The translations under genes were made by a program, and so were the position numbers. The notes below the pieces were generated by a model that had not been told where the DNA came from, did not search any database, and saw nothing but the letters and a program-made list of their open reading frames with translations. Shown in pieces: positions 1 to 64,000 of a DNA stretch of 64,000 nucleotides. Position 1 is the first letter of the stretch; each line of letters opens with the position of its first letter. This DNA is from an uncultured Pseudomonadales bacterium. GTDB taxonomy: Bacteria; Patescibacteriota; Microgenomatia; UBA1400; PJMF01. Where the stretch lies: the NCBI GenBank assembly GCA_964620965.1, contig CAZUHV010000002.1:184798-248797 (forward strand), given 5' to 3'.

Positions 1-801
1 GAAAAATTTGCTGATGCTAAAATTGCTTTTGTAAATCCTGGAGAAACAATCTCAATTGATGAAGCACATGAACTTGGCTTTGAACTTCATGATGTAACAC
101 ATGTAGATACTGGCTTGGGCAGATTTGATCACCACCAACCAGAAAGAGCAGGAGACCATATTTGCGCAACCTCACTTGTGTATGATTTTATGTGTTCAAG
201 AAATCGTGATCTAGAAAATGACCAAGCATTACAAATTATTTCAGAATTTATTACAGAAATTGATCACTTTGGAGAAATCTACTGGCATGATGCTGGAGAC
301 TATAAGTACACCATGATGATTCATGAACTCATAAGAGGCATAGAATTTACCGATCCACATGATGATGACTCTCAAATGCAGTTTGGACTGAAATGTCTTG
401 ATGCTGCCTATGCAGCTTTAACACAACAAGTGAAAGCCAAAGAGGTTATAGAAGAAAAAGGACAAAGCTTTACAATTGGACCAGTGAAATGCTTGGCCCT
501 AGAAACTAGAAATGATGACACAATTAAAGTCGCCCAAAAACAAGGATATGAACTTGTTATCAAAAAAGACCCTAAACAAGGAAACATCAGAATAAAGTTG
601 CGACCAGATAGTAAAGTTATCCTTAAAAAACTATATGATGCTGTGCTCAAAGCCGATACAGTTGGGCACTGGTTTTATCATAATTCTGGAAAAATGCTGA
701 TTAATGGATCTAGAAAACACACTAGTCAAATTCCAAGTCCGCTCTCACTAGAAAAAATTGTTGAACTGGCAAAGGAAACTCTAAATGAATACAGTAGCTG
801 A
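1..801 (+). CDS. hypothetical protein, 5' end outside window (contains an FDHHQ / DHH-like motif)
   Basis: Frame 1 is open from position 1 (EKFADAKIAFVNPGE...) through the stop at 801. Motif VDTGLGRFDHHQPERAGDH. No confident family. Confidence 0.4.
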   Translation, partial: EKFADAKIAFVNPGETISIDEAHELGFELHDVTHVDTGLGRFDHHQPERAGDHICATSLVYDFMCSRNRDLENDQALQIISEFITEIDHFGEIYWHDAGDYKYTMMIHELIRGIEFTDPHDDDSQMQFGLKCLDAAYAALTQQVKAKEVIEEKGQSFTIGPVKCLALETRNDDTIKVAQKQGYELVIKKDPKQGNIRIKLRPDSKVILKKLYDAVLKADTVGHWFYHNSGKMLINGSRKHTSQIPSPLSLEKIVELAKETLNEYSS

Positions 802-1255
802 TTGCATATTTTGCAAAATGGTAGCTGGAGAAATCCCGTACCACAAAATCTATGAAGATGAAAAACACCTAGCGTTTTTAACTATTTTTCCAAACACACA
901 AGGAGCTACTGTTGTCATTACTAAAGAACATCACGGAAGCTCTGCATTTGAACAAAGCGATAGTGTGTTGCAGGAACTAATCATCGCAACAAAAAATACA
1001 GCAACAATATTAACAAATTATTTTGAAGATGTTGGGCGTTGCGGTATGGTTTTTGAAGGGTTTGGCGTAGACCACCTACACTCAAAATTATATCCCTTGC
1101 ATGGAACTGCGATTCCAGAATGGAAGCCAATTGAAAGTGGTAAGAAAAAAGACTACTACGAAATGTATCCAGGATACATTTGCTCTAACGATTCTGAATT
1201 GGCAGATAATGACGAATTAGCTGAGCTTGCAAAAAAAATTAGAGAACATAAGTAA
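785..1255 (+). CDS. HIT-family (histidine triad) nucleotide hydrolase
   Basis: N-terminus CIFCKMVAGEIPYHKIYEDEKHLAFLTIFPNTQGATVVITKEHH matches the HIT fold signature. Histidine-triad-like VDHLHSKLYPLHG follows. Overlaps the upstream ORF by 17 nt. Confidence 0.7.
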   Translation: MNTVADCIFCKMVAGEIPYHKIYEDEKHLAFLTIFPNTQGATVVITKEHHGSSAFEQSDSVLQELIIATKNTATILTNYFEDVGRCGMVFEGFGVDHLHSKLYPLHGTAIPEWKPIESGKKKDYYEMYPGYICSNDSELADNDELAELAKKIREHK

Positions 1256-1260
1256 GCTAA

Positions 1261-2826
1261 TTACCGAACTTCCCATACACACAGGTCCGTATAATTTTCA
1301 ATTAAAGTATATTTTTGTAATAAAATAGGGTGATAGAGTACACACTCAGAGGCACTTAAAAAAACTGTGCCTGTTGTCAAATTCGCTAGTGCGGACTCAG
1401 AAATAGTAGACTGCTGTACCTTTAAGGTAATTTCTGCCAACGGTGCATTGGTTTTTTGGGCATATACAAAATACCCAGTAACATATGTACCTATATAAAG
1501 ATTTTGTGAAATCAAATAAGGCTGAGGATGTAATTGAGGTAGTATATTCTTCTCTAGAGCAGTAACCGTTTGATACTCATACCAAGCTAAAGTGGAGGCA
1601 GTATAGTTCTTAAAATAAAAGTGCAAAACTATTGCCATTTCAAGAAAAACTAAAATCAAAAAAAAATATTTTGAGATACGCTCTTTCATAAGTTCCAAAA
1701 CTCCAAGTCCCATGAAGTAACTTAAAAGAACAAGCAAGGCTATACTCCTTAAAATATGTGGGCTTGGAATTGTGAGTGATCCAGGAATTGGAGAAAGAAA
1801 AAGAGCAATAAGAACCCAATATACAAACGGTTTTTCCTCTTTTTTCCATAAGTACTTAAATCCCAAAAATATAAAAGGAATTGTTAGCCACAAAAAAGGA
1901 CCTGTTTCTAGCATGCCATGACGTAAATTTTCGTCACCGAGCGAAAATAAAAACTGAGGTTTAAAGTATTGCAGATATTGTTGAGCTATTTCTAATGCAT
2001 CTATTTCTCTATTCGCAACAATCGAGTATCTACTCATAAGCGAACCAGGATTTTTATCCTCCCACAAAAAAGCAGGAGCAAGTGTGACAAAAAAAATTAG
2101 GCTTCCAAAAAACAGTTCTTTCCATGCGAGCCTGCGAAAAAACAAAACAAATGCAACCACAAACAAAACTGGAGACAAAAACCTCCCAACTGTATAACTA
2201 TAAAAAAGTAATCCCAGAGTAAAAGCAAAGTAAGCCCAGCACTTCCCTGTATGTCCCCACTTGCCCTTGTATTTTATCTTACTCTTGTGTGCTGTTTGCA
2301 CAGAAATTCTTCTGAGTAGCCAAATAGAAAGAAAGAATAAAACCGGAAAAACTGCCAGCTCAAAAGCAACTCTCCCTAAATGAAATGACCATGGTAAACC
2401 TAAAAATAAAAGAGTCGCTACAACTACAGCATTTTTCCAGTGTTTTCTTTTTTCTTTCTGAACATGATCTTTTAATAAAACTGCAAAAACAACTGCAGCC
2501 AACAACATAAAAACTGCTGCAACAAGCCGAGTCGTATACCGTGAAACACCAAATAAGGCAAAAAAAGGAACTTGGGCATAAATATAGAGAGGATTTTTAT
2601 ACTCACCAAAAGCTCTAAAATAAGTAGGAAATGAAACTCCATACTCATCTACACCTTGTGTCAAAAGCGTGTAGCCATTAAAAGCGATAGAGGATTCATC
2701 AACAAAAAAACCAGCTGGAACATTATCCAATTGCCATACTCTTAAAAAAACCATAAAAACAACAAAAAAAAATAAAACTATAAAAAAAATAGTACCTCTG
2801 CTTTTACTAATTTTGTTCAATGCCAT
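1261..2826 (-). CDS. GT-C fold membrane glycosyltransferase, ArnT/PMT-like (GT39/GT83-like)
   Basis: Polytopic membrane protein. The first loop has an FFVDESSIAFNGY...GVDEYG...FRAFGEYKNPLYIY acidic DE motif typical of the ArnT/PMT family. Confidence 0.6.
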   Translation of the reverse strand: MALNKISKSRGTIFFIVLFFFVVFMVFLRVWQLDNVPAGFFVDESSIAFNGYTLLTQGVDEYGVSFPTYFRAFGEYKNPLYIYAQVPFFALFGVSRYTTRLVAAVFMLLAAVVFAVLLKDHVQKEKRKHWKNAVVVATLLFLGLPWSFHLGRVAFELAVFPVLFFLSIWLLRRISVQTAHKSKIKYKGKWGHTGKCWAYFAFTLGLLFYSYTVGRFLSPVLFVVAFVLFFRRLAWKELFFGSLIFFVTLAPAFLWEDKNPGSLMSRYSIVANREIDALEIAQQYLQYFKPQFLFSLGDENLRHGMLETGPFLWLTIPFIFLGFKYLWKKEEKPFVYWVLIALFLSPIPGSLTIPSPHILRSIALLVLLSYFMGLGVLELMKERISKYFFLILVFLEMAIVLHFYFKNYTASTLAWYEYQTVTALEKNILPQLHPQPYLISQNLYIGTYVTGYFVYAQKTNAPLAEITLKVQQSTISESALANLTTGTVFLSASECVLYHPILLQKYTLIENYTDLCVWEVR

Positions 2827-2945
2827 ATGATTACCTCTATTCTATGATATAATACAGATCCTGTTTAAAGCAAAACTTTGTAAACAGTTGGCATTTTGAA
2901 AAAGTTCTATTAGTTACGCCTATTTTGGAGAGGAGGTGAGAATCA

Positions 2946-3197
2946 ATGCCTATCATTATTAAAGCAAAAGCTGGTGACAGTTCACATGACGTCATCAAAA
3001 AATTTAAGAAAGCTGTCGCAGCATCTGATATTGTTGCAAAAGCTAGAGATAGAAGATTCTACAAAAAACCTTCTGAAATCAGAACTATAAATAAAACTGA
3101 AAAAAGAAGATTAAGAAAACGTGCAAGAAGCTTAAAGAGAATGAAAAACATCTCCGCAGCAGTTATGCAAAGAATCAACGATCGTTTATCTAAATAA
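2946..3197 (+). CDS. rpsU: 30S ribosomal protein S21
   Basis: MPIIIKAKAGDSSHDVIKKFKKAVAASDIVAKARDRRFYKKPSEIR followed by an Arg/Lys-rich tail. GGAGG RBS 8 nt upstream. Confidence 0.75.
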   Translation: MPIIIKAKAGDSSHDVIKKFKKAVAASDIVAKARDRRFYKKPSEIRTINKTEKRRLRKRARSLKRMKNISAAVMQRINDRLSK

Positions 3198-3221
3198 CGA
3201 TTTTTCTATTAAGAAAAATGT

Positions 3222-3252
3222 AAAAAAGCCGCTTAAAAAAGCGGCTTTTTTG
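3222..3252 (+). terminator. rho-independent terminator after rpsU (A-tract/T-tract flanked, possibly bidirectional)
   Basis: aaaaagCCGCttaaaaaaGCGGcttttttg: a GC stem flanked by an A-run and a T-run. Confidence 0.7.
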
Positions 3253-3487
3253 ATTATTAGCAAGTCAAGCATGGTATAACTAACTACTTTTTATTGATAT
3301 AAGGTAATTAATAGCTAATTACTATTCTATCAATAAATCGGATCTTGCTCTTTAAAATTGCTCAATTTATTTTTTAGATTTTTTTTGTATGCAACCTATG
3401 ACAAGTAAATAGAAGTGAACAGCAGTTTGTTAATTAATCCAAGTTAATAAGCTGCTGTCCATTTTGATTGCTTTTAAAAGGTACAAC

Positions 3488-3928
3488 ATGCGAAAATATA
3501 TGCGAAGATACGTTTGGTTACTCTTACTAGGATTGTGGCTAGTTGCCTGCGGAGGCCCTCAAGCTGACTACTACATCCCAGCCAATGAGGCTTTGACAGA
3601 AGGAAATAGCGCCTTTTGCGGTACCAAAGTAGAGTTCACAATCACAAAAATTGAAGAAAACTCTATTACCGCAAAAGCAATCTGCTTACGTCAAAACACG
3701 AATGGACTAGGTGGAGCCGAGTGGAGTACTGTCTCTGAAACTACTTTCACAGCTCCCAAAACCCAAGAAGTGATGGCCCTTTTAAATGACACTCATTACA
3801 GCTGGGGCATCATAATTGATGAAAACTCAAACTTACTCCAAATCTTCGAAGGAGGAGGCTCTAATGGACTTGTTCATATCCATTGGCAAGCTCCATCATT
3901 AGAAGAAGTGGAAAAACCGGAAGAATAA
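3488..3928 (+). CDS. putative lipoprotein (hypothetical)
   Basis: ATG at 3488 with an aaaagg RBS. MRKYMRRYVWLLLLGLWLVACGG is a signal peptide plus LVAC lipobox. The ORF track's upstream TTG start at 3464 is unlikely to be real. GC content is clearly above the local background. Confidence 0.55.
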   Translation: MRKYMRRYVWLLLLGLWLVACGGPQADYYIPANEALTEGNSAFCGTKVEFTITKIEENSITAKAICLRQNTNGLGGAEWSTVSETTFTAPKTQEVMALLNDTHYSWGIIIDENSNLLQIFEGGGSNGLVHIHWQAPSLEEVEKPEE

Positions 3929-4003
3929 TTTATAGCAATTTAAAATGGACAGCAAAAAAAACACCTCAACAGAGGTGTTTTTTCATATATCCTCAAATTA
4001 GGG

Positions 4004-4543
4004 CTATTCGCTCTTTGGTTTTCCTTTAACTTTTGCTCTAATATCAAACTCCCATTGGTCTCCAGAACTTGTATCAAAGCTCTTTGAGTTTGTCATAGAA
4101 TAGTAGTTAACTAAATGATTACTCAAAGTTTCTTCTATTTCTTTTTTCTCTTGGTTAATCTCTGAAATTTGTGCTTTGAGGGATGTTGCCTGAGAACTGT
4201 TTGCAATTGCAGATCTTCTTTCTTTAACCTGTTGTTGCATCACTTCTACTTGGTCACTCACTTCTTGCAACGCTGAATCATTCTCAAAAACACTTTTAAG
4301 TGATTCACGCTTTTCTCTGAGCATGTTTTTAACACGCTCAAGTTCGTTTGCATTTCTTTCAATCAAGTTTTGTAATGACATTAGAGTATCAGCTAAATCA
4401 TCTGAAGCTTTAACCTCATCGAAATCATCTTTATTTTTACCCTCTGCTTGAGAAAGAGCAGAAAGTGCCAAATCCTCACCAGATTCTAAAACTTCTTGTT
4501 CGTCACCTGCTTCTAACTTTTGAGTTGTGTCTGTATCCGACAT
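4004..4543 (-). CDS. acidic coiled-coil hypothetical protein
   Basis: Internal ATG (MSDTDTTQKLEAGDEQ...) preceded by aaaggaag. Highly acidic, heptad-like sequence with no recognisable catalytic motif. Confidence 0.45.
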   Translation of the reverse strand: MSDTDTTQKLEAGDEQEVLESGEDLALSALSQAEGKNKDDFDEVKASDDLADTLMSLQNLIERNANELERVKNMLREKRESLKSVFENDSALQEVSDQVEVMQQQVKERRSAIANSSQATSLKAQISEINQEKKEIEETLSNHLVNYYSMTNSKSFDTSSGDQWEFDIRAKVKGKPKSE

Positions 4544-4706
4544 ACTTCCTTTCCAAATATATTCATTTGCTATAACACATAACACTCTAAAGCATTCTCA
4601 AAAAATACTCAAGTGCAACTAAGATAGCCTAGATCCTATCTGTAAAAAGTAGTATAATTAGGGTCTTGAAAATAAATTAATAAGTACAGATTTTTTAGAA
4701 AAAAAT

Positions 4707-6131
4707 ATGAAAAAATCCACAAAGATCGTCGCAACAATTGGTCCAGCTACCGAAACTGAAGAAGTCATTAAAGACTTGATAAACGCAGGCATGAACGTTG
4801 CTCGTTTCAACACAAAGCACGGTACCCCAGAATGGCACCAAGTTAGAATGAGAAGAGTAAAAAAAATTGCAGAAGAAATGGGAGTAGCCGTTGGGATTCT
4901 CTTAGATCTTCAAGGACCAGAAATTAGAATTACACTCCCAACTGACGAATCATTTGCTGTTAAACCAGGTGACAGAGTTACTTTTACTTCTGATGAAAAA
5001 AATAAATCACCTAAAACCCCTTATATCCCACAGATTGTTGTTGATACGCTTGAAGTTGGACACCAAATTTCTATAGATGACGGAATTGGCCAATTCGAAG
5101 TTATTGAAAAACATGCAGATCATATTATTTGTTCTGCACAAGGAAACTTTGATGTTAAACAAAGAAAAACACTCAATACTCCAGGAATTCTTATTGATCT
5201 TCCTTCACTTATTCCTGCGGACTTAGTTCAACTGGATGGAGCAGATAATACTTTAGTAGACTTTGTAGGACTCTCTTTTGTAAGAAATGCGCAAGATATT
5301 GCTATCTTAAGAAAAGAACTAGAAAATAGAAAGCTTGAAGCTGCAATCTGTGCAAAGATTGAAAATCAAGCAGCTATCGAAAATCTTGAAGAAATTCTTG
5401 ATAATAGTGATGCTGTGATGGTTGCAAGAGGCGACTTAGCTGTTGAAGTGCCTTTCGAAGAGCTCACACATTGGCAAAAAGTTTTAATTGCAAAAGCAAG
5501 AGAAAAAGCAATTCCTGTTATCACTGCAACTCAGATGCTTAAATCTATGGTTGATAATCCAGTTCCAACAAGAGCAGAGGTTTCTGATGTCGCAAATGCG
5601 ATTTACGATGGAACAGATGCTATCATGCTTTCTGAAGAAACAACTATTGGTAAATTCCCAGTAAAAGCAGTTGCAACACAAGCAAAAATTGCTTCATTTA
5701 ATGAACAGTATGCAAAACCAAATCCAATTAAGACAAATGACGTGGACGAAAGTGCATATATAACACACGCAGCTGTCTCACTTTTAGAAATCTCAAGACT
5801 AACAACAAATAAAATTAATATTGATAAAATTGTTTGTTTAACAGAAACAGGACAAACCGCACGAAATATTTCTAGATTTAGACCGCATATCCCAGTACAT
5901 GCACTTACAAGTAATCAACAAACATACAGAAAAATGAGCTTACTTTATGATGTAACACCACACATCATTAAACTGCCACAAGGTGATAATTTAGAAAGCT
6001 CAGAAAAGCTGTTAAACACACTTGTCGATGTTGGAATTGCAAAATCTGGTGAGAATATCTTATTAGTTCATGGAACCTTCTGGAAAAAACCTGGACTCAC
6101 CAACACCTTGTCAATCCTACAAATTCCCTAG
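4707..6131 (+). CDS. pyk: pyruvate kinase
   Basis: MKKSTKIVATIGPATETEEVIKDLINAGMNVARFN plus a full-length PK barrel and C-terminal domain. Confidence 0.9.
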   Translation: MKKSTKIVATIGPATETEEVIKDLINAGMNVARFNTKHGTPEWHQVRMRRVKKIAEEMGVAVGILLDLQGPEIRITLPTDESFAVKPGDRVTFTSDEKNKSPKTPYIPQIVVDTLEVGHQISIDDGIGQFEVIEKHADHIICSAQGNFDVKQRKTLNTPGILIDLPSLIPADLVQLDGADNTLVDFVGLSFVRNAQDIAILRKELENRKLEAAICAKIENQAAIENLEEILDNSDAVMVARGDLAVEVPFEELTHWQKVLIAKAREKAIPVITATQMLKSMVDNPVPTRAEVSDVANAIYDGTDAIMLSEETTIGKFPVKAVATQAKIASFNEQYAKPNPIKTNDVDESAYITHAAVSLLEISRLTTNKINIDKIVCLTETGQTARNISRFRPHIPVHALTSNQQTYRKMSLLYDVTPHIIKLPQGDNLESSEKLLNTLVDVGIAKSGENILLVHGTFWKKPGLTNTLSILQIP

Positions 6132-6168
6132 TATACTAGTGTTAGTATCAAAAAACAGAAAGATATCT

Positions 6169-6438
6169 ATGGGAAAGAAAAGCGGAATTGGCTCATTATT
6201 GGCTGGCATCGCTTTAGGTGCTACTGCTGTATTTTTTTCAAAAAAAGAAAATAGAGATCAAACAGTTGCTGTAGCAAAAAAAGCAAAATCAAAAGCTAAA
6301 CAAGCTGTCAAAATGGCAAAAGTTGAAGGTAAAAAAATTGCTAAGGCTGCAAAAAAAGAAAGTCAAAAAGTCGTGAGGGCTGCAAAGACTGAAACAAAAA
6401 AAGTTAAACGAGAAGTAAAGAAAATAACTAAGAAATAA
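6169..6438 (+). CDS. YtxH-like small Lys-rich membrane-anchored protein
   Basis: Internal Met MGKKSGIGSLLAGIALGATAVFFSKKENRD resembles the YtxH/DUF948 N-terminus. The tail is a Lys/Ala-rich helix. The ORF track's upstream extension overlaps the pyk end and is probably not translated. Confidence 0.5.
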   Translation: MGKKSGIGSLLAGIALGATAVFFSKKENRDQTVAVAKKAKSKAKQAVKMAKVEGKKIAKAAKKESQKVVRAAKTETKKVKREVKKITKK

Positions 6439-6453
6439 TTTTTTTACTAATAA

Positions 6454-7812
6454 CTATTTCTTGTTTTTATACCAGTTATTTATTTTTTCATCTATTGATC
6501 CGTCATAAAACGGTTTTAGGTATTCTGTTTGAGTTTGTGGTGTCAAAATGTACCACAAACTTCTTTTTGCAACCAAAATTCTGGGAATCAACAAAACACA
6601 AATAGATACAAGCATACAAAAAATAAACAGTTTTTTTTGCCATTTTTTTTGTAAAAAATATCTCGTTATTATATATACTCCCAATACTAAAAAAGAAATA
6701 AATCCTGATATTGCATAACGCGTTGAAGTTGGTGGAAGAAACCACCAAATAAGCCATTGCCATACAGAAAAAAACAATAAAGCTTGGAGTCTAATGTCTA
6801 ATAGAATATTTTTTACTTTTAGTAGTAAAAAAGGAAAAAACAGTACTAAGGGAGGAAAAACATAATCTCTTGCAAATACAAATTCTCTAAGAGATGTATG
6901 CAAAGAAAAAGTCCGTTCAAATAAAAAAGAAACAAAATCTCTTTCTCCTCCAATTTGCTCTAATTTTCCAAGATGCAGAGTTAAGGAATAAAAAGGGTTT
7001 CCAGTAAAAAAATATGTAAACAAATAGTAGGGTAGTGGTAAACAAAACAAAAGTAAACTATAGTACCAAAACTTATTTGAAAAGAATTTTGCATAAAAGA
7101 AAAAGAGTATTATAGGAATCAATGCTATAGAAAACAGCTTCGTTGCCAAACTTGCGGAAAAGAATAAAAGAGCATATATCGAATATCTGTGATTTTTCTC
7201 TTGAAAAAAGTGTAACAAAAAATACAACCCAGCTACTTCAAAAAATGCTTTCGCAAGATCAACATAGAAACTCGCCGATTGCCAAGAGATTACCTGAAAA
7301 ACTGAAATGGAAATAGTGGCTAATAAGGCCCAGTATCTATTCAGAAATAACCTTGAGAGCTTAAATGAAAAGAGGCTCAAAAAAAATCCAAATATGTATG
7401 CGACTATTTTTGCCCCAAACATTCCAAAAAATACAAAACCAGAGAAAAAGTAGAGATCTGCAAATAGGGGATTTGCAGTTTGATATAAGTTAGAATCATA
7501 TACAATTTTATGAGATTCTAAAATAAGTTTTGCAACAGGCAAGTGATACCACAAAGCATCAAAACCAGTTTCCGGAACCAGTACCTGCAAAAAATGTAAA
7601 AACCAAACAACTATAAATAGGTAACTCAACCAAAGCTCACCCCTTGAGAGCAATGGTAGTTTTAAAAAATAAGCTTTGACGATTATAAAAAAAATCACAC
7701 AAATACTTAAAAAAATACTCACCAAAACTGGTTTGAATAATAAACCTAAGAAACCAAAAACTGTTGTTATAATTCCTAGTACCAAAAAGTAGAATATAGC
7801 TCTATCTTCCAT
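6454..7812 (-). CDS. polytopic membrane protein, GT-C-like glycosyltransferase candidate
   Basis: Many TM helices. The first loop contains PETGFDALWYHLPVAKLI, an acidic E/D motif. The track ORF (start 7944) reads through tRNA-Arg, so the start was reset to internal Met codons MKMEDRAIF (7818/7812). Confidence 0.5.
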   Translation of the reverse strand: MEDRAIFYFLVLGIITTVFGFLGLLFKPVLVSIFLSICVIFFIIVKAYFLKLPLLSRGELWLSYLFIVVWFLHFLQVLVPETGFDALWYHLPVAKLILESHKIVYDSNLYQTANPLFADLYFFSGFVFFGMFGAKIVAYIFGFFLSLFSFKLSRLFLNRYWALLATISISVFQVISWQSASFYVDLAKAFFEVAGLYFLLHFFQEKNHRYSIYALLFFSASLATKLFSIALIPIILFFFYAKFFSNKFWYYSLLLFCLPLPYYLFTYFFTGNPFYSLTLHLGKLEQIGGERDFVSFLFERTFSLHTSLREFVFARDYVFPPLVLFFPFLLLKVKNILLDIRLQALLFFSVWQWLIWWFLPPTSTRYAISGFISFLVLGVYIITRYFLQKKWQKKLFIFCMLVSICVLLIPRILVAKRSLWYILTPQTQTEYLKPFYDGSIDEKINNWYKNKK

Positions 7813-7880
7813 TTTCATGTGAAGTGGATTGTACCATTTATGTTTATGGGTTATAATATACGTCTTAACAATAAGTTTAT

Positions 7881-7954
7881 GCGCCCATAGCTCAGCCGGA
7901 TAGAGCGACTGCCTTCTAAGCAGTAGGTCGTGTGTTCGAGTCACACTGGGCGTA
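7881..7954 (+). tRNA. tRNA-Arg (anticodon TCT)
   Basis: Cloverleaf traced by hand. Acceptor GCGCCCA/TGGGCGT, anticodon loop CTTCTAA, TTCGAGT T-loop. No encoded CCA. Confidence 0.85.
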
Positions 7955-7976
7955 CGTATGTTAAAATAGCGTTAGT

Positions 7977-8051
7977 GGTGGCTGTAGCTCAGTTGGTTAG
8001 AGCGTCGGGTTGTGGTCCCGAAGGTCGCCGGTTCGAACCCGGTTAGCCACC
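7977..8051 (+). tRNA. tRNA-His (anticodon GTG) with encoded G-1
   Basis: An extra 5' G precedes the acceptor GTGGCTG. Anticodon loop TTGTGGT, discriminator C. Confidence 0.85.
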
Positions 8052-8178
8052 CATCCTTTTAACCTGAAACAAGATACCCTGACTGATAATTACAAGTATT
8101 CTTCCTCTTTAAATTGGTGGATTTTTAACTTAATTTTCAGAACCAAGAAAAGGAATATTTTAATATGATGTATGTAAT

Positions 8179-9006
8179 ATGAAAATACTAGTTATAGGTG
8201 ATATACACATTGGTGATTCTAGAGAATCCACAACTCATCCGGGTATCGTTAGACAAGCAAACACACAATCGGAAAAAACTCTAAAAGATTTAATTCCAAA
8301 ACTTAATAATTTTGGTTTTGATCTAGTTGTTCATACAGGTGATGCATTAAGGGACACATACAAAAAAGAAGTTGATGAGGAAAACCTCACCAAAACACTC
8401 ACCCTATTAAGTGAACTAAAAGTGCCAACAGTTCATCTAATTGGCAATCATGAACTTAGGGCCTTCTCAAGAAATGAAGTTGAAAACATTTATAGAAAAG
8501 CAAAAGTAGATCCTATATTCTATGGCATGCAAGAATACTCCGATTTTCGCATAGTATGGTTAGATATTGAGTTGGACAGTAAAGATAAAGCATATTTACC
8601 AAAAAACACACTCAAATGGCTTGACACGCTACCCAAAGATAACAAGCCATCAATCATTTTTTCTCATTACTCATTAATACCGATAGATGAAAAAGGCACT
8701 TTTTACTTTGAGAAACAACCAGAAACCATGCACCTAGAAAATGCTACTGATGTTCGAACAGCTCTCGCCCATATAAACCCACTGATTCATATTAACGGCC
8801 ATGTGCATTTACTTACCCACCAACAAGAAAACAAAACCCACTATATTTCAGCTCCGTCTTTTTCTGAAAACATTGCGGGCGGAACTCACTTAGACAATAA
8901 TCCAGGTATCTATTCAGTTTTAGAAATAAAGAATACTACTTTTGTTTTTTCTACTTACAGCGATCAATTTACATTTGCGAAAATTCAAGGAAAACTAGAA
9001 AAATAA
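8179..9006 (+). CDS. metallophosphoesterase (calcineurin-like)
   Basis: VIGDIHIGD ... HTGDALRD ... IGNHE ... GHVH motifs. Confidence 0.8.
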   Translation: MKILVIGDIHIGDSRESTTHPGIVRQANTQSEKTLKDLIPKLNNFGFDLVVHTGDALRDTYKKEVDEENLTKTLTLLSELKVPTVHLIGNHELRAFSRNEVENIYRKAKVDPIFYGMQEYSDFRIVWLDIELDSKDKAYLPKNTLKWLDTLPKDNKPSIIFSHYSLIPIDEKGTFYFEKQPETMHLENATDVRTALAHINPLIHINGHVHLLTHQQENKTHYISAPSFSENIAGGTHLDNNPGIYSVLEIKNTTFVFSTYSDQFTFAKIQGKLEK

Positions 9007-9016
9007 GGAAGAAAAT

Positions 9017-9367
9017 ATGCCATTAAAGTTTCAAATTAAACACATTTCACAAATTCCGTTCGAAGGAACCCATGCATTACCAAATGCTAGGCAGACACTT
9101 GCGACAAAAGATGATGTTGTTACTGACAACATTGATGCACTCACCAAAGGTGTTTTACCACCCGGAAAAGTTTGGGATTGGCATAAGCACGAAGAATATG
9201 ATGAGCTTTGCATCGTATTGAAAGGTGAAGGGAAGTTCTTTTGGGAGGATGAAGTCGTTGACTACAAACCAGAAGATGTGATTATTATTCCTGCTAACAG
9301 CACACATAAAATTGAAGCACTTGGCGATGTTAATAATGAGTTTTATTTTGTAAGAATCAAAATTTAA
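9017..9367 (+). CDS. cupin-domain protein
   Basis: WHKHEEYDELCIVLKGEG ... IIIPANSTHKIEALGD fits the two His-containing cupin motifs. Confidence 0.55.
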   Translation: MPLKFQIKHISQIPFEGTHALPNARQTLATKDDVVTDNIDALTKGVLPPGKVWDWHKHEEYDELCIVLKGEGKFFWEDEVVDYKPEDVIIIPANSTHKIEALGDVNNEFYFVRIKI

Positions 9368-9403
9368 CATCAACTAGTAATAGTATTGATTGCAACTATC
9401 TCA

Positions 9404-9440
9404 CCCAGTCTCAACCTTACCTGCACCACATCATCAAAAG
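9404..9440. repeat. left direct repeat flanking the toxin-antitoxin cassette
   Basis: agtctcaaccttacctGCACCACATCATCAAAag. The 16 nt core is identical to the copy at 10101..10146. Confidence 0.7.
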
Positions 9441-9504
9441 AATCAGTAAAACTCGGATCAATAGTTGATAAACTGTAGTTTATAGCCTACAATACAATTG
9501 TATC

Positions 9505-9795
9505 ATGGAAATCCTAAAAACAGACAGCTTCGATAAGTGGTTAAAGAAATTAAAGGATAAAAAAGCTAAAGCAATTATCCAAGTAAGCATCAACCGCTTG
9601 ATCGAAGAAAATATAGGAAAAACAAGATCTCTAGGAGAAGGAATTCACGAAAAGAAGATTAATTATGGACCTGGATACAGACTATATTTTATAAACCACA
9701 ACCAAAGCATAATAGTTTTGCTTTGTGGAGGAGATAAATCAACCCAACAAAGTGATATTAAACAAGCGAAAATCATAGCTAAAGAAGTAAATTAA
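9505..9795 (+). CDS. type II toxin, addiction-module killer protein (Gp49/HigB-like, RelE/ParE superfamily)
   Basis: TDSFDKWLKKLKDKKAKAIIQVSINRL ... GEGIHEKKINYGPGYRLYF ... IVLLCGGDKSTQQSDIKQAK matches the COG3657/PF05973 pattern. Confidence 0.8.
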   Translation: MEILKTDSFDKWLKKLKDKKAKAIIQVSINRLIEENIGKTRSLGEGIHEKKINYGPGYRLYFINHNQSIIVLLCGGDKSTQQSDIKQAKIIAKEVN

Positions 9796-9817
9796 ATATA
9801 GAAATGAAAGGAAAAAT

Positions 9818-10090
9818 ATGAAAATCACAAAATACAACGCAACCGATTATCTAAAAACAGAAGCAGACATCAAAGAATATCTCAACGCTTCCTTTGAAAC
9901 AGGAGATAGTAAACTTATCGCTAGAGCACTTGGTGATGTTGCAAAAATAAAAGGTATGACTAAAATTGCCAAAGCTACAAAACTTGATAGAAGTAGCTTG
10001 TATAACTCTCTTACCACTGAAGGTGATCCCAAACTAAGCACTCTAACCAAACTGATTGAGAGCTTCGGTTATACTTTTTCAATTAAGTAA
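9818..10090 (+). CDS. type II antitoxin, HTH addiction-module antidote protein (COG3636-like)
   Basis: DYLKTEADIKEYLNASFETGDSKLIARALGDVAKIKGMTKIAKATKLDRSSLYNSLTTEGDPKLSTLTKLIESFGY. Lies 22 nt after the toxin with its own RBS. Confidence 0.8.
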   Translation: MKITKYNATDYLKTEADIKEYLNASFETGDSKLIARALGDVAKIKGMTKIAKATKLDRSSLYNSLTTEGDPKLSTLTKLIESFGYTFSIK

Positions 10091-10100
10091 GTTAATTTCA

Positions 10101-10146
10101 CTTAGTCTTAACCTAATCAAACCCACCCGCACCACATCATCAAAGG
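10101..10146. repeat. right direct repeat flanking the toxin-antitoxin cassette
   Basis: agtcttaacctaatcaaacccacccGCACCACATCATCAAAgg. Confidence 0.7.
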
Positions 10147-10254
10147 CTGATAGAATACGATCAATTGACCGAGTTACAACTAAACTTGTATTTCTGGGTA
10201 TTGGACCCCAATATATACTTCCCAAAAAAAATTTCTTCTGAGTATAATAGTTCG

Positions 10255-11733
10255 ATGACCTTAGATTCCTCTACATTTATATTGTTTTACTTCATAGTAC
10301 TCCTGTTTTATTGGAGCGTTTTTTCTCGTTGGAAAAAAATATTTCTTTTAGCAATAAGTTTATTTTTTTATTTTTCTCTCAGTCCAAAATTTGGCTTAAC
10401 TATCTTTTGGTCTGCAGGAGTTACATATATATTCAGTTTACTTTTTGATGCATTTAAAAAGAAAAAAAATAATTTACAATTCAAAATAATTTTTTTAGGT
10501 ATAATCATTATTTTAGGAACTCTTGTCTTTTTTAAATACCTAAACTATTGGGATGAACTACTAAAAAATATATTACCTCAAATAAAATTTAGCAGTTATG
10601 TTCTCCCCATTGGGATTTCATTCTATACCTTTCAACTTATTGGATATCTTATAGACATCATCAAAAAAAAATACCCAATAGAAAAAAATCCAATCAACTT
10701 TTTACTCTTCATACTGTTCTTCCCAAAACTGCTCGCCGGACCAATTGAAAGGGGGAATACCTTACTTTTCCAAATTCAAAAAAAACAAAGATGGAATACC
10801 ATAAAATTTATTAGTGGACTCAAATTGTTTGTGTTAGGTTTGTTTAAGAAAAAAGTGCTTGCAGATAACCTTGCTATTATTGTCAACAGAATGTTTGACC
10901 ATCTTCCAGAATATAAAGGTCTCAGTCTAATCCTCCTTATGTTCATGTACTCTTGGCAAATATACACAGATTTTAGCGGGTATACTGACATGGCCAGAGG
11001 AATTGCTCGTACATTTGGGTTTGAACTATTAGAAAATTTTAACGCTCCGTATATCTCAAAATCTATTCGAGATTTTTGGAGAAAGTGGCATATTTCTTTA
11101 TCAAGTTGGCTACGTGACTATCTCTATTTCCCATTGGGCGGGAGCAGAAAAGGATTATTGTTTACTATATTAAACACAGTAATTGTTTTTATAATTTGTG
11201 GAATTTGGCATGGAGCAACTCTCAATTTTGTTATTTGGGGAGCAACGCATGGACTAATAATTGCATTTGAAAGAGTATTAATTGTCTTTTTTACACCAAA
11301 AAAATTTTACAAAATATTTTTAGAATCTGTCGAAAAAAACTCTCTTTTAAAAACAATGAGCTCTTTCATACAGATAAGTTACTCATTTGGTATCGTAACA
11401 GCAACTTGGGTTATTTTTAGAGCAACGACTTTATCTGATGCACTATATATTTACAAAAATGCATTTGTTGGACTCAAAAACTTTATCAATCCTACATATG
11501 TTAAAGCAACAATTGAACTGGTATTCCAGCATAACACTTTTGAAATTATAATTACAACTTTACTGATTTCTTCTGCAATCATCTTAGAAATACTCAGCTC
11601 AAAACAACAATTCAATGTATACCTTCAAAAAATGCCAACTACCTTAAGGTATAGTATTTATATATTTGTTATCGTAGCAATTTTATTATTTAGACAGCCT
11701 GAAACTGCTAACTTTATTTATGTCACCTTTTAA
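10255..11733 (+). CDS. MBOAT-family membrane O-acyltransferase (DltB/AlgI-like)
   Basis: Classic motif FWRKWHISLSSWLRDYLYFPLGGSRKG. N-terminus MTLDSSTFILFYFIVLL is typical of MBOAT. The track start at 10165 was trimmed to the ATG at 10255. Confidence 0.85.
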   Translation: MTLDSSTFILFYFIVLLFYWSVFSRWKKIFLLAISLFFYFSLSPKFGLTIFWSAGVTYIFSLLFDAFKKKKNNLQFKIIFLGIIIILGTLVFFKYLNYWDELLKNILPQIKFSSYVLPIGISFYTFQLIGYLIDIIKKKYPIEKNPINFLLFILFFPKLLAGPIERGNTLLFQIQKKQRWNTIKFISGLKLFVLGLFKKKVLADNLAIIVNRMFDHLPEYKGLSLILLMFMYSWQIYTDFSGYTDMARGIARTFGFELLENFNAPYISKSIRDFWRKWHISLSSWLRDYLYFPLGGSRKGLLFTILNTVIVFIICGIWHGATLNFVIWGATHGLIIAFERVLIVFFTPKKFYKIFLESVEKNSLLKTMSSFIQISYSFGIVTATWVIFRATTLSDALYIYKNAFVGLKNFINPTYVKATIELVFQHNTFEIIITTLLISSAIILEILSSKQQFNVYLQKMPTTLRYSIYIFVIVAILLFRQPETANFIYVTF

Positions 11734-12871
11734 AAAATCAACACTCATACTTGTCTTTAAAGCTTTAGTGATCATTTTTGTTTCTTTAGTTTTTACCTTA
11801 TTTATCGAACTGTATTACTTGAAATACTCAAACAACACCTATGAAACTTCTCAAAATATTTTCCCCAAAAAAGCAATCGAACAAAAATATGAAATTGTGG
11901 CATTAGGAAACTCACATACAGAGAATGGAATCACGTTCGAAAAATATAATTTGAAAGGACTCAACTTAGGATCTGTTGCGCAAAGATTTAACTATGACCT
12001 AGCAATGTTAAAGCATCACAAAAATGAAATTGCGCCAAATGCAATTATCCTTATTAATGCTTCTCCTATTTCTTTTTCACATTCAAAAGACTTTGAACAA
12101 AAAAGTTTTCAAAAAATATACTACAAAAAAATGAGCCCTCTTTTTATTCCAAATTTAGTAGTTGGAGAATACATTGAAGCGGTACTTGTACCTTTTACAA
12201 ATTCTGGATATCACTGGAGAAAATGGATTCAAGATCAAATAACAGAACAAAAATCTTTGGAAGAGTTCAACCAATTTCAAGAGCTTAGCCAAAAAAATGA
12301 ACCTCAAAAAGTCGCAGAAGAAAAGCCAGAGATTCCAAAAGTAACAACAAACAATCAAGTAAAAGAACTTGAGATAGACCCAGAAACACTTTCACCATTC
12401 TATATTCCACTCATAGAAGAAAAACTTGCCTCACCATCAGCAAAACCTGAAGATCTTGCCGGAAGCGTAAATTTTATGAAAAATAAATGGCTGCATACAA
12501 ATGAATTCAGCCAAGAATATTTCGAAGAAAATATACAAGACTTAGAAAACATAATCACATACTCTTTAAAAAACAACTGGCGCCCGATAATTATTACAAT
12601 TCCAATATCCGAAGAACTGCAAAAATCTTTAACAAGTGAGTACATGCAAACCTATTTATATAATAATATTAATAAAACAAATCTTCAGGGAGTAGAGTAC
12701 TTAGACTTCACACAAAATACTGCACTCACAAGAAGAACATTTTGGTTTTCAAATTCTGACCACTTCAATAAGGAAGGGTCTGCTGCATTTAGCTATGTAT
12801 TATTAAAAACATTAATTGAAAAAAAATATTTACCAGAAAATACTAACAATTATATTCAAGAAAAAAAATAA
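11720..12871 (+). CDS. MBOAT-associated membrane-anchored protein (DltD/AlgJ-like partner, putative)
   Basis: Overlaps the MBOAT stop by 14 nt, suggesting translational coupling. Has an N-terminal TM anchor and a soluble domain of about 350 aa, like DltD. No catalytic motif was verified. Confidence 0.35.
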   Translation: MSPFKKSTLILVFKALVIIFVSLVFTLFIELYYLKYSNNTYETSQNIFPKKAIEQKYEIVALGNSHTENGITFEKYNLKGLNLGSVAQRFNYDLAMLKHHKNEIAPNAIILINASPISFSHSKDFEQKSFQKIYYKKMSPLFIPNLVVGEYIEAVLVPFTNSGYHWRKWIQDQITEQKSLEEFNQFQELSQKNEPQKVAEEKPEIPKVTTNNQVKELEIDPETLSPFYIPLIEEKLASPSAKPEDLAGSVNFMKNKWLHTNEFSQEYFEENIQDLENIITYSLKNNWRPIIITIPISEELQKSLTSEYMQTYLYNNINKTNLQGVEYLDFTQNTALTRRTFWFSNSDHFNKEGSAAFSYVLLKTLIEKKYLPENTNNYIQEKK

Positions 12872-12873
12872 AA

Positions 12874-13464
12874 TTACTTTAAAAACCAAGATGGTTCTAA
12901 AACAATCCTGTGACCCTTAAAGTCACCTCCAGCTCCTTCTGATAGTAAACCCAAGACTTGTTCCTGCGTATTAATTCCTGGACTCCCACTCATTCCAAGT
13001 TGAAAGTAGTTATCAAAATCTTCGGGAACTAATTTTCTACGCAGTTTTTTTGATTGCTGTAAACCCATTTTAGGAATAGCTTCCACTACAATTCTTTTTT
13101 TAGTATCAAAACCTATTACAACTGCTTGTATTTCAAAATAATTTCGTTGAGACCCGTGATGCCCACATACAACAATTACTTCTCCTTTTCTTGGCACACG
13201 ATGTTGAGAAAAACCTTTTTCTAAAGGCATTGTGTTTGTAGAAATTGCAAGGTCACGACCAGGAATTCTTCTAAACCAAAAATCACCAACCGCACCAGAA
13301 GGATGCATTATTTTAGGTCCACTATCTGCGACATGACCAGCAGTTGCGACTAGATAGTTCCACAGAATGGCATTCGCATAATGCCCTTCTGCATTTTGAA
13401 AATCTGCAATGAGTAAGTGTTCTGGCCTTAGTTTTTCACCACCGGGCCCAGCTGAAAGCTTCAT
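12874..13464 (-). CDS. trypsin-like serine peptidase domain protein (S1 family-like)
   Basis: VATAGHV (catalytic His context) and GMSGSPGIN (GDSGGP-like Ser motif). GC content is above background. Confidence 0.45.
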   Translation of the reverse strand: MKLSAGPGGEKLRPEHLLIADFQNAEGHYANAILWNYLVATAGHVADSGPKIMHPSGAVGDFWFRRIPGRDLAISTNTMPLEKGFSQHRVPRKGEVIVVCGHHGSQRNYFEIQAVVIGFDTKKRIVVEAIPKMGLQQSKKLRRKLVPEDFDNYFQLGMSGSPGINTQEQVLGLLSEGAGGDFKGHRIVLEPSWFLK

Positions 13465-13538
13465 TAAAAATAGATCGTATCAAATACTAAAACTATTTAC
13501 AATAGCATTAATTCGAAAAAATTAAATTTTACTAAAAC

Positions 13539-14792
13539 TTAATTCAACAGATATGTGGCAAGACCTAAAAAGGCTAAAAATCCGAATACGTCTGTTGCTG
13601 TTGTAATAAAAATAGTTGCAGAAGAAGCTGGATCTTTTCCAAGTTTTTTCATAATCACAGGAACAATTGTTCCAAAAAGAGCTGCACTAAATAAGTTAAA
13701 TACCATAGCTAAGGCCAATACAACACCAACTGCTAAATCTCGGTTCAATAGATATACTACTGCAATCACAATTACACCATTGATAGTTCCATTAATAATT
13801 CCAGAAGCAAGTTCGCTTTTCAAGGTTTTTCTAAAGGTAAAAGCATCAATTTTATTTTGAGTTAGACCTCTTACCATAACAGCTAATGTTTGCGTACCGG
13901 CATTCCCCCCCATACCAGCGACAATCGGCATATATACCGCAAGCAAAACATGCTTTGAAATAGTTTCATCAAACATTCCAACAACAAATGCAGCCAAAAA
14001 AGAAGTTGCTAGGTTAATAATTAACCACTTATACCTAAAATTAACTTTTCTTTTTACAGAATCATAAACAGATTCTTCATTACTAACACCGGCGAAATCA
14101 TAGAGCGTTGAACCTTCTGCAGATTCTATTAAACGGATAATATCATCCGTATAAATTATACCCAAAACCTGTTTTTTTTCTCCCACGACAACTACTTTAT
14201 TATGAGGATTATTTTTAAAATGAGTAATAACCTCGTTATAGCTTGCATCAAATCGTATTGATCTAACTTTCTTAGAGTATTCTTCAACTAAATCACTTGG
14301 TTTAGCAAATCCCAGTTGAAACCCTTTTAACTGCCCATATAACTTTCCATCTTTAACAACTAAAATTGTAGGTAATTTTCCTGTTCTTCTCTCATGGTTC
14401 TTAGCAGCTTCAGCAACTTCAGAGATTTTAGCTTTGATATCTACTTGAATATAGTTAATACTCATCACACCTGCTGCAGTCTCTGGGTCAAAATGAAGCA
14501 AAACTGAAACACTGTTTTTTAGGTATTCATTTAATTTTTCAATAATTCTATTTTCTCTTCTTTTGCCTAAAATCTGGATTAGGTCTGTTGCTTCATCAGG
14601 ATCTAAATGTTCAAGAACAGTCACTACTTGATCATCAGTTAATTTTTTTAGTAATTGATATTGAACATGCCTTGTAAGTTTTAACACCACTCTTGCTTGA
14701 TCATTTGGATTTAGTTCAAGAAAAATTTGATCTCTTTTTTTATGATCGTAAGACAATATTCGTAGTAATTTATTAAGTTCTTTTGTTTTCAT
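13539..14792 (-). CDS. mgtE: magnesium transporter MgtE (N-domain + CBS pair + TM domain)
   Basis: MgtE_N-like N-terminus, CBS region, and C-terminal TM domain ...GNAGTQTLAVMVRGL... characteristic of MgtE. Confidence 0.85.
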   Translation of the reverse strand: MKTKELNKLLRILSYDHKKRDQIFLELNPNDQARVVLKLTRHVQYQLLKKLTDDQVVTVLEHLDPDEATDLIQILGKRRENRIIEKLNEYLKNSVSVLLHFDPETAAGVMSINYIQVDIKAKISEVAEAAKNHERRTGKLPTILVVKDGKLYGQLKGFQLGFAKPSDLVEEYSKKVRSIRFDASYNEVITHFKNNPHNKVVVVGEKKQVLGIIYTDDIIRLIESAEGSTLYDFAGVSNEESVYDSVKRKVNFRYKWLIINLATSFLAAFVVGMFDETISKHVLLAVYMPIVAGMGGNAGTQTLAVMVRGLTQNKIDAFTFRKTLKSELASGIINGTINGVIVIAVVYLLNRDLAVGVVLALAMVFNLFSAALFGTIVPVIMKKLGKDPASSATIFITTATDVFGFLAFLGLATYLLN

Positions 14793-14812
14793 TATTTATA
14801 GTGTATCTCATT

Positions 14813-15820
14813 TTAAAAAAGTACTGAAGCTATCAAAAAATAAATAGAGATACTAGTTAAATCCTGTAAAATCGTTGCAAATGGGCCACTCCCCGTTGCT
14901 GGATCTCTCTTAAATTTAGAGAACAAATAAGGAATTAGAATAGCAATACATGTTGAAAGAGAAACTGCTGTGAAAGCAGATAAGCCAATCACAAATCCAA
15001 TATAACTAGATTGCCAAAACAGTGTGACTAATGCCCAAATAAATATTCCACAAATCAAACCTATTAAAGAAGCTGTGACAAATTGTTTCATAAAGTAAGG
15101 AAACATTTTTATTTTTGGTTCAAATGCAATGTCTCTCACAAAAAAAGTTTGTGTCTGAGCTCCAACTGCATTGCCAATATAAACAATCAAAGGAATAAAA
15201 ACTGCTAAAATAATATTCCCAGAAAGTAAAACTTGGAAAAGCTCTATAACTTTTGCAGAAAAAATACCTCCTATCATACCAATTAGAATCCAAGGGAGAC
15301 GAGAGACAAAAGAATGCCAAATTCCCTGTTCCAAAATAGTGTCAAAAATAGAAACTATACCTGCAGTCCTATTCATCTCAGCACGGTGTTCTTTGTGCAA
15401 AATAGAAAGTAATGTATCACTTGTTAAGACCCCTAGAAAATTCTTCTCTTGGTCAAGAACAGGCACAGCTTTTATATTATGCTTAATAGCTAAATGAGCT
15501 ACACGTTTTCTATTAACCTGGACATGGGTTGTCACCAGTTCTTTTACCATTATCTCATCTATAACTTTATGGCTTTCATCTTTGAGGATTTCCTTGATTG
15601 ATGCAACTCCTACCAATTTTTTCTTGTCAGTAACTACATAGACATAGTTAATGCTGTCACATGTTCTTGCATACTCATGTAAGGAATTCTTAATTATTTC
15701 AATTGACTGTCCAGGATGTGCTACTGGTACCTTATCAGTCATATCTTTACCTACAGAATCTTTGGGATAGGTAACTTTTAAAATGGATTGTTCTGTTTTG
15801 TTAATGAGAGATTCATTCAT
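14813..15820 (-). CDS. MgtE-like divalent cation transporter (short form: CBS pair + TM domain)
   Basis: CBS-like segment then TM domain with a GNAVGAQTQTFFVRD motif paralogous to MgtE. Lacks the N-domain. Confidence 0.75.
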   Translation of the reverse strand: MNESLINKTEQSILKVTYPKDSVGKDMTDKVPVAHPGQSIEIIKNSLHEYARTCDSINYVYVVTDKKKLVGVASIKEILKDESHKVIDEIMVKELVTTHVQVNRKRVAHLAIKHNIKAVPVLDQEKNFLGVLTSDTLLSILHKEHRAEMNRTAGIVSIFDTILEQGIWHSFVSRLPWILIGMIGGIFSAKVIELFQVLLSGNIILAVFIPLIVYIGNAVGAQTQTFFVRDIAFEPKIKMFPYFMKQFVTASLIGLICGIFIWALVTLFWQSSYIGFVIGLSAFTAVSLSTCIAILIPYLFSKFKRDPATGSGPFATILQDLTSISIYFLIASVLF

Positions 15821-15877
15821 AGCTCTAGTTTTCTATAACTTTAACCATTATATATGAATACATCGATAAAAGTAAAA

Positions 15878-16924
15878 CTACGAGGTTCTAATTTCGTATA
15901 TAATTGCACCTGGTGGCACTAATCTTGGTCCGTGCAAACCTGAATGGCCTAGTCCGGGACTAATGCTAATAATATTTCCACCACTTACTTTATGAATACC
16001 TTTATAGTATTTAGATTCTTGCAAAGGACCTTTTTTAATTAATCTGTAGTTTCCATCTTTAGTTTTTCTTGCTGTCCAATCGCCGTATATTGCATACCTT
16101 CCTGCAAAGTATCGAGCCGGAGAAATAATGGGGCCAGCAATTTGCCCCCCATGCGTATGCCCATGTAAAAGTAGGCTGTTTGTGAGTACTCCATCTAGAA
16201 CTCCTTCATTCCAAGAGTCATAAATCGAGGTGTGAGTTGCTAAAACAAGAGGCTTAGTTGGATCTCTCTGCATAACCTCCTCCAAAAACTGCTGTGCAAA
16301 TTGAGATGCATACCAACTTTTTTTTCTTGTAGTATAATCGGGCAGAGCCGCCAAAGTAAATGGTAGGTACACAGAATCTAATAAATAAGAATTTTGTTGT
16401 AAATTACCGAGTCTGATAAAATCATAGTCTCCCATTAGTTGTGCAATTTGCAAAGTATCTGGATGACTTACTTCATGGTTTCCTTCTACAGAAAACCTTG
16501 CAAATGCTTGAAGGTTTCCTATGTAACTCAAACTCTCTTCAAGATCTGCTAGAGGGGTAGGTTGATCATTTCCCATATGAGCACTTACAATATCTCCTGT
16601 ATCTATCAATATTGTTTTACTTTCTAAAGCACCAATATTTTTTAAATACTTTGAAAGTTCAGTAATGTACTGCTGCATAACCTCAGGATTTACTAGGTCA
16701 ACTCCGCGAGAGCTTAAGTGGGTATCCGAAAACTGTATCAAAACCGTTTTATCCCATTTTTTATCCAATGTTGGAACATGAATGATATGATGAAAAATTG
16801 AAAGGCTTTTTGCTTTTTCTGAAGCTAGTTTTATCCCTACAGATTCATAGGCAACATATGCCATACTACACAACGCAAGTTTTAAAAATTCCCTTCTTGT
16901 AAATTCTTTTTTCCCAACTCTCAC
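15878..16924 (-). CDS. Tat-secreted metallophosphoesterase
   Basis: TRREFLKLAL twin-arginine motif. GDIV ... GNHE ... HTH ... HGHTHGG phosphoesterase motifs. Confidence 0.75.
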   Translation of the reverse strand: MRVGKKEFTRREFLKLALCSMAYVAYESVGIKLASEKAKSLSIFHHIIHVPTLDKKWDKTVLIQFSDTHLSSRGVDLVNPEVMQQYITELSKYLKNIGALESKTILIDTGDIVSAHMGNDQPTPLADLEESLSYIGNLQAFARFSVEGNHEVSHPDTLQIAQLMGDYDFIRLGNLQQNSYLLDSVYLPFTLAALPDYTTRKKSWYASQFAQQFLEEVMQRDPTKPLVLATHTSIYDSWNEGVLDGVLTNSLLLHGHTHGGQIAGPIISPARYFAGRYAIYGDWTARKTKDGNYRLIKKGPLQESKYYKGIHKVSGGNIISISPGLGHSGLHGPRLVPPGAIIYEIRTS

Positions 16925-16948
16925 AAGGGATGATTATAACAAACAAAA

Positions 16949-17812
16949 TTATTCCTGAGGCAACGCAATACTGTAGTTATTCTCTGACATTATTTTTGGT
17001 TGCATTAATTCTTGAGCTACACAATCCCGAACACAACTAAATAAACTACATTGAATTTTTTCTTCCATCATTGCAGCCATTGCATATTTCTTATTTAATA
17101 AAAAAAGCGCCGTTAGAAAAAATAACACTGCTACAGAAATGAAAGATCTTCGCAGATCCAAAAAATGAGAAATCTTTTTTTTATTCAACCTATCAATCCT
17201 ACTTTCAATAATGCTATATGAAAATTGTGGATAGAATACTAAATCTTCTGTACTAATAATTTTTCTTAAAGATTGTTTTACATATCTATTAGTTTTTTGA
17301 AGTGATGTTGCATAAGAGTCTGCGGCTGTTTCAAATCGAGATTTTATAATAAACTGAACATCTTTAAAAACTGGTAAAAAGAAAAATACATTTGATAAAA
17401 ATTCTGAAATAAATAATACAATAGAGTGGTGAAACTTTGTGTGATACAACTCATGTAACACTACTGCTTCAAGTTCTTTAACACTTAAAAGTGAAATCAG
17501 TTTTTTTGTAAGCACAATCTTCTTATTAAAAAACCCAACAGAGACTGCTTCTAAATTTTGTTGAGAGCTTACTAAAAATAAATTACTATTTAAATCATGA
17601 AATTTTATAATTTTTTTCAATTTATTAGGAATGTAACTAACCGATTTTTTTTGAACAACAAAGATCTTTTTTGTTGTTTTTAAGTAGGAAAAAACAAGCT
17701 TTAACGAAGGTATAATAATAAAAATAAAAATTAAAAAGCTACGTATCAAAGCTGACTCTGATATGTAACTATAAATTGCAATACAACTTGAAAGCGTATT
17801 TTCAACTATCAT
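16949..17812 (-). CDS. BlaR1/MecR1-like M56 peptidase domain membrane protein (no sensor domain)
   Basis: TM helices plus HELYHTKFHH (HEXXH). Lies immediately downstream of a BlaI-like repressor. The start is uncertain (17812 or 17881); either way it overlaps the repressor gene end. Confidence 0.65.
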   Translation of the reverse strand: MIVENTLSSCIAIYSYISESALIRSFLIFIFIIIPSLKLVFSYLKTTKKIFVVQKKSVSYIPNKLKKIIKFHDLNSNLFLVSSQQNLEAVSVGFFNKKIVLTKKLISLLSVKELEAVVLHELYHTKFHHSIVLFISEFLSNVFFFLPVFKDVQFIIKSRFETAADSYATSLQKTNRYVKQSLRKIISTEDLVFYPQFSYSIIESRIDRLNKKKISHFLDLRRSFISVAVLFFLTALFLLNKKYAMAAMMEEKIQCSLFSCVRDCVAQELMQPKIMSENNYSIALPQE

Positions 17813-18176
17813 TATCGAGTTTAGATAAAATCTTTTCTTTCTGTGATTGAGATAGGTGCTTTGTTTCGTCTTCGAAAGCAACTAAGGCTTCTTCTCCAAA
17901 CATATCGACCATTTTAGAGATAGTATTTTTGACCATCTGATGAATAAACTGATCTTTTGTCTCTATCGGTTGGTAAATATATGTTTTTCCCTTTTTCTTT
18001 CTGTTAAGGACGCCTTTTTTTGCTAAACGAGTCATGACTGTCATAATCGTAGTGTACGCAAGTTTTTTTTCGGCACACAGCTCATCTACAACAGAATATA
18101 CTGTCGAATTTTTCTGTTTCCAAACAATATCCATTACTTGATGTTCTAAAGGACCAAGACCTTTTTTCTTATTCAT
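17802..18176 (-). CDS. BlaI/MecI/CopY-family transcriptional repressor
   Basis: LGPLEHQVMDIVWKQKNSTVYSVVDELCAEKKLAYTTIMTVMTRLAKKGVL winged-helix signature. Confidence 0.8.
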   Translation of the reverse strand: MNKKKGLGPLEHQVMDIVWKQKNSTVYSVVDELCAEKKLAYTTIMTVMTRLAKKGVLNRKKKGKTYIYQPIETKDQFIHQMVKNTISKMVDMFGEEALVAFEDETKHLSQSQKEKILSKLDNDS

Positions 18177-18229
18177 ATACTAATGATTGTAGTAACAAAT
18201 TCAATTTGATGCAAGTGGCTTTTTAATTT

Positions 18230-19219
18230 ATGCTTATTACTGTAATGTTACTGCCAACTCTCTTTAGCTTCAGTGTAGGTTTACTTGTAATGCTTGTATC
18301 TTCACAAACATTTCTAAATGTAGTGCAAGAACTTTCTGTTAAATGGAAATTTTCTCCACTTTTTATTTCACTAGTTATTGTAGCGCTTGGAACAAATCTA
18401 CCAGAATTTACTGTTACGATTGCTTCTTTAAGAAATAACGATCCTGGATTGGCAATGGGAAATCTTGTGGGAAGTAGTATCGCAAACTTAAGTATCATAT
18501 TGGGAACAGCTACTTTATTTGGAAAAGTCAGAATTGGTACCACCAAGACACCAAAAAATGCAACAATCTTAGCGCTTATTACAGTACTGTTTTCAATCTT
18601 AGCTCTTTCTTCTGTGAGGCTTTCATACCAAGTTATGCTTCTTCTTGGAGCAACAACTTTTTCTCTTGGATATCAATATGTTTTGGCTAAATATGGAAGA
18701 CTTCATGAAGACAGAAAACTGCTGCAAATTATTGAAAAAGTAAGTAAAAAAAAGAAGTACATGCCTCCAATTGCATATATTTTGCTCTTTGCTGGTAGTT
18801 TGATTGGAATAACTGTTGGTGGTCAAGTTACCGTTAATGCAGTAGAAAACCTATCTGTAATTCTAGGTCTAACTACAACTTTTTTAGGACTCACTTTAAC
18901 GGCTATTGCAACATCTCTGCCAGAATTACTTTTGTCCATTATTGCAACTAGAAAAAATGAAAATAAAGTAGTTTTGGGAACCTTGATTGGAAGCAATATA
19001 TTTAACTTATCACTGTTTCCTGCAATCGTCTTAGCTGCTTCAACGAATATTAGAATTATTAAATTTGTTACAATCAAAGACTTGCTTTTCTTACTGCTAA
19101 CTACAGCTATTTTTTATTCTCTTGTAATAAAAAAACAGGGCACAGTTATAGATAAAAAAATGAGCATATTATTAATGCTCATTTTTCCATTATTCACTTT
19201 ATTTATTTTTTATTTTTAG
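18230..19219 (+). CDS. CaCA-family cation/Ca2+ exchanger (YrbG-like)
   Basis: Two alpha-repeat signatures, GTNLPEF and ATSLPEL, in a roughly 10-TM protein. Confidence 0.85.
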   Translation: MLITVMLLPTLFSFSVGLLVMLVSSQTFLNVVQELSVKWKFSPLFISLVIVALGTNLPEFTVTIASLRNNDPGLAMGNLVGSSIANLSIILGTATLFGKVRIGTTKTPKNATILALITVLFSILALSSVRLSYQVMLLLGATTFSLGYQYVLAKYGRLHEDRKLLQIIEKVSKKKKYMPPIAYILLFAGSLIGITVGGQVTVNAVENLSVILGLTTTFLGLTLTAIATSLPELLLSIIATRKNENKVVLGTLIGSNIFNLSLFPAIVLAASTNIRIIKFVTIKDLLFLLLTTAIFYSLVIKKQGTVIDKKMSILLMLIFPLFTLFIFYF

Positions 19220-19220
19220 A

Positions 19221-19787
19221 TTATTTACTTGCTCTGGAATCGTACGACATTGTGTCTGTATTAATAACTAAATAGTCACCTTCTTTAACAAAAATTGGTG
19301 CTGCAACTTCAAAACCACTTTCTAGTTTCACCATTTTTCGTGCGGTACCCATTGTGTTTCCAGCAACAGCTTCTTCGGCATACTCAACACGCAATGTAAT
19401 TTTTGGAGGGAAACTAACTCCAATTGGCTTTTCTTCATAGATTGTTACATATACTTCAACTTCTGGAGTTAATAACTGTGCTTGTTCACCAACTAAGTCT
19501 AATGAAACCTCTACTTGCTCAAAAGATTGTGGATTCATAAAAACTGCAGATTCACCATCGTTGTATAAAAACTGCATTCTTTGATTTTGAACTTCTACTT
19601 GTTCAATTGATTCTGTAGATTTATATGTAAATTCCAAAGTATTGCCATTTAAAATGTTCTTCATTTTGACACGCATAAACGCAGAGCCTTTGCCAGGACT
19701 TACAAAATCTGCCTTTGTTACTAAATGAGGAACGTTCTTAAATAAAATGTAACTACCTTTTCTAATGTTTCCTGCTTTGATTATCAT
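19221..19787 (-). CDS. efp: elongation factor P
   Basis: MIIKAGNIRKGSYILFKNVPHLVTKADFVSPGKGSAFMRVKMKNI. The conserved PGKG Lys is present. Confidence 0.9.
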   Translation of the reverse strand: MIIKAGNIRKGSYILFKNVPHLVTKADFVSPGKGSAFMRVKMKNILNGNTLEFTYKSTESIEQVEVQNQRMQFLYNDGESAVFMNPQSFEQVEVSLDLVGEQAQLLTPEVEVYVTIYEEKPIGVSFPPKITLRVEYAEEAVAGNTMGTARKMVKLESGFEVAAPIFVKEGDYLVINTDTMSYDSRASK

Positions 19788-19820
19788 AGGAAGCTATTAT
19801 ACCACCAGACTAAATCGAAA

Positions 19821-20870
19821 TCAGTAGTCAAAAACATCATCTACCGGAAACAATAGCGTATCTTTAATTGATGCAGAATCTGAAAATAGCATTACCAAAC
19901 GATCAACTCCAACAGCTATGCCTCCCGTTCTTGGCATTCCAAGTCTCAATGCTTCTATAAAATCACTATCCATTTTGTACTCAACTTTTCCAAGTTTTTT
20001 GCGATATTGTAAATCTGCAATCATTCTAGCTTCTTGCTCTTCTGCATCTGTAAGTTCACTAAATGCATTTCCCAATTCAATACCACCTATAAAAAATTCA
20101 AATCTTTCTGCAAATCTTGGATCACTTTCTTTTTTCTTTGAAAGTGCAGCCTGTGAAGCAGGGTAGTCATATAAAATTGTTGGTTTTGATTTTCCCAAAT
20201 GTGGTTCAATTTCATTTAATAAAATTTGATTGTATGCTTCCTCCCAAGTTGTTTGTTCATCAACTTGATATCCTTTTTCTTTTGCTATCAAAACTATTTT
20301 TTCTTCATCTAACATGTCTTCTTTAGAAACTCCTGCATATTTTTCAAATGCTTCGCTTACAGAAATTTGTTCCCATGATGTAGATAAATCATATATAACA
20401 TCTTGGTATTTTAATTGATTTTTTCCATCCTCATTTAATTTAAGAACAGTTAAAATGTGTAGCAACAAGTTTTCACAGTCTTTCATCACATCTGTATAGT
20501 CGGCATCAACTCGATACCATTCCAAAATAGAAAATTCTGGGTTATGGAATGAGCTTAAACCTTCGCCATTCCTAAAACTTTTACATATTGTAAAAATGCT
20601 CCCCATTCCGGCAGAAAGTAACTTTTTCATTGAAAGTTCTGGACTTGTTAATAAATATGCTTTCTTATTTTCAAAACCTGGAGTTACTAATTCAGACTCA
20701 AAAACTTCTAAATATGGTTCTGTTCCCGGACTTTGAACAAGAAGGGGGGTGTCGACTTCATGAAATCCTTCTTTTTTAAAAAATTCACGAATAGCATCAA
20801 CAACCTGTTCTCGAATCAAAAACGGTTTTAATAATTCTGAGTTATTTCTTAATTTTTTCCAGTTTTTCAT
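19821..20870 (-). CDS. epmA: EF-P--(R)-beta-lysine ligase EpmA (LysRS paralog)
   Basis: TSPELSMKKLLSAGMGSIFTICKSFRNGEGLSSFHNPEFSILEWY is very close to the E. coli EpmA motif-2 region. About 350 aa, adjacent to efp. Confidence 0.8.
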   Translation of the reverse strand: MKNWKKLRNNSELLKPFLIREQVVDAIREFFKKEGFHEVDTPLLVQSPGTEPYLEVFESELVTPGFENKKAYLLTSPELSMKKLLSAGMGSIFTICKSFRNGEGLSSFHNPEFSILEWYRVDADYTDVMKDCENLLLHILTVLKLNEDGKNQLKYQDVIYDLSTSWEQISVSEAFEKYAGVSKEDMLDEEKIVLIAKEKGYQVDEQTTWEEAYNQILLNEIEPHLGKSKPTILYDYPASQAALSKKKESDPRFAERFEFFIGGIELGNAFSELTDAEEQEARMIADLQYRKKLGKVEYKMDSDFIEALRLGMPRTGGIAVGVDRLVMLFSDSASIKDTLLFPVDDVFDY

Positions 20871-21573
20871 AAGTTTTTTTTAGAAAAAATCTAAACTCCC
20901 TTCTGTGCAGTCGTAACCAAAATATCAATGATAAAAATGTAAAACCTAAAAAATATCCTGCAACTACATCAGAAAACCAGTGAACCCGTAAGTACACTCT
21001 TGTAAACCCAACTGATGCAACTACAAAAAGTAAAATAAAAATAAGTACGTTCGTTTCTCTTTTTTTCTCAAAATAGGTTTTAAGCAACAATGCTAAATAT
21101 CCACAGCTCACAATGTATCCTATTGTGTGGTTTGAAGGATAACAAGTTTCGTTCATAGCCAGTTTTTGTACAAAATCAATTTCAAAAAGTAGTTTATAGG
21201 TAGTGTGTACTGAATTATAGTAAGATCCAGGACAAAGAACATTAAAAATTGGTTTAACAAAAAACTGTGCAAAAAATGAAGTAGATCCTGTTATTAACAA
21301 AAGTAATGCTTCTAGTTTTTCGCCTTTTTTGTAAAAATACCGCAGTAACCAAATTGCAAGAAAAAATAAAAATATATATAAATACTCTAAAATTTTTGAA
21401 TATACAAAAAAAAGTTCTTTGTATCTATTTCCAAAGTAGGTATTAAAAAAAATATCAATATTTAATAAGTGTCCTTTTTCTACAAGATACGAAAAAATAA
21501 TAAAAAGTAAAAAAGTAGTAACCCCAGTTATTTTTAAAACAAATTTTATTTTTTCTTTTCGATCTTTTTGCAT
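20842..21573 (-). CDS. PAP2-family membrane phosphatase
   Basis: YPSNHTIGY (PSGH-like) and TRVYLRVHWFSDVVAG (SRxxxxxHxxxD). Confidence 0.75.
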   Translation of the reverse strand: MQKDRKEKIKFVLKITGVTTFLLFIIFSYLVEKGHLLNIDIFFNTYFGNRYKELFFVYSKILEYLYIFLFFLAIWLLRYFYKKGEKLEALLLLITGSTSFFAQFFVKPIFNVLCPGSYYNSVHTTYKLLFEIDFVQKLAMNETCYPSNHTIGYIVSCGYLALLLKTYFEKKRETNVLIFILLFVVASVGFTRVYLRVHWFSDVVAGYFLGFTFLSLIFWLRLHRREFRFFLKKTYEKLEKIKK

Positions 21574-22232
21574 ACTTGAACTGTTATTTTATCACCCTCA
21601 ATAATGATGTAACTATATTGAGCATCTCTTAAAAAGCCTGCTGTAAAAATCTTGTTTTTTTCGTTGGCATGTTTAATATGGCAGTGCCCAAAAATATGAT
21701 AGGTATTTTTATTGTGATATTTTTGGGCATACTCAATAAACTCCGCAAGTTGCACTTTATCTTTCTTTTCTTGATAAACAGTGTCAATTATATTTTTAAA
21801 AAAAAGACTATTTTCTTTGGTATACACTAATAAGCGGTATAAAGTCCTAATAAAATTAGGATTTTTAAAAAATACTCTTATGTCAGCTGATGGCGAAATA
21901 AGATGTCCATGTTGTACATTATATTTCTTTCCTTCCGATTCAAAAGAGTAGGCAATTGTTTGTACCTCACAAAATGAATACACTCTTTCATCCATAAATT
22001 CAGGTTTATCATGATTTCCAGTTACATATATAGTTTTTTTCTTTTTCAACAAAGGAAAAAGCTTTTGCCATTCAGAATTATAAAACTGATCAAACGTAGT
22101 AAGATACGCATCCCAAAAATCTCCATTTATAACAACTTGGTCAGCATTTTTAACAAGTTTCGCGATATAATCAAACAAATCTTCGTCGAAATAATGTGTT
22201 AAATGGGTATCACTAAATATCAAAGTTTTCAC
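21546..22232 (-). CDS. metallophosphoesterase
   Basis: IFSDTHL ... NGDFWD ... VTGNHD ... GHCH motifs. Confidence 0.75.
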   Translation of the reverse strand: MKTLIFSDTHLTHYFDEDLFDYIAKLVKNADQVVINGDFWDAYLTTFDQFYNSEWQKLFPLLKKKKTIYVTGNHDKPEFMDERVYSFCEVQTIAYSFESEGKKYNVQHGHLISPSADIRVFFKNPNFIRTLYRLLVYTKENSLFFKNIIDTVYQEKKDKVQLAEFIEYAQKYHNKNTYHIFGHCHIKHANEKNKIFTAGFLRDAQYSYIIIEGDKITVQVCKKIEKKK

Positions 22233-22255
22233 AAAGATACATTATAAAAGAAATT

Positions 22256-22978
22256 ATGAATGAAAATACTATTAAACTACAAGCATTTATGAGCCAACTT
22301 GGCATTGCTTCAAGAAGAGCAAGCGAAAAACTTATTGAGGATGGCAAAGTCAAAGTAAATGGTACAACTGCACACATTGGCCAAAGAGTGAATCCAACAA
22401 ACGATAAAATAGAATACGCAGGTCAAATATTTAATGCACTAGAAAAAAAGAGATACTTTTTAATTGATAAACCAGTTGGCTATGTTTCTACAACTAAAGA
22501 TGAGTTAAATCGAAAAAATGTTACAGCGCTCCTTCCAAAAGGTATCACGGAACACTTATATCCTGTTGGCAGACTAGATATTGATAGTGAAGGATTATTA
22601 CTCCTCACAAACGACGGAGAAATTGCACAAAAACTAACTCATCCAAAATATGAGATCGAAAAAACATATCATGTTTTTACAAAAAGAAACCCAAGCTTTA
22701 ATGCCGTAATGCATCTTCGCAAAGGTGTTAAATTAAGTGATGGATATACCCAACCCGCTCAAGTTGAACGTTTAAGTAATGATGAAAATGGTTCTTGGAT
22801 TGAGATTACGATTACCGAAGGAAGAAATCGACAAGTTCGTAGAATGATGGACCGTGTTGGCTATCCTGTTGAAAGACTTGCAAGAATAAGCATGGGACCA
22901 CTACACATTGATATGCTTGAAGGTGAAAAGTGTATTGAGCTTACTGAAGAACAAGTTACAGAACTAAAGGCACTTTAG
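22256..22978 (+). CDS. rRNA pseudouridine synthase (RsuA/RluB family)
   Basis: S4 domain (LQAFMSQLGIASRRASEKLIEDGKVKVNG) plus catalytic PVGRLDIDSEGLLLLTNDGE. Confidence 0.9.
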   Translation: MNENTIKLQAFMSQLGIASRRASEKLIEDGKVKVNGTTAHIGQRVNPTNDKIEYAGQIFNALEKKRYFLIDKPVGYVSTTKDELNRKNVTALLPKGITEHLYPVGRLDIDSEGLLLLTNDGEIAQKLTHPKYEIEKTYHVFTKRNPSFNAVMHLRKGVKLSDGYTQPAQVERLSNDENGSWIEITITEGRNRQVRRMMDRVGYPVERLARISMGPLHIDMLEGEKCIELTEEQVTELKAL

Positions 22979-22987
22979 TTTTATCTG

Positions 22988-23059
22988 AGCGGGTAAGCGG
23001 AATCGAACCGCCATCTACTGCTTGGAAGGCAGTCATACTAACCGTTGTACTATACCCGC
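22988..23059 (-). tRNA. tRNA-Gly (anticodon TCC)
   Basis: The reverse complement folds with acceptor GCGGGTA/TACCCGC, anticodon loop CTTCCAA and T-loop TTCGATT. Confidence 0.8.
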
Positions 23060-23129
23060 ATCTTCACTTGTTAAGTTAGAACACTATTTTACTGCTTTTA
23101 CCTCAATTTGGCAAAACCTATTTTATACT

Positions 23130-24335
23130 TTAAACATCAACTTTTTTAGCTTTTGACCTGCTAAATTGAATAAATAAAAATCCTCCATACATTAGTATTG
23201 CTGCAAACATAAAAATAGAATTAATACTAATTCTAGAAACCAATCCTGCTGCTAGCGGACCAATAATTTGTCCAAGAGAAATATATGATTGGTTGATTCC
23301 GAGTATATATCCTTGATCTTCATTATTTGTGCGCTCAGATAAAATAGCAGAAATAAGAGGGGTAATAACTGCGTGAAATATCATATACACAAAAAGAACG
23401 AATACGAACTGAATAAAATTAAGCCCCATACTCAAACCTATCAAAGATACAAATGAACCAACAAAAGCAAGTTTAATAATCTTTTCTTTACTCTTAAACT
23501 TTTGTAATAAAACTTTTATACCAAACATTTGCATTACAACACTCATAAAGCCTGCCATTGTATAGATTAGTCCAATTTGTTTTGCCGATAACCTCAATTC
23601 GTCTACTGAATATGCGTTAAACCCAATTATGAAACTATTAGAAACCGTAGCCGCAATAAGCCCAACTAACAAAACTGCACCAACGGTTGGGTTAAACAAA
23701 GCTTGAACAAGCGCCTTAAAATTAAATAACGGTTCATGTTTTTGCTTGATAACATCTATTGTGTGAACAGTTTCTTTTAGTTTGAAATGACCAAGAATTG
23801 TTGCTATTAAAGCAAGAAAAGAAGCAAACCAAAATGGTGCTGTTAATGCTATTTGAGACAATAACCCACCAAGTGCTGGGCCAACCAAAAATCCAAATCC
23901 AAAAGCTGCTCCCAACATTCCAAAGGCTTTTGCTCTATCTTTACCTTCTACCTTATCCGCAAGCATTGCTTGAGCAACAGAAATATTTCCACCAGTAATT
24001 CCGTCTAGAATTCGTGCAAAGAACAGCATGTAAATGTTGGAAGCTGAGGCAAATAGTGCTAAAGAAATGCTTGTTCCAAAAATACTTAGTAAAAGTAATG
24101 GTTTTCTTCCATATCTATCTGACAAACGTCCAATCACTGGAGTTGCTAAAAATTGAAACAAGGAATAAGAAGCAAACAAAAAACTTAATGTAACTGGGTT
24201 AATACCAAACTTTGAAGCATACGGATAGAGTAGAGGAATAATAGTTCCATAACTGAGCGCATTAATCAGCATTATTAAACCAAGAATTGTGAGCTCTGTA
24301 TTAATATTTTGTTTTTTTCTGAAGAAATTAAGCAT
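23130..24335 (-). CDS. MFS transporter (drug:H+ antiporter-like)
   Basis: 12 TM segments. GRLSDRYGRKPLLLLS motif A. Confidence 0.85.
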   Translation of the reverse strand: MLNFFRKKQNINTELTILGLIMLINALSYGTIIPLLYPYASKFGINPVTLSFLFASYSLFQFLATPVIGRLSDRYGRKPLLLLSIFGTSISLALFASASNIYMLFFARILDGITGGNISVAQAMLADKVEGKDRAKAFGMLGAAFGFGFLVGPALGGLLSQIALTAPFWFASFLALIATILGHFKLKETVHTIDVIKQKHEPLFNFKALVQALFNPTVGAVLLVGLIAATVSNSFIIGFNAYSVDELRLSAKQIGLIYTMAGFMSVVMQMFGIKVLLQKFKSKEKIIKLAFVGSFVSLIGLSMGLNFIQFVFVLFVYMIFHAVITPLISAILSERTNNEDQGYILGINQSYISLGQIIGPLAAGLVSRISINSIFMFAAILMYGGFLFIQFSRSKAKKVDV

Positions 24336-24451
24336 AAGAGATCCATTATACCTAAATTTAAGTTTGAGTAATAGCCTAACTAACCAAAAACTTATCTAGC
24401 AAAAATATAAAAGTGAGTGGTATAATATGTTTCTTAATGACTTCATGTCAT

Positions 24452-24535
24452 GCCGCGGTGGCGGAATTGGTAGACGCGCGAGACTTAAAATCTCGTGGTA
24501 GCGATATCGTGTGGGTTCGATTCCCACCCGCGGCA
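24452..24535 (+). tRNA. tRNA-Leu (anticodon TAA)
   Basis: Long variable arm, anticodon loop CTTAAAA, GGTTCGATTCC T-arm. Confidence 0.85.
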
Positions 24536-24617
24536 CAAGAACTATTTTGTGCTAAATAAAATAGACTTAACATTTTTTAAGGAATATGCAAAAATACTTT
24601 GCACCTTAGTTATATGC

Positions 24618-24691
24618 CGGGGAGTAGCTCAGATGGCTAGAGCGCGCGGTTTGGGACCGTGAGGCCGCAGGTTCAAGTCCTGTCTCCCCGA
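24618..24691 (+). tRNA. tRNA-Pro (anticodon TGG)
   Basis: Acceptor CGGGGAG/CTCCCCG, anticodon loop TTTGGGA. Confidence 0.85.
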
Positions 24692-24774
24692 CACAGTTTT
24701 TCACTCGAGAAAATTCATTTAAAATTTTGCCTACAGAAGATAAGTTTTGGAACTTTCACTAAGCATTTCTGGCA

Positions 24775-24802
24775 TAAAAAAACCTCCTTTAAGGGCGGAG
24801 GT
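24775..24802 (-). terminator. rho-independent terminator of small membrane ORF
   Basis: Minus strand reads ACCTCCgcccttaaaGGAGGTtttttttat. Confidence 0.65.
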
Positions 24803-24815
24803 GTACCCACTAAAT

Positions 24816-25025
24816 TTACTTACCTTTCCAAAAGACAAGATAAGCAGGCAGAAGCCACAGTAATGTAGCAACCACCCCAAAAACAATTCCCAAAAGCGCA
24901 CCCATTTCAGGGTACATGGCATAAGGCAATACAGGTGCTGGCGCAGCCAACCCCAAAATTGTCCAAATTACCGTTAGCGCATATTTCAGCGCTGTCTTCC
25001 AACTTTCCTGTTTCTGGTCTAACAT
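24816..25025 (-). CDS. small hydrophobic membrane protein (69 aa, hypothetical)
   Basis: ATG with a GGGG-containing RBS. Two or three predicted TM helices. An intrinsic terminator follows immediately. GC content is elevated relative to the flanks. Confidence 0.4.
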   Translation of the reverse strand: MLDQKQESWKTALKYALTVIWTILGLAAPAPVLPYAMYPEMGALLGIVFGVVATLLWLLPAYLVFWKGK

Positions 25026-25320
25026 ATTTTTTTACCCCTTTTGAAAAGTACTCACCCGAAGGTGGCAATTACTATTTTCATTTTTATAAAAATAATAATT
25101 ACCACCCACTGTGAATTGAAGTGAATTTGTTAAGTAATTTAGTATATTAATGTGCTATGTATAACAAATTGTTTTCAGCTTTTGAAAAATTTATTACACA
25201 ATATTCACACATTATAGGATTAAATGTGTTTTTTGTCAATCAAACCAAGCAAAAATGATTGCCTCTTCGCAATACGCCAGCACTATATCTAAATTAGAAA
25301 TGAGAAAGAAGTAAAAATAT

Positions 25321-26046
25321 TTATTTTGCTTTTATATGCTCTACATCTTCTTCAATAGTTTCAACAACTTCTTTGTATGTTGCATGAACAAGCTGTGATT
25401 TGGATAAATGTAATCCTTGCCTATATTTAATAAACTCAAAAACCATTGGTAAAACAGAAATAAACAAAATACCAAATACAACATAATGGAAATTATGCTG
25501 AACTACTTCTAATCCTCCAAAGAAAAATCCCATAAAAGTAAATAAAGTTGTCCATAAAAAAGCACCTAATATATTAAATAAAATAAATGTTTTATAATGC
25601 ATTTTACCTACGCCAGCAACAAAGGGAGCAAATGTCCTTAAAATAGGTAAAAATCTTGCTAAAATAATGGCTTTTGCCCCATGTTTTTCATAAAATTCTC
25701 TTGTTTTTTCAAGATATTCTTTCTTAAAAATTTTTGAATTATCTTTATTAAAAACTTTTGCTCCAATACTATGACCAATCCAATAATTGACCGTATCACC
25801 TACAATGGCTGATAAGAAAAGTGTAAAATATACAATCCAAATATTAATATACCCACTACCAGCAAGAGTTCCTGATACAAAAAGCAACGAATCTCCAGGT
25901 AAGAATGGCATTATAACTAAGCCAGTTTCAGCAAAAACTACCAAAAAAAGTAAAACATATATCCAGTTTCCCAATATCCCAACTAAAAATTCCAAAGATG
26001 AATCCAAATGAATCAGAGTATTAAAAAGGTTATTTAATATATGCAT
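25321..26046 (-). CDS. DedA/SNARE-associated (VTT domain) membrane protein
   Basis: LVIMPFLPGDSLLFVSGTLAG signature. Confidence 0.8.
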   Translation of the reverse strand: MHILNNLFNTLIHLDSSLEFLVGILGNWIYVLLFLVVFAETGLVIMPFLPGDSLLFVSGTLAGSGYINIWIVYFTLFLSAIVGDTVNYWIGHSIGAKVFNKDNSKIFKKEYLEKTREFYEKHGAKAIILARFLPILRTFAPFVAGVGKMHYKTFILFNILGAFLWTTLFTFMGFFFGGLEVVQHNFHYVVFGILFISVLPMVFEFIKYRQGLHLSKSQLVHATYKEVVETIEEDVEHIKAK

Positions 26047-26159
26047 AGACTTATGATTTTATGCTCATGTTTGCTTGCAGTCGAGTGGGAATAATAGGTT
26101 CTAATTTTGTTTACAACTGTCGACAAATCTTTATTTTTTTCTCTGATATAATTTGCCCA

Positions 26160-26459
26160 ATGTCACAAAATAGAATCATTTCATTCAAAGAATCAATTGA
26201 ACTTGGAAAATATCAAATCGATTATTTAAGCCAATACAAAGAATGGGAAGAATTAGATCGCCACTTACAATACCAATATATTACTCAAGCCATAACTAAT
26301 AAGCGAAGACAATTACGTCTTGAATGGGCAAAAATGGCTAATCAACCAAATTTTAGCAAGAAACCTCAATTGCTCGCCGCACAAAAAAAGATAGAAAAAG
26401 CTTTGCGAGACTTAGATACAGATGAGGAAACACTCATGATTGAATACGCGGGTTGTTAA
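26160..26459 (+). CDS. hypothetical charged protein
   Basis: ATG at 26160 preceded by TGATATAAT-like sequence. No recognisable family. The track's upstream extension is implausible. Confidence 0.3.
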   Translation: MSQNRIISFKESIELGKYQIDYLSQYKEWEELDRHLQYQYITQAITNKRRQLRLEWAKMANQPNFSKKPQLLAAQKKIEKALRDLDTDEETLMIEYAGC

Positions 26460-26601
26460 ATAAACGCCGTTTCTTTTTAACCACTGCAATTAGACCTAAA
26501 AATAGCTCTATATTTTTCACTAGTTGAAGTTTGAAAAACATGCTACCATTATAATCTACAATCTGTAGTAGTTACTCGTATTAAGATTTTGAAAGGAAAC
26601 A

Positions 26602-27060
26602 ATGAACAATAAAAAAATGCTCCCAGTTGCGACAATTCTCTTTTGTGCAATTATTTTTTCTGCATGTATCCCAGCCAAAGAAACTCCAACCCAACAAACA
26701 CCAGAATCCACAGAAACAATGATACAAGAATCAGAATCTATGACAGATCCTGAATCAAGTTCTGAAACCACCGAACAAACAGTATCTGTTACAGCAAACT
26801 ATACAAGCCCAGCAGGAGAAGAAGAGGTTATCTTCAACATCTCTGTCGATGAAAATGGAGTAATAACAAAAGCAGAAACAGAAGGTCTTGCAACAAATCC
26901 TACCTCTATTATAAGACAAAAAAGCTTTGCTGAAAGCCTTCCTACTGCCATAGTTGGCAAAAATATTAGTGAACTTTCTAACATAGATAGAGTTGGCGGG
27001 TCTTCACTTACAACAAATGCATTTAATGCTTCACTAGAACAACTCAGAGCCCAATTGTAA
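26602..27060 (+). CDS. lipoprotein with Ser/Thr/Glu-rich linker (hypothetical)
   Basis: MNNKKMLPVATILFCAIIFSACI is a signal peptide plus lipobox. A low-complexity acidic linker precedes a small C-terminal domain. Confidence 0.55.
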   Translation: MNNKKMLPVATILFCAIIFSACIPAKETPTQQTPESTETMIQESESMTDPESSSETTEQTVSVTANYTSPAGEEEVIFNISVDENGVITKAETEGLATNPTSIIRQKSFAESLPTAIVGKNISELSNIDRVGGSSLTTNAFNASLEQLRAQL

Positions 27061-27064
27061 AAAT

Positions 27065-27937
27065 ATGTTTTCGTATACATTTCAAGCTTTTGGAACACAT
27101 TGGGCCATCCTCACGGATGGCTCAAAACTTCCTGATGCCCTAAAGAATGAAATATACGAAAAAACAATTGCATTCGAAAAACGCTTTTCTAGGTTTCAAA
27201 AGGGAAGTGAAGTATCGCAATTTAGAAACAGCCCTGAAGGGACATATGCTGTTTCTAAAGAACTATCAGAACTGCTTACTATCCACCAAGAATTAAAAAA
27301 CCTCACAAATGGGTTGTTTGATCCTGCAGTTGGAGAATTACTAGAAAAAGCTGGCTATGATGAAAATTACTCGTTTTCTCCAAAAAATCTAGAAAAATAC
27401 GCTTTGCCAGAATGGTCTATTTCTGGAAAAAAAATTAGAATTTCTGGCCCGATAGTTTTTGATTTTGGAGGAATTGGCAAAGGGTATTGGATAGATCAAA
27501 TCTCAAAAATCCTTCAGGAAAATAATCAAAAACATTACCTAATCGATGGAGGCAGAGACTTATTTGCAACTCAAAAAATTGATGGATCTGGTTGGAAAAT
27601 TGCAATAGAATGGCCTGGAAAGCAAGGAATTGCAGTTGGAACTGTTGTATTAAAAAATCAAGGACTTGCTGCGTCTGATACTATCTTACGGTCTTGGAAA
27701 AATTGGCACCACCTCATAGACCTCTCTACCAAAACTCCACAAACAAATAATATTGGGAGTACTGCGATTGCAAAATCAGCACTAACAGCGGATATGATGA
27801 CTTCTGTTTTATCATTTTGTTCAAAAGAGAAAGCAAAAGAGATTTCACAAAAATTTGATTCTGAATATATTGTTTTTAATCAAAACAATACTCTAATCAC
27901 AAGCACAGGGTGGAGTGGAGAGTTGTTTACCAAATAA
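27065..27937 (+). CDS. FAD:protein FMN transferase (ApbE family)
   Basis: FDFGGIGKGYWID motif and ApbE-like length. Confidence 0.75.
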   Translation: MFSYTFQAFGTHWAILTDGSKLPDALKNEIYEKTIAFEKRFSRFQKGSEVSQFRNSPEGTYAVSKELSELLTIHQELKNLTNGLFDPAVGELLEKAGYDENYSFSPKNLEKYALPEWSISGKKIRISGPIVFDFGGIGKGYWIDQISKILQENNQKHYLIDGGRDLFATQKIDGSGWKIAIEWPGKQGIAVGTVVLKNQGLAASDTILRSWKNWHHLIDLSTKTPQTNNIGSTAIAKSALTADMMTSVLSFCSKEKAKEISQKFDSEYIVFNQNNTLITSTGWSGELFTK

Positions 27938-27964
27938 AACTCTAGAGCCTGATATAATAAACAA

Positions 27965-28846
27965 ATGCTACCAATCTACCTCACACTTTTTACTGTTGTC
28001 TTATATTCATTTGCCTCAATTATTAGGAAAAAAATTTCAGCAATAGATGATAACTTAAACTATATCTATTCAGTTTTATTTCAGTTGCTAGGAGGAATAT
28101 CAGTATTTTTGTTTTCACTCTTACTAGGTTTTGGAACAGAATACACTGGGTACTTTAGTACACTAACACCATATCTCATTATAAAAATAGTCATTAGCGC
28201 AATACTTTGGTTTGCAGCCACAATCACTTCATTTAAAGCATTAAATTTGATCACCGCCTCAAAATACTCAATTATAGAGTCACTTTCACCACTTGTTTCA
28301 ATTGTCCTTGCACTTTTATTTTTGGGAGAGTCATTTAGTAAACAGCAATTTGTAGGTATGATTCTTATTTTGGTGAGTGTCTTTGTAGTCGTCTATGATA
28401 AAGAAACAAAACTCTCACACTTTTCTAAAGGAGAGTTCGTTGCACTACTTTCAGCAGGATTATCTGGACTTGCACTCGTTAATGATAAAGGCATATATCA
28501 ACAACTGACGCTTTCCCCAACTTTGGCTCTTTTATTTATTTTGCCAGGTTTATTTGGAGCAATTGCAAAACCATCAGAACTAAAAAAATTAAAAGTTGTT
28601 ACTAAAGATAGAAATGTAATTAAACAGCTCGTTATTATGAGTATGATTTGGGGAATTGCTGCAATTTCGTATTACAAAGCAATTGTCTTGTCAGATTCTA
28701 TATCTCTTGTTGTTTCGATTAGCCAACTTTCTGTGATTCTTACAGTGTTACTTGGACTGATTTTTCTTAAAGAAACAGATAATTGGCAAACAAAAATTAT
28801 TGCTTCTGTTGCCAGTGTTGTTGGGTTGATTTTTATGAGTATTTAA
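27965..28846 (+). CDS. EamA/DMT-family transporter
   Basis: 10 TM helices in a 5+5 arrangement. Confidence 0.55.
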   Translation: MLPIYLTLFTVVLYSFASIIRKKISAIDDNLNYIYSVLFQLLGGISVFLFSLLLGFGTEYTGYFSTLTPYLIIKIVISAILWFAATITSFKALNLITASKYSIIESLSPLVSIVLALLFLGESFSKQQFVGMILILVSVFVVVYDKETKLSHFSKGEFVALLSAGLSGLALVNDKGIYQQLTLSPTLALLFILPGLFGAIAKPSELKKLKVVTKDRNVIKQLVIMSMIWGIAAISYYKAIVLSDSISLVVSISQLSVILTVLLGLIFLKETDNWQTKIIASVASVVGLIFMSI

Positions 28847-28848
28847 TC

Positions 28849-29307
28849 TCATTCCTGTTCCAAAACAACAACAGCCCACTCGTCATCTTTTCCATCACCG
28901 GTTACAACATTTGCTGAATCTGGAGTATAGGTATACAGAGGTTGGCCATTATAGGTAACTTGTAAAATTCCATCAGCTCTTTGAATTACACCATATAGAC
29001 CACCAACATCAGACTCTAGCTCAACAGAAAGTGGTGGCCACGCTATCGCACAGTCACCATAGCAGTTACTCTCATCAATTTTGTCTTTTGAATAGGTGTA
29101 TAAAGGTAAACTTTCTTGTGTTGTTAGCACAATGCCAAAAGGTTCAATCACTGCTTCACTGACTGGAGCAAAACTGTCTCCAACTGCCTCTGAATCAAAC
29201 TTTGGAGCGGTTTTTTGTACTGACTGAGAAAACAAATCTCCACCAGAGCAACCAGAAAAAAGAAAGATACTACCTAAAAAAGAAACTAACAGTGCTTTTT
29301 TGTTCAT
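28849..29307 (-). CDS. secreted lipoprotein with conserved CYGDCAIAWPPL motif (COG4315 / Lipoprotein_15-like)
   Basis: Real start is MNKKALLVSFLGSIFLFSGC (lipobox). The Yx(FWY)xxD ... C..C..WPP repeats match the uncharacterised secreted-repeat family. The 307-aa track ORF upstream of this Met is Cys-rich junk antisense to the neighbouring gene. Confidence 0.6.
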   Translation of the reverse strand: MNKKALLVSFLGSIFLFSGCSGGDLFSQSVQKTAPKFDSEAVGDSFAPVSEAVIEPFGIVLTTQESLPLYTYSKDKIDESNCYGDCAIAWPPLSVELESDVGGLYGVIQRADGILQVTYNGQPLYTYTPDSANVVTGDGKDDEWAVVVLEQE

Positions 29308-29319
29308 ATATCTTTCATC

Positions 29320-30333
29320 ATGACACAGATAAAAGCTCCAAACAATGATAAAATACAACCTGTACTTATGATAAACAAAACCCTCTATAACACAGTCGCA
29401 CTTGGTGGAACATTTGATCACCTGCACGAAGGCCACAAACAATTTTTGCTTTTTGCCGCAGAAATTTCCCAAAACCTCATTATTGGTGTAACTGATCAAC
29501 AAATGACACTTACAAAACAGCATAGTGAGACAATTCAACCTACACATGTAAGAAAACAGGCTGTAGCTAATTTTTGTAACCAACATGGAATTCAAAACAG
29601 AGTTATTACAATTTTTGATCCATTTGGCCCAACAATAGAAGAAAATAGTAGAATTCAAGCAATTGTGTGTACAACAGATACTCTTGCAGGAGCAAATAAA
29701 ATCAATGAAATCAGAGATAAACTTCACATGCATAATCTGCCAATCCATGTTCATACACTTAAAAAAGACCAACTTGGAATCGATACAATCAGTGCAGAAA
29801 GAATTAGAAATGGGGAAATAGATAGAGCTGGAAGAGTCTATGCATCTGTTTTTAATACAACCCTTACGCTCTCAGAAAAAAGTCGTGCTTTTTTCTCTAA
29901 ACTTCATGGTACCATAATTTCAAAACCAACTCAGAGCGAAGTAAACTCAAAAGTAATAGTTGTTGGAGATTCCACTCTGGAAACATTTATTCAAAATAAT
30001 TGGAAATATGATCTGGGAATTTTTGATGGCAAACGACAAAGAAAAGAGTATAGTTCTGAAATTCTCAATCAGCTAGAAAACCCTAAAATCATTGGGAATA
30101 CTCCTGGCTCTATAGAACAACAAGCAGTGCAAATACTTGCAGATTGGAAATTAAACCAAAACTTCCAGCACATTTTTATTGAAGGTGAAGAAGACTTACT
30201 AGCTGTTGCAACAATACTCCTAATGCCACTTGGCACCCAAGTATATTATGGACAACCAAATGAAGGTATTGTTGAATGCGTCATTACAGAAGACATTAAA
30301 GAAGCTTTCTTTGACGTACTTAGTTCTAATTAA
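29320..30333 (+). CDS. cytidylyltransferase-fold protein: archaeal-type PPAT-like N-domain (GGTFDHLHEGH) fused to DUF359-like C-domain (possible GTP-dependent dephospho-CoA kinase)
   Basis: HxGH nucleotidyltransferase motif GGTFDHLHEGHKQFLLFAAE at the N-terminus. The C-terminal VIVVGDSTLETFIQNNWKYDLGIFDGKRQRKE resembles the VGD...DGKTKR signature of COG1909/DUF359. Confidence 0.5.
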   Translation: MTQIKAPNNDKIQPVLMINKTLYNTVALGGTFDHLHEGHKQFLLFAAEISQNLIIGVTDQQMTLTKQHSETIQPTHVRKQAVANFCNQHGIQNRVITIFDPFGPTIEENSRIQAIVCTTDTLAGANKINEIRDKLHMHNLPIHVHTLKKDQLGIDTISAERIRNGEIDRAGRVYASVFNTTLTLSEKSRAFFSKLHGTIISKPTQSEVNSKVIVVGDSTLETFIQNNWKYDLGIFDGKRQRKEYSSEILNQLENPKIIGNTPGSIEQQAVQILADWKLNQNFQHIFIEGEEDLLAVATILLMPLGTQVYYGQPNEGIVECVITEDIKEAFFDVLSSN

Positions 30334-30419
30334 AAAAAATCTCTACTAACTTTGTAATTTCTTGTACAACTAAAAAACCGAATCTTTAACGAAAACAAAA
30401 ACAGTGCTACAGTTAATAT

Positions 30420-31598
30420 ATGTCTACACTTGCAACAATACTGCGACCTCAAACACTTGATGAATATATCGGACAAACACATCTAGTTGGCGAACTTAAA
30501 CCACTCCGAGTCGCCTACGAAATGGGGCATATTTTTTCCATGATTTTCTGGGGTCCACCGGGTGTTGGAAAAACAACACTCGCCCAAATACTTGCAAAAC
30601 AAAATGACAGAGAGTTCCATAACCTCTCCGCAGTAAGTGCAAAAAAATCTGATATCAAAGAAATAGTTGATCAAACAAAATCACAAAAACTGCTTACACA
30701 AAGCTATAAATCTCCAATACTATTTTTAGATGAGATTCATAGATTCAATAAAGCCCAACAAGATTTTCTATTGCCTTATGTTGAGGATGGCACAATTATT
30801 TTAATAGGAGCAACTACAGAAAATCCAAGCTTTGAGGTGATTTCTGCACTCCTTTCTCGATGTAAAGTATTTATTCTTAAGCCTCTTTTACCAGAAGAAA
30901 TAAATATTGTACTAAACTCCGCATTAAAACATCTTGGTTTATCAAAAAAAGAACTGAAAAAAGAAACAAGAGAATGGTTAATTCAATACTCAAATGGTGA
31001 TGCAAGAAAAATTCTCACATTGCTTGAACATACCTACAATTTATATAAAAATTTGAGTTTAGATTCTTTTAAAAATACACTCCAATCAAATCAGCTTTCA
31101 TATGATAAAAAAGGAGAAGAGCATTACAACACAATTAGTGCTTTTATAAAATCAATGCGGGCAAGTAATACAGATGCGGCTTTGTATTATCTTGCTCGAA
31201 TGGTTGAGGCTGGAGAAGACCCAAAATTTATTGCAAGAAGAATGGTTATTTTTGCATCCGAAGATATTGGTTTGGCAGTACCAACAGCGCTTGTAGTTGC
31301 AAATGCGGTTTTTGAAGCAGTCAACAACATTGGATATCCAGAAGCTCAAATCAATCTTGCACATGGAGTAGCATACTTGTGTAAATGTGAAAAAAATAGA
31401 ACAGCATACGATGCATATTTCAAAGCGCTCAAAGATGTGCAAGTATTTGGAAATCTTCCAATTCCACTTAACTTAAGAAATGCTCCAACAAAACTTATGA
31501 AAGATGCTGGATATGGCAAAGAATATGAAATGTATCCAGAACAATTAAAAAGTTTGCTTCCAGAAAAACTAAAAAATAAAAAGTATTTGAAAAAATAA
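30420..31598 (+). CDS. rarA: replication-associated recombination protein RarA/MgsA (AAA+ ATPase)
   Basis: LRPQTLDEYIGQTHLVGE ... IFWGPPGVGKTTLAQILA. Walker B LFLDEIHRFNK and C-terminal MgsA helical domain. Confidence 0.85.
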   Translation: MSTLATILRPQTLDEYIGQTHLVGELKPLRVAYEMGHIFSMIFWGPPGVGKTTLAQILAKQNDREFHNLSAVSAKKSDIKEIVDQTKSQKLLTQSYKSPILFLDEIHRFNKAQQDFLLPYVEDGTIILIGATTENPSFEVISALLSRCKVFILKPLLPEEINIVLNSALKHLGLSKKELKKETREWLIQYSNGDARKILTLLEHTYNLYKNLSLDSFKNTLQSNQLSYDKKGEEHYNTISAFIKSMRASNTDAALYYLARMVEAGEDPKFIARRMVIFASEDIGLAVPTALVVANAVFEAVNNIGYPEAQINLAHGVAYLCKCEKNRTAYDAYFKALKDVQVFGNLPIPLNLRNAPTKLMKDAGYGKEYEMYPEQLKSLLPEKLKNKKYLKK

Positions 31599-31639
31599 AG
31601 TGACTCGGTTCAGTAACAAATAGTAAGTTTTTTGTCAGA

Positions 31640-33142
31640 TTGGTTGGATATAGTTTCAGTGTGAAAAAACATACTGATTCTAAAACTCAACGAGAACAAA
31701 ACAGTTCTCAAAGTAAAAAACCACAAACTGTTCTAAAAAAATATTTTGGATATGAAAGTTTTCGTGAAGGCCAGTTTGAAATTATTCAAAATATTTTAGA
31801 CAAAAGAGATGTACTAACAATCCTTCCAACTGGAGGAGGAAAATCAATCTGTTTTCAAATTCCTGGACTTATACTTGATGGTGTTACGCTAGTTATTTCT
31901 CCACTGATTAGCCTTATGAAAGATCAAGTTGATACACTCAAATCAAAAGGAATCTCTGCTTGTGCTGTGAATAGTTTACTTTCACAAACCGAACTAGAAA
32001 ACACATATCAACTTATTTTATTACAAAAATTTAAGTTCATATATATTTCACCAGAAAGACTTGAGTCGAAACACTTTAAAAATCTGTTAGATAAAATTAA
32101 AATCTCAATCTTGGTGATTGATGAAGCTCATTGCATTAGCCAATGGGGAACTGACTTTAGACCAAGCTATAAAAAAATACTACAGAATGTTTCAAGTTCC
32201 AAAAAAACAAATTTCTCTATTGCTGCTTTCACAGCAACAGCAGACAACAAAATTCAAACTGACATTTGTAAAACATTACATCTAAATAATCCATTTATTT
32301 TTTATAAATCATTCAAACGAAATAACTTATTTATAGAAGTAATAAACTGCCACAATCAAACAATAAAAAATATTTCTCTTTTAAGAATTCTACAAAAACA
32401 CAGAAACCAAACTGGAATTATTTATTGTGCAACACGAAAAGATACTCAAGCAGTTTCTGAATACTTACAGAAGTTTCATGTGAATTCAGAGTACTATCAT
32501 GGAAGACTAGATAACACTCAAAAAAAACATATTCAAACAAGCTTTATAAATAAAAAAACAAAGCTTATTATTGCAACCAATGCATTTGGTATGGGAATTG
32601 ATGTAAGTGACATTCGCTTTGTAATTCATTATCAAATTCCAGGTTCAGTTGAAAATTACTACCAAGAAATTGGTAGGGCAGGCAGAGATCAAAAACAATC
32701 GTTCTGCTATATGTTATATTGCCAAACTGATGAAAAAATTCAATATGAGTTACAAAAAAATACAAAGCAAAAAATACAACAGTTCGAAAAACTAAAAAAC
32801 ATTTTATTACAAAAAAAATGCAGAACAAAAAGTGTTCTTGCATATTTTGGAGAAAATTCAAACAACTGCACTAATTGTGACGTTTGCAAAAAAATACACT
32901 ATTCATCACAGCTCATGCACCACATCACCACAAATGAAATCAAAACCGTCAAACAACTTCTAGAGATGAGAAAAACACTTGCGCAAATTCACAAAATCTT
33001 TCCTATTACAGAAACTATGATTGCCTTTCTAGCTTTTTTGCAACCAAAAACTATATCGGAATACAAAAATATTCCCGGTATTGGAGAATGCTTTATAAAA
33101 ATTTGGTACCCTCATATAGCAGAAATATTTGCTAAAAAATGA
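31640..33142 (+). CDS. recQ: ATP-dependent DNA helicase RecQ (short form)
   Basis: FGYESFREGQFEIIQNILDKRDVLTILPTGGGKS and VIDEAHCISQWG. C-terminal Zn-binding cysteines CTNCDVC. Non-ATG start (TTG 31640 or GTG 31661). Confidence 0.85.
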   Translation: MVGYSFSVKKHTDSKTQREQNSSQSKKPQTVLKKYFGYESFREGQFEIIQNILDKRDVLTILPTGGGKSICFQIPGLILDGVTLVISPLISLMKDQVDTLKSKGISACAVNSLLSQTELENTYQLILLQKFKFIYISPERLESKHFKNLLDKIKISILVIDEAHCISQWGTDFRPSYKKILQNVSSSKKTNFSIAAFTATADNKIQTDICKTLHLNNPFIFYKSFKRNNLFIEVINCHNQTIKNISLLRILQKHRNQTGIIYCATRKDTQAVSEYLQKFHVNSEYYHGRLDNTQKKHIQTSFINKKTKLIIATNAFGMGIDVSDIRFVIHYQIPGSVENYYQEIGRAGRDQKQSFCYMLYCQTDEKIQYELQKNTKQKIQQFEKLKNILLQKKCRTKSVLAYFGENSNNCTNCDVCKKIHYSSQLMHHITTNEIKTVKQLLEMRKTLAQIHKIFPITETMIAFLAFLQPKTISEYKNIPGIGECFIKIWYPHIAEIFAKK

Positions 33143-33167
33143 TATAATACTTTTTTACTTTTAATTC

Positions 33168-33515
33168 ATGCAAAGGAATTTTATGACAATTGCTAACCTA
33201 GTAGAACAATACAAAGAAATTTCCGAATTTTTAAACACAAAATGGCCTCTTAAAAATAACGAACAAAAAGTCTTCGCAAGAACTATGAAGATAATGGAGG
33301 AACTTGGAGAACTTTCTGATGAAATCCTCACAAGCATGAACCTTCAAAGAAACACTAAAGTAGCAAAATTTTCTCAACAAAATGTTGAAGATGAATTTGC
33401 AGACGTTCTTGGTTCTCTTATTTTACTTGGAATAGAACTCGATATTGATGTTGCAGAAGTCATGAAACGAAAAATTGCCTTTACAAGAGATCGTTTTGAA
33501 ATGGACAAAGAGTAA
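33168..33515 (+). CDS. MazG-like nucleotide pyrophosphohydrolase (small all-alpha NTP-PPase)
   Basis: MEELGELSDEIL ... EFADVLGSLILLGIELDIDV matches the MazG EExxE/D motif layout. Confidence 0.6.
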   Translation: MQRNFMTIANLVEQYKEISEFLNTKWPLKNNEQKVFARTMKIMEELGELSDEILTSMNLQRNTKVAKFSQQNVEDEFADVLGSLILLGIELDIDVAEVMKRKIAFTRDRFEMDKE

Positions 33516-33531
33516 CAAAATACTGTGTTAC

Positions 33532-35418
33532 TTATAACTCCATAAACTGATAGAGCTCACCATCCACAAACCCACGACTTCTATAGTATTCTCGAGTTCC
33601 AACCGCAGAAATAACTGCTAATTTTTTAAATTGTTTTTTTGTAGCAATTTCTTTTGCCAAACCAATCAGCTTTGTACCTAAACCTAAGTGCTGTGCCTTT
33701 GCATCTTTCTTTTCGCCAACATCCACAACATGACCATAGACGTGAATTTCTCTAATAATAGCAGAGTTTTCGAGCTCAGAAATAAAGTTGCTTACTTTTG
33801 GTAAACTCAAACGTAAAAAGGCCAAAATTTTTGTTCCATCAGTTTGTTCCAATTTTTTCCCAGTTTTTTTATTAAGCACTGTATCAGCATCCACAACATA
33901 CTGTAAAAATAATTCTGTACTTACTGGAGTAGAGTAGATTACTTTTTCAAGTCGAACATCTTTTGGATCAAAGCTGTAATTTTTAATTTCCCTTGCACGA
34001 ATATCTTGTGAATTTTCACCAGCTTTCAATAGTTTTTGTTCTGCAATTTGTCTAAAGTTTGTTAGCTTGTTGCCTTCAACAATATCTGTAGAGGGAATAT
34101 CTCTGATCACTCTAGTTAAACGACAATATTCTGGTGTGTTTAGTAAACAATACGAAAGCACATCCAAAAGTTCTTCATAAGAATATGGTTTCCATAATCC
34201 TTTTTTATAATATTGCATTAATTCAGCACTTCCAATTAAAGAACAAGGATAAATTTTTAATTCATCTGGTCTAAACCCTAAATCACTAAATAACTTAGCA
34301 TAATCTTTTTTATCATTTTCGACTGAAGATCCATACAAGTTTGCCATCCAATGTGCGTGAATTTTGAATCCTGCCTGTCGCAATAACTTCACTGCAGTTC
34401 TCGTAGCTGCAACTCCATGCCCGCGTTTATTTTTTGTGAGAACAGAATCATCTAAACTTTGAAATCCAATTTGTGTTTTTGTACAACCAAGCTTTCGAAT
34501 ACGAATAACTTCTTTTTCTGAAATATTGTCAGGGCGAGTCTCTACAACTAACCCAACATTTCTTACGTCTGCAGTTTCGTTTATTTTTTGTTGTGTAAAT
34601 AACTCCTCCCAAGTTGCAGATTGATATGCGTCAAAACCACCAATTTTTTCTGGAGCAACATATAACTGCGAAACTGTTTGATTATATGTCTTATCAATTT
34701 TTCCACCTTCAATTTTGAAACCATCCATAGTAGCTTTATTTTTTTCAGGGTTATTCGTTAAAACAGCTGCAGATTTTTCTCTTAATTTTTGTTCTAAATC
34801 TTCATAGTGTGCTTCAATGTTTTTCCTATCATCTTTTTTACCAAACTCATTGAGCGCTCTAAAACATTCTTTTATAAACCAAATTTGGTATGCTTCTGGA
34901 TAAAACGACCAAGTCCCTCCAAGTACAATTAACTCCGCTTTATTCACAGAGTGACCGATATTTTGCAAAGCTTGTAAGCGATTATATGTCTGCAAATAGG
35001 GGTCAAACCAATTTCTTTCTGCACGCTGAGCACCAGGTTCATCAGAAAGGTAACTTTTTGGCATTCTAATATCACTTGGACAAAAGATACATTTACCCGG
35101 ACAAGGAAATGGCTTTGTTAATACAGTAATTGGCGCAACACCAGATTGTGTTCTTGTTGGTTTTTTTCGAATTGCTTCTAAAATTTTGTCATTTAACGGA
35201 GCAATTTTATATTTTTTTGCCGTTTTGCTGTTTTCAGTAATACCACGATACCCGATAACAATCTCATCTTTAGAAAACTGACCTCCATCAGCTTTTAGAT
35301 GTTGTTTAGTTAATTGAGCCAATTTTCTTTCAGAAATTGTTTCTAGTTTTTCCAAATCTTTAATTAATGGAATCAATTGCTCAATATGCTTGGTATAATC
35401 AAACTTGTACTTTGTCAT
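33532..35418 (-). CDS. Elp3-like radical SAM + GNAT acetyltransferase (tRNA U34 carboxymethylation-type)
   Basis: Radical-SAM Cys cluster PFPCPGKCIFCPSD. C-terminal GNAT HVYGHVVDVGEKKDAKAQHLGLGTKLIGLAKEIATKKQFKKLAVISAVGTREYYRSRGF aligns with the Elp3 KAT domain. Confidence 0.75.
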   Translation of the reverse strand: MTKYKFDYTKHIEQLIPLIKDLEKLETISERKLAQLTKQHLKADGGQFSKDEIVIGYRGITENSKTAKKYKIAPLNDKILEAIRKKPTRTQSGVAPITVLTKPFPCPGKCIFCPSDIRMPKSYLSDEPGAQRAERNWFDPYLQTYNRLQALQNIGHSVNKAELIVLGGTWSFYPEAYQIWFIKECFRALNEFGKKDDRKNIEAHYEDLEQKLREKSAAVLTNNPEKNKATMDGFKIEGGKIDKTYNQTVSQLYVAPEKIGGFDAYQSATWEELFTQQKINETADVRNVGLVVETRPDNISEKEVIRIRKLGCTKTQIGFQSLDDSVLTKNKRGHGVAATRTAVKLLRQAGFKIHAHWMANLYGSSVENDKKDYAKLFSDLGFRPDELKIYPCSLIGSAELMQYYKKGLWKPYSYEELLDVLSYCLLNTPEYCRLTRVIRDIPSTDIVEGNKLTNFRQIAEQKLLKAGENSQDIRAREIKNYSFDPKDVRLEKVIYSTPVSTELFLQYVVDADTVLNKKTGKKLEQTDGTKILAFLRLSLPKVSNFISELENSAIIREIHVYGHVVDVGEKKDAKAQHLGLGTKLIGLAKEIATKKQFKKLAVISAVGTREYYRSRGFVDGELYQFMEL

Positions 35419-35469
35419 AAATTTGTTCTAGAACACTCTATTATACTCGACAGAGTCAAGAAAACCAAA

Positions 35470-36243
35470 ATGGATATAGAATTAATTAAGCGTTTGAATC
35501 AATTAAATACTGATTTTTATAACGCTACCGCAATTGATTTCGATGACAGTCGACACTACTTTTGGCAAGGATGGGATAAAATTCCACCATTTTTAGATGG
35601 CTTTGATGATATTCGTGTTGCAGACATTGGCTGTGGTAATGGTAGGTTTGGACAGTTTTTATTAGAAAAATGTCCACAAGTCAAACTGAGCTATACAGGC
35701 ATTGATGCTAATAAAAGATTACTTTCATTTGCTGAAGAAAATTTGCAAGGGAAAATTCCTGCACTTCATTTAGATCAAGTTGATATCATTCAAAACTTAT
35801 TAGATAATGAGGATTTTCTTAACAACCAAAAATTTCAACTCATTACTTGTTTTGGTGTATTCCACCATGTCCCAAGTTTTGAGTTGCGATTAAAACTACT
35901 TAAGTATCTGTTGAGCAAACTTTCTGCAAACGGTACACTCATTGTTTCAGTATGGATGTTTATGGAGTATGAACGATTTCGAAAAAAAATTATAAGAACT
36001 GATGAAAAAAATGATTCCCAAAAACTAGAAAAATACTCTCTTAACCTTATCAACCTAGAAAAAAATGACTATATTTTAGATTGGAAACGGGGAACTGAGG
36101 CACTACGATTTTGCCATTATATTGATGAACAAGAACAAAATTTACTCTTAGAAAAATCTGGTGCAAAACTTAAAAAATCTTTTAGAGCTGATGGCAAAGA
36201 AAACGATGTAAACCAGTATCTTATACTGTCACACCAAAGCTAG
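35470..36243 (+). CDS. class I SAM-dependent methyltransferase, Trm9/ALKBH8-like
   Basis: Motif I VADIGCGNGRFG. Motif II-like FQLITCFGVFHHVPSFELRLKLLKYL. Divergent from Elp3 with about 50 nt between the starts. Confidence 0.55.
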   Translation: MDIELIKRLNQLNTDFYNATAIDFDDSRHYFWQGWDKIPPFLDGFDDIRVADIGCGNGRFGQFLLEKCPQVKLSYTGIDANKRLLSFAEENLQGKIPALHLDQVDIIQNLLDNEDFLNNQKFQLITCFGVFHHVPSFELRLKLLKYLLSKLSANGTLIVSVWMFMEYERFRKKIIRTDEKNDSQKLEKYSLNLINLEKNDYILDWKRGTEALRFCHYIDEQEQNLLLEKSGAKLKKSFRADGKENDVNQYLILSHQS

Positions 36244-36278
36244 AATATCTTAGTTTTTAGGTGTATGATACTGCTGTC

Positions 36279-37862
36279 ATGAAAACATTTATTCCACTCC
36301 TTTTTATTATTTTTTCAATTATAGGAATCGCAGATTCTTCTTTTATTACCTATGAAAAATTTGCCGGTATTGTTCCAGATTGTGGAACAGGATTTGATTG
36401 TGGAGCAGTACTAAATAGCAAATGGTCTAGTATCGGCCCAATTCCATTATCTCTTTTAGGGCTTGTATATTACCTCACCGTTTTTGCTCTTGGAGTTTTT
36501 GTTGTGTTGGAGGTCGATTTACAAAAACCTTTACATTCTTTTTTTGACAAACTCAAAATCAAACAAGATTCTATTCTTCGTCAGCTAACAACTGCAGAAC
36601 TTTTACTACTTGTCACTACTTTTGGATTTGGTTTTTCAATTTACTTGGTAAGCCTCATGGCCTTCATTATTGGAGAATGGTGTAAATACTGTTTAATTAG
36701 CGCAGCAGCTTCATCACTATTATTCATTACTAGCTTAGTTTTTTTTGCAAAAGTGAAACAACAATCTCCGTTTGTTTTAAAATTTTTAAGTTTTAAATTT
36801 ATTCACTGGGGATATACAACAATAGTAAAACCATTATTTTTTCTTTTTGATGCAGAGACAGTTCACAACTCATGCACCAACTTTGGAAAACACTTAGGTA
36901 AACTTAAAATCACTCAAGCTCTTACAATTATCGCATTTTCGTTTAGACACTCAGCAAATACAAAAACATTCAATGGGATAACTTTTCCAAACCAAGTTGG
37001 ACTTGCTGCTGGGTTTGATTATAACGGCGAACTTACTAGTATATTACCAAGCTTAGGAATGGGATTTCACACTATTGGGACTGTCACATATCTCCCATAT
37101 GAAGGAAATCCAAAACCACGTTTAGGAAGATTTTTAGAATCAAAGGCTCTTTTGGTTAATAAGGGATTAAAATCATTAGGCGCAGTTGCAATTGCAAAAA
37201 AACTTACTGGTATTCGGTTTCAAATTCCAACAGGCATTTCTATTGCCAGCACAAATAAATACTTCGAAAATGAACAAGAACAAATCTTGGACATTCTTAA
37301 AACATTTACTATTTTCGAAAACTCAAAGGTACAACACGCATACTACGAACTCAATATCAGTTGTCCAAATACATTTGGCGGAGAACCGTTTACCACTCCA
37401 AAAAGATTAGAAAAACTACTTACTGCTCTAGAATCTCTACACGTTTCAAAACCAATTTATGTCAAAATGCCAATTGATCAAAGTAAAAAAGAAACGTTAG
37501 ATCTTTTAAATATTATTGACCAATACAAAATTGCTGGAGTGATCTTTGGTAATCTTACAAAAGATAAAACAAATCCAGATGTTACAGAGACTGAAAGAAA
37601 GCGTTGGAAAACTGTAAAAGGAAACTTAAGCGGCAAACCAACTTGGAAACGTTCAAATGAACTTATTGAACTCACAAAAAGAAACTTTAAAAATAGATTC
37701 ACAATTATTGGTACTGGTGGAATTTTTAATGGAGCAGACGCCATAACAAAAATAAATCTTGGAGCAGATTTAGTTCAAATAATCACAGGAATGATTTTTG
37801 AAGGTCCACAAACCATTGGTGAAATCAATTTAAAACTTGCTGAAAAAAATATAAAGCAGTAA
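36279..37862 (+). CDS. fusion protein: N-terminal VKOR (vitamin K epoxide reductase) membrane domain + C-terminal dihydroorotate dehydrogenase-like (PyrD-family) flavoenzyme domain
   Basis: VKOR features: loop Cys pair PDCGTGFDCG, GIPLSLLGLVYY, TM CXXC GEWCKYCL. DHOD features: FPNQVGLAAGFDYNGE, GFHTIGTVTYLPYEGNPKPRLGRF, NISCPNT (Cys base), IGTGGIFNGADAITKINLGADLVQIITGMIFEGP. Confidence 0.7.
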   Translation: MKTFIPLLFIIFSIIGIADSSFITYEKFAGIVPDCGTGFDCGAVLNSKWSSIGPIPLSLLGLVYYLTVFALGVFVVLEVDLQKPLHSFFDKLKIKQDSILRQLTTAELLLLVTTFGFGFSIYLVSLMAFIIGEWCKYCLISAAASSLLFITSLVFFAKVKQQSPFVLKFLSFKFIHWGYTTIVKPLFFLFDAETVHNSCTNFGKHLGKLKITQALTIIAFSFRHSANTKTFNGITFPNQVGLAAGFDYNGELTSILPSLGMGFHTIGTVTYLPYEGNPKPRLGRFLESKALLVNKGLKSLGAVAIAKKLTGIRFQIPTGISIASTNKYFENEQEQILDILKTFTIFENSKVQHAYYELNISCPNTFGGEPFTTPKRLEKLLTALESLHVSKPIYVKMPIDQSKKETLDLLNIIDQYKIAGVIFGNLTKDKTNPDVTETERKRWKTVKGNLSGKPTWKRSNELIELTKRNFKNRFTIIGTGGIFNGADAITKINLGADLVQIITGMIFEGPQTIGEINLKLAEKNIKQ

Positions 37863-37880
37863 AACTTAAGTTAATTTACT

Positions 37881-38429
37881 TTACCTTATAAACTGTTCTA
37901 TAAAAGATCCAAGAGTATAAGCAGCAATTGCAGCAACTGAACCAACTAACAGCATCTCAACTCCGTTTTTGAACCAGCTACCTTTAATAACATATGTTCT
38001 TAAACTTCCAACAAAAAACATTGCTGTTAATGTAGAAACTACCGACATAATAAATTGATGGTTTTCTGCAATCTCAAAACCAAAAAGCATTAAAACATAC
38101 GGGAGCAGTGGCAATCCACCTGCGACAACAAACGCAAGAAAGGTGACTAAACTTGTTTTCCACAAACAACATGAATCAGAATCTTTGCCTTCGCTTTTTT
38201 CTAAAGTATGAACAGATCTTTCACCAAGATAATCACCAAGTGCCATACTAATTCCATCTGCAACCATATTTGCAATTCCAAGAACAATAATCACTTCTGT
38301 AGCAAAGCCAGCGCCTACAACACCTGCAACAACAGCAAATGTTGTAACAATTCCGTCACTTGCTCCTAATACAGCTGGTTTAATATATTTTTTTGCGACT
38401 TTCATGCCGACCTTCTTTCTTATATTCAT
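37881..38429 (-). CDS. VIT1/CCC1-family Fe/Mn transporter (short form)
   Basis: AVLGASDGIVTTFAVVAGVVGAG signature plus C-terminal TM helices. Confidence 0.75.
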   Translation of the reverse strand: MNIRKKVGMKVAKKYIKPAVLGASDGIVTTFAVVAGVVGAGFATEVIIVLGIANMVADGISMALGDYLGERSVHTLEKSEGKDSDSCCLWKTSLVTFLAFVVAGGLPLLPYVLMLFGFEIAENHQFIMSVVSTLTAMFFVGSLRTYVIKGSWFKNGVEMLLVGSVAAIAAYTLGSFIEQFIR

Positions 38430-38503
38430 TCTATCAAAAAAAGTACCAGCTCACTATACGAGTACATTTTATTTGCTATAATCAAAAAAAGAGAGAGTAG
38501 GAT

Positions 38504-39577
38504 ATGGCAAATCAAACAAAAAAAGGTAAGAGGATATTTTGGATAGATGCTCTTCGAGCACTCTCTATTTTTATGGTTGTTGCATTACATAGTAGTGCGA
38601 AAGTAATTTATTCTTGGGATTTAGTAATAACAGGTGAGCTTTCTGCGTTCTCATGGAACTTTGCAAATCTTATTAACTCCTTTTCAAGAGCTAGTGTCCC
38701 ATTATTCGTTTTATTGAGCGGGGCAGTACTGTTAGAAAAAAAAGAAACTACAGAACAGTTTCTCAGCAAAAGGCTTCCAAGAATTATGTTACCCTGGTTT
38801 TTTTGGGGAACCATTCAATTGTTTTATAACTTTGATTTTTCACTCAAAACTATTTTAAGCGGGAACTTAGCAAATAAAGTTGCTGAAACTTACTTTGGTG
38901 GATTTTGGTTTATGCCAATGATCTTAGGTTTATATTTAGTAACACCTTTGATTAAGCCATTTATTCAAAATGCAAAACCAAAAGAATTTTTCTATTTTTT
39001 TAGTTTATGGTTTGTTTTTGCTTGTTTAATTCCTACGTTAAACACAGTCTTTGGAATTTCAGTTTCTTATCAACTTCCAGTTTTTATACAATATCTTGGA
39101 TACTTTGTTGGAGGCTATTTTTTAACAAACAAAATAAAATTAAAAGAAACTGTAATAAACCAAACAAAATTACTCTATGTTGTTTCAACACTGATTATTG
39201 CACTAGGAACCTTTGCACTTACAAAACTTGATTCTGATTTTAATAGCTCACTATATGAGTATCTTAATCTTCCAGTGTTTATTTCTGCCATCACCGGTTT
39301 TATTACTTTTAAATCACTTTTTGAAAATAAAAAGGTATTAAAAACCATAAAAAAAGTGAAAGATAAAATTCAAAAAATAAGCTCACTTAGCTTTGGAGTT
39401 TTTCTTTCACATGCACTCGTTCTTGATATTTTTACAAAAGGGACAATAGGCCTCACAATTCATGGAATGATAACAACTCCATTTTTTGCGATACCGTTAA
39501 CAACAATTCTTGTTTTTGCAACTTCTTGTTTAATAACTTTGCTTCTGAGTAAATACCTTAAACAATTCGTTTCTTAA
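38504..39577 (+). CDS. acyltransferase family 3 (OatA-like membrane acyltransferase)
   Basis: RIFWIDALRALSIFMVVALHS N-terminal motif and about 10 TM helices. Confidence 0.8.
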   Translation: MANQTKKGKRIFWIDALRALSIFMVVALHSSAKVIYSWDLVITGELSAFSWNFANLINSFSRASVPLFVLLSGAVLLEKKETTEQFLSKRLPRIMLPWFFWGTIQLFYNFDFSLKTILSGNLANKVAETYFGGFWFMPMILGLYLVTPLIKPFIQNAKPKEFFYFFSLWFVFACLIPTLNTVFGISVSYQLPVFIQYLGYFVGGYFLTNKIKLKETVINQTKLLYVVSTLIIALGTFALTKLDSDFNSSLYEYLNLPVFISAITGFITFKSLFENKKVLKTIKKVKDKIQKISSLSFGVFLSHALVLDIFTKGTIGLTIHGMITTPFFAIPLTTILVFATSCLITLLLSKYLKQFVS

Positions 39578-40166
39578 AACTAAAAACGTATAGTAACCAA
39601 ACAAATGTTGTTATAAATATTCCTCTTTGCCAAACTCCAGCAAATTCTGAAAAGTTGAACATCAATAAAGAGAGAACTGTCGCCAAAACTGCGATTGATA
39701 CCGCTAATAATTTGTCAGCATGTTTTTTTGTAAAAAATGCCATTGAAATGGCAAAAAAAGTAAATGAAAATCCTGTAACAGAAGCAAAAAGTGAATGTAA
39801 CTCATCATGGCGTACATTAAAACTTAAACTTGAGTCGATTGGAGCATGACTAAAAATTGCCGTCAAAACCAAAGAACCACCAAAAAGCAATAAAAGAATT
39901 AAAAAATAATAGTGACTTTTAAACTTTTTAAAACCTTCATAGATTGTAGAAAAACCAAGTGCACAAAAAATAAAATTCATAATCCAAGCATTTGGAGTGT
40001 TTTGTGCAGCAAGTTGGCTTGTAGTATTTTTTACAATTGAATATCCAGGTAAACTATAAAATGGCAATAAAAAAATTACCAAAAGCATAACTACATATGA
40101 ATAAAAAAGCGGTGATGATTTTAAGTATTTCAGCATTACTTCATATAATACCAAAAAGCCTAACAA
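39558..40166 (-). CDS. hypothetical polytopic membrane protein
   Basis: Six predicted TM helices, no family recognised. Confidence 0.4.
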   Translation of the reverse strand: MLGFLVLYEVMLKYLKSSPLFYSYVVMLLVIFLLPFYSLPGYSIVKNTTSQLAAQNTPNAWIMNFIFCALGFSTIYEGFKKFKSHYYFLILLLLFGGSLVLTAIFSHAPIDSSLSFNVRHDELHSLFASVTGFSFTFFAISMAFFTKKHADKLLAVSIAVLATVLSLLMFNFSEFAGVWQRGIFITTFVWLLYVFSFKKRIV

Positions 40167-40171
40167 GAAAG

Positions 40172-41449
40172 CTACTCTACAAAAGTTAACGCAACACCTT
40201 GATTATCAGCCCTTCCAGTTCTTCCGATTCTGTGAATATAGCTCTCGTAAGATTCTGGTAAATCATAATTAATAACATGTGTAACATTCTCTATGTCTAA
40301 ACCTCTTGCAATAACATCTGTTGCAATTAAAACTTGAACATAGTCGTCTTTGAACTGTTGTAGTGCACGTTGTCTTTGGTTCTGAGACTTGTTTCCATGT
40401 ATAGCATTGGCTTTAAAACCTTTAGATTGCAAAACTTTAGATAGTTTCTCTGCACCTCTTTTTGTTCTTCCAAAAACTAAAACTTTTTGAAATTCCTCTA
40501 AAACAAGAAGCTCTCGTAGTACATCAATTTTTGGTCTGCCTGCAAGCTTTACAATATCTTGCTTAACATTTAATGAAGTATCTTGAGTTTTTACTGACAC
40601 ATGAACCGGGTTTGTTAAAAACCCATTCATAATTTCTTTGATTTTATCTGTTACTGTAGCAGAGAAAAATAAGGATTGTCTCTTTGTTGGTAGAGCCTCA
40701 ATAATAGCTTTAATATCATGAATAAAGCCCATATCCAACATTCTATCCACCTCGTCTAAAACAATATTGTTGAATTGGTTAAAAGGAAGCTTTCCTTGTT
40801 GATTTAAATCTTTGATTCTTCCAGGAGTACCAATTACAAAGTTTTGACCTCTTCTTAAAGACTCAATTTGTCTATTTAGAGAAGATCCACCAATTAATAA
40901 AGTAGATCGAACAGGCAAACCTTTTGAAAACTCAAATAATTCTGCTCTAATTTGGACAGCTAGCTCTCTTGTAGGTGCAATAATAAGAACCTTCTGAGTT
41001 TGGTCGCCAAGCACCTTGTCTAATAAAGGAATAAGAAAAGACGCAGTCTTTCCAGTCCCAGTATTAGCAATTCCAACAACATCTCTTCCTTCAATAATGT
41101 GAGGAATAATTTTATCCTGAATTGGAGTAGGGGAGGTATATCCTCTTTTTGTGATGTTTACTTTTAAGTTATTTGATATTTTAAAATCATTAAAACTATG
41201 CAAAATCTGATGTGATTCTTGTTGCTCAGTTTTTTTTGTTTCAATTTTTAAACTTAAAATAAAATGTGTTGGATCAAATGTGGCCTGTTTACGACTACCA
41301 CCTCTAGTATTTTGAACCGACATGTTGTAATTTTTGTTTTCTCTTGATTTCTGCTCAAACCTATTCTGATCTGCTCTAGTACTTTGATTACCAAAATGAG
41401 AACCTCTTGATTGGCTCTTTGAACGAGAAAACGAACGTCTCTTACGCAT
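40172..41449 (-). CDS. DEAD-box ATP-dependent RNA helicase (motif II variant DEVD)
   Basis: Q-motif/ motif I TPIQDK...ANTGTGKT, motif II VLDEVDRML, SAT, HRIGRTGRA. The N-terminus is an Arg/Ser-rich tail. Confidence 0.9.
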   Translation of the reverse strand: MRKRRSFSRSKSQSRGSHFGNQSTRADQNRFEQKSRENKNYNMSVQNTRGGSRKQATFDPTHFILSLKIETKKTEQQESHQILHSFNDFKISNNLKVNITKRGYTSPTPIQDKIIPHIIEGRDVVGIANTGTGKTASFLIPLLDKVLGDQTQKVLIIAPTRELAVQIRAELFEFSKGLPVRSTLLIGGSSLNRQIESLRRGQNFVIGTPGRIKDLNQQGKLPFNQFNNIVLDEVDRMLDMGFIHDIKAIIEALPTKRQSLFFSATVTDKIKEIMNGFLTNPVHVSVKTQDTSLNVKQDIVKLAGRPKIDVLRELLVLEEFQKVLVFGRTKRGAEKLSKVLQSKGFKANAIHGNKSQNQRQRALQQFKDDYVQVLIATDVIARGLDIENVTHVINYDLPESYESYIHRIGRTGRADNQGVALTFVE

Positions 41450-41739
41450 ATATAACTTCTTTCTGTATCTTTAATACGTAGTTTAAAAACAAGAAAGTAT
41501 AGATTTATTGGAAAATAATTCTTAAATAGGTTTCAAGCTTAAACCAAGTTAGTTACTTAGTTGTGTAACTAAACAGAATTGTATTGTATCAGAAAACCAT
41601 AAAAAAAGCAAATTATAGGATAAGAATATTGATTCCAGCACTTATAGCAGAATTTTCACCAAACCAATGCTTCCAAAATCCCTCAGCCATCTGGCTTCGA
41701 CCTACGTTACCCTCACAAATAAAAAGCACTTTTTCATTT

Positions 41740-42348
41740 TCAATTATCATACAAAAATTCTCTAATACCTTTTATACTTTTTTCTACCTCTTTAGGATCG
41801 AAGCAAAATACTTGCCATCCACGATCTTTTGCAGGATTCAAGAAATCTTGTTTGTCATCTGTAAACAAAATTCTTTTTGGTTCAACATCTGCAGCAATTT
41901 CCGCAATTTTATATATGTCTTCTTCTGGCTTCACAAAGCCAACATCACAGGAAAATATTTTAGAATCCCAGTCCATAAATGGGAAAAAGTCTTTTTCTAC
42001 TAATTTATCAAAAATTCCAGAATAAATATTTGAAAACAAACCAACTTTAATTTTAGCTTCCTTTATCTCAGAAATTAAATTAAAGCTTTCTTTTATCAAA
42101 ACAAAGTTACTTGTCCAATATTCAGCAAAATCAATATTCTCTTCGTCTAATTCTAATTCCTCTTTATATTTCTTCCACAAATCCAGGGGGGACATATTAC
42201 CTCGACAAACTAAATCATCATATTTTAGAAAAACTTTTTCAAAATCTTCGTACTGCTTACAATGTTTTTTTGCTAGTTTTTGTAAGCCACCACTAAACAG
42301 AAGTAAAACATTACCGATATCGAAGTAAACAAAGTCAATTTTTGACAT
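41740..42348 (-). CDS. HAD-superfamily hydrolase (putative)
   Basis: N-terminal VYFDIGNVLL is motif I with the second Asp replaced by Gly. HAD-like spacing of downstream motifs. TGATATAAT lies 5 nt upstream of the ATG, suggesting a leaderless transcript. Confidence 0.5.
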   Translation of the reverse strand: MSKIDFVYFDIGNVLLLFSGGLQKLAKKHCKQYEDFEKVFLKYDDLVCRGNMSPLDLWKKYKEELELDEENIDFAEYWTSNFVLIKESFNLISEIKEAKIKVGLFSNIYSGIFDKLVEKDFFPFMDWDSKIFSCDVGFVKPEEDIYKIAEIAADVEPKRILFTDDKQDFLNPAKDRGWQVFCFDPKEVEKSIKGIREFLYDN

Positions 42349-42411
42349 AGCATATTATATCAAAGAGAAAATAGGGTAGAAGTTCCAACCGTCCTAGTTG
42401 ACCTCCAGAGG

Positions 42412-42433
42412 TGATGGCGTGGTTGTACTATGT
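42412..42433. repeat. 22-nt repeat TGATGGCGTGGTTGTACTATGT (copy 1), 3' of small ORF
   Basis: Identical 22-mer at 42843..42864. Sits about 10 nt beyond the stop of the minus-strand ORF. Confidence 0.75.
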
Positions 42434-42442
42434 TGGAACTAG

Positions 42443-42667
42443 TTACTCATCAAACATTTTATTTAAATCTTCATCAGATATTGAATCAAGATTCATTGCT
42501 TTTGCGTAAATTCCCATCTTAACAACTAAAGCATCTCTTTTCTGAATAACTCTTTCAGTCCATCCAGCATCTTTTAAATGATCTTCTGTGTTATATATCG
42601 ATTTCCATTCTAAGTAAGCCTTGCGTAGTTCATTGTAAGGAATATTGTTTTGTATTTCTTCTCTCAT
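42443..42667 (-). CDS. small hypothetical protein (74 aa)
   Basis: ATG start. Its 5' side carries the conserved leader repeat with TGGTATAAT. No family recognised. Confidence 0.4.
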   Translation of the reverse strand: MREEIQNNIPYNELRKAYLEWKSIYNTEDHLKDAGWTERVIQKRDALVVKMGIYAKAMNLDSISDEDLNKMFDE

Positions 42668-42747
42668 ATTATCTTTCTATCTATTATCCAAGTCATTCTA
42701 ACATATAAGTTAGGGTAGAATATTGATTTTAATATATCCAAATTATA

Positions 42748-42864
42748 CCAGGTCAGAACTCATGCTTGAGGAGAAATTAGGGTGTACAAATGGGGTATAA
42801 AAATAGGATAGAAATAGATTGATATATAAAGCTATATTTTATTGATGGCGTGGTTGTACTATGT
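42748..42864. repeat. ~95-nt leader repeat (copy A) contiguous with 22-nt repeat copy 2
   Basis: caggtcagaactcatgcttgaggagaaattagggtgtac ... agattgatatataaagctatatttt is about 80% identical to 43282..43374. Its minus-strand 3' end carries the extended -10 TGGTATAAT (42742..42750). Confidence 0.75.
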
Positions 42865-42869
42865 GAGAA

Positions 42870-43265
42870 CTAATTCTCAGTATATGAAAAACCCAAACCT
42901 TCTAAAGCCTTCTTTACCTTATCCCGATCTTGCTCTTTTATAAATAACAAATCCTTTGAATAAGTTGAAACAATCAAAATATTTGAGTCAGATTCATAAA
43001 TCACCTTACTAACATTAAAGAGAGTTCCCTTCATAAAAGGAGTTTCAAGATTTAATGAAACTAATAGCCATTTATTAGGATTTTGTTCTTTAATACTAAA
43101 ACCAACAGGATTTTTTGTAACTACAGTTATTTCTTCACCATCATCTGTTACCAAAAAATGATCTTTATGATTGCTTGGATATTTTGTGGCCTGACAATAG
43201 AAGTAGAAATCAGAGGAAATTGAGAAACTACTTTTTTGAAACATTTGTTGAAGGTCTTTTTGCAT
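42870..43265 (-). CDS. ACT-domain-like small protein (131 aa, putative)
   Basis: C-terminal KGTLFNVSKVIYESDSNILIVSTYSKDLLFIKEQDRDKVKKALEGLGF resembles the ACT_7/CASTOR-type ACT fold. The start lies 10 nt downstream of TGATATAAT, suggesting a leaderless transcript. Confidence 0.4.
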   Translation of the reverse strand: MQKDLQQMFQKSSFSISSDFYFYCQATKYPSNHKDHFLVTDDGEEITVVTKNPVGFSIKEQNPNKWLLVSLNLETPFMKGTLFNVSKVIYESDSNILIVSTYSKDLLFIKEQDRDKVKKALEGLGFSYTEN

Positions 43266-43281
43266 TGTAAAAATATTATAT

Positions 43282-43377
43282 CAGGTCAGAACTCACTCTT
43301 GAGGAGAAATCAGGGCGTACTAACAGGGTTGAGAATATAGAAAAAATTAGATTGATATATAAAGCTATATTTTTGTG
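43282..43377. repeat. ~95-nt leader repeat (copy B) abutting tRNA-Gln 3' end
   Basis: caggtcagaactcactcttgaggagaaatcagggcgtac ... agattgatatataaagctatattttt. Extended -10 TGATATAAT on the minus strand at 43275..43283. Confidence 0.75.
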
Positions 43378-43448
43378 ATGCCCGACTAGGATTCGAACCT
43401 AGGTTAAAGGCTTCAAAGGCCTCTGTCCTGCCGTTAGACGATCGGGCA
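43378..43448 (-). tRNA. tRNA-Gln (anticodon TTG)
   Basis: The reverse complement folds with acceptor TGCCCGA/TCGGGCA, anticodon loop CTTTGAA and T-loop TTCGAAT. Confidence 0.8.
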
Positions 43449-43584
43449 ACTAAAATTGTTGCAAGAACAAACTATACTAAAGAGAGTTGTATTTTACCAA
43501 AAAATAGCAATTTAGAAAAGAAGCATAGAACCTTTTAAAACTAAAGGTGCAAGTTACATAAAACTTTGCCATAATTATGAAGTA

Positions 43585-46500
43585 ATGTCAGCTAAAACTG
43601 AAGTTAAAAAACTAGATAAACAAAAAGACACCTATCAACAAATCGAGGAAACTGTTGCCGATCTAAAAAAAATAAAACTTGAACTTAGAGTATTGAGGGC
43701 AAAAAAAGAAAAAACAACACAAGACATCGATACGATAAAAAGAATAGAACAGGTTATCTCTAGACTTGAAGATCGCGTAGAACAAAGAAGAGATTCCCTC
43801 TCAGTGAGTCAAAAAAACAAAATAATCAAAGAACAATATAGGAATATTTTTGAGACAGACATTCCTGTAAGAAGAATCATTGGCAAAGATATTGTAGCAA
43901 TCTTCATGCCTGAAACGTTTTTGAGAGAGCAAATTAGCCAACTACAAAACTTAGAAGAAAAAATTACAAGTAGCACTGATACTCAAAACCCTCAAAACAG
44001 TGAAGATATAAATGAATACTTTATCCTTCTTAAGAAAGTAAATCAATTTTTAGTTGTTCTTGATAATCTTAAAGTTAATATTCCCGAACCCCACAAAAAA
44101 ACAATTACTAGAATTCAAAGAGGTATGATCAAACTTCCTGTTTATGGAGCAGAGGCCGTTTCAAAACTTTTCATTAGATCAAAAAAAGAAGTTAATAAAC
44201 GGATAAAAAATGTTGAGCATTCACTAGAAAATTATATTACATTTCAAGGCCTAGAAAGCGTCAGAAAAACTTTGCTTTCTGTGCCATCATTCTTTGATGG
44301 AAAAAATAAAGAAATAGAAGAACAAATACGTACTGCGAAAGAAGATGAACTTCCAGGATTATACTCAAAAATTTTAGCTGAACCCTTTGAAATAATTAGA
44401 GAAGCTGGCTTAGATCCTAACCTTCCAGAGAACCACCCAAAAATTATTTACAAACTTTTAACAACAAATAATCGCCATAGCTTTGCTCAAAATGCAGCAT
44501 TCTTATTTGAGATAGATAATATTCAATCTATTATTCCTAAACTAGACCAAGCTATACATAAACACGAAATTATTGCTTCTCTACTTAACATGGAATTTTC
44601 ATACTGGAGAAGATTCTCTCTACTAAACTTAGAAACTATTAAATCAACTTCTCAGAAAATGACTTCTGAAGTTCTCAGGGCAATTACTTTTGATGAAACT
44701 CAAATTGTACCAAGTCTTATTGATCTAGAAAAAATTACTAAGTCTCTTTCTCCTAGACCAGAAACAGATATAAAAGAAGAAATAGATCTACAACATATCC
44801 AAGATGCTGAGCTAAAAAAACTAATACAAGAAGATTTACAACTATTTGAGAAATTCCCAACAAATGATAGAGAAGTGCTTATTTTTGTGCAACAGTACAA
44901 AGAAATAGTTAGTAGATATAAAAACCTCAATCCAGAAAAAGTAAAAAAACTTATTCTAGAATACAAGAAAAAAATTGATGCAAGAATGCAGATATTATTA
45001 CTTAACCAAATTGTTGAATCTGCAATTGGTGAGACGATGATCTACGACTTTCATGAATGGCAAGTAGCAGACAATAATTTAGGAAGAATACTTAACAATA
45101 ACAATATTTGTTCAGTTTTTACAAGTTATAATAGGGGACTTATTAACTCCCTCAGCAAAGAAAAAGAAAACGCTACTGTTCCTAGAAGTGGCTTTGCAGT
45201 TCTAAAAAAATCAGAAAACCCAGAAAGAAAATTTGACGTTTCATTAAGAGTCTATAATAATACTTCCCGATATAATGCCTTTCATTCAACAATGCTTGAA
45301 TGTTGGATCGATTCTGAAGGGGACCAAAAAAGAACAAAACAACTATGGGAAAAAAGAATACAAAAAATCGAAAAAACCCTTCCAAGTTTTTATCCCGAAG
45401 AACTTCTTTTACATATAATAACAGTTTCAAGAAAAACCCAATCTAAGCTAGATATAGACTTTTTTGACGGTATCACAAAAACTTTAATCGAAAAATACTC
45501 TGCCTCACAAGGAGGTGAGATAAATACTAACCACTTAAGTGATCTTGTGAGCTATGTAACAAGTCATATGGATCTTTCTCAAAAATCAATACTAGATTGG
45601 TGGAAAAATAGTTACTGTACACAATACCAAGCTCCAAGTTTTGAGGAAGCACTCTCTAGAGTTCATACACTTCCTTGTATTCTGCTTCCATCAGAAATAT
45701 CAAGCTCTCAAAATGTTAATGAACTTCAACAAGAACTTACACAAATAACTAATGAACTAAGATCTCAATTTGTTACAGCATCAATGCTCATAACTTATGG
45801 GGTTAACCAAAACGGAGACTTTGCACTATCTTCAAGTTGTGACCACTCGAATTGGGATGGAAAACAAAGTGGAGATATGGTTGAAAAAGTTATTACTAAA
45901 GTTATAGACTCAACAAAACAGACTCAACTTAATCAATCAGAAATTCTTCAAGATACAACTACCCACGTTGACACTACTGTAATTACTTCAAGTGAAAAAG
46001 AGAAAGCTGTTTTAGAACAATCTGGGAATTACCAAATACAATCGTATGTAGAAGCAGAAGGGTTTGTGAGGATCTGTGATGATATTGGTCAAATGGTTTC
46101 TAGACTAGTTTCAGAAGGTAAAATAAACCCAGATACAAAAATTAAAAATCCAGCTGTTATCATGCAATTAATGCTTGTAAATGTGTATAGAGACATTCTT
46201 TCAAAAATGAAGGATGAAGATGGAACAGAACACTTTACTCAAACCCAAAATATAGGAATGTTACTAGGAAACCCTGATATAACAAAAGACCTAGACTTAG
46301 CCCCAATTCAAGGTGGTTTTGATTTACAACTCTTTAATAATCTTGATCTTAAACAAAAAGAAGAATATCTTGTTTCACTTGCTCTTTTATTTGATATTTC
46401 ATTAAAACATACAAATATGGAGCTTATCAAAAAAGTTGCAGAATCTATTCCATTTAAAGGAATTCAAAACTTTCTTAATGATCTTTCAAGAAGGAAAATA

Positions 46501-46824
46501 CTACTTGGTGGATTAAAGGATTTTGCTGGAGAATTTATGATTTCAAACTTCGGCCTTCCAAGAGTCAAAGGTGGAAAAATAAAATTAGAAAAAAAGCATG
46601 GCTTCCAAATTATTAGAAACTCTGGACCTGCCCAAACTGACTTCCAAAAAGGTTCTATGACTATAGTAGGAGCCTTAGAAATGGCTAATACATTTTATTT
46701 ATCAATTTGTTATAAAAATAAGAGAAATGCTGCGGCAATACATATTGCAAAAGAATTCAAAAAGTACATTGAATCACTAGATGTGAACTATTACATGGAC
46801 TGGAAACAAAAAAACACCAACTAA
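43585..46824 (+). CDS. large orphan protein (1079 aa) with N-terminal coiled coil, function unknown
   Basis: Uninterrupted 3.2 kb ORF with its own intrinsic terminator. No signal peptide, P-loop or other motif recognised. Confidence 0.6.
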   Translation: MSAKTEVKKLDKQKDTYQQIEETVADLKKIKLELRVLRAKKEKTTQDIDTIKRIEQVISRLEDRVEQRRDSLSVSQKNKIIKEQYRNIFETDIPVRRIIGKDIVAIFMPETFLREQISQLQNLEEKITSSTDTQNPQNSEDINEYFILLKKVNQFLVVLDNLKVNIPEPHKKTITRIQRGMIKLPVYGAEAVSKLFIRSKKEVNKRIKNVEHSLENYITFQGLESVRKTLLSVPSFFDGKNKEIEEQIRTAKEDELPGLYSKILAEPFEIIREAGLDPNLPENHPKIIYKLLTTNNRHSFAQNAAFLFEIDNIQSIIPKLDQAIHKHEIIASLLNMEFSYWRRFSLLNLETIKSTSQKMTSEVLRAITFDETQIVPSLIDLEKITKSLSPRPETDIKEEIDLQHIQDAELKKLIQEDLQLFEKFPTNDREVLIFVQQYKEIVSRYKNLNPEKVKKLILEYKKKIDARMQILLLNQIVESAIGETMIYDFHEWQVADNNLGRILNNNNICSVFTSYNRGLINSLSKEKENATVPRSGFAVLKKSENPERKFDVSLRVYNNTSRYNAFHSTMLECWIDSEGDQKRTKQLWEKRIQKIEKTLPSFYPEELLLHIITVSRKTQSKLDIDFFDGITKTLIEKYSASQGGEINTNHLSDLVSYVTSHMDLSQKSILDWWKNSYCTQYQAPSFEEALSRVHTLPCILLPSEISSSQNVNELQQELTQITNELRSQFVTASMLITYGVNQNGDFALSSSCDHSNWDGKQSGDMVEKVITKVIDSTKQTQLNQSEILQDTTTHVDTTVITSSEKEKAVLEQSGNYQIQSYVEAEGFVRICDDIGQMVSRLVSEGKINPDTKIKNPAVIMQLMLVNVYRDILSKMKDEDGTEHFTQTQNIGMLLGNPDITKDLDLAPIQGGFDLQLFNNLDLKQKEEYLVSLALLFDISLKHTNMELIKKVAESIPFKGIQNFLNDLSRRKILLGGLKDFAGEFMISNFGLPRVKGGKIKLEKKHGFQIIRNSGPAQTDFQKGSMTIVGALEMANTFYLSICYKNKRNAAAIHIAKEFKKYIESLDVNYYMDWKQKNTN

Positions 46825-46837
46825 ATGGTGTTTTTTT
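46815..46837 (+). terminator. rho-independent terminator of the 1079-aa gene
   Basis: CACCAactaaaTGGTGttttttt, 11 nt after the stop. Confidence 0.7.
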
Positions 46838-46844
46838 GTATTTG

Positions 46845-46918
46845 AGCGGGAAACGGGATTCGAACCCGCGACCTCTTCCTTGGCAAGGAAGCGCTCTAGC
46901 CAGCTGAGCTATTCCCGC
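46845..46918 (-). tRNA. tRNA-Gly (anticodon GCC)
   Basis: The reverse complement folds with acceptor GCGGGAA/TTCCCGC and anticodon loop TTGCCAA. Confidence 0.85.
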
Positions 46919-46999
46919 AATTTCTATTTAAAGAACAAGAAGTATTTTACACTTGATGTACAAAAAAGTGAATACCTTAAATTGGTGTACAATAAAGCT

Positions 47000-47671
47000 A
47001 TGAAATCAAGTCTATTCAGACTACTTGTCTTACCACTTACAATAGTGGGGGTGCTCTATGTTTCGTTATTTTTAGGTAGCCAAAGAAAACCAACTAATAT
47101 CGCAAACCAAGTAACTGCTGAAAATCAAATAGAGCTCAAAACTTCAGATAATACAGAAAACAATGAAACTACTAAAGAAAAAAAAGAACCTTCAAACCCA
47201 ACTCCAGAAAATATAAAAGTTTTAGGAGTAGAAGATATACAAAAAAATACTGATTCTCAAAACGCTTCCATAGAGTTTGAAACTCAAATCTTATATAACC
47301 TTATAAACTCATACAGAGAAGAAAATAATTTAAACAAGCTTTTTGCTAATAAGCTTTTGGAAGACAGTGCTCGTCGAAAACTCAAAGATATGATTGATAA
47401 AAATTACTTCAGACATGCCGACACTGCAAATAATGAATCATGGTACTTATTTAATGCCGCTGGATATCACTATGAACTTGCCGGAGAAAATCTCTCTACC
47501 GGATACAATACCCCTTGGCAAGTGTTCTCTGCATGGCAAAGAAGTGAAAAACACAACTCTCAATTACTGAAACCAGAATACTTAGATATGGGGCTTGCAG
47601 TAAATTGTGAAACATATGAAGTTAGAGATAAACCTGCTTGCATAGTAGTATTACATTTAGGTTTACGTTAA
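47000..47671 (+). CDS. CAP/SCP/PR1-like domain secreted protein (YkwD-like)
   Basis: Internal Met MKSSLFRLLVLPLTIVGVLYVSLF (signal/anchor). CAP motifs NSYREENNL ... HYELAGENLS ... WQVFSAWQRSEKHNSQLL. The track ORF's first 120 nt overlap tRNA-Gly and were trimmed. Confidence 0.7.
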   Translation: MKSSLFRLLVLPLTIVGVLYVSLFLGSQRKPTNIANQVTAENQIELKTSDNTENNETTKEKKEPSNPTPENIKVLGVEDIQKNTDSQNASIEFETQILYNLINSYREENNLNKLFANKLLEDSARRKLKDMIDKNYFRHADTANNESWYLFNAAGYHYELAGENLSTGYNTPWQVFSAWQRSEKHNSQLLKPEYLDMGLAVNCETYEVRDKPACIVVLHLGLR

Positions 47672-47691
47672 AATAAAAATAGGAGACCTTA

Positions 47692-47850
47692 ATGAATAAT
47701 CAATCATACTTTCAATCACCAGAATTCAAAAGAATGACGGGGAATGCCACAGACAGTGGAGTCAAATTTCTTTTTAAGTGGATTGGGATTGGAATCAAAA
47801 GCTTTGCTGAGTTTATTAAAATGATGGTGTATTCATTACTCGGTAAGTAG
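47692..47850 (+). CDS. small ORF (52 aa) with C-terminal hydrophobic helix, hypothetical
   Basis: AGGAGA RBS 5 nt upstream of the ATG. Followed by an intrinsic terminator. Below the ORF-track length cutoff. Confidence 0.35.
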   Translation: MNNQSYFQSPEFKRMTGNATDSGVKFLFKWIGIGIKSFAEFIKMMVYSLLGK

Positions 47851-47874
47851 TATCTGCCTTTTTGCAATAAAGAA

Positions 47875-47906
47875 TAAAAAAAGAATCCTGTTTAGGATTC
47901 TTTTTG
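47875..47906. terminator. bidirectional intrinsic terminator (serves small ORF on + and the tRNA array on -)
   Basis: aaaaaaaGAATCCTgtttAGGATTCttttt. Confidence 0.7.
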
Positions 47907-47982
47907 TGGTGCCAAGCTGAAGAGTCGAACTTCAATCTCGTGTTTTTCAGACACGCGCCGTGACCACCTTGGCTAGCTTGGC
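47907..47982 (-). tRNA. tRNA-Phe (anticodon GAA), CCA encoded
   Basis: The reverse complement reads GCCAAGC...CTGAAAA...TTCGACT...GCTTGGCACCA. Confidence 0.85.
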
Positions 47983-48071
47983 ATGATAGTTATTTTACAC
48001 TATCTCAAATCTGGTAAAAGAGGGTATTCTCATTTTAAGAATAGAAAAGAATAAAATCTACCAAATTTTTG

Positions 48072-48145
48072 TGGATGCTGAGGGACTCGAACCCCCGACA
48101 CCTGCGATGTAAACGCAGTGCTCTAACCAACTGAGCTAAGCATCC
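48072..48145 (-). tRNA. tRNA-Val (anticodon TAC)
   Basis: The reverse complement reads GGATGCTTAGCTCAGTTGGTTAGAGC...TTTACAT...GGTTCGAGTCC...AGCATCCA. Confidence 0.85.
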
Positions 48146-48182
48146 AAATTGTTTACAAACAATTTTTTCAAAACAAATATTG

Positions 48183-48264
48183 TGCCCAGGAGAGGACTTG
48201 AACCTCCACAGCTTGCGCCATACGCACCTCAAGCGTACGTGTATACCAATTTCACCACCTGGGC
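48183..48264 (-). tRNA. tRNA-Leu (anticodon GAG)
   Basis: Long variable arm. Anticodon loop TTGAGGT, acceptor GCCCAGG/CCTGGGC. Confidence 0.8.
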
Positions 48265-48356
48265 ATCTGTATCAATGTGCAATCCCTAATTTTAAAACAA
48301 TTAGATCTGTATTATAGAACAAAAGTTCTTTTTTTTATATACCTAGTATTACTGTA

Positions 48357-48644
48357 TTAGACTACTACGTAGTAGGATCCTTGAGTACTGGAAACAAATT
48401 CTATATTCAAACCCTGAGGTAACATAAAAAGCAATAAATCTTTTGTTAAATATGAACGTGCATCACTAAATCTAAGAGCTATATTCTCGTTAGCAAAAAG
48501 TTCATTAAGAAGAGTAACCGGAATCTGCACACCCCGTTGAAGAGTGATCCCTCTTTGCTGTAGCAATGTTTGCAATGCAACAGCAACATCTTTACCTTGA
48601 GATGTTAATTGTATCTGGGTTTCAATTTCGTGTCTTTGAACCAT
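48357..48644 (-). CDS. hypothetical small protein inside tRNA array
   Basis: Internal Met MVQRHEIETQIQ... The track ORF reads through tRNA-Leu(CAG) and was trimmed. No family recognised. Confidence 0.3.
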   Translation of the reverse strand: MVQRHEIETQIQLTSQGKDVAVALQTLLQQRGITLQRGVQIPVTLLNELFANENIALRFSDARSYLTKDLLLFMLPQGLNIEFVSSTQGSYYVVV

Positions 48645-48667
48645 AATTTTTTTCAATTTTATTTTTG

Positions 48668-48748
48668 TGCCGGAGAGAGGACTCGAACCTCCATGAATTG
48701 CTTCACACGTACCTGAAACGTGCGCGTCTACCATTTCGCCACTCCGGC
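48668..48748 (-). tRNA. tRNA-Leu (anticodon CAG)
   Basis: Long variable arm. Anticodon loop TTCAGGT, acceptor GCCGGAG/CTCCGGC. Confidence 0.8.
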
Positions 48749-48810
48749 ATCTAAAAAATTTTAACTTGAAGAGATTCTAACATTTTTCATACTTTTTTTC
48801 CTGAGTAAAG

Positions 48811-49320
48811 ATGAAAAGATCTTATTTCGAAAATCGTTTTGAATTTCGAAGACATTTGAATTATAGTCAACCTATGAAGAAAAAATGTCAACATTGCTTT
48901 CTATTGCTGGATGAAGAAAACTTTAATTGGAAGGTTAAGAACATTAAAAGAGCCTCTTATTGCAAAACTTGTTCGAGAATCTATATAAAAAACCATTATA
49001 AAGAAAATAAAAATTATTACTTAGAAAAGGCAAAAAAAAGAAATAAAATAAATAAAGAAGCTCTACAAAAATATATTGCAAATTACCTCAATTTTCATCA
49101 TTGTATTGATTGTGGTGAACAAAACATATTAGTTTTAGAATTTGATCATAGAGAAAGAAATAAAAAAAGTTATAATATCAGTCACATAATGAGAAATAGC
49201 ATGACTATCGAAAAACTCGCTAATGAAATCAAAAAATGCGACGTTAGATGTGCAAACTGTCATAGAATAAAAACAGAAAAAGAAATTAACAGCTGGAAAA
49301 TACAGTATTTGCGCCAGTAG
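48811..49320 (+). CDS. HNH endonuclease (free-standing, homing-endonuclease-like)
   Basis: N-terminal Zn knuckle CQHC...CKTC. HNH core HHCIDCGEQNILVLEFDHRERNKK ... CANCHRIK. The stop codon lies within the first 10 nt of tRNA-Arg(TCG). Confidence 0.75.
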   Translation: MKRSYFENRFEFRRHLNYSQPMKKKCQHCFLLLDEENFNWKVKNIKRASYCKTCSRIYIKNHYKENKNYYLEKAKKRNKINKEALQKYIANYLNFHHCIDCGEQNILVLEFDHRERNKKSYNISHIMRNSMTIEKLANEIKKCDVRCANCHRIKTEKEINSWKIQYLRQ

Positions 49321-49388
49321 CTCAATGGATAGAGCACCTGTCTTCGGAACAGGGTTTGTTGGGGGTTCGAGTCCCTCCTGGCGCACCA
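49311..49388 (+). tRNA. tRNA-Arg (anticodon TCG), CCA encoded
   Basis: Acceptor GCGCCAG/CTGGCGC, anticodon loop CTTCGGA, 7-nt variable loop, ends ...GCACCA. Confidence 0.8.
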
Positions 49389-49474
49389 AACTTTCAATTA
49401 AGTCTAATCTCACACTTCATACCTCTGGAATTTTTAGTTTTGAATTGATATAATATCCCTCTACCAAAGAGAGT

Positions 49475-49548
49475 GGGTCGGTAGCTCAGTTGGTTAGAGC
49501 GTTTGCCTCTTAAGCAAAATGTCGAGGGTTCGAGCCCCTCCCGACTCA
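49475..49548 (+). tRNA. tRNA-Lys (anticodon CTT)
   Basis: GGGTCGGTAGCTCAGTTGGTTAGAGC...CTCTTAA...GGTTCGAGCCC...CCGACTCA. Confidence 0.85.
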
Positions 49549-49617
49549 CAATAGATCACTAAAAAGATTTAAGAAAATCCCCTTGTTAATTAAACTATAA
49601 AAAGATACCATGCCTGT

Positions 49618-49938
49618 ATGGGATTATTTGATAACCTATTCAATAGAGGGCATGCAGATCAGTTTGCTAGAGCAACTGAAAATGCGACTGAAAAAGAAAA
49701 AATTGCTCAAGCTATTAGTTTTGCAACTCAAGAAATCATGCAGAGTATAACTATACTAACAGGCTCCCTACGACTCATAAATGAATCTGATAAAAGAGAC
49801 AGAGTGCTACCAATATTACGAGATGCATACTTAAAAAGCCAAACAAAAATTTCTGGATTCAATACTGCTATAGCAAGATTATTAACAAATGAAGAAGTAA
49901 TAAGTGACCCTATAAACTTTCAGAACTTGAAAGCCTAA
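49618..49938 (+). CDS. hypothetical small protein (106 aa)
   Basis: ATG start, no motif recognised. Confidence 0.3.
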   Translation: MGLFDNLFNRGHADQFARATENATEKEKIAQAISFATQEIMQSITILTGSLRLINESDKRDRVLPILRDAYLKSQTKISGFNTAIARLLTNEEVISDPINFQNLKA

Positions 49939-50073
49939 TCTCTCAAGCAGAAATTTACCTCTCCTAACTTATTTACAAGTTAACAGAATAATCTTCATCT
50001 TTTTATTTTTACGCACCCGATATACATAAAACGATATAGGATAATGTGATAAAATATATCATTCTGATCTAAA

Positions 50074-51411
50074 ATGAGAGTAAACACAACAGAACAACTA
50101 TTTCCAAATGAGACAATCTACAAACAACCTGTAGAAATTTCTGATGCTCTACTTTCTGCAGTCGACACATTGCCAACCGAAAAACTAGGTGCAACACCAG
50201 CAGAGCAAGAGGCTTCAAAAACTACAATTAAAAACTGGGTTACTACACTTTGGTATGGCATTGAGTTTGTTCTACAAAGACAAAACCTACAACAAACAGA
50301 TCGTGAACAATTTAAATCTCAAATAGCAAGCGATCTATTAAAATTCATTACCCACAAAGATCACGGCATCCTACACTCATATTTCGTATACAAAGGGATA
50401 CTTCACTTAGCAGTAAAAAATAATAATCCCATCACACCAGGATCAACAGAAGATAAACAAGCACAGCTTATGGCTTTACTGCACGATATTGCTCAAACAG
50501 TTACTTTTGCCTTAGACAATACTAAATTTAAAACACGCTACTCTCATCAAAAAAATGACCATGCTCAAATTATTGGAGATCTTGGTAGAATTTTTGGAAG
50601 AAGTTTAGGATTTAATAGAACTCAAATGCTAGAACTTACATTTGGCTTAACACATCACGATGATAGCTACTACAATATTTACCACCACGAAACCTTTAAT
50701 AGAATGTCTAAGCTCCTCCATGACTCTGACAAAATTTTTGGAACTTCGCTGTCTACAGACATTTCTGAACTTACAATTGGGATGCTTGAAAGAAACTACC
50801 AAGCAAATAGAGGCGAAAATGGAAGTTATGTGTTTAGAGAAGAAATTCCTAAAAGCACACGCAATCTCATTATGTATGGAGATAGATGTATGAGTGATGC
50901 AATTTCTCTAGTTAGAAAAGAATTCAACATAGAAATGTACACACAAGCCGGCCAAGAAATCGCAGAGCAAAGAAGGCAAATAGCACTTAATAGTGCACAA
51001 AAAGTATATGGAAAATTCTTCGACCTCACCAATAATTTCATTTCACAGCACATTCTAGAATACATACAAGGCAATAGACCAAATATGAAACTGACAATTG
51101 TTGGTATGGAACAAGAAGAGTCAGAACTTCCTCAGCCAATATCTACAATATCAGATTTCACTGAAGAAGTTGAAAGACTCTACCAAACCCCAATTCGCCT
51201 CCAAAACGAACATAAATTTTTAGATAGGTATGGAGAAAACCATGCAAGAGGCCTAAAAATCCACGTAGTTGATAATACACAAAGTTTTGGAGATCAAACT
51301 AGCATCGACCTGTACCTTGACCCAAGTATTGCTCGATACTGTTTAAAGCAAAACGGAAGAGAAGAGTTTTTAGAAAAAGTAAACCTTGCCTTCCAAAACG
51401 GCGTCCATTAA
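50074..51411 (+). CDS. HD-domain-like phosphohydrolase with C-terminal extension (hypothetical)
   Basis: His/Asp pattern H...LLHDIAQ...HHDD...HHE...LLHDSDKI matches the HD-superfamily metal-ligand order. Confidence 0.4.
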   Translation: MRVNTTEQLFPNETIYKQPVEISDALLSAVDTLPTEKLGATPAEQEASKTTIKNWVTTLWYGIEFVLQRQNLQQTDREQFKSQIASDLLKFITHKDHGILHSYFVYKGILHLAVKNNNPITPGSTEDKQAQLMALLHDIAQTVTFALDNTKFKTRYSHQKNDHAQIIGDLGRIFGRSLGFNRTQMLELTFGLTHHDDSYYNIYHHETFNRMSKLLHDSDKIFGTSLSTDISELTIGMLERNYQANRGENGSYVFREEIPKSTRNLIMYGDRCMSDAISLVRKEFNIEMYTQAGQEIAEQRRQIALNSAQKVYGKFFDLTNNFISQHILEYIQGNRPNMKLTIVGMEQEESELPQPISTISDFTEEVERLYQTPIRLQNEHKFLDRYGENHARGLKIHVVDNTQSFGDQTSIDLYLDPSIARYCLKQNGREEFLEKVNLAFQNGVH

Positions 51412-51418
51412 AACTTTT

Positions 51419-52792
51419 TTAGTCTGACAACCCAACAACATCTTTTGGTTTATCACCCCAATCAGCAAAGTCAGCAAATGTTTTTTCTACCAAAACCGGC
51501 TTAACAAACTTGTCTAGTGAGTGCCTTGTATTATTTACGCCAAGCGATGTAAACAAAAGTTCAAATTTTTCTGTGAGCGTCTTCATAATTGCTATTCTAT
51601 TTTCTTCTGGCATATCCCAACACTCTTTTTTGAACTCGCCCCAAGCTTTTTTCCTTAAACTGTAATGAAACTGTTCATCTGTCATATCTGCTTTGCGCTC
51701 ACTTTGTTTTGTTTCATCAACCCAAGCATATATTTTTTCTAGTAATTCTTTTGGGAACTGTGGATGATCCATTTGAATATTTTGGAAACCTGTTGCTAAA
51801 TGAATTTCAATTGCCTGTGACTTTGGAAACTCTGTAAACATCGATTCTGGAAGAGTAGAAGCGCCATGCTGTACCGTACCACCAATAGTAAACTCATCTC
51901 GACAAATCTGTGAAATGCTAGAAAGGATTGAAAAATCTAGATTAATATTTGCGAGGCTTCCATCTGCTAAAACAACTCCGCCGTGAGATGTTCCAGTTGC
52001 GACACTTATTTTACTCAAACCAGTCATGCCTTCAGGTAAACCTGCGTTGAAACCAGAGAGAAATGCTCTAGCATCTTCAACTGTACTGTTTTTCCCTCCA
52101 ATATGACCAATTTCTCCACCAATAGAAATAGTTACTTCTTTTGGTTCAATCTCTCTAATAAATTTCGCTAATTCTAAAGAATACTTAATATTTGGAACTT
52201 GTTCGTGCTCAACTGTATCGGCATCTAAATCTACAAGTGTAGACATATCTATATCAATATTATAAAAACCTGCAGAAACTGCTTGTTTAATTAAGTCCTT
52301 AATAGAATCAATTTCTCCATCTTTTGGTACTCCCATACTTGCTGCTTTTGCTTGAAAATGATCTCCTTGAATAAATAACGGACCAGACCAGCCTTCACGA
52401 AGTGCGGCTGCCATTATCACTAATGTGTATTCAAGAGGAGGTTGGTTTGTATATCCCATTTCTGATCGAGCAATCTCAAAAATCATTGGCCCAACATTCA
52501 ATTTTTTTGCAGCTTGAAATGCAGATCGAGCCAAATCATATGTCATACCCCGTAGGTTCATTGCAGGAACTGTGAAAACCTCATTCACTTCTTTTCTGCC
52601 ATGTGCCATGTAAAAATCATTGATAGAAGAACAAATTACCCCATGTTCTGCACCAAGTTTCCAAATTTGAAATCTAGACTCTTGTTTTTCTTCTGGTGTC
52701 CCGAAAACTGCTGAGTATACAAGTGCGTCAATTTGTTGAGGATTTTCCAACATATAATTCCTTCTTAATCTTTCTCTATTACTAGTATTCAA
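51419..52792 (-). CDS. class II ketose-bisphosphate aldolase family protein (long form)
   Basis: IQGDHF, SIGGEIGHIGGKNSTVEDA (EIE.G.VGG.ED-like) and TSHGGV map onto class II FBA/TBP-aldolase motifs. 457 aa is longer than typical. Confidence 0.5.
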   Translation of the reverse strand: MNTSNRERLRRNYMLENPQQIDALVYSAVFGTPEEKQESRFQIWKLGAEHGVICSSINDFYMAHGRKEVNEVFTVPAMNLRGMTYDLARSAFQAAKKLNVGPMIFEIARSEMGYTNQPPLEYTLVIMAAALREGWSGPLFIQGDHFQAKAASMGVPKDGEIDSIKDLIKQAVSAGFYNIDIDMSTLVDLDADTVEHEQVPNIKYSLELAKFIREIEPKEVTISIGGEIGHIGGKNSTVEDARAFLSGFNAGLPEGMTGLSKISVATGTSHGGVVLADGSLANINLDFSILSSISQICRDEFTIGGTVQHGASTLPESMFTEFPKSQAIEIHLATGFQNIQMDHPQFPKELLEKIYAWVDETKQSERKADMTDEQFHYSLRKKAWGEFKKECWDMPEENRIAIMKTLTEKFELLFTSLGVNNTRHSLDKFVKPVLVEKTFADFADWGDKPKDVVGLSD

Positions 52793-52852
52793 ACATACTA
52801 ATACTATACTAACTCAGAGTAAAACTTAATAACATTATTAAATAATACTAAA

Positions 52853-53668
52853 CTATTTGGAAAATTCTTTAATGGCTTCATTGAAAGACTCGTCTGCAGA
52901 GGCATCAAACCACGAACCCTGAAACACAAATGCACTCAGTTCTTTATCTTGAGCTAACTGTGGAAATATATCTGTTTCAAGATTTAAGTAAGTATTTTTC
53001 TTGATCAAATCAAAGATTTCTCGCTTTAACACATATAATCCAACATTTACAATGCTAATACCCTGATTTTCGGAAGAATCCATAAACTTAACAATTCTGT
53101 TTCCATGCAAAAATGCTTGACCATACTTTGGTTCACTCATTCTTGGTTTAACACAAATAGTAGAGATAGTATCTTCTTGTCTCTGAAACTCAAAAAGGTC
53201 GTCAAGATTTAGATTTGTTAGAGTAGTATCGTTAATAACAAGAAATGCTTCATCATCAATATATTTTTCAGCATTTTTTATTGCTCCTGCTGTTCCAAGT
53301 CGTTTATTTTCTTGAGAATAAACTATAGTTACCCCAAACTTAGAGCCACTCCCAAACTCAGATTTAATTGCAGTTTCATTAATACCTGCACAAATCACAA
53401 TATGTGTAACTCCATAGTTTTTTAAGTGCTCTAAGGTCATTGCTAAAAGAGGACGATTATTAATCTTTTTTAAAGCAGGAATACTGCCATTCTTATGATC
53501 TCCTCCGGCAAGGATTACAGCTGTAGAAACTTGAGTGCTTAAGCCCTGCTTTACTAAACTTTCAATCGCATGCGATCTGTTTCTAATAGTGTGCCCATCA
53601 ATTAAAGCATCAACTTTTCGTAACAGTTCTTGTGAAAGTGTAATTGTCAGTCTGGATTTTGTCTTCAT
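52853..53668 (-). CDS. ribbon-helix-helix (CopG-like) domain fused to sugar-phosphate nucleotidyltransferase
   Basis: Start at MKTKSRLTITLSQELLRKVDALIDG (RHH), then AVILAGGDHKNGSIPALKKINNRPLL (NTP_transferase G-loop). Confidence 0.55.
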   Translation of the reverse strand: MKTKSRLTITLSQELLRKVDALIDGHTIRNRSHAIESLVKQGLSTQVSTAVILAGGDHKNGSIPALKKINNRPLLAMTLEHLKNYGVTHIVICAGINETAIKSEFGSGSKFGVTIVYSQENKRLGTAGAIKNAEKYIDDEAFLVINDTTLTNLNLDDLFEFQRQEDTISTICVKPRMSEPKYGQAFLHGNRIVKFMDSSENQGISIVNVGLYVLKREIFDLIKKNTYLNLETDIFPQLAQDKELSAFVFQGSWFDASADESFNEAIKEFSK

Positions 53669-53781
53669 ATGCTTTAATTTTTCTAGGCAAAGGATATCAT
53701 ACCTTTTCATACATTTAAAGTGATACTTCAAATAAATGTGTTAGAATAGCAAAAAGTTTTATAAATCAATAAGGTTACATC

Positions 53782-54204
53782 ATGAAAACATTTGTAGAAG
53801 TTGCTCCTGGAAGTACAACCCCAAGTGGACTACTGCTCCCCGAAAGATCAAAGCCTGTAAAAATGCAGGTAGAAATAGCGTATCAAACCGAAAAACTCTG
53901 GCAAGGAAGCTTGTCATTCAATAGACCACAAAACGTTGAAAAAAGAGTACCAAGAAAAGTGAAATATAGAGCCGAGCTCGTTTTTCTTATTACAAAATTT
54001 CTTGATTTTCATAAAATGGATACAAGAACAAATTCTAGTTTAACCATGTTAGTACAAACAGGGGATGAATACATCTTACTTAATGTGGGAAAAACCGCAA
54101 AAAAAAATGAGTTATTTTGCCAAGTAACATACAATATTTCTGAAGCAACTATCCAAAGGCTTAAACAAGAAAATAAGGTATATCCAAACTGTGACTTACC
54201 TTAA
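53782..54204 (+). CDS. hypothetical protein (140 aa)
   Basis: ATG-initiated ORF, no family recognised. Confidence 0.3.
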   Translation: MKTFVEVAPGSTTPSGLLLPERSKPVKMQVEIAYQTEKLWQGSLSFNRPQNVEKRVPRKVKYRAELVFLITKFLDFHKMDTRTNSSLTMLVQTGDEYILLNVGKTAKKNELFCQVTYNISEATIQRLKQENKVYPNCDLP

Positions 54205-55233
54205 ACCAGCCGTTTCTTTTGTATCTTTTTGTGTAACTTTCTCTAAACCACTTCTTAAAGCATAAAACTGAGCTGTTGGTTTATCATTTTCGTCAAAAAA
54301 ACTAAATCCTGCAAACGGACCAGGAGCTCCTTTTAAAACAAATGGAGTAACAGCTAGAACTTTTTCATCAGACCAAATATGTTGCATAGCATACGAATAG
54401 TACGAACTGAGCCATTTGTTCAAGTATGGACTTGCATCCCAGCCAGTTTCCGTAATCATCACCTGAAAATCTTTTCCTGTCTTTTGTTTTAAATAATTGA
54501 GTTCATATTGATACCCACGCAACGAATTTTTTGCATAGCGAGTAGGAGAGCTAGAAAATCCAGGATTTGGATAAGAATGTGAGTTCCAAACATCAACTAC
54601 TTCAAAAATTTCAGGATCTGCAACCAACATTTGATTTAAGTATGTAAAAGCCTCTCTTGTTTGAAACCCGTTTGGAGCAGCTAAATCTAAACCTGCTGGT
54701 AGAACAATAAAATTTTGTTGTTCTGTATGAGCCCAATCAGCTGCAAACCGTAATGTCTTTGCATATTCTTCTGGGTTAATCGAAGCTCCCCATTCTTTTG
54801 CATGGTTAACCTCATTAAACACAATTATGTATTTTTCTTCTGTTGGCCAGTTCAGTTTAGACAAAAACTCTATTTGCTCAACAATGTTCTTTTTGTTTGG
54901 TATTTCCCAAGCTCCAAGATCTGAATTAAATTTCGTTGTTAAGCGAACAATTGGTATTAACTTTTGGTCTCTACAGACATCGAAAAAATTTTGCCAATCT
55001 TGGGCATTCTCTAAATCAGAAAGTGTGAGAGGAATAGTGATGTAGTTCCAGGTTTCGTTTGAATCTTGTAAACTTACAACCTGTTTTGCTTGAGTTGCTT
55101 CATCAATACTTAAGATATGAACACCAAGTTTACTTGCCTCAAAAGCAAAAATATCATTAGAAAAAAAGATGCTTGCAACAAACAAAAGTGTCGAAATAGC
55201 TAGTGTGTTAAAGATATATCTAAACATAATCAC
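54196..55233 (-). CDS. secreted clan GH-A glycoside hydrolase (GH5-like TIM barrel)
   Basis: Signal/anchor helix. FNEVNHAKEWG (NEx acid/base) and MITETGW (nucleophile Glu) are the two catalytic signatures of clan GH-A. Confidence 0.6.
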   Translation of the reverse strand: MIMFRYIFNTLAISTLLFVASIFFSNDIFAFEASKLGVHILSIDEATQAKQVVSLQDSNETWNYITIPLTLSDLENAQDWQNFFDVCRDQKLIPIVRLTTKFNSDLGAWEIPNKKNIVEQIEFLSKLNWPTEEKYIIVFNEVNHAKEWGASINPEEYAKTLRFAADWAHTEQQNFIVLPAGLDLAAPNGFQTREAFTYLNQMLVADPEIFEVVDVWNSHSYPNPGFSSSPTRYAKNSLRGYQYELNYLKQKTGKDFQVMITETGWDASPYLNKWLSSYYSYAMQHIWSDEKVLAVTPFVLKGAPGPFAGFSFFDENDKPTAQFYALRSGLEKVTQKDTKETAGLR

Positions 55234-55312
55234 TCAATTATTATAGGATAACATGTTCTAGATGAAATGTCAATTAAAACTTGAGTTTGCTATACTACGT
55301 AAGTTATACATT

Positions 55313-56065
55313 ATGAAGTCTTTATTTTTTGCATTCTCTTGGCTATTCCTTTCTGTAGGTATTGCATTTGTAAGTATTGCTTCTGTTTCATTTTATAAAA
55401 TTGGAGACTTTAACTTCCTGAATAAAACTATTAAAGAAAACCAAGTGTTAATTACGAACGGATCTCAAGAAAATAATCAAGCAATTTTAGGATCAACAAC
55501 CATTGTTGAAACGGATGATGCTAGAGCATTGTTAGTTGCTAATTTTCTTAAACGATACAACACTCCAAAACCTCAGGGTGGGGGAAACCTCAATCACCCT
55601 CTTGTCCCAGAAGAATACTTTGGAAAATTCTTTGTAGAACTTGCAGATACATATAATTTAGATTTTCGACTCCTTCCAGCTATCGCAATGCAAGAAAGCA
55701 ACTTGTGCAATCACACCCCAAAACCAAATAATGCAGCGGGAGTTCCTGTAGAATCATATAACTGTTTAGGATTTGGAGTATATGGCACAAAAGTTACAAT
55801 GTTTCCAAGTTTTGAAGCAAACTTTGAACAGGCAGCAAAAACGCTCAAAAAAAATTACATTGATATCGGATTAGATACTCCATATAAAATCATGAAAAAG
55901 TATACCCCTCCAAGTGACGGAAGTTGGGCAGAATCAGTAAATCAATGGATGGCAGAAATGCGTTATGACGATAGAAAATCTGGAATTCAATTAAAAGAAG
56001 ATGCTGATTTGCTTGAATTTACAGATAGTACGAAAGAAGCAGAAGCTTCGGCTTCGGCAAATTAG
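55313..56065 (+). CDS. membrane-anchored lysozyme-like (transglycosylase/glucosaminidase-like) protein
   Basis: N-terminal TM helix. LLPAIAMQESNLC resembles the SLT/lysozyme-like catalytic Glu motif. Confidence 0.45.
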   Translation: MKSLFFAFSWLFLSVGIAFVSIASVSFYKIGDFNFLNKTIKENQVLITNGSQENNQAILGSTTIVETDDARALLVANFLKRYNTPKPQGGGNLNHPLVPEEYFGKFFVELADTYNLDFRLLPAIAMQESNLCNHTPKPNNAAGVPVESYNCLGFGVYGTKVTMFPSFEANFEQAAKTLKKNYIDIGLDTPYKIMKKYTPPSDGSWAESVNQWMAEMRYDDRKSGIQLKEDADLLEFTDSTKEAEASASAN

Positions 56066-56159
56066 CCCCAATTTTTCACTGATAGTTCAATATATTTGCA
56101 CAATTTAGACATATTTTGATATACTATTGACTAGCTTATAATAATATGCTATTATACTA

Positions 56160-56247
56160 ATACCTCAGAAGGTTTATCCTCACCGGGATCTTCGTTCTGA
56201 GACAAAAGAATCCGCATGGTATTTTTCTACCGTAAGCGGATTTTTTT
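56160..56247 (+). ncRNA. candidate small RNA / leader: promoter-hairpin-intrinsic terminator unit upstream of the MGMT gene
   Basis: TTGACT-17nt-TATTAT at about 56129..56157. Then hairpin CTCAGAAGG...CGTTCTGAG, then AATCCGC(19-nt loop)GCGGATTTTTTTT. Confidence 0.35.
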
Positions 56248-56263
56248 GTGCCATACTACACAC

Positions 56264-56581
56264 ATGACAACTCCATTCTCAGAAAAAGTTTATTCACAAC
56301 TCAAAAAAGTACCAAAAGGAAAAATTACTACATACAAAGCTCTTGCGCAAAGTATAGAAACTAGAGCATACCAAGCAATTGGAACTGCTATGAAAAATAA
56401 CCCTTATGCACCACAAGTCCCTTGCCATAGAGTAGTTTCCAGTGATGGTTCTATTGGTGGCTTTAAAGGCAAAAAAACCGGAAAAACTATCCAAGAAAAA
56501 ATAGAATTGCTTAAAAAAGAAGGAATTGAAGTTAAAAATGGCAAAGTCGTAAACTTTGAGGAAAAATTGTTTAGGTTTTAA
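56264..56581 (+). CDS. methylated-DNA--protein-cysteine methyltransferase (MGMT/Ogt C-terminal domain only)
   Basis: [11 protein letters not shown] ... [24 protein letters not shown] contains the PCHRV active site. Confidence 0.85.
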
Positions 56582-56609
56582 ATAAAACGCTTTAAGTTTG
56601 AAAAAATTG

Positions 56610-56691
56610 TGCCGAAGAGAGGACTTGAACCTCCAAGGATTGCTCCACACGGTTCTAAGCCGTGCGCGTATACCAATTCCGCCACTTCGGC
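56610..56691 (-). tRNA. tRNA-Leu (anticodon TAG)
   Basis: Long variable arm. Anticodon loop CTTAGAA, acceptor GCCGAAG/CTTCGGC. Confidence 0.8.
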
Positions 56692-56811
56692 ACTAATTAA
56701 ACGTACTGAAGTATTTTACACCAAGAAATCATGTTTTTCGAGTTTAATAATAAAAACGAACAAATTATAACAGATGACATTTTACTCAAGATTCTGTACC
56801 ATAAATAAATA

Positions 56812-57348
56812 ATGATTCAAGCTGCCCAACCAAACGAGCTCCATAATCCAGATGCACCAAAAGAAGATGTTATTTTAAAAGTGCCTGGATTTAGCACCCC
56901 CGTAAATCAATTCAATAAACCACAGAACACAGCAACTGAACTTCCAAAAATTCCTCTATCTCAAAAAGAATCTCCAGAATGGGTGAAACAGTTTTTCCAC
57001 TGGTGGCATAAAATTGCGATGGTTTTATTAATTGGACACGGTTTACTTGGACTTTGGGAATCAATTTACTTTATGGCATTTGAATATACAGAACTGAACG
57101 AGTTACTTTCAGTACACCAAATTGATGTTATCGAAGTCAACGGTTTAATTAGTAGAGCAATTATTACTGTCATTACAACTTTTGTGAATATTTTATTTGC
57201 GATTAGACTCTCAAAAGTAAAAGAAACAACAGCACATAATGTTGACCTCATTGTTGCTACATTTTTAATTATTAGTACTAAACTAATTCAAGATTTATTG
57301 GTACAGTTAGATCTATTAAATTTATTTTTTACTCTAACTGCTAGATGA
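56812..57348 (+). CDS. hypothetical membrane protein
   Basis: Three or four TM helices, no motif recognised. Confidence 0.35.
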   Translation: MIQAAQPNELHNPDAPKEDVILKVPGFSTPVNQFNKPQNTATELPKIPLSQKESPEWVKQFFHWWHKIAMVLLIGHGLLGLWESIYFMAFEYTELNELLSVHQIDVIEVNGLISRAIITVITTFVNILFAIRLSKVKETTAHNVDLIVATFLIISTKLIQDLLVQLDLLNLFFTLTAR

Positions 57349-58055
57349 CAGTGCCATTTGATTACACCATTAAAAAACATAATTCTGCCAAAAATTTAAA
57401 AATAAAAATTGACTCACATGGAGTTGTCAGTATTGTAACCCCACCGTTTATTCCTCAATTTTTAATTACGCAATTTATAAAAAAGCATCAAAACTGGGTT
57501 ACTCAACACTTGGAGGGAATTAAAAAAACCGGAAACCCAAAGTTTAATACAACAGAATTCGTACACATTTTTGGAAAAAAATATACTAAAAGACTTGATT
57601 TTTCTCTAACAAACAAAGTTGGAATGTATACAAAAGGGGAATATCTTATTTTTAATCCAACTACCAAACCAGAAATCAAGAGCGAAGAAGATCAAAAAAA
57701 ATGGAATAAGAAATTCCAAGAAAAACTCGAAATATTTCTAAAAAACACTGCCAATCACTATATTATTGCAAGAACTCACAAGATTGCAGAGAAAATGGGA
57801 CTACAATTTAATAAAATCACTCTAAAAAAACAAAAAACTAGATGGGGAAGTTGCTCAAGTCAAAAAAATCTCAACTTTAATTGGCAACTAGTACACTTTG
57901 AGACACCAATCATTGATTATGTTATCGTGCACGAGCTCTCACATCTAGTACACATGGACCATTCAAAAAACTTTTGGAATCTTGTCGAAAAATATGACCC
58001 AGAATATAAAAAACATGTTGGCTGGCTCAAACGAAATGGGTTACACTTAGGATAG
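57345..58055 (+). CDS. YgjP-like metal-dependent hydrolase (DUF45/WLM-like HExxH)
   Basis: YVIVHELSHLVHMDHSKNFW and YgjP-like length. ATGA overlap with the upstream ORF. Confidence 0.75.
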   Translation: MTVPFDYTIKKHNSAKNLKIKIDSHGVVSIVTPPFIPQFLITQFIKKHQNWVTQHLEGIKKTGNPKFNTTEFVHIFGKKYTKRLDFSLTNKVGMYTKGEYLIFNPTTKPEIKSEEDQKKWNKKFQEKLEIFLKNTANHYIIARTHKIAEKMGLQFNKITLKKQKTRWGSCSSQKNLNFNWQLVHFETPIIDYVIVHELSHLVHMDHSKNFWNLVEKYDPEYKKHVGWLKRNGLHLG

Positions 58056-58068
58056 CAAGACATAAACT

Positions 58069-58749
58069 ATGACAATTATTCATGGAGAAAATACCGTTAA
58101 TTCAAGAGAAAAGTTGATTGATCTTATCAATACAGCAAAAACTAATGCTGTCGAAATCATCAGATATGACGCAAAAGAGCTCACAGAAGCAATTCTAGAA
58201 GAAACACTTGGTTCAAGCGATTTATTTGGTACAAAAAAGTTGATCGTTATTGAGGGTTTACACTCACTGCCAAAATCAAACAAACAAAAAGCACTTATAC
58301 AAATGTGTGGCCATTCAGGGATTCACGAAATTATTCTATGGGAAAAAAGAGACTTAACAAAAACAATGCTTAAACCTTTCGCAGATGCTACAGTTTTTGA
58401 GTTCAAAGCAAGTAAAACACTTTTTAGCTGGCTAGATACTCTAGGTAAAAGAAGTGACGAAACAAAAAAATTACAACTTTTACATGATGCAATTAAAACA
58501 GATGGAGAATACTTTTGTTTTATTATGCTGATTAGACAAATGAGATTATTAATTCAAGCTAAAACTGGAGAACCTATAGGTGGAGCTCCCTTTATGATTA
58601 CAAAGTTAAAATCCCAAGCAAACAATTTTAACCAAGATGAATTACTTAAAACCTATGCAGATCTCCTCAAGATGGACTATGCACAAAAGACTTCAAAGAA
58701 CCTATTAAGCATGAATCAGTGGCTTGACCTTTTAACTATAAAGCTGTAA
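58069..58749 (+). CDS. DNA polymerase III delta subunit-like (HolA-like, short)
   Basis: N-terminal Rossmann-like segment and C-terminal helical IMLIRQMRLLIQAK resemble HolA. Tentative. Confidence 0.4.
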   Translation: MTIIHGENTVNSREKLIDLINTAKTNAVEIIRYDAKELTEAILEETLGSSDLFGTKKLIVIEGLHSLPKSNKQKALIQMCGHSGIHEIILWEKRDLTKTMLKPFADATVFEFKASKTLFSWLDTLGKRSDETKKLQLLHDAIKTDGEYFCFIMLIRQMRLLIQAKTGEPIGGAPFMITKLKSQANNFNQDELLKTYADLLKMDYAQKTSKNLLSMNQWLDLLTIKL

Positions 58750-58845
58750 ATTATTAAAGATTCATACTTTTTCATACTTTTTTGAAGCATGAAAAAATAA
58801 CAAAAAGTAAATAAAAAATCATAAGTAATCGCAAGAAAGGCACAC

Positions 58846-60963
58846 ATGGAAAATAGTATTATTTCGTCACTTATTGCAAAAACTCAAAAAGGTTTTGAAA
58901 CACTCAACCTAAACCAAAAATATAAAGATGCAGCCTTACAAAATATTGAAAAGTGGCTTTCTTCTTCTGATTTTGTAGAATATCAACCTCAAATTAAGCA
59001 CATGATTGAACAAGGAAGTTGGGATTATTTATTGGATTGTTTCTATCAAATTATTCCTTTTGGTACAGGTGGTAGAAGAGGTGAAGTAGGTATCGGACCC
59101 AATAGAATTAACCCTTGGACAATTATGTCTTCAGCACAAGGCCACTCACAATATTTGCTCAAACAATATGGTGAAGATGCTAAAACAAGAGGTGTAGTGC
59201 TTGCTTTTGATGTAAGGCAATTTTTTACAAATAACTATTTTGATAATTCACAAGAAAACCCTGTAAGAAACCTTAACTGTGAAGATCTAGCTAAAGCTGC
59301 AGCAGAAGTATATGCCGCAAACGGAATTAAAATATATATATTTGATGCAGCAAGAACAACCCCAGAGCTCTCATTTGCAATTAGACATTTGCATTGCGTT
59401 GGTGGAGACATGTTCTCTGCGAGCCACAACCCACCAGAACACAATGGTAAAAAAGTATATGATGAATTTGGAGGCCAACTTATTCCACCAGAAGATGAGG
59501 CTTTAGTCGAAGAAGTTACTCAAAATGTTTCAGAAATTAAAACAATTGATTTTACAGAAGCACAACAAAAACAATTAATCCAAGTCATTGGGCAAGAAGT
59601 TGATGATGCGTACATTCAAGCGGTTGCAGATCTTTCACTTTCTGCTGACAGAAATATTAATATTGTCTATACACCTTTACATGGATGTGGTGGAACCTCA
59701 ATAATCCACGTTCTGGAAAAACTTGGTTTCACAGTAACTTCTGATCCAAAAACAATGTACCAAAGTGGTAAATTCGAAAACGTCACTTTCAACATTCCAA
59801 ATCCAGAGGTTATTCAATCATTTGATACCCCATTGAAATTTGCAAAAGAACAAAATGCGGATATCATTCTCAATTCTGATCCAGATGCAGACAGAATTGG
59901 AGTCATGGTTAACCATAAAGGAAACTGGGAATTCCTGAATGGTAATGAAATCGGGGCAATTCTTACAGAATACGTTATCTCAAAAAGAAAAGCTGAGGTT
60001 GGCAATAAAGGAATGGTTATTAAAACAGCTGTTACCACTAATCTTTTGACACAGATTGCCAAACAAAACGGAATGCAAATCATTGGCGATTTACTCGTTG
60101 GCTTTAAATACATTGGCGCAGTCATGAATGAGATGGACCAAAAAGGTGAACTCAACAACCTTCTTATTGGTTGTGAAGAAAGTCACGGATACATTGCTGG
60201 AAATTATGTCCGTGATAAAGATGCTTCTATAGCTGGATTATGGCTTGCGGAATGCGCAGCTGAACTCAAAACTAGTGGTAAAACCCTTGTTGATTACCTC
60301 GAGGATATCTATAGCAAATACGGATACTTTAAAAACTACCTAACAGAAATCAGACTTCCAGGTGCAGAAGGTATGTCTCAAATTCAGACAATTCAAACAT
60401 TCTTTAGAGAAAATCAACCAAAAACTTTTGGCAAATTTGAAGTTGAAAACTTTGAAGACTGGTTAAATAGAAAACCAATTGTTTCTGAAACTGATGAAGC
60501 TTCAAAAAATGGATTAGTTTTTACATTTAAGCCTGTTACAGGAACCACTTCAATGAAGGTTACAGTAAGACCTTCTGGGACGGAACCAAAAATCAAGATG
60601 TATTATGAAATCGGAAGCGAACCTTTTGATAAAAATGACATAGAAACTATCAAAGAAGAAATGCAAACACTTCTGGATGAATTTGAAAAAGCATTCATGT
60701 TGGTTAGTTACAAAGCTATTGGAGTTGATTTCCCAGAACGAGGATTTTTACTTTTCTGGCAACTTCCACTCGTAGCAAAATTAAAGTACTTTGAAATTGA
60801 ACCAGATATTGAAAGTTTACTCAATGAAGATAAAAGTGTTCGAAAAGAAAAACTTGAAGCTCTTTTAAAATTTTTAGGAAGTGACCCAATTCAAAAAGTT
60901 GATAAGGCATTTATCAAAAAAAATGGCAAATCAATAACAGAATACTTAGAACTTGGGGCATAA
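58846..60963 (+). CDS. phosphoglucomutase/phosphomannomutase family protein with ~150-aa C-terminal extension
   Basis: Active-site phosphoserine motif SASHNPPEHNGKK. GTGGRRGEVG N-terminal loop. Four-domain PGM layout. Confidence 0.85.
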   Translation: MENSIISSLIAKTQKGFETLNLNQKYKDAALQNIEKWLSSSDFVEYQPQIKHMIEQGSWDYLLDCFYQIIPFGTGGRRGEVGIGPNRINPWTIMSSAQGHSQYLLKQYGEDAKTRGVVLAFDVRQFFTNNYFDNSQENPVRNLNCEDLAKAAAEVYAANGIKIYIFDAARTTPELSFAIRHLHCVGGDMFSASHNPPEHNGKKVYDEFGGQLIPPEDEALVEEVTQNVSEIKTIDFTEAQQKQLIQVIGQEVDDAYIQAVADLSLSADRNINIVYTPLHGCGGTSIIHVLEKLGFTVTSDPKTMYQSGKFENVTFNIPNPEVIQSFDTPLKFAKEQNADIILNSDPDADRIGVMVNHKGNWEFLNGNEIGAILTEYVISKRKAEVGNKGMVIKTAVTTNLLTQIAKQNGMQIIGDLLVGFKYIGAVMNEMDQKGELNNLLIGCEESHGYIAGNYVRDKDASIAGLWLAECAAELKTSGKTLVDYLEDIYSKYGYFKNYLTEIRLPGAEGMSQIQTIQTFFRENQPKTFGKFEVENFEDWLNRKPIVSETDEASKNGLVFTFKPVTGTTSMKVTVRPSGTEPKIKMYYEIGSEPFDKNDIETIKEEMQTLLDEFEKAFMLVSYKAIGVDFPERGFLLFWQLPLVAKLKYFEIEPDIESLLNEDKSVRKEKLEALLKFLGSDPIQKVDKAFIKKNGKSITEYLELGA

Positions 60964-60968
60964 AAAGC

Positions 60969-61763
60969 ATGAATAGAGAACTTCAAATTGCGATAGAGGC
61001 AGCAAAAAATGCAACACTTCTTTGTGGGAATTACCTTGCTGCAGAATTTAATAAACAGCATGAGATTCATTTCGAAGGCAACCATGAAAAAATTGAAGCA
61101 GACCAAATTGCTGAAAATATCTTTCTTGAAGAAATTTCAAAAAAAGTTCCAAAATATTCATATATTTCTGAAGAAACTGAGAAAAATACAAACGAAGACA
61201 TCCAATTTGTCATTGACCCAATAGAGGGAACATCAAACTTTCTTCGCGGAAATCCGTTATTTGCTACACAAATTGCAGTGCTATACAAAAAGAAAATGAT
61301 TGCTGCTTTCATTTATGAACCACTGCAAAAAAAGCTTTGTAGTGCAATTAAAGGGCAGGGAACATACGTAAATGGAGAGAAAGTTCAAATATCTGATACA
61401 AAACCTACAAACCAGTTTGTAACTTCTGGCTCTGCTACTTCTAGAAAGGAAGGAAAACAAAAATTACTAAAAATCCTAACTTTTCTTGCAGAACAAACAA
61501 GAACTACTCGAATTTTAGGATCAACAGGATTAGAACTATCATATCTCGTACAAGGAAAAATAGATCTTCATATTAATATTGAAAGTAACGAGTATGATAT
61601 CAGTCCTGGTGTTTTGTTGGTTAGAGAAGCAGGAGGACTTGTTCTCAACTTTGAAGGAAAAAATTGGAAAAATGGGGACAAGACACTTATTGCAACATCA
61701 CAAACTCACTGCACAAAACTTGCTTCTCTTATACGTTCAGAACTCACAGACTACATAAAATAA
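60969..61763 (+). CDS. inositol monophosphatase family (SuhB/IMPase-like)
   Basis: FVIDPIEGTSNF (DPIDGT) and metal-binding EE motif region ISEETEK. Confidence 0.8.
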   Translation: MNRELQIAIEAAKNATLLCGNYLAAEFNKQHEIHFEGNHEKIEADQIAENIFLEEISKKVPKYSYISEETEKNTNEDIQFVIDPIEGTSNFLRGNPLFATQIAVLYKKKMIAAFIYEPLQKKLCSAIKGQGTYVNGEKVQISDTKPTNQFVTSGSATSRKEGKQKLLKILTFLAEQTRTTRILGSTGLELSYLVQGKIDLHINIESNEYDISPGVLLVREAGGLVLNFEGKNWKNGDKTLIATSQTHCTKLASLIRSELTDYIK

Positions 61764-61785
61764 CCAGACCTGCTAGAATAAATGT

Positions 61786-63027
61786 ATGACAAAACCTACT
61801 ATTTTGATTATTGCTGGAGGAGAAAATTCTAGATTTGCGCCTTTGAATACTAAAACCCACAAAGGTTTCTTATCTTTAGGAGGAAAACCTATCGTAGTAA
61901 GAGCTTTGGAAAACTTGAAAAAACATGGTTTCTATAACATAGTACTGGTTCTCTCTCAAAAAGATTTTGATGGGAATGGTTTTTCTGGCTATCTCAACGA
62001 ACATAATTTAGATATGAACATCACTACTATACTTCAAGAAAAAGCTTCTGGAATGGGAGATGCTGTACTCTTGGCAAAAAAATACTTGAATGATACCTTT
62101 ATTCTAGCTTCTCCTTATTATTCGAATCTAGGTCAAATTAGTGAACAACTTTGGCAAAAACACCTTGAAACTAAAGCACGTTGTGTATTTTCTGGGACAC
62201 AAACAAGCAATCCTGAATTGTATGGAATCCTTGAATTTGATCCTAACAATAACTCAGAAGTGGTAGGAATAGTTGAAAAAATTGGAAAAGGAACCGAACC
62301 TTCTGCAATTAAAGCAGATAGTATCTATCTTTTTGACACTGATTTTATTCAGGAATTAGAAAAAACAAAAAAATCAGAATATTCTCTAGAAACTGCCATA
62401 ACAGCATACGTTAAAAAAGCTCACGGAGCATGGATTTTAAACACTGGTAAACTGCAAAGTTTAAAATATACTTGGCACTTATTTTCCCTATTTTCACACA
62501 TCATGGAACAAGAAAAAACATATATTTCTCCTCATGCAGAACTGTCAAATACTGCAATTTTTGACGATTCCGCTGGACCTGTCATTATCGACGACTTCGC
62601 TAAAATTGGAGATTTTGTGAAACTAGTAGGCCCTTGTTATGTTGGAAAAAATGCAATGGTAGGAGACTATTCGTTTGTTAGAGGATCATCTATAGAGGCT
62701 GAAGCTATTGTTGGCGCAAATACAGAGTTAGTACGCTCTATTATGTTTGAAAAATCCAGTATTCACTTTGGATATCTTGCCGATTCTATTATTGGACATG
62801 AAACCAAAATTGGTGCGGGACTTATTACTGCAAATAAAAGACTAGATAGAGAAAATATTCGTGTTAAAGTAAAAGACAAACTTATTGATATTGGATCAAA
62901 TACACTAGGTGTCATTGTTGGTGAAAAAGTAACAATAGGTATTAGAGTAAGTACTATGCCTGGTATTACAATTGCTGCAAACGCAAACATTCTTCCAAAT
63001 CAAGTAGCGACTAGAAACAGCAAATAG
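61786..63027 (+). CDS. sugar-1-phosphate nucleotidyltransferase with C-terminal left-handed beta-helix (hexapeptide repeats)
   Basis: ILIIAGGENSRFAPLNTKTHKGFLSLGGKPIV G-loop. C-terminal repeats IGDFVKLVGPCYVGKNAMVGDYSFVRGSSIEAEAIVGANT. Confidence 0.7.
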   Translation: MTKPTILIIAGGENSRFAPLNTKTHKGFLSLGGKPIVVRALENLKKHGFYNIVLVLSQKDFDGNGFSGYLNEHNLDMNITTILQEKASGMGDAVLLAKKYLNDTFILASPYYSNLGQISEQLWQKHLETKARCVFSGTQTSNPELYGILEFDPNNNSEVVGIVEKIGKGTEPSAIKADSIYLFDTDFIQELEKTKKSEYSLETAITAYVKKAHGAWILNTGKLQSLKYTWHLFSLFSHIMEQEKTYISPHAELSNTAIFDDSAGPVIIDDFAKIGDFVKLVGPCYVGKNAMVGDYSFVRGSSIEAEAIVGANTELVRSIMFEKSSIHFGYLADSIIGHETKIGAGLITANKRLDRENIRVKVKDKLIDIGSNTLGVIVGEKVTIGIRVSTMPGITIAANANILPNQVATRNSK

Positions 63028-63039
63028 AAACAAGAAACC

Positions 63040-63843
63040 ATGCCATATTTATCAGATTTTAAAGCAATTTTATTCGACGTAGACAGAACACTCATACCCC
63101 CTAACAGAGAAATTTTTCCAGAAGTAATAGAGGTACTTAAAAAACTTCATAATAGAGGAATTGTCACCGGGATCTGTACAGGTAGAGGATATGCTTCTGT
63201 TGTTAATGAATTCATGCCAATTTTTTCTGAAAACTCTGTGCATATCATGGCTGGAGGATCTTTAGTTATATCAAACTCGGGTACAGTTCTCTGGGAAAAA
63301 ACAATCGATCCACAAACAACTGAAGAGCTTAAAAAACTCGTTATTCAAACCGAAAGTGTTGGAATTTTTATGAAACCAGATGCTCAATATGCATTCGGAG
63401 ATGTACTAAAAGGCATACAAGAACACCCTTGGAACCAGATTGGTAAAGATCTAAATACCATGACTTCCGACGGAGTCGGGCTTTTGTATATCGCCAAACC
63501 AAGTGAACAAGTTACTGCATTTTTAGACCAACATCCAAAACTCAGCTTCAAAGAAATGGAAAGCAATCAAGGATATCCATATTATGACATCACTGCAAAA
63601 GGGGTAACAAAGGCTCTTGCAATGGAAGAGTGGTCAAAAATTACTGGAATACCTTCCTCACAAATTATTGGATTTGGAGATAGTCTGAATGATTTAGAGT
63701 TTTTACAAAACTGTGGATTTTCTGTTGCAATGGGAAACGCAGATTTTGAAGTCAAAGAAATAACCGATACAGTTATTGGTTATGTTACTGATAAAAGTCT
63801 ACCAAACTATGTAGCAAGTATATTAGAGGGAGAACCTTTATGA
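63040..63843 (+). CDS. HAD-IIB Cof-type sugar phosphatase
   Basis: FDVDRTL (motif I) and GFGDSLNDLEFLQNCGFSVAMGNA (motif IV). Confidence 0.85.
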   Translation: MPYLSDFKAILFDVDRTLIPPNREIFPEVIEVLKKLHNRGIVTGICTGRGYASVVNEFMPIFSENSVHIMAGGSLVISNSGTVLWEKTIDPQTTEELKKLVIQTESVGIFMKPDAQYAFGDVLKGIQEHPWNQIGKDLNTMTSDGVGLLYIAKPSEQVTAFLDQHPKLSFKEMESNQGYPYYDITAKGVTKALAMEEWSKITGIPSSQIIGFGDSLNDLEFLQNCGFSVAMGNADFEVKEITDTVIGYVTDKSLPNYVASILEGEPL

Positions 63844-64000
63844 ACACCTCAATTCTCGATTCTAGAGAAGAGATTAGTAAATTAGATACAGAAAACATGA
63901 TGGGTTCCATCGAGGAGCTAGGAAACCAAGTTCAGCATGCATGGGAAGACTTAAAATCTGTTACTTTTACCCCAACAGCTGAAATCCACAATGTTGTCCT
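63840..64000 (+). CDS. hypothetical protein, 3' end outside window
   Basis: ATGA overlap with the Cof stop. MNTSILDSREEISKLDTENMMGSIEELGNQVQHAWEDLK... runs off the window. Not in the ORF track. Confidence 0.3.
   Translation, partial: MNTSILDSREEISKLDTENMMGSIEELGNQVQHAWEDLKSVTFTPTAEIHNVV

Follow-up and report, generated by a model that had tools for sequence, protein, structure and literature searches.

Chromosomal integrons carry near-identical attC repeats (the VCRs of Vibrio), an attI site beside intI and a Pc promoter, and their joints form at G|TT. As single-stranded DNA the attC site, an imperfect palindrome (R''-L''...L'-R'), forms a fold, and the cassettes mostly lack promoters. In Acinetobacter plasmids, the pdif sites are 28-bp dyad-symmetric XerC/XerD sites (two 11-nt arms and a 6-nt centre) in alternating orientation. 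The Correia elements of Neisseria have inverted termini and are dispersed genome-wide, and in streptococci tRNA-targeted integrative elements undergo tandem accretion (CIME/ICE accretion). In the tycheposons of Prochlorococcus, successive integration displaces older elements from the tRNA, with partial tRNAs in between (10.1101/2020.12.28.424599).

The locus described here is part of the window, the whole 64-kb stretch of DNA that was analyzed. The data are metagenome assemblies throughout, and the identical arrangement was found in two independent Logan assemblies (SRR10580904 and SRR10580905). On the minus strand, tRNA-Gln(UUG) is followed by a promoter repeat of 106 nt, a gene with an ACT domain and a tag of 33 nt, and then by another promoter repeat, ORF74, a further tag and a HAD gene. 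An earlier note on this DNA had already placed all these elements correctly and had likened them to a cassette array or to iterative insertion beside a tRNA. The array organization was found again in about nine genomes, and the best explanation for the locus is a modular array of gene cassettes, typical of a Patescibacteria subclade, of which it would be the tRNA-proximal end.

The arrays are like those of integrons in being long and co-oriented, with cassettes that mostly hold one gene and terminate in a copy of one repeated site; in having one fixed anchoring site at the start; in varying between close relatives; and in their wealth of GNATs, aminoglycoside-modifying enzymes, genes without a known function and reversed toxin-antitoxin cassettes. 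However, the site is a non-palindromic tag of 29-33 nt that does not form the attC hairpin; the array is anchored to a tRNA gene at its 3' end and not to an attI beside intI; no IntI was seen in the ORFs checked; the joint is at CATCA; and almost all cassettes are leaderless and are served by promoters of their own where integron cassettes depend on Pc. As in tycheposons and CIMEs, the genomes are streamlined, the anchor is a tRNA gene that remains intact, older units would be pushed away from it by successive insertions, partial tRNA copies are found between some of the units, and integrase-less derivatives could be mobilized in trans. The units are nevertheless only 0.4-2 kb long with neither mobility genes nor their remnants, the separators are mostly a dedicated tag and not a recognizable tRNA fragment, and a conserved promoter module goes with each unit. 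The pdif modules, too, are small gene modules flanked by short repeated sites for recombination; they encode no recombinase and are presumably moved by a host-encoded enzyme. The sites here differ in being asymmetric, chromosomal, uniformly oriented and linked to a tRNA. Correia elements share the property of being repeated intergenic DNA that supplies promoters, whereas the units here have no inverted termini and occur only in one polar array beside tRNA-Gln. The minimal mobile elements of Neisseria, in which genes are swapped between conserved flanks by homologous recombination after transformation, illustrate the mechanism of the main rival explanation discussed below. No description of such an array was found in the literature on integrons and cassettes in Patescibacteria, and in a survey of gene transfer in this group (PMC12455944) nothing was found on integrase, tRNA or cassette.

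Promoter modules, tags and genes of the window

All features listed below are on the minus strand. The tRNA-Gln gene (anticodon UUG; 43377-43448) was identified by ARAGORN and by the Rfam tRNA model (61.6 bits); Rfam 15 matched only tRNAs in this region and in 8 related loci (E <= 0.1-1). Its 3' boundary reads ...GGGCA-T-CA, and the CATCA at 43376-43380 is the array anchor (the 'B-O' side of the model presented below). The two promoter modules, called R1, were defined by repeat family and pattern match. R1-B, the tRNA-proximal subtype (43275-43375), includes an invariant box, AAATATAGCTTTATATATCAATCTA, at 43348-43372, the conserved segments TACCC..TAGTAC / ATTTCTCCTCAAG, and an extended -10, TGATATAAT, at 43275-43283, 9 nt ahead of the ORF131 ATG. 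R1-A, the tag-linked subtype (42742-42842), has its box at 42815-42839 and its extended -10, TGGTATAAT, at 42742-42750. The copies can be aligned without gaps over 106 nt (43275-43380 and 42742-42847) at 81% identity, or 83% with one gap, and both terminate in TGNTATAAT. The 95-nt repeats of roughly 80% identity ending in an extended -10 that the earlier note had reported were confirmed in this way, at a greater length. R1 as a family is about 100 nt long and is characterized by the invariant 25-nt box and the extended -10. A scan for sigma-70 -35/-10 sites returned no more sites than in shuffles, and only the extended -10 was informative.

The first cassette-end tag (42843-42875) is a 33-mer with a 29-nt core, AGTTCTCACATAGTACAACCACGCCATCA, which ends in CATCA as the tRNA boundary does. 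The second (42412-42444; core AGTTCCAACATAGTACAACCACGCCATCA) was detected by repeat search. The '22-mer' previously noticed behind both ORFs, CATAGTACAACCACGCCATCA, is indeed exact at 42412-42432 and 42843-42863, but the repeat is really 33 nt long at 91% identity (42412-42444 versus 42843-42875; 0 expected by chance in 100 shuffles). The central tag and R1-A are contiguous, as had been claimed, and overlap in CATCA, forming a single unit of 134 nt (42742-42875) rather than about 117 nt. R1 and the tag are the sole noteworthy non-tRNA repeat families in the 64-kb window.

The first cassette gene, ORF131 (42870-43265), encodes an ACT_7-domain protein (Pfam, E 5e-7), and its TAG stop codon falls within the 5' flank of the tag (AAT TAG TTC). 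It has 209 homologues, mostly in Patescibacteria, and substitutions are biased to the third codon position (26/20/62 versus L004 and 25/21/56 versus L008; related loci are identified by L numbers). ACT genes of this type are widespread in Patescibacteria and are located just downstream of tRNA-Gln in repeat-free relatives; therefore, ORF131 is not obviously foreign. The earlier note had predicted one leaderless transcript and one with a 75-nt leader. The TATAAT is 9 nt before the ORF131 ATG, and the transcript would be effectively leaderless; the corresponding distance for ORF74 is 74 nt (leader, 42668-42741). Most other cassettes have the arrangement TATAAT-N8-11-ATG, unlike the ORF74 cassette, and in nearly every forward cassette TGNTATAAT precedes the ATG by 5-11 nt.

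The second cassette gene, ORF74 (42443-42667), is unrelated in sequence to ORF131, as the earlier note had stated. Its AlphaFold2 model is that of a small helical protein (pLDDT 77) and had no fold match in the PDB, while Pfam returned just a sub-threshold DUF5415 hit (E 0.005, 17.3 bits, cutoff 25). Among 5.8 billion proteins it has one other homologue cluster only (P0122, 85%), located in the L003 array. The differences by codon position are 6/6/9, which suggests weak constraint on ORF74. The cassette-specific 74-nt leader is about 81% conserved in L003, where it is again found between an R1 and the ORF74 orthologue, and the homology with the L003 cassette ends exactly after CATCA. Conservation of the two genes elsewhere outside repeats, which the earlier note had considered, holds for the ACT gene in relatives but not for ORF74, whose sole homologue cluster is in an array. 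A search of PHROGs produced no match for ORF74, the ACT protein, a 1079-aa ORF and two unknowns.

The third gene encodes a HAD-family hydrolase (41740-42348; Pfam Hydrolase). As an addition to the earlier note, its upstream region (42349-42411) belongs to a third family of repeated modules, R3, with the structure CCTCTGGAGGTCAACTAGGACGGTTGGAAC...TTGATATAAT and a distance of 5 nt from TATAAT to the HAD ATG. R3 contains GTTGGAACT, an inverted copy of AGTTCCAAC in the tag. Other members were found in L018, L015 (one directly after tRNA-Gln(CUG)) and L020, and L027 has two plus a tRNA-proximal one. In L027 the HAD orthologue is the first gene after tRNA-Gln and has its own tag; in the window, HAD is either a resident gene distal to two cassettes or a third, older cassette. 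The truncated 45-aa LMWPc phosphatase that follows (41613-41750; Pfam LMWPc) is 88% identical to the N-terminus of a 142-aa LMWPc gene in the L014 array and is a decayed former array member. ACT, HAD and a DUF5674 pair are also located near tRNA-Gln in relatives that have no repeats.

Related arrays and the CATCA joint

A search with an invariant 23-mer and a unit profile identified co-oriented arrays in about nine related Patescibacteria assemblies; these reach 8 or more units (L009 has 8 within 8 kb, whereas L003, L012/L018, L017, L014, L015 and L013 have several each). The complete or near-complete genomes with arrays include JACKFX01, CAZKVV01, JAHIVL01, VFLK01 and that of ERZ16299681 NODE_304, while those of L004, L008, L020 and L022 are counted as repeat-free relatives. 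Where the array start is visible, it adjoins the 3' end of tRNA-Gln(UUG) (the window, L010, L012/L018, L014, L017 and L009), and an intact tRNA-Gln is also abutted in L015 (CUG) and L027. The intervening genes vary between arrays and include GNAT, APH(6), NUDIX, HD and cupin proteins, reversed HigBA-like toxin-antitoxin pairs, small membrane proteins and many unknowns. A search for further copies, proposed in the earlier note, showed in this way that both elements recur with different genes between them. A comparison of the tRNA-Gln 3' flank, also proposed there, showed that it differs between relatives: in the near-empty site of L027-L029, R3 and the HAD orthologue come immediately after the tRNA, and relative to this site the window has two additional cassettes between tRNA and R3-HAD. 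Orthologous genes recur in different arrays and positions along with the downstream tag subtype. In five cassette pairs, homology ended right at CATCA in three and continued into the following box or a diverged unit in two; a stop at such an edge, where a shared repeat ends, follows in part from how the comparison is constructed.

The consensus of the tag (29-33 nt) is AGTTCCNACATAGTNCAAC-NNN-GCCATCA. The 38 tags collected from 11 non-redundant sources are all on one strand within each source (38/38 co-oriented; 0.1 expected by chance), and this is the strand of the tRNA wherever the source includes it. Since the tags keep their orientation even beside reversed genes (HigB/HTH pairs in L010 and L016, and others in L009, L014 and L015), they must be considered part of the array and not mRNA 3' UTRs. 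Three kinds of left arm were found, namely the intact tRNA end, exact 12-19-nt copies of the tRNA-Gln 3' end and the tag, as well as at least four kinds of right flank, namely R1, a terminator module (R2), R3 and unique DNA. These left arms and right flanks combine freely, and every joint is located directly after CATC(A/C). The partial tRNA copies are present in L012/L018, L010, L014, L015, L016, L004 and L022; they are inside the arrays and, in L004 and L022, directly after the tRNA. The separators in the window are tags that have only CATCA in common with the tRNA. The idea that the tag is a degenerate tRNA-Gln 3' half was discarded because the similarity was not significant against shuffles (p 0.05-0.6), and tags resemble each other across genomes far more than they resemble the tRNA. 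In a second array of JACKFX01, located at tRNA-Gln(CUG), GATCA replaces CATCA in both the tRNA end and the tags, a covariation of one position in one genome.

A second recurrent breakpoint is located just past the R1 box. R1-B shares 85-88% identity with the tRNA-proximal R1 modules of L010 and L012 but only 81% with R1-A in the same window. R1-A, in turn, is closest to units 3 and 4 of L003 (87-88%), and the unit that precedes the L003 ORF74 orthologue is 83% identical to it. An identity matrix showed that R1 modules ahead of orthologous genes resemble each other no more than randomly paired modules do, which rules out that R1 travels with its downstream gene; its similarity tracks the left neighbor, tRNA or tag. 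The second breakpoint, together with the fact that R1 does not follow orthologous genes, indicates that the modules recombine elsewhere too, as homologous recombination would allow.

Proposed insertion at tRNA-Gln and rival explanations

The reading that we favor, at about even odds, is that mini-cassettes without an integrase were inserted in tandem and site-specifically at the tRNA-Gln 3' end, each of them supplying the promoter from which its leaderless mRNA is transcribed. A cassette consists of a portable promoter (R1 or the shorter R3), one or a few genes and the terminal 29-33-nt tag, and the array would be built and reshuffled through site-specific recombination at the CATCA junction. 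Small circles that lack an integrase but bear tag-CATCA-promoter (a P-O-P' site) are predicted to enter by recombination at the tRNA-Gln 3' end (B-O-B') or at a tag already present. The junctions that this model predicts are tRNA|R1 (B-O-P'), tag|R1 (P-O-P') and tag|R3-HAD (P-O-B'), and all three are present in the window. Every cassette brings or receives its own promoter, so that each captured gene would be expressed on its own. From these joints we infer a dedicated recombinase that makes them, a crossover position and circular intermediates; the recombinase would act in trans, being encoded elsewhere than nearby.

A tyrosine or serine integrase, which the earlier note had suggested looking for, was absent from the window ORFs checked and, apart from IS insertions, from the arrays. 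A Pfam search that covered almost all window ORFs of at least 110 aa plus precomputed neighbor hits detected no integrase (Phage_integrase), resolvase or DDE domains, and the only mobility genes among the sampled array genes were IS256 and IS3 insertions in two arrays, the other Pfam matches there being metabolic and small enzymes and toxin-antitoxin pairs. A 382-aa protein at the end of the L018 array was considered as a recombinase candidate and rejected, as it is an IS256/Mutator transposase, i.e., an IS insertion. When IMG/VR was scanned for box, tag and partial-tRNA arm, there was no match, or two chance matches with no unit around them, and BLAST of the unit against phage and plasmid collections gave no match. 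On neither strand did the 134-145-nt tag-R1 unit fold better than shuffled sequences (z -0.33 to +1.13), and the consensus fold of 15 units has -0.4 kcal/mol versus -0.6 +/- 1.1 for column shuffles. Integron-like core boxes occur only in the tag-R3 variant (TTCYAAC ... GTTRGAA, matching RYYYAAC ... GTTRRRY at 6/7 positions each). Its hairpin is weak and the fold is not conserved (z -0.1 to -0.85); its 9-bp inverted repeat, with 89% of cells paired over 5 copies and 2 double changes, is not significant (116/500 shuffles). Direct reading of the 29-nt tag core found no dyad symmetry, and no inverted repeat was reported within it. A tag lacking dyad symmetry in a unit lacking a single-strand fold is a site unlike a classical tyrosine-recombinase core or attC. 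More tentatively, the system may be an undescribed integron-like gene-capture platform of the CPR, with the tRNA-Gln 3' end as docking site, the asymmetric 29-nt tag as cassette site, portable promoters that yield leaderless mRNAs and make every captured gene self-expressed, and a trans-encoded recombinase, possibly of a new type given that the site shows no dyad symmetry or hairpin.

The main rival explanation, possible but on the whole doubtful, is regulatory punctuation with no dedicated mobility. R1 and R3 would be a common promoter/operator and the tag a gene-end or operator motif of a co-regulated accessory neighborhood; the copies would be kept alike by selection and gene conversion, and the genes would be shuffled by homologous recombination between modules, for example, after natural transformation. 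The negative recombinase searches in the window ORFs and the dependence of R1 similarity on the left neighbor fit this explanation, as do the several breakpoints and the shortened 'mini-units' of L012 and L025. The same is true of the variable region downstream of tRNA-Gln in repeat-free relatives, which draws on the same gene pool (ACT, HAD, S51, LMWPc and the DUF5674 pair). The promoter spacer repeats the motif AGTTCCNAC, in direct orientation in R1 and inverted in R3, which would suit an operator half-site, and the -10 is at a fixed short distance from the ATG. Against this explanation, the tags hold the array orientation beside reversed genes, and partial tRNA-Gln copies stand in their place. 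A joint at one single nucleotide with unrelated right flanks needs non-homologous joining at a fixed point, and a tag of 29 nt is barely long enough for RecA-dependent exchange.

The exact partial tRNA-Gln copies, inside the arrays and directly after the tRNA in L004 and L022, are also what would remain if integrase-bearing islands or prophages had integrated serially into tRNA-Gln and decayed, leaving the tags as old attR scars and the cassettes as immobile leftovers. Serial integration with partial tRNAs between elements is known from Prochlorococcus tycheposons (10.1101/2020.12.28.424599). We consider this origin improbable, since about 70 kb of arrays contained no integrase fragments or other remnants of mobility genes, the units are 0.4-2 kb long and mostly single genes, and the tags, being more alike among themselves than to the tRNA, behave as a maintained sequence family and not as independent scars.

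The position of the tag immediately after stop codons, with the ORF131 TAG inside its 5' flank, the ...CCA-UCA that it shares with the tRNA end, its interchangeability with partial tRNA 3' ends and its co-orientation with the tRNA would agree with punctuation at the RNA level. Upstream promoters would then read through the array, and the tag and partial tRNA ends would mimic the tRNA 3' boundary and divide the transcript into units by directing its processing or 3'-end formation. This is highly improbable: neither an acceptor-like helix nor a conserved structure was found, tags beside reversed genes would fall in antisense RNA, and the differing gene content between genomes is left unexplained. 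Least probable of all is a canonical integron (a CALIN-type attC cluster) or a MITE-like mobile promoter element inserted between pre-existing genes: the array topology and gene content are integron-like, tag plus R3 forms an element of about 60 nt bounded by ..TTCYAAC / GTTRGAA.. that recalls R''/R' boxes, and the 134-nt unit is a multicopy promoter-carrying intergenic element, but the former is contradicted by the fold results, the lack of IntI among the ORFs checked, the promoter in every cassette and the joint at CATCA and not G|TT, and the latter by the absence of terminal inverted repeats and target duplications, the confinement to one locus and one orientation (only two unit copies in 64 kb, both here) and the replacement of the left arm by the tRNA end.

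Tandem insertion at tRNA-Gln makes predictions, since excision and circle junctions should be detectable in reads and there should be a recombinase to find. The 29-nt tag and the 25-nt invariant box are searchable handles for metagenomes, and the promoter module is a ready-made reporter of CPR promoter architecture, i.e., an extended -10 and a leaderless start. Patescibacteria have tiny streamlined genomes and are host-dependent, and their gain and exchange of accessory genes are poorly understood. If the favored reading is true, a polar tRNA-anchored array of self-expressed single-gene cassettes, resembling integrons in organization but with different sites, would be a dedicated site of accessory-gene turnover in Patescibacteria.

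Elements between tRNA-Gln and the HAD gene

The elements listed in the earlier note (tRNA-Gln, promoter repeats, a short repeat, two unrelated ORFs and a contiguous central unit) were all found, on the minus strand. The tRNA-Gln(UUG) gene occupies 43377-43448 (ARAGORN and Rfam). The promoter repeat R1 (106 nt) is present at 43275-43380 (R1-B, or repeat B, next to the tRNA) and 42742-42847 (R1-A, or repeat A); the copies share 81-83% identity and each is closed by TGNTATAAT. The short repeat that ends each cassette (the tag) had been described as a 22-mer; an exact 21-22-mer is present, but the repeat extends to 33 nt with 91% identity (42843-42875 and 42412-42444), and zero copies are expected by chance. 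ORF131 (42870-43265) encodes an ACT_7-domain protein according to Pfam, and ORF74 (42443-42667) has no sequence kinship to it. CATCA is shared by the central 33-mer and repeat A, which together make up a single unit of 134 nt. In line with the two predicted leader types, TATAAT is located 9 nt before the ATG of ORF131 and 74 nt before that of ORF74. A shorter promoter module, R3 (CCTCNNGA...CTAGGACGGTTRGAAC...TGNTATAAT; 42349-42411, minus), lies upstream of the hydrolase gene HAD. The tag and R1 are the sole notable non-tRNA repeats in the 64-kb window, and the arrangement is identical in two independent Logan assemblies. The HAD end is overlapped by an LMWPc phosphatase gene truncated to 45 aa (41613-41750, minus), whose full-length 142-aa counterpart is a member of the array in the related locus L014.

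Cassette arrays in related genomes

The ORF74 homologues form a single cluster among 5.8 billion proteins. The 3.7-kb contig of this cluster (L003) carries four tag+R1 units as dividers between the ORF74 orthologue, a Ser_hydrolase+GNAT pair, a membrane protein of 88 aa and one further gene. A 25-nt stretch (AAATATAGCTTTATATATCAATCTA) is invariant in the R1 copies of the window and L003. A scan with 23 nt of the R1 box identified ten more loci in genome and metagenome collections and none in IMG/VR. A unit profile showed same-strand arrays of eight units in 8 kb (L009), four (L012, equivalent to L018), three each (L017, L014 and L015) and two (L013). The tRNA-Gln(UUG) gene abuts the array start wherever this start lies in the locus (L010, L012, L014, L017 and L009, where the tRNA is cut by the locus end). 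The MAG JACKFX01 (contigs 1 and 2) has arrays at both of its tRNA-Gln genes, UUG (L014) and CUG (L015). In L015 the tRNA-Gln(CUG) end and the tags read GATCA instead of CATCA, a match between tag end and local tRNA seen in one genome. The partial-tRNA arms of JACKFX01 also fit the local tRNA (GAATCCAAGTCGGGCATC in L014 vs GAATCCTAGTTCGGGATC in L015). In L027-L029, a more remote lineage whose HAD orthologue is 57% identical, the arrays consist of tag and R3 only. The search for further copies proposed in the earlier note thus showed that both elements recur in co-oriented arrays with different genes between the units, in about nine independent arrays, all from metagenome assemblies and, for the related loci, in excerpts of 2-12 kb. 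The title "Pseudomonadales bacterium" on the MAGs of L009, L013, L014 and L015 is probably wrong; isolate names (e.g., HK-STAS-PATE-16), gene content and protein hits indicate Patescibacteria.

A relaxed pattern detected 38 tags in 11 non-redundant sources, compared with 0.1 expected, all on one strand within each source and on the tRNA strand where a tRNA is present. This polarity is kept around reversed genes, which in L010 and L016 are Gp49/HTH_3 (HigBA-like) pairs and which also occur in L009, L014 and L015; therefore, the tag characterizes the array and not an mRNA 3′ end. The cassettes encode GNATs, an APH(6) kinase, RmlD-type epimerases, NUDIX, HD, LOG, cupin, tRNA_bind, Ser_hydrolase, Peptidase_S51 and ACT proteins, small membrane proteins and unknowns. 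In most forward cassettes the spacing is TATAAT-N8-11-ATG, implying leaderless mRNAs; ORF74 departs from this with its leader of 74 nt, a feature that L003 conserves. An IS256/Mutator-family transposase gene (382 aa; L018 ~2030-3200, L012 7710-8000) lies directly beside a tag's CATCA, bounded by 23-bp hairpin-like terminal inverted repeats (GAGACCGTTCAAAAACGGTCACC), and the L016 array includes IS3 fragments.

Joints and units of inheritance

CATCA is common to the three joints of the window, tRNA/R1, tag/R1 and tag/other. The tRNA-Gln gene ends in GGGCA-T-CA, with repeat B directly after it, and both 33-mers end in GCCA-T-CA, with repeat A behind the first and the HAD promoter region behind the second. 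Taking the tRNA end as arm B-O and the tag as P-O, the series reads B-O-P′, P-O-P′, P-O-B′, the pattern that would be expected if a single attachment point had received two insertions in tandem. The left arm can be an intact tRNA-Gln end, a tag (29-nt core AGTTCCNACATAGTNCAAC-NNN-GCCATCA), or a conserved 85-150-nt segment leading into 12-19 nt that exactly match the tRNA-Gln 3′ end. The right flanks are exchangeable after CATC(A/C): R1 (box and promoter), R2 (a bidirectional terminator whose stem shows compensatory changes, with a partial-tRNA arm behind it), R3 or unique sequence.

R2 copies were located in L012 (5046-5174, 6997-7126), L018 (1838-2030), L010 (2244-2372, 3135-3260), L014 (~1620-1790, minus), L004 (4204-4345) and L022 (3756-3940). 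Each is ordered as a rho-independent terminator, a relatively GC-rich 85-150-nt segment (two subfamilies) and the 12-19-nt tRNA-Gln 3′ copy. They occur within arrays and also directly behind intact tRNA-Gln in relatives lacking the tag/R1 system. R2, which has no match in Rfam, may represent an att arm or else an undescribed small RNA whose 3′ end resembles a tRNA.

Members of eight gene families turn up in more than one array or position. Of five aligned gene-plus-flank pairs, three lose homology immediately behind CATCA, and in the other two it continues into the following box or a diverged unit. The downstream tag subtype goes with its gene across the five pairs, and both APH cassettes have in common an unusual A(A/T)TTCC tag start. 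R1 copies before orthologous genes are no more similar than those before unrelated genes. Across genomes, the tRNA-proximal copies constitute a subtype of their own: R1-B shares 88% identity with the L012 copy and 85% with that of L010, but no more than 81% with R1-A. Since seven truncated units stop just after the box, a second recurrent breakpoint exists, and this breakpoint and the co-inheritance pattern make the modules mosaic (tag, box, promoter part, gene). Shortened units of ~45-60 nt (L025 768-808; L012 ~3040-3105), which join the tag 5′ half (A(A/G)TTCCAACA(T/C)AGT) to TTTCTYYT..(CAAG) and a -10, are apparently deletion derivatives of the full unit.

Possible origin and genomic setting

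The earlier note had proposed a cassette array or iterative site-specific insertion. The array organization and the joints bear out the first part; for the second, we infer an insertion enzyme, an exact crossover and circular intermediates. A recombinase whose gene lies elsewhere would repeatedly insert or exchange integrase-less mini-cassettes at CATCA, where tRNA-Gln or a tag already present ends, and the promoter modules would make each cassette self-expressed. We give this reading a probability of roughly one half. It is preferred because it covers more observations than the alternatives do: the tRNA anchor, the strict polarity whatever the gene orientation, gene content that differs between arrays, left arms and right flanks that combine freely at a single nucleotide, and the partial tRNA copies in tag position.

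The main rival, which we consider rather unlikely, holds that the modules are regulatory punctuation whose copies selection and gene conversion keep similar, while homologous recombination shuffles them. In its favor, the breakpoints are mosaic, construction alone leads one to expect some of the cases in which homology stops where a shared repeat does, and no recombinase domain was found in the ORFs checked in the 64-kb window. Integrons are alike in array topology and gene content; here, however, the unit lacks a fold, the cassettes have promoters, the joint is not at G/TT, and no IntI was found among the window ORFs checked. A 9-bp inverted repeat with AAC...GTT ends occurs only in the tag+R3 variant (five copies, covariation not significant). 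Tycheposon-like tRNA-island accretion shares the tRNA anchor. Partial tRNA copies, which would fit such accretion, occur in related loci, but the similarity of the window tags to tRNA is not significant, and no integrase genes or remnants were found here. The repeats do not have the features of a MITE-like element, nor the tag those of a Xer-like site. Rfam gave no match beyond tRNAs in the window region and related loci, and no equivalent arrangement for Patescibacteria was found in the literature searched. The arrangement is real and not trivial, and it appears to be undescribed; it is akin to cassette-array and tRNA-accretion systems and a member of neither.

A 1079-aa ORF (43585-46824, plus), with no significant match in Pfam or PHROG, lies between tRNA-Gly(GCC) and tRNA-Gln; since in L012 no more than 91 nt lie between the two tRNAs, the gene looks inserted, or lost in L012. 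A radical-SAM/methyltransferase (/VKOR/VIT1) block is immediately upstream of tRNA-Gln in relatives (L004, L008, L014, L022, L027) and, in the window (~33500-41450), inverted and downstream of the array, as if the block had been inverted with one endpoint at the tRNA-Gln locus. A ~68-nt repeat in about three tandem copies (..GCAAAAAGACAGGGTCCGAAATGCACGCAAGGTATCTTTCGTACCAGC..) lies just ahead of tRNA-Gln in L027 (5643-5857) and L029 (~560-760), near a stretch resembling the R2 segment (GACCGAGCTTTGCGAGGGAATGTCCGAAG). In the more distant relative L007 (2680-2911), a 76-nt repeat unrelated to the tag+R1 unit has two tandem copies 126 nt apart, 86% identical, beside tRNA-Val.

Comparison of the tRNA-Gln 3′ flanks, as the earlier note had advised, showed that they differ: in L027-L029 the R3 promoter and HAD orthologue directly follow tRNA-Gln, and the window has two extra cassettes in between. 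ORF131 is a member of an ACT family widespread in Patescibacteria; in relatives at 70-79% identity the gene again sits shortly downstream of tRNA-Gln, there without tags or R1. In L022 the ACT gene comes after a DUF5674+91-aa pair, which L009 and L016 carry as a tagged cassette. Because the ACT gene and the DUF5674 pair sit there without repeats, the region downstream of tRNA-Gln is a clade-wide variable neighborhood, to which the tag and promoter system adds a lineage-specific overlay.
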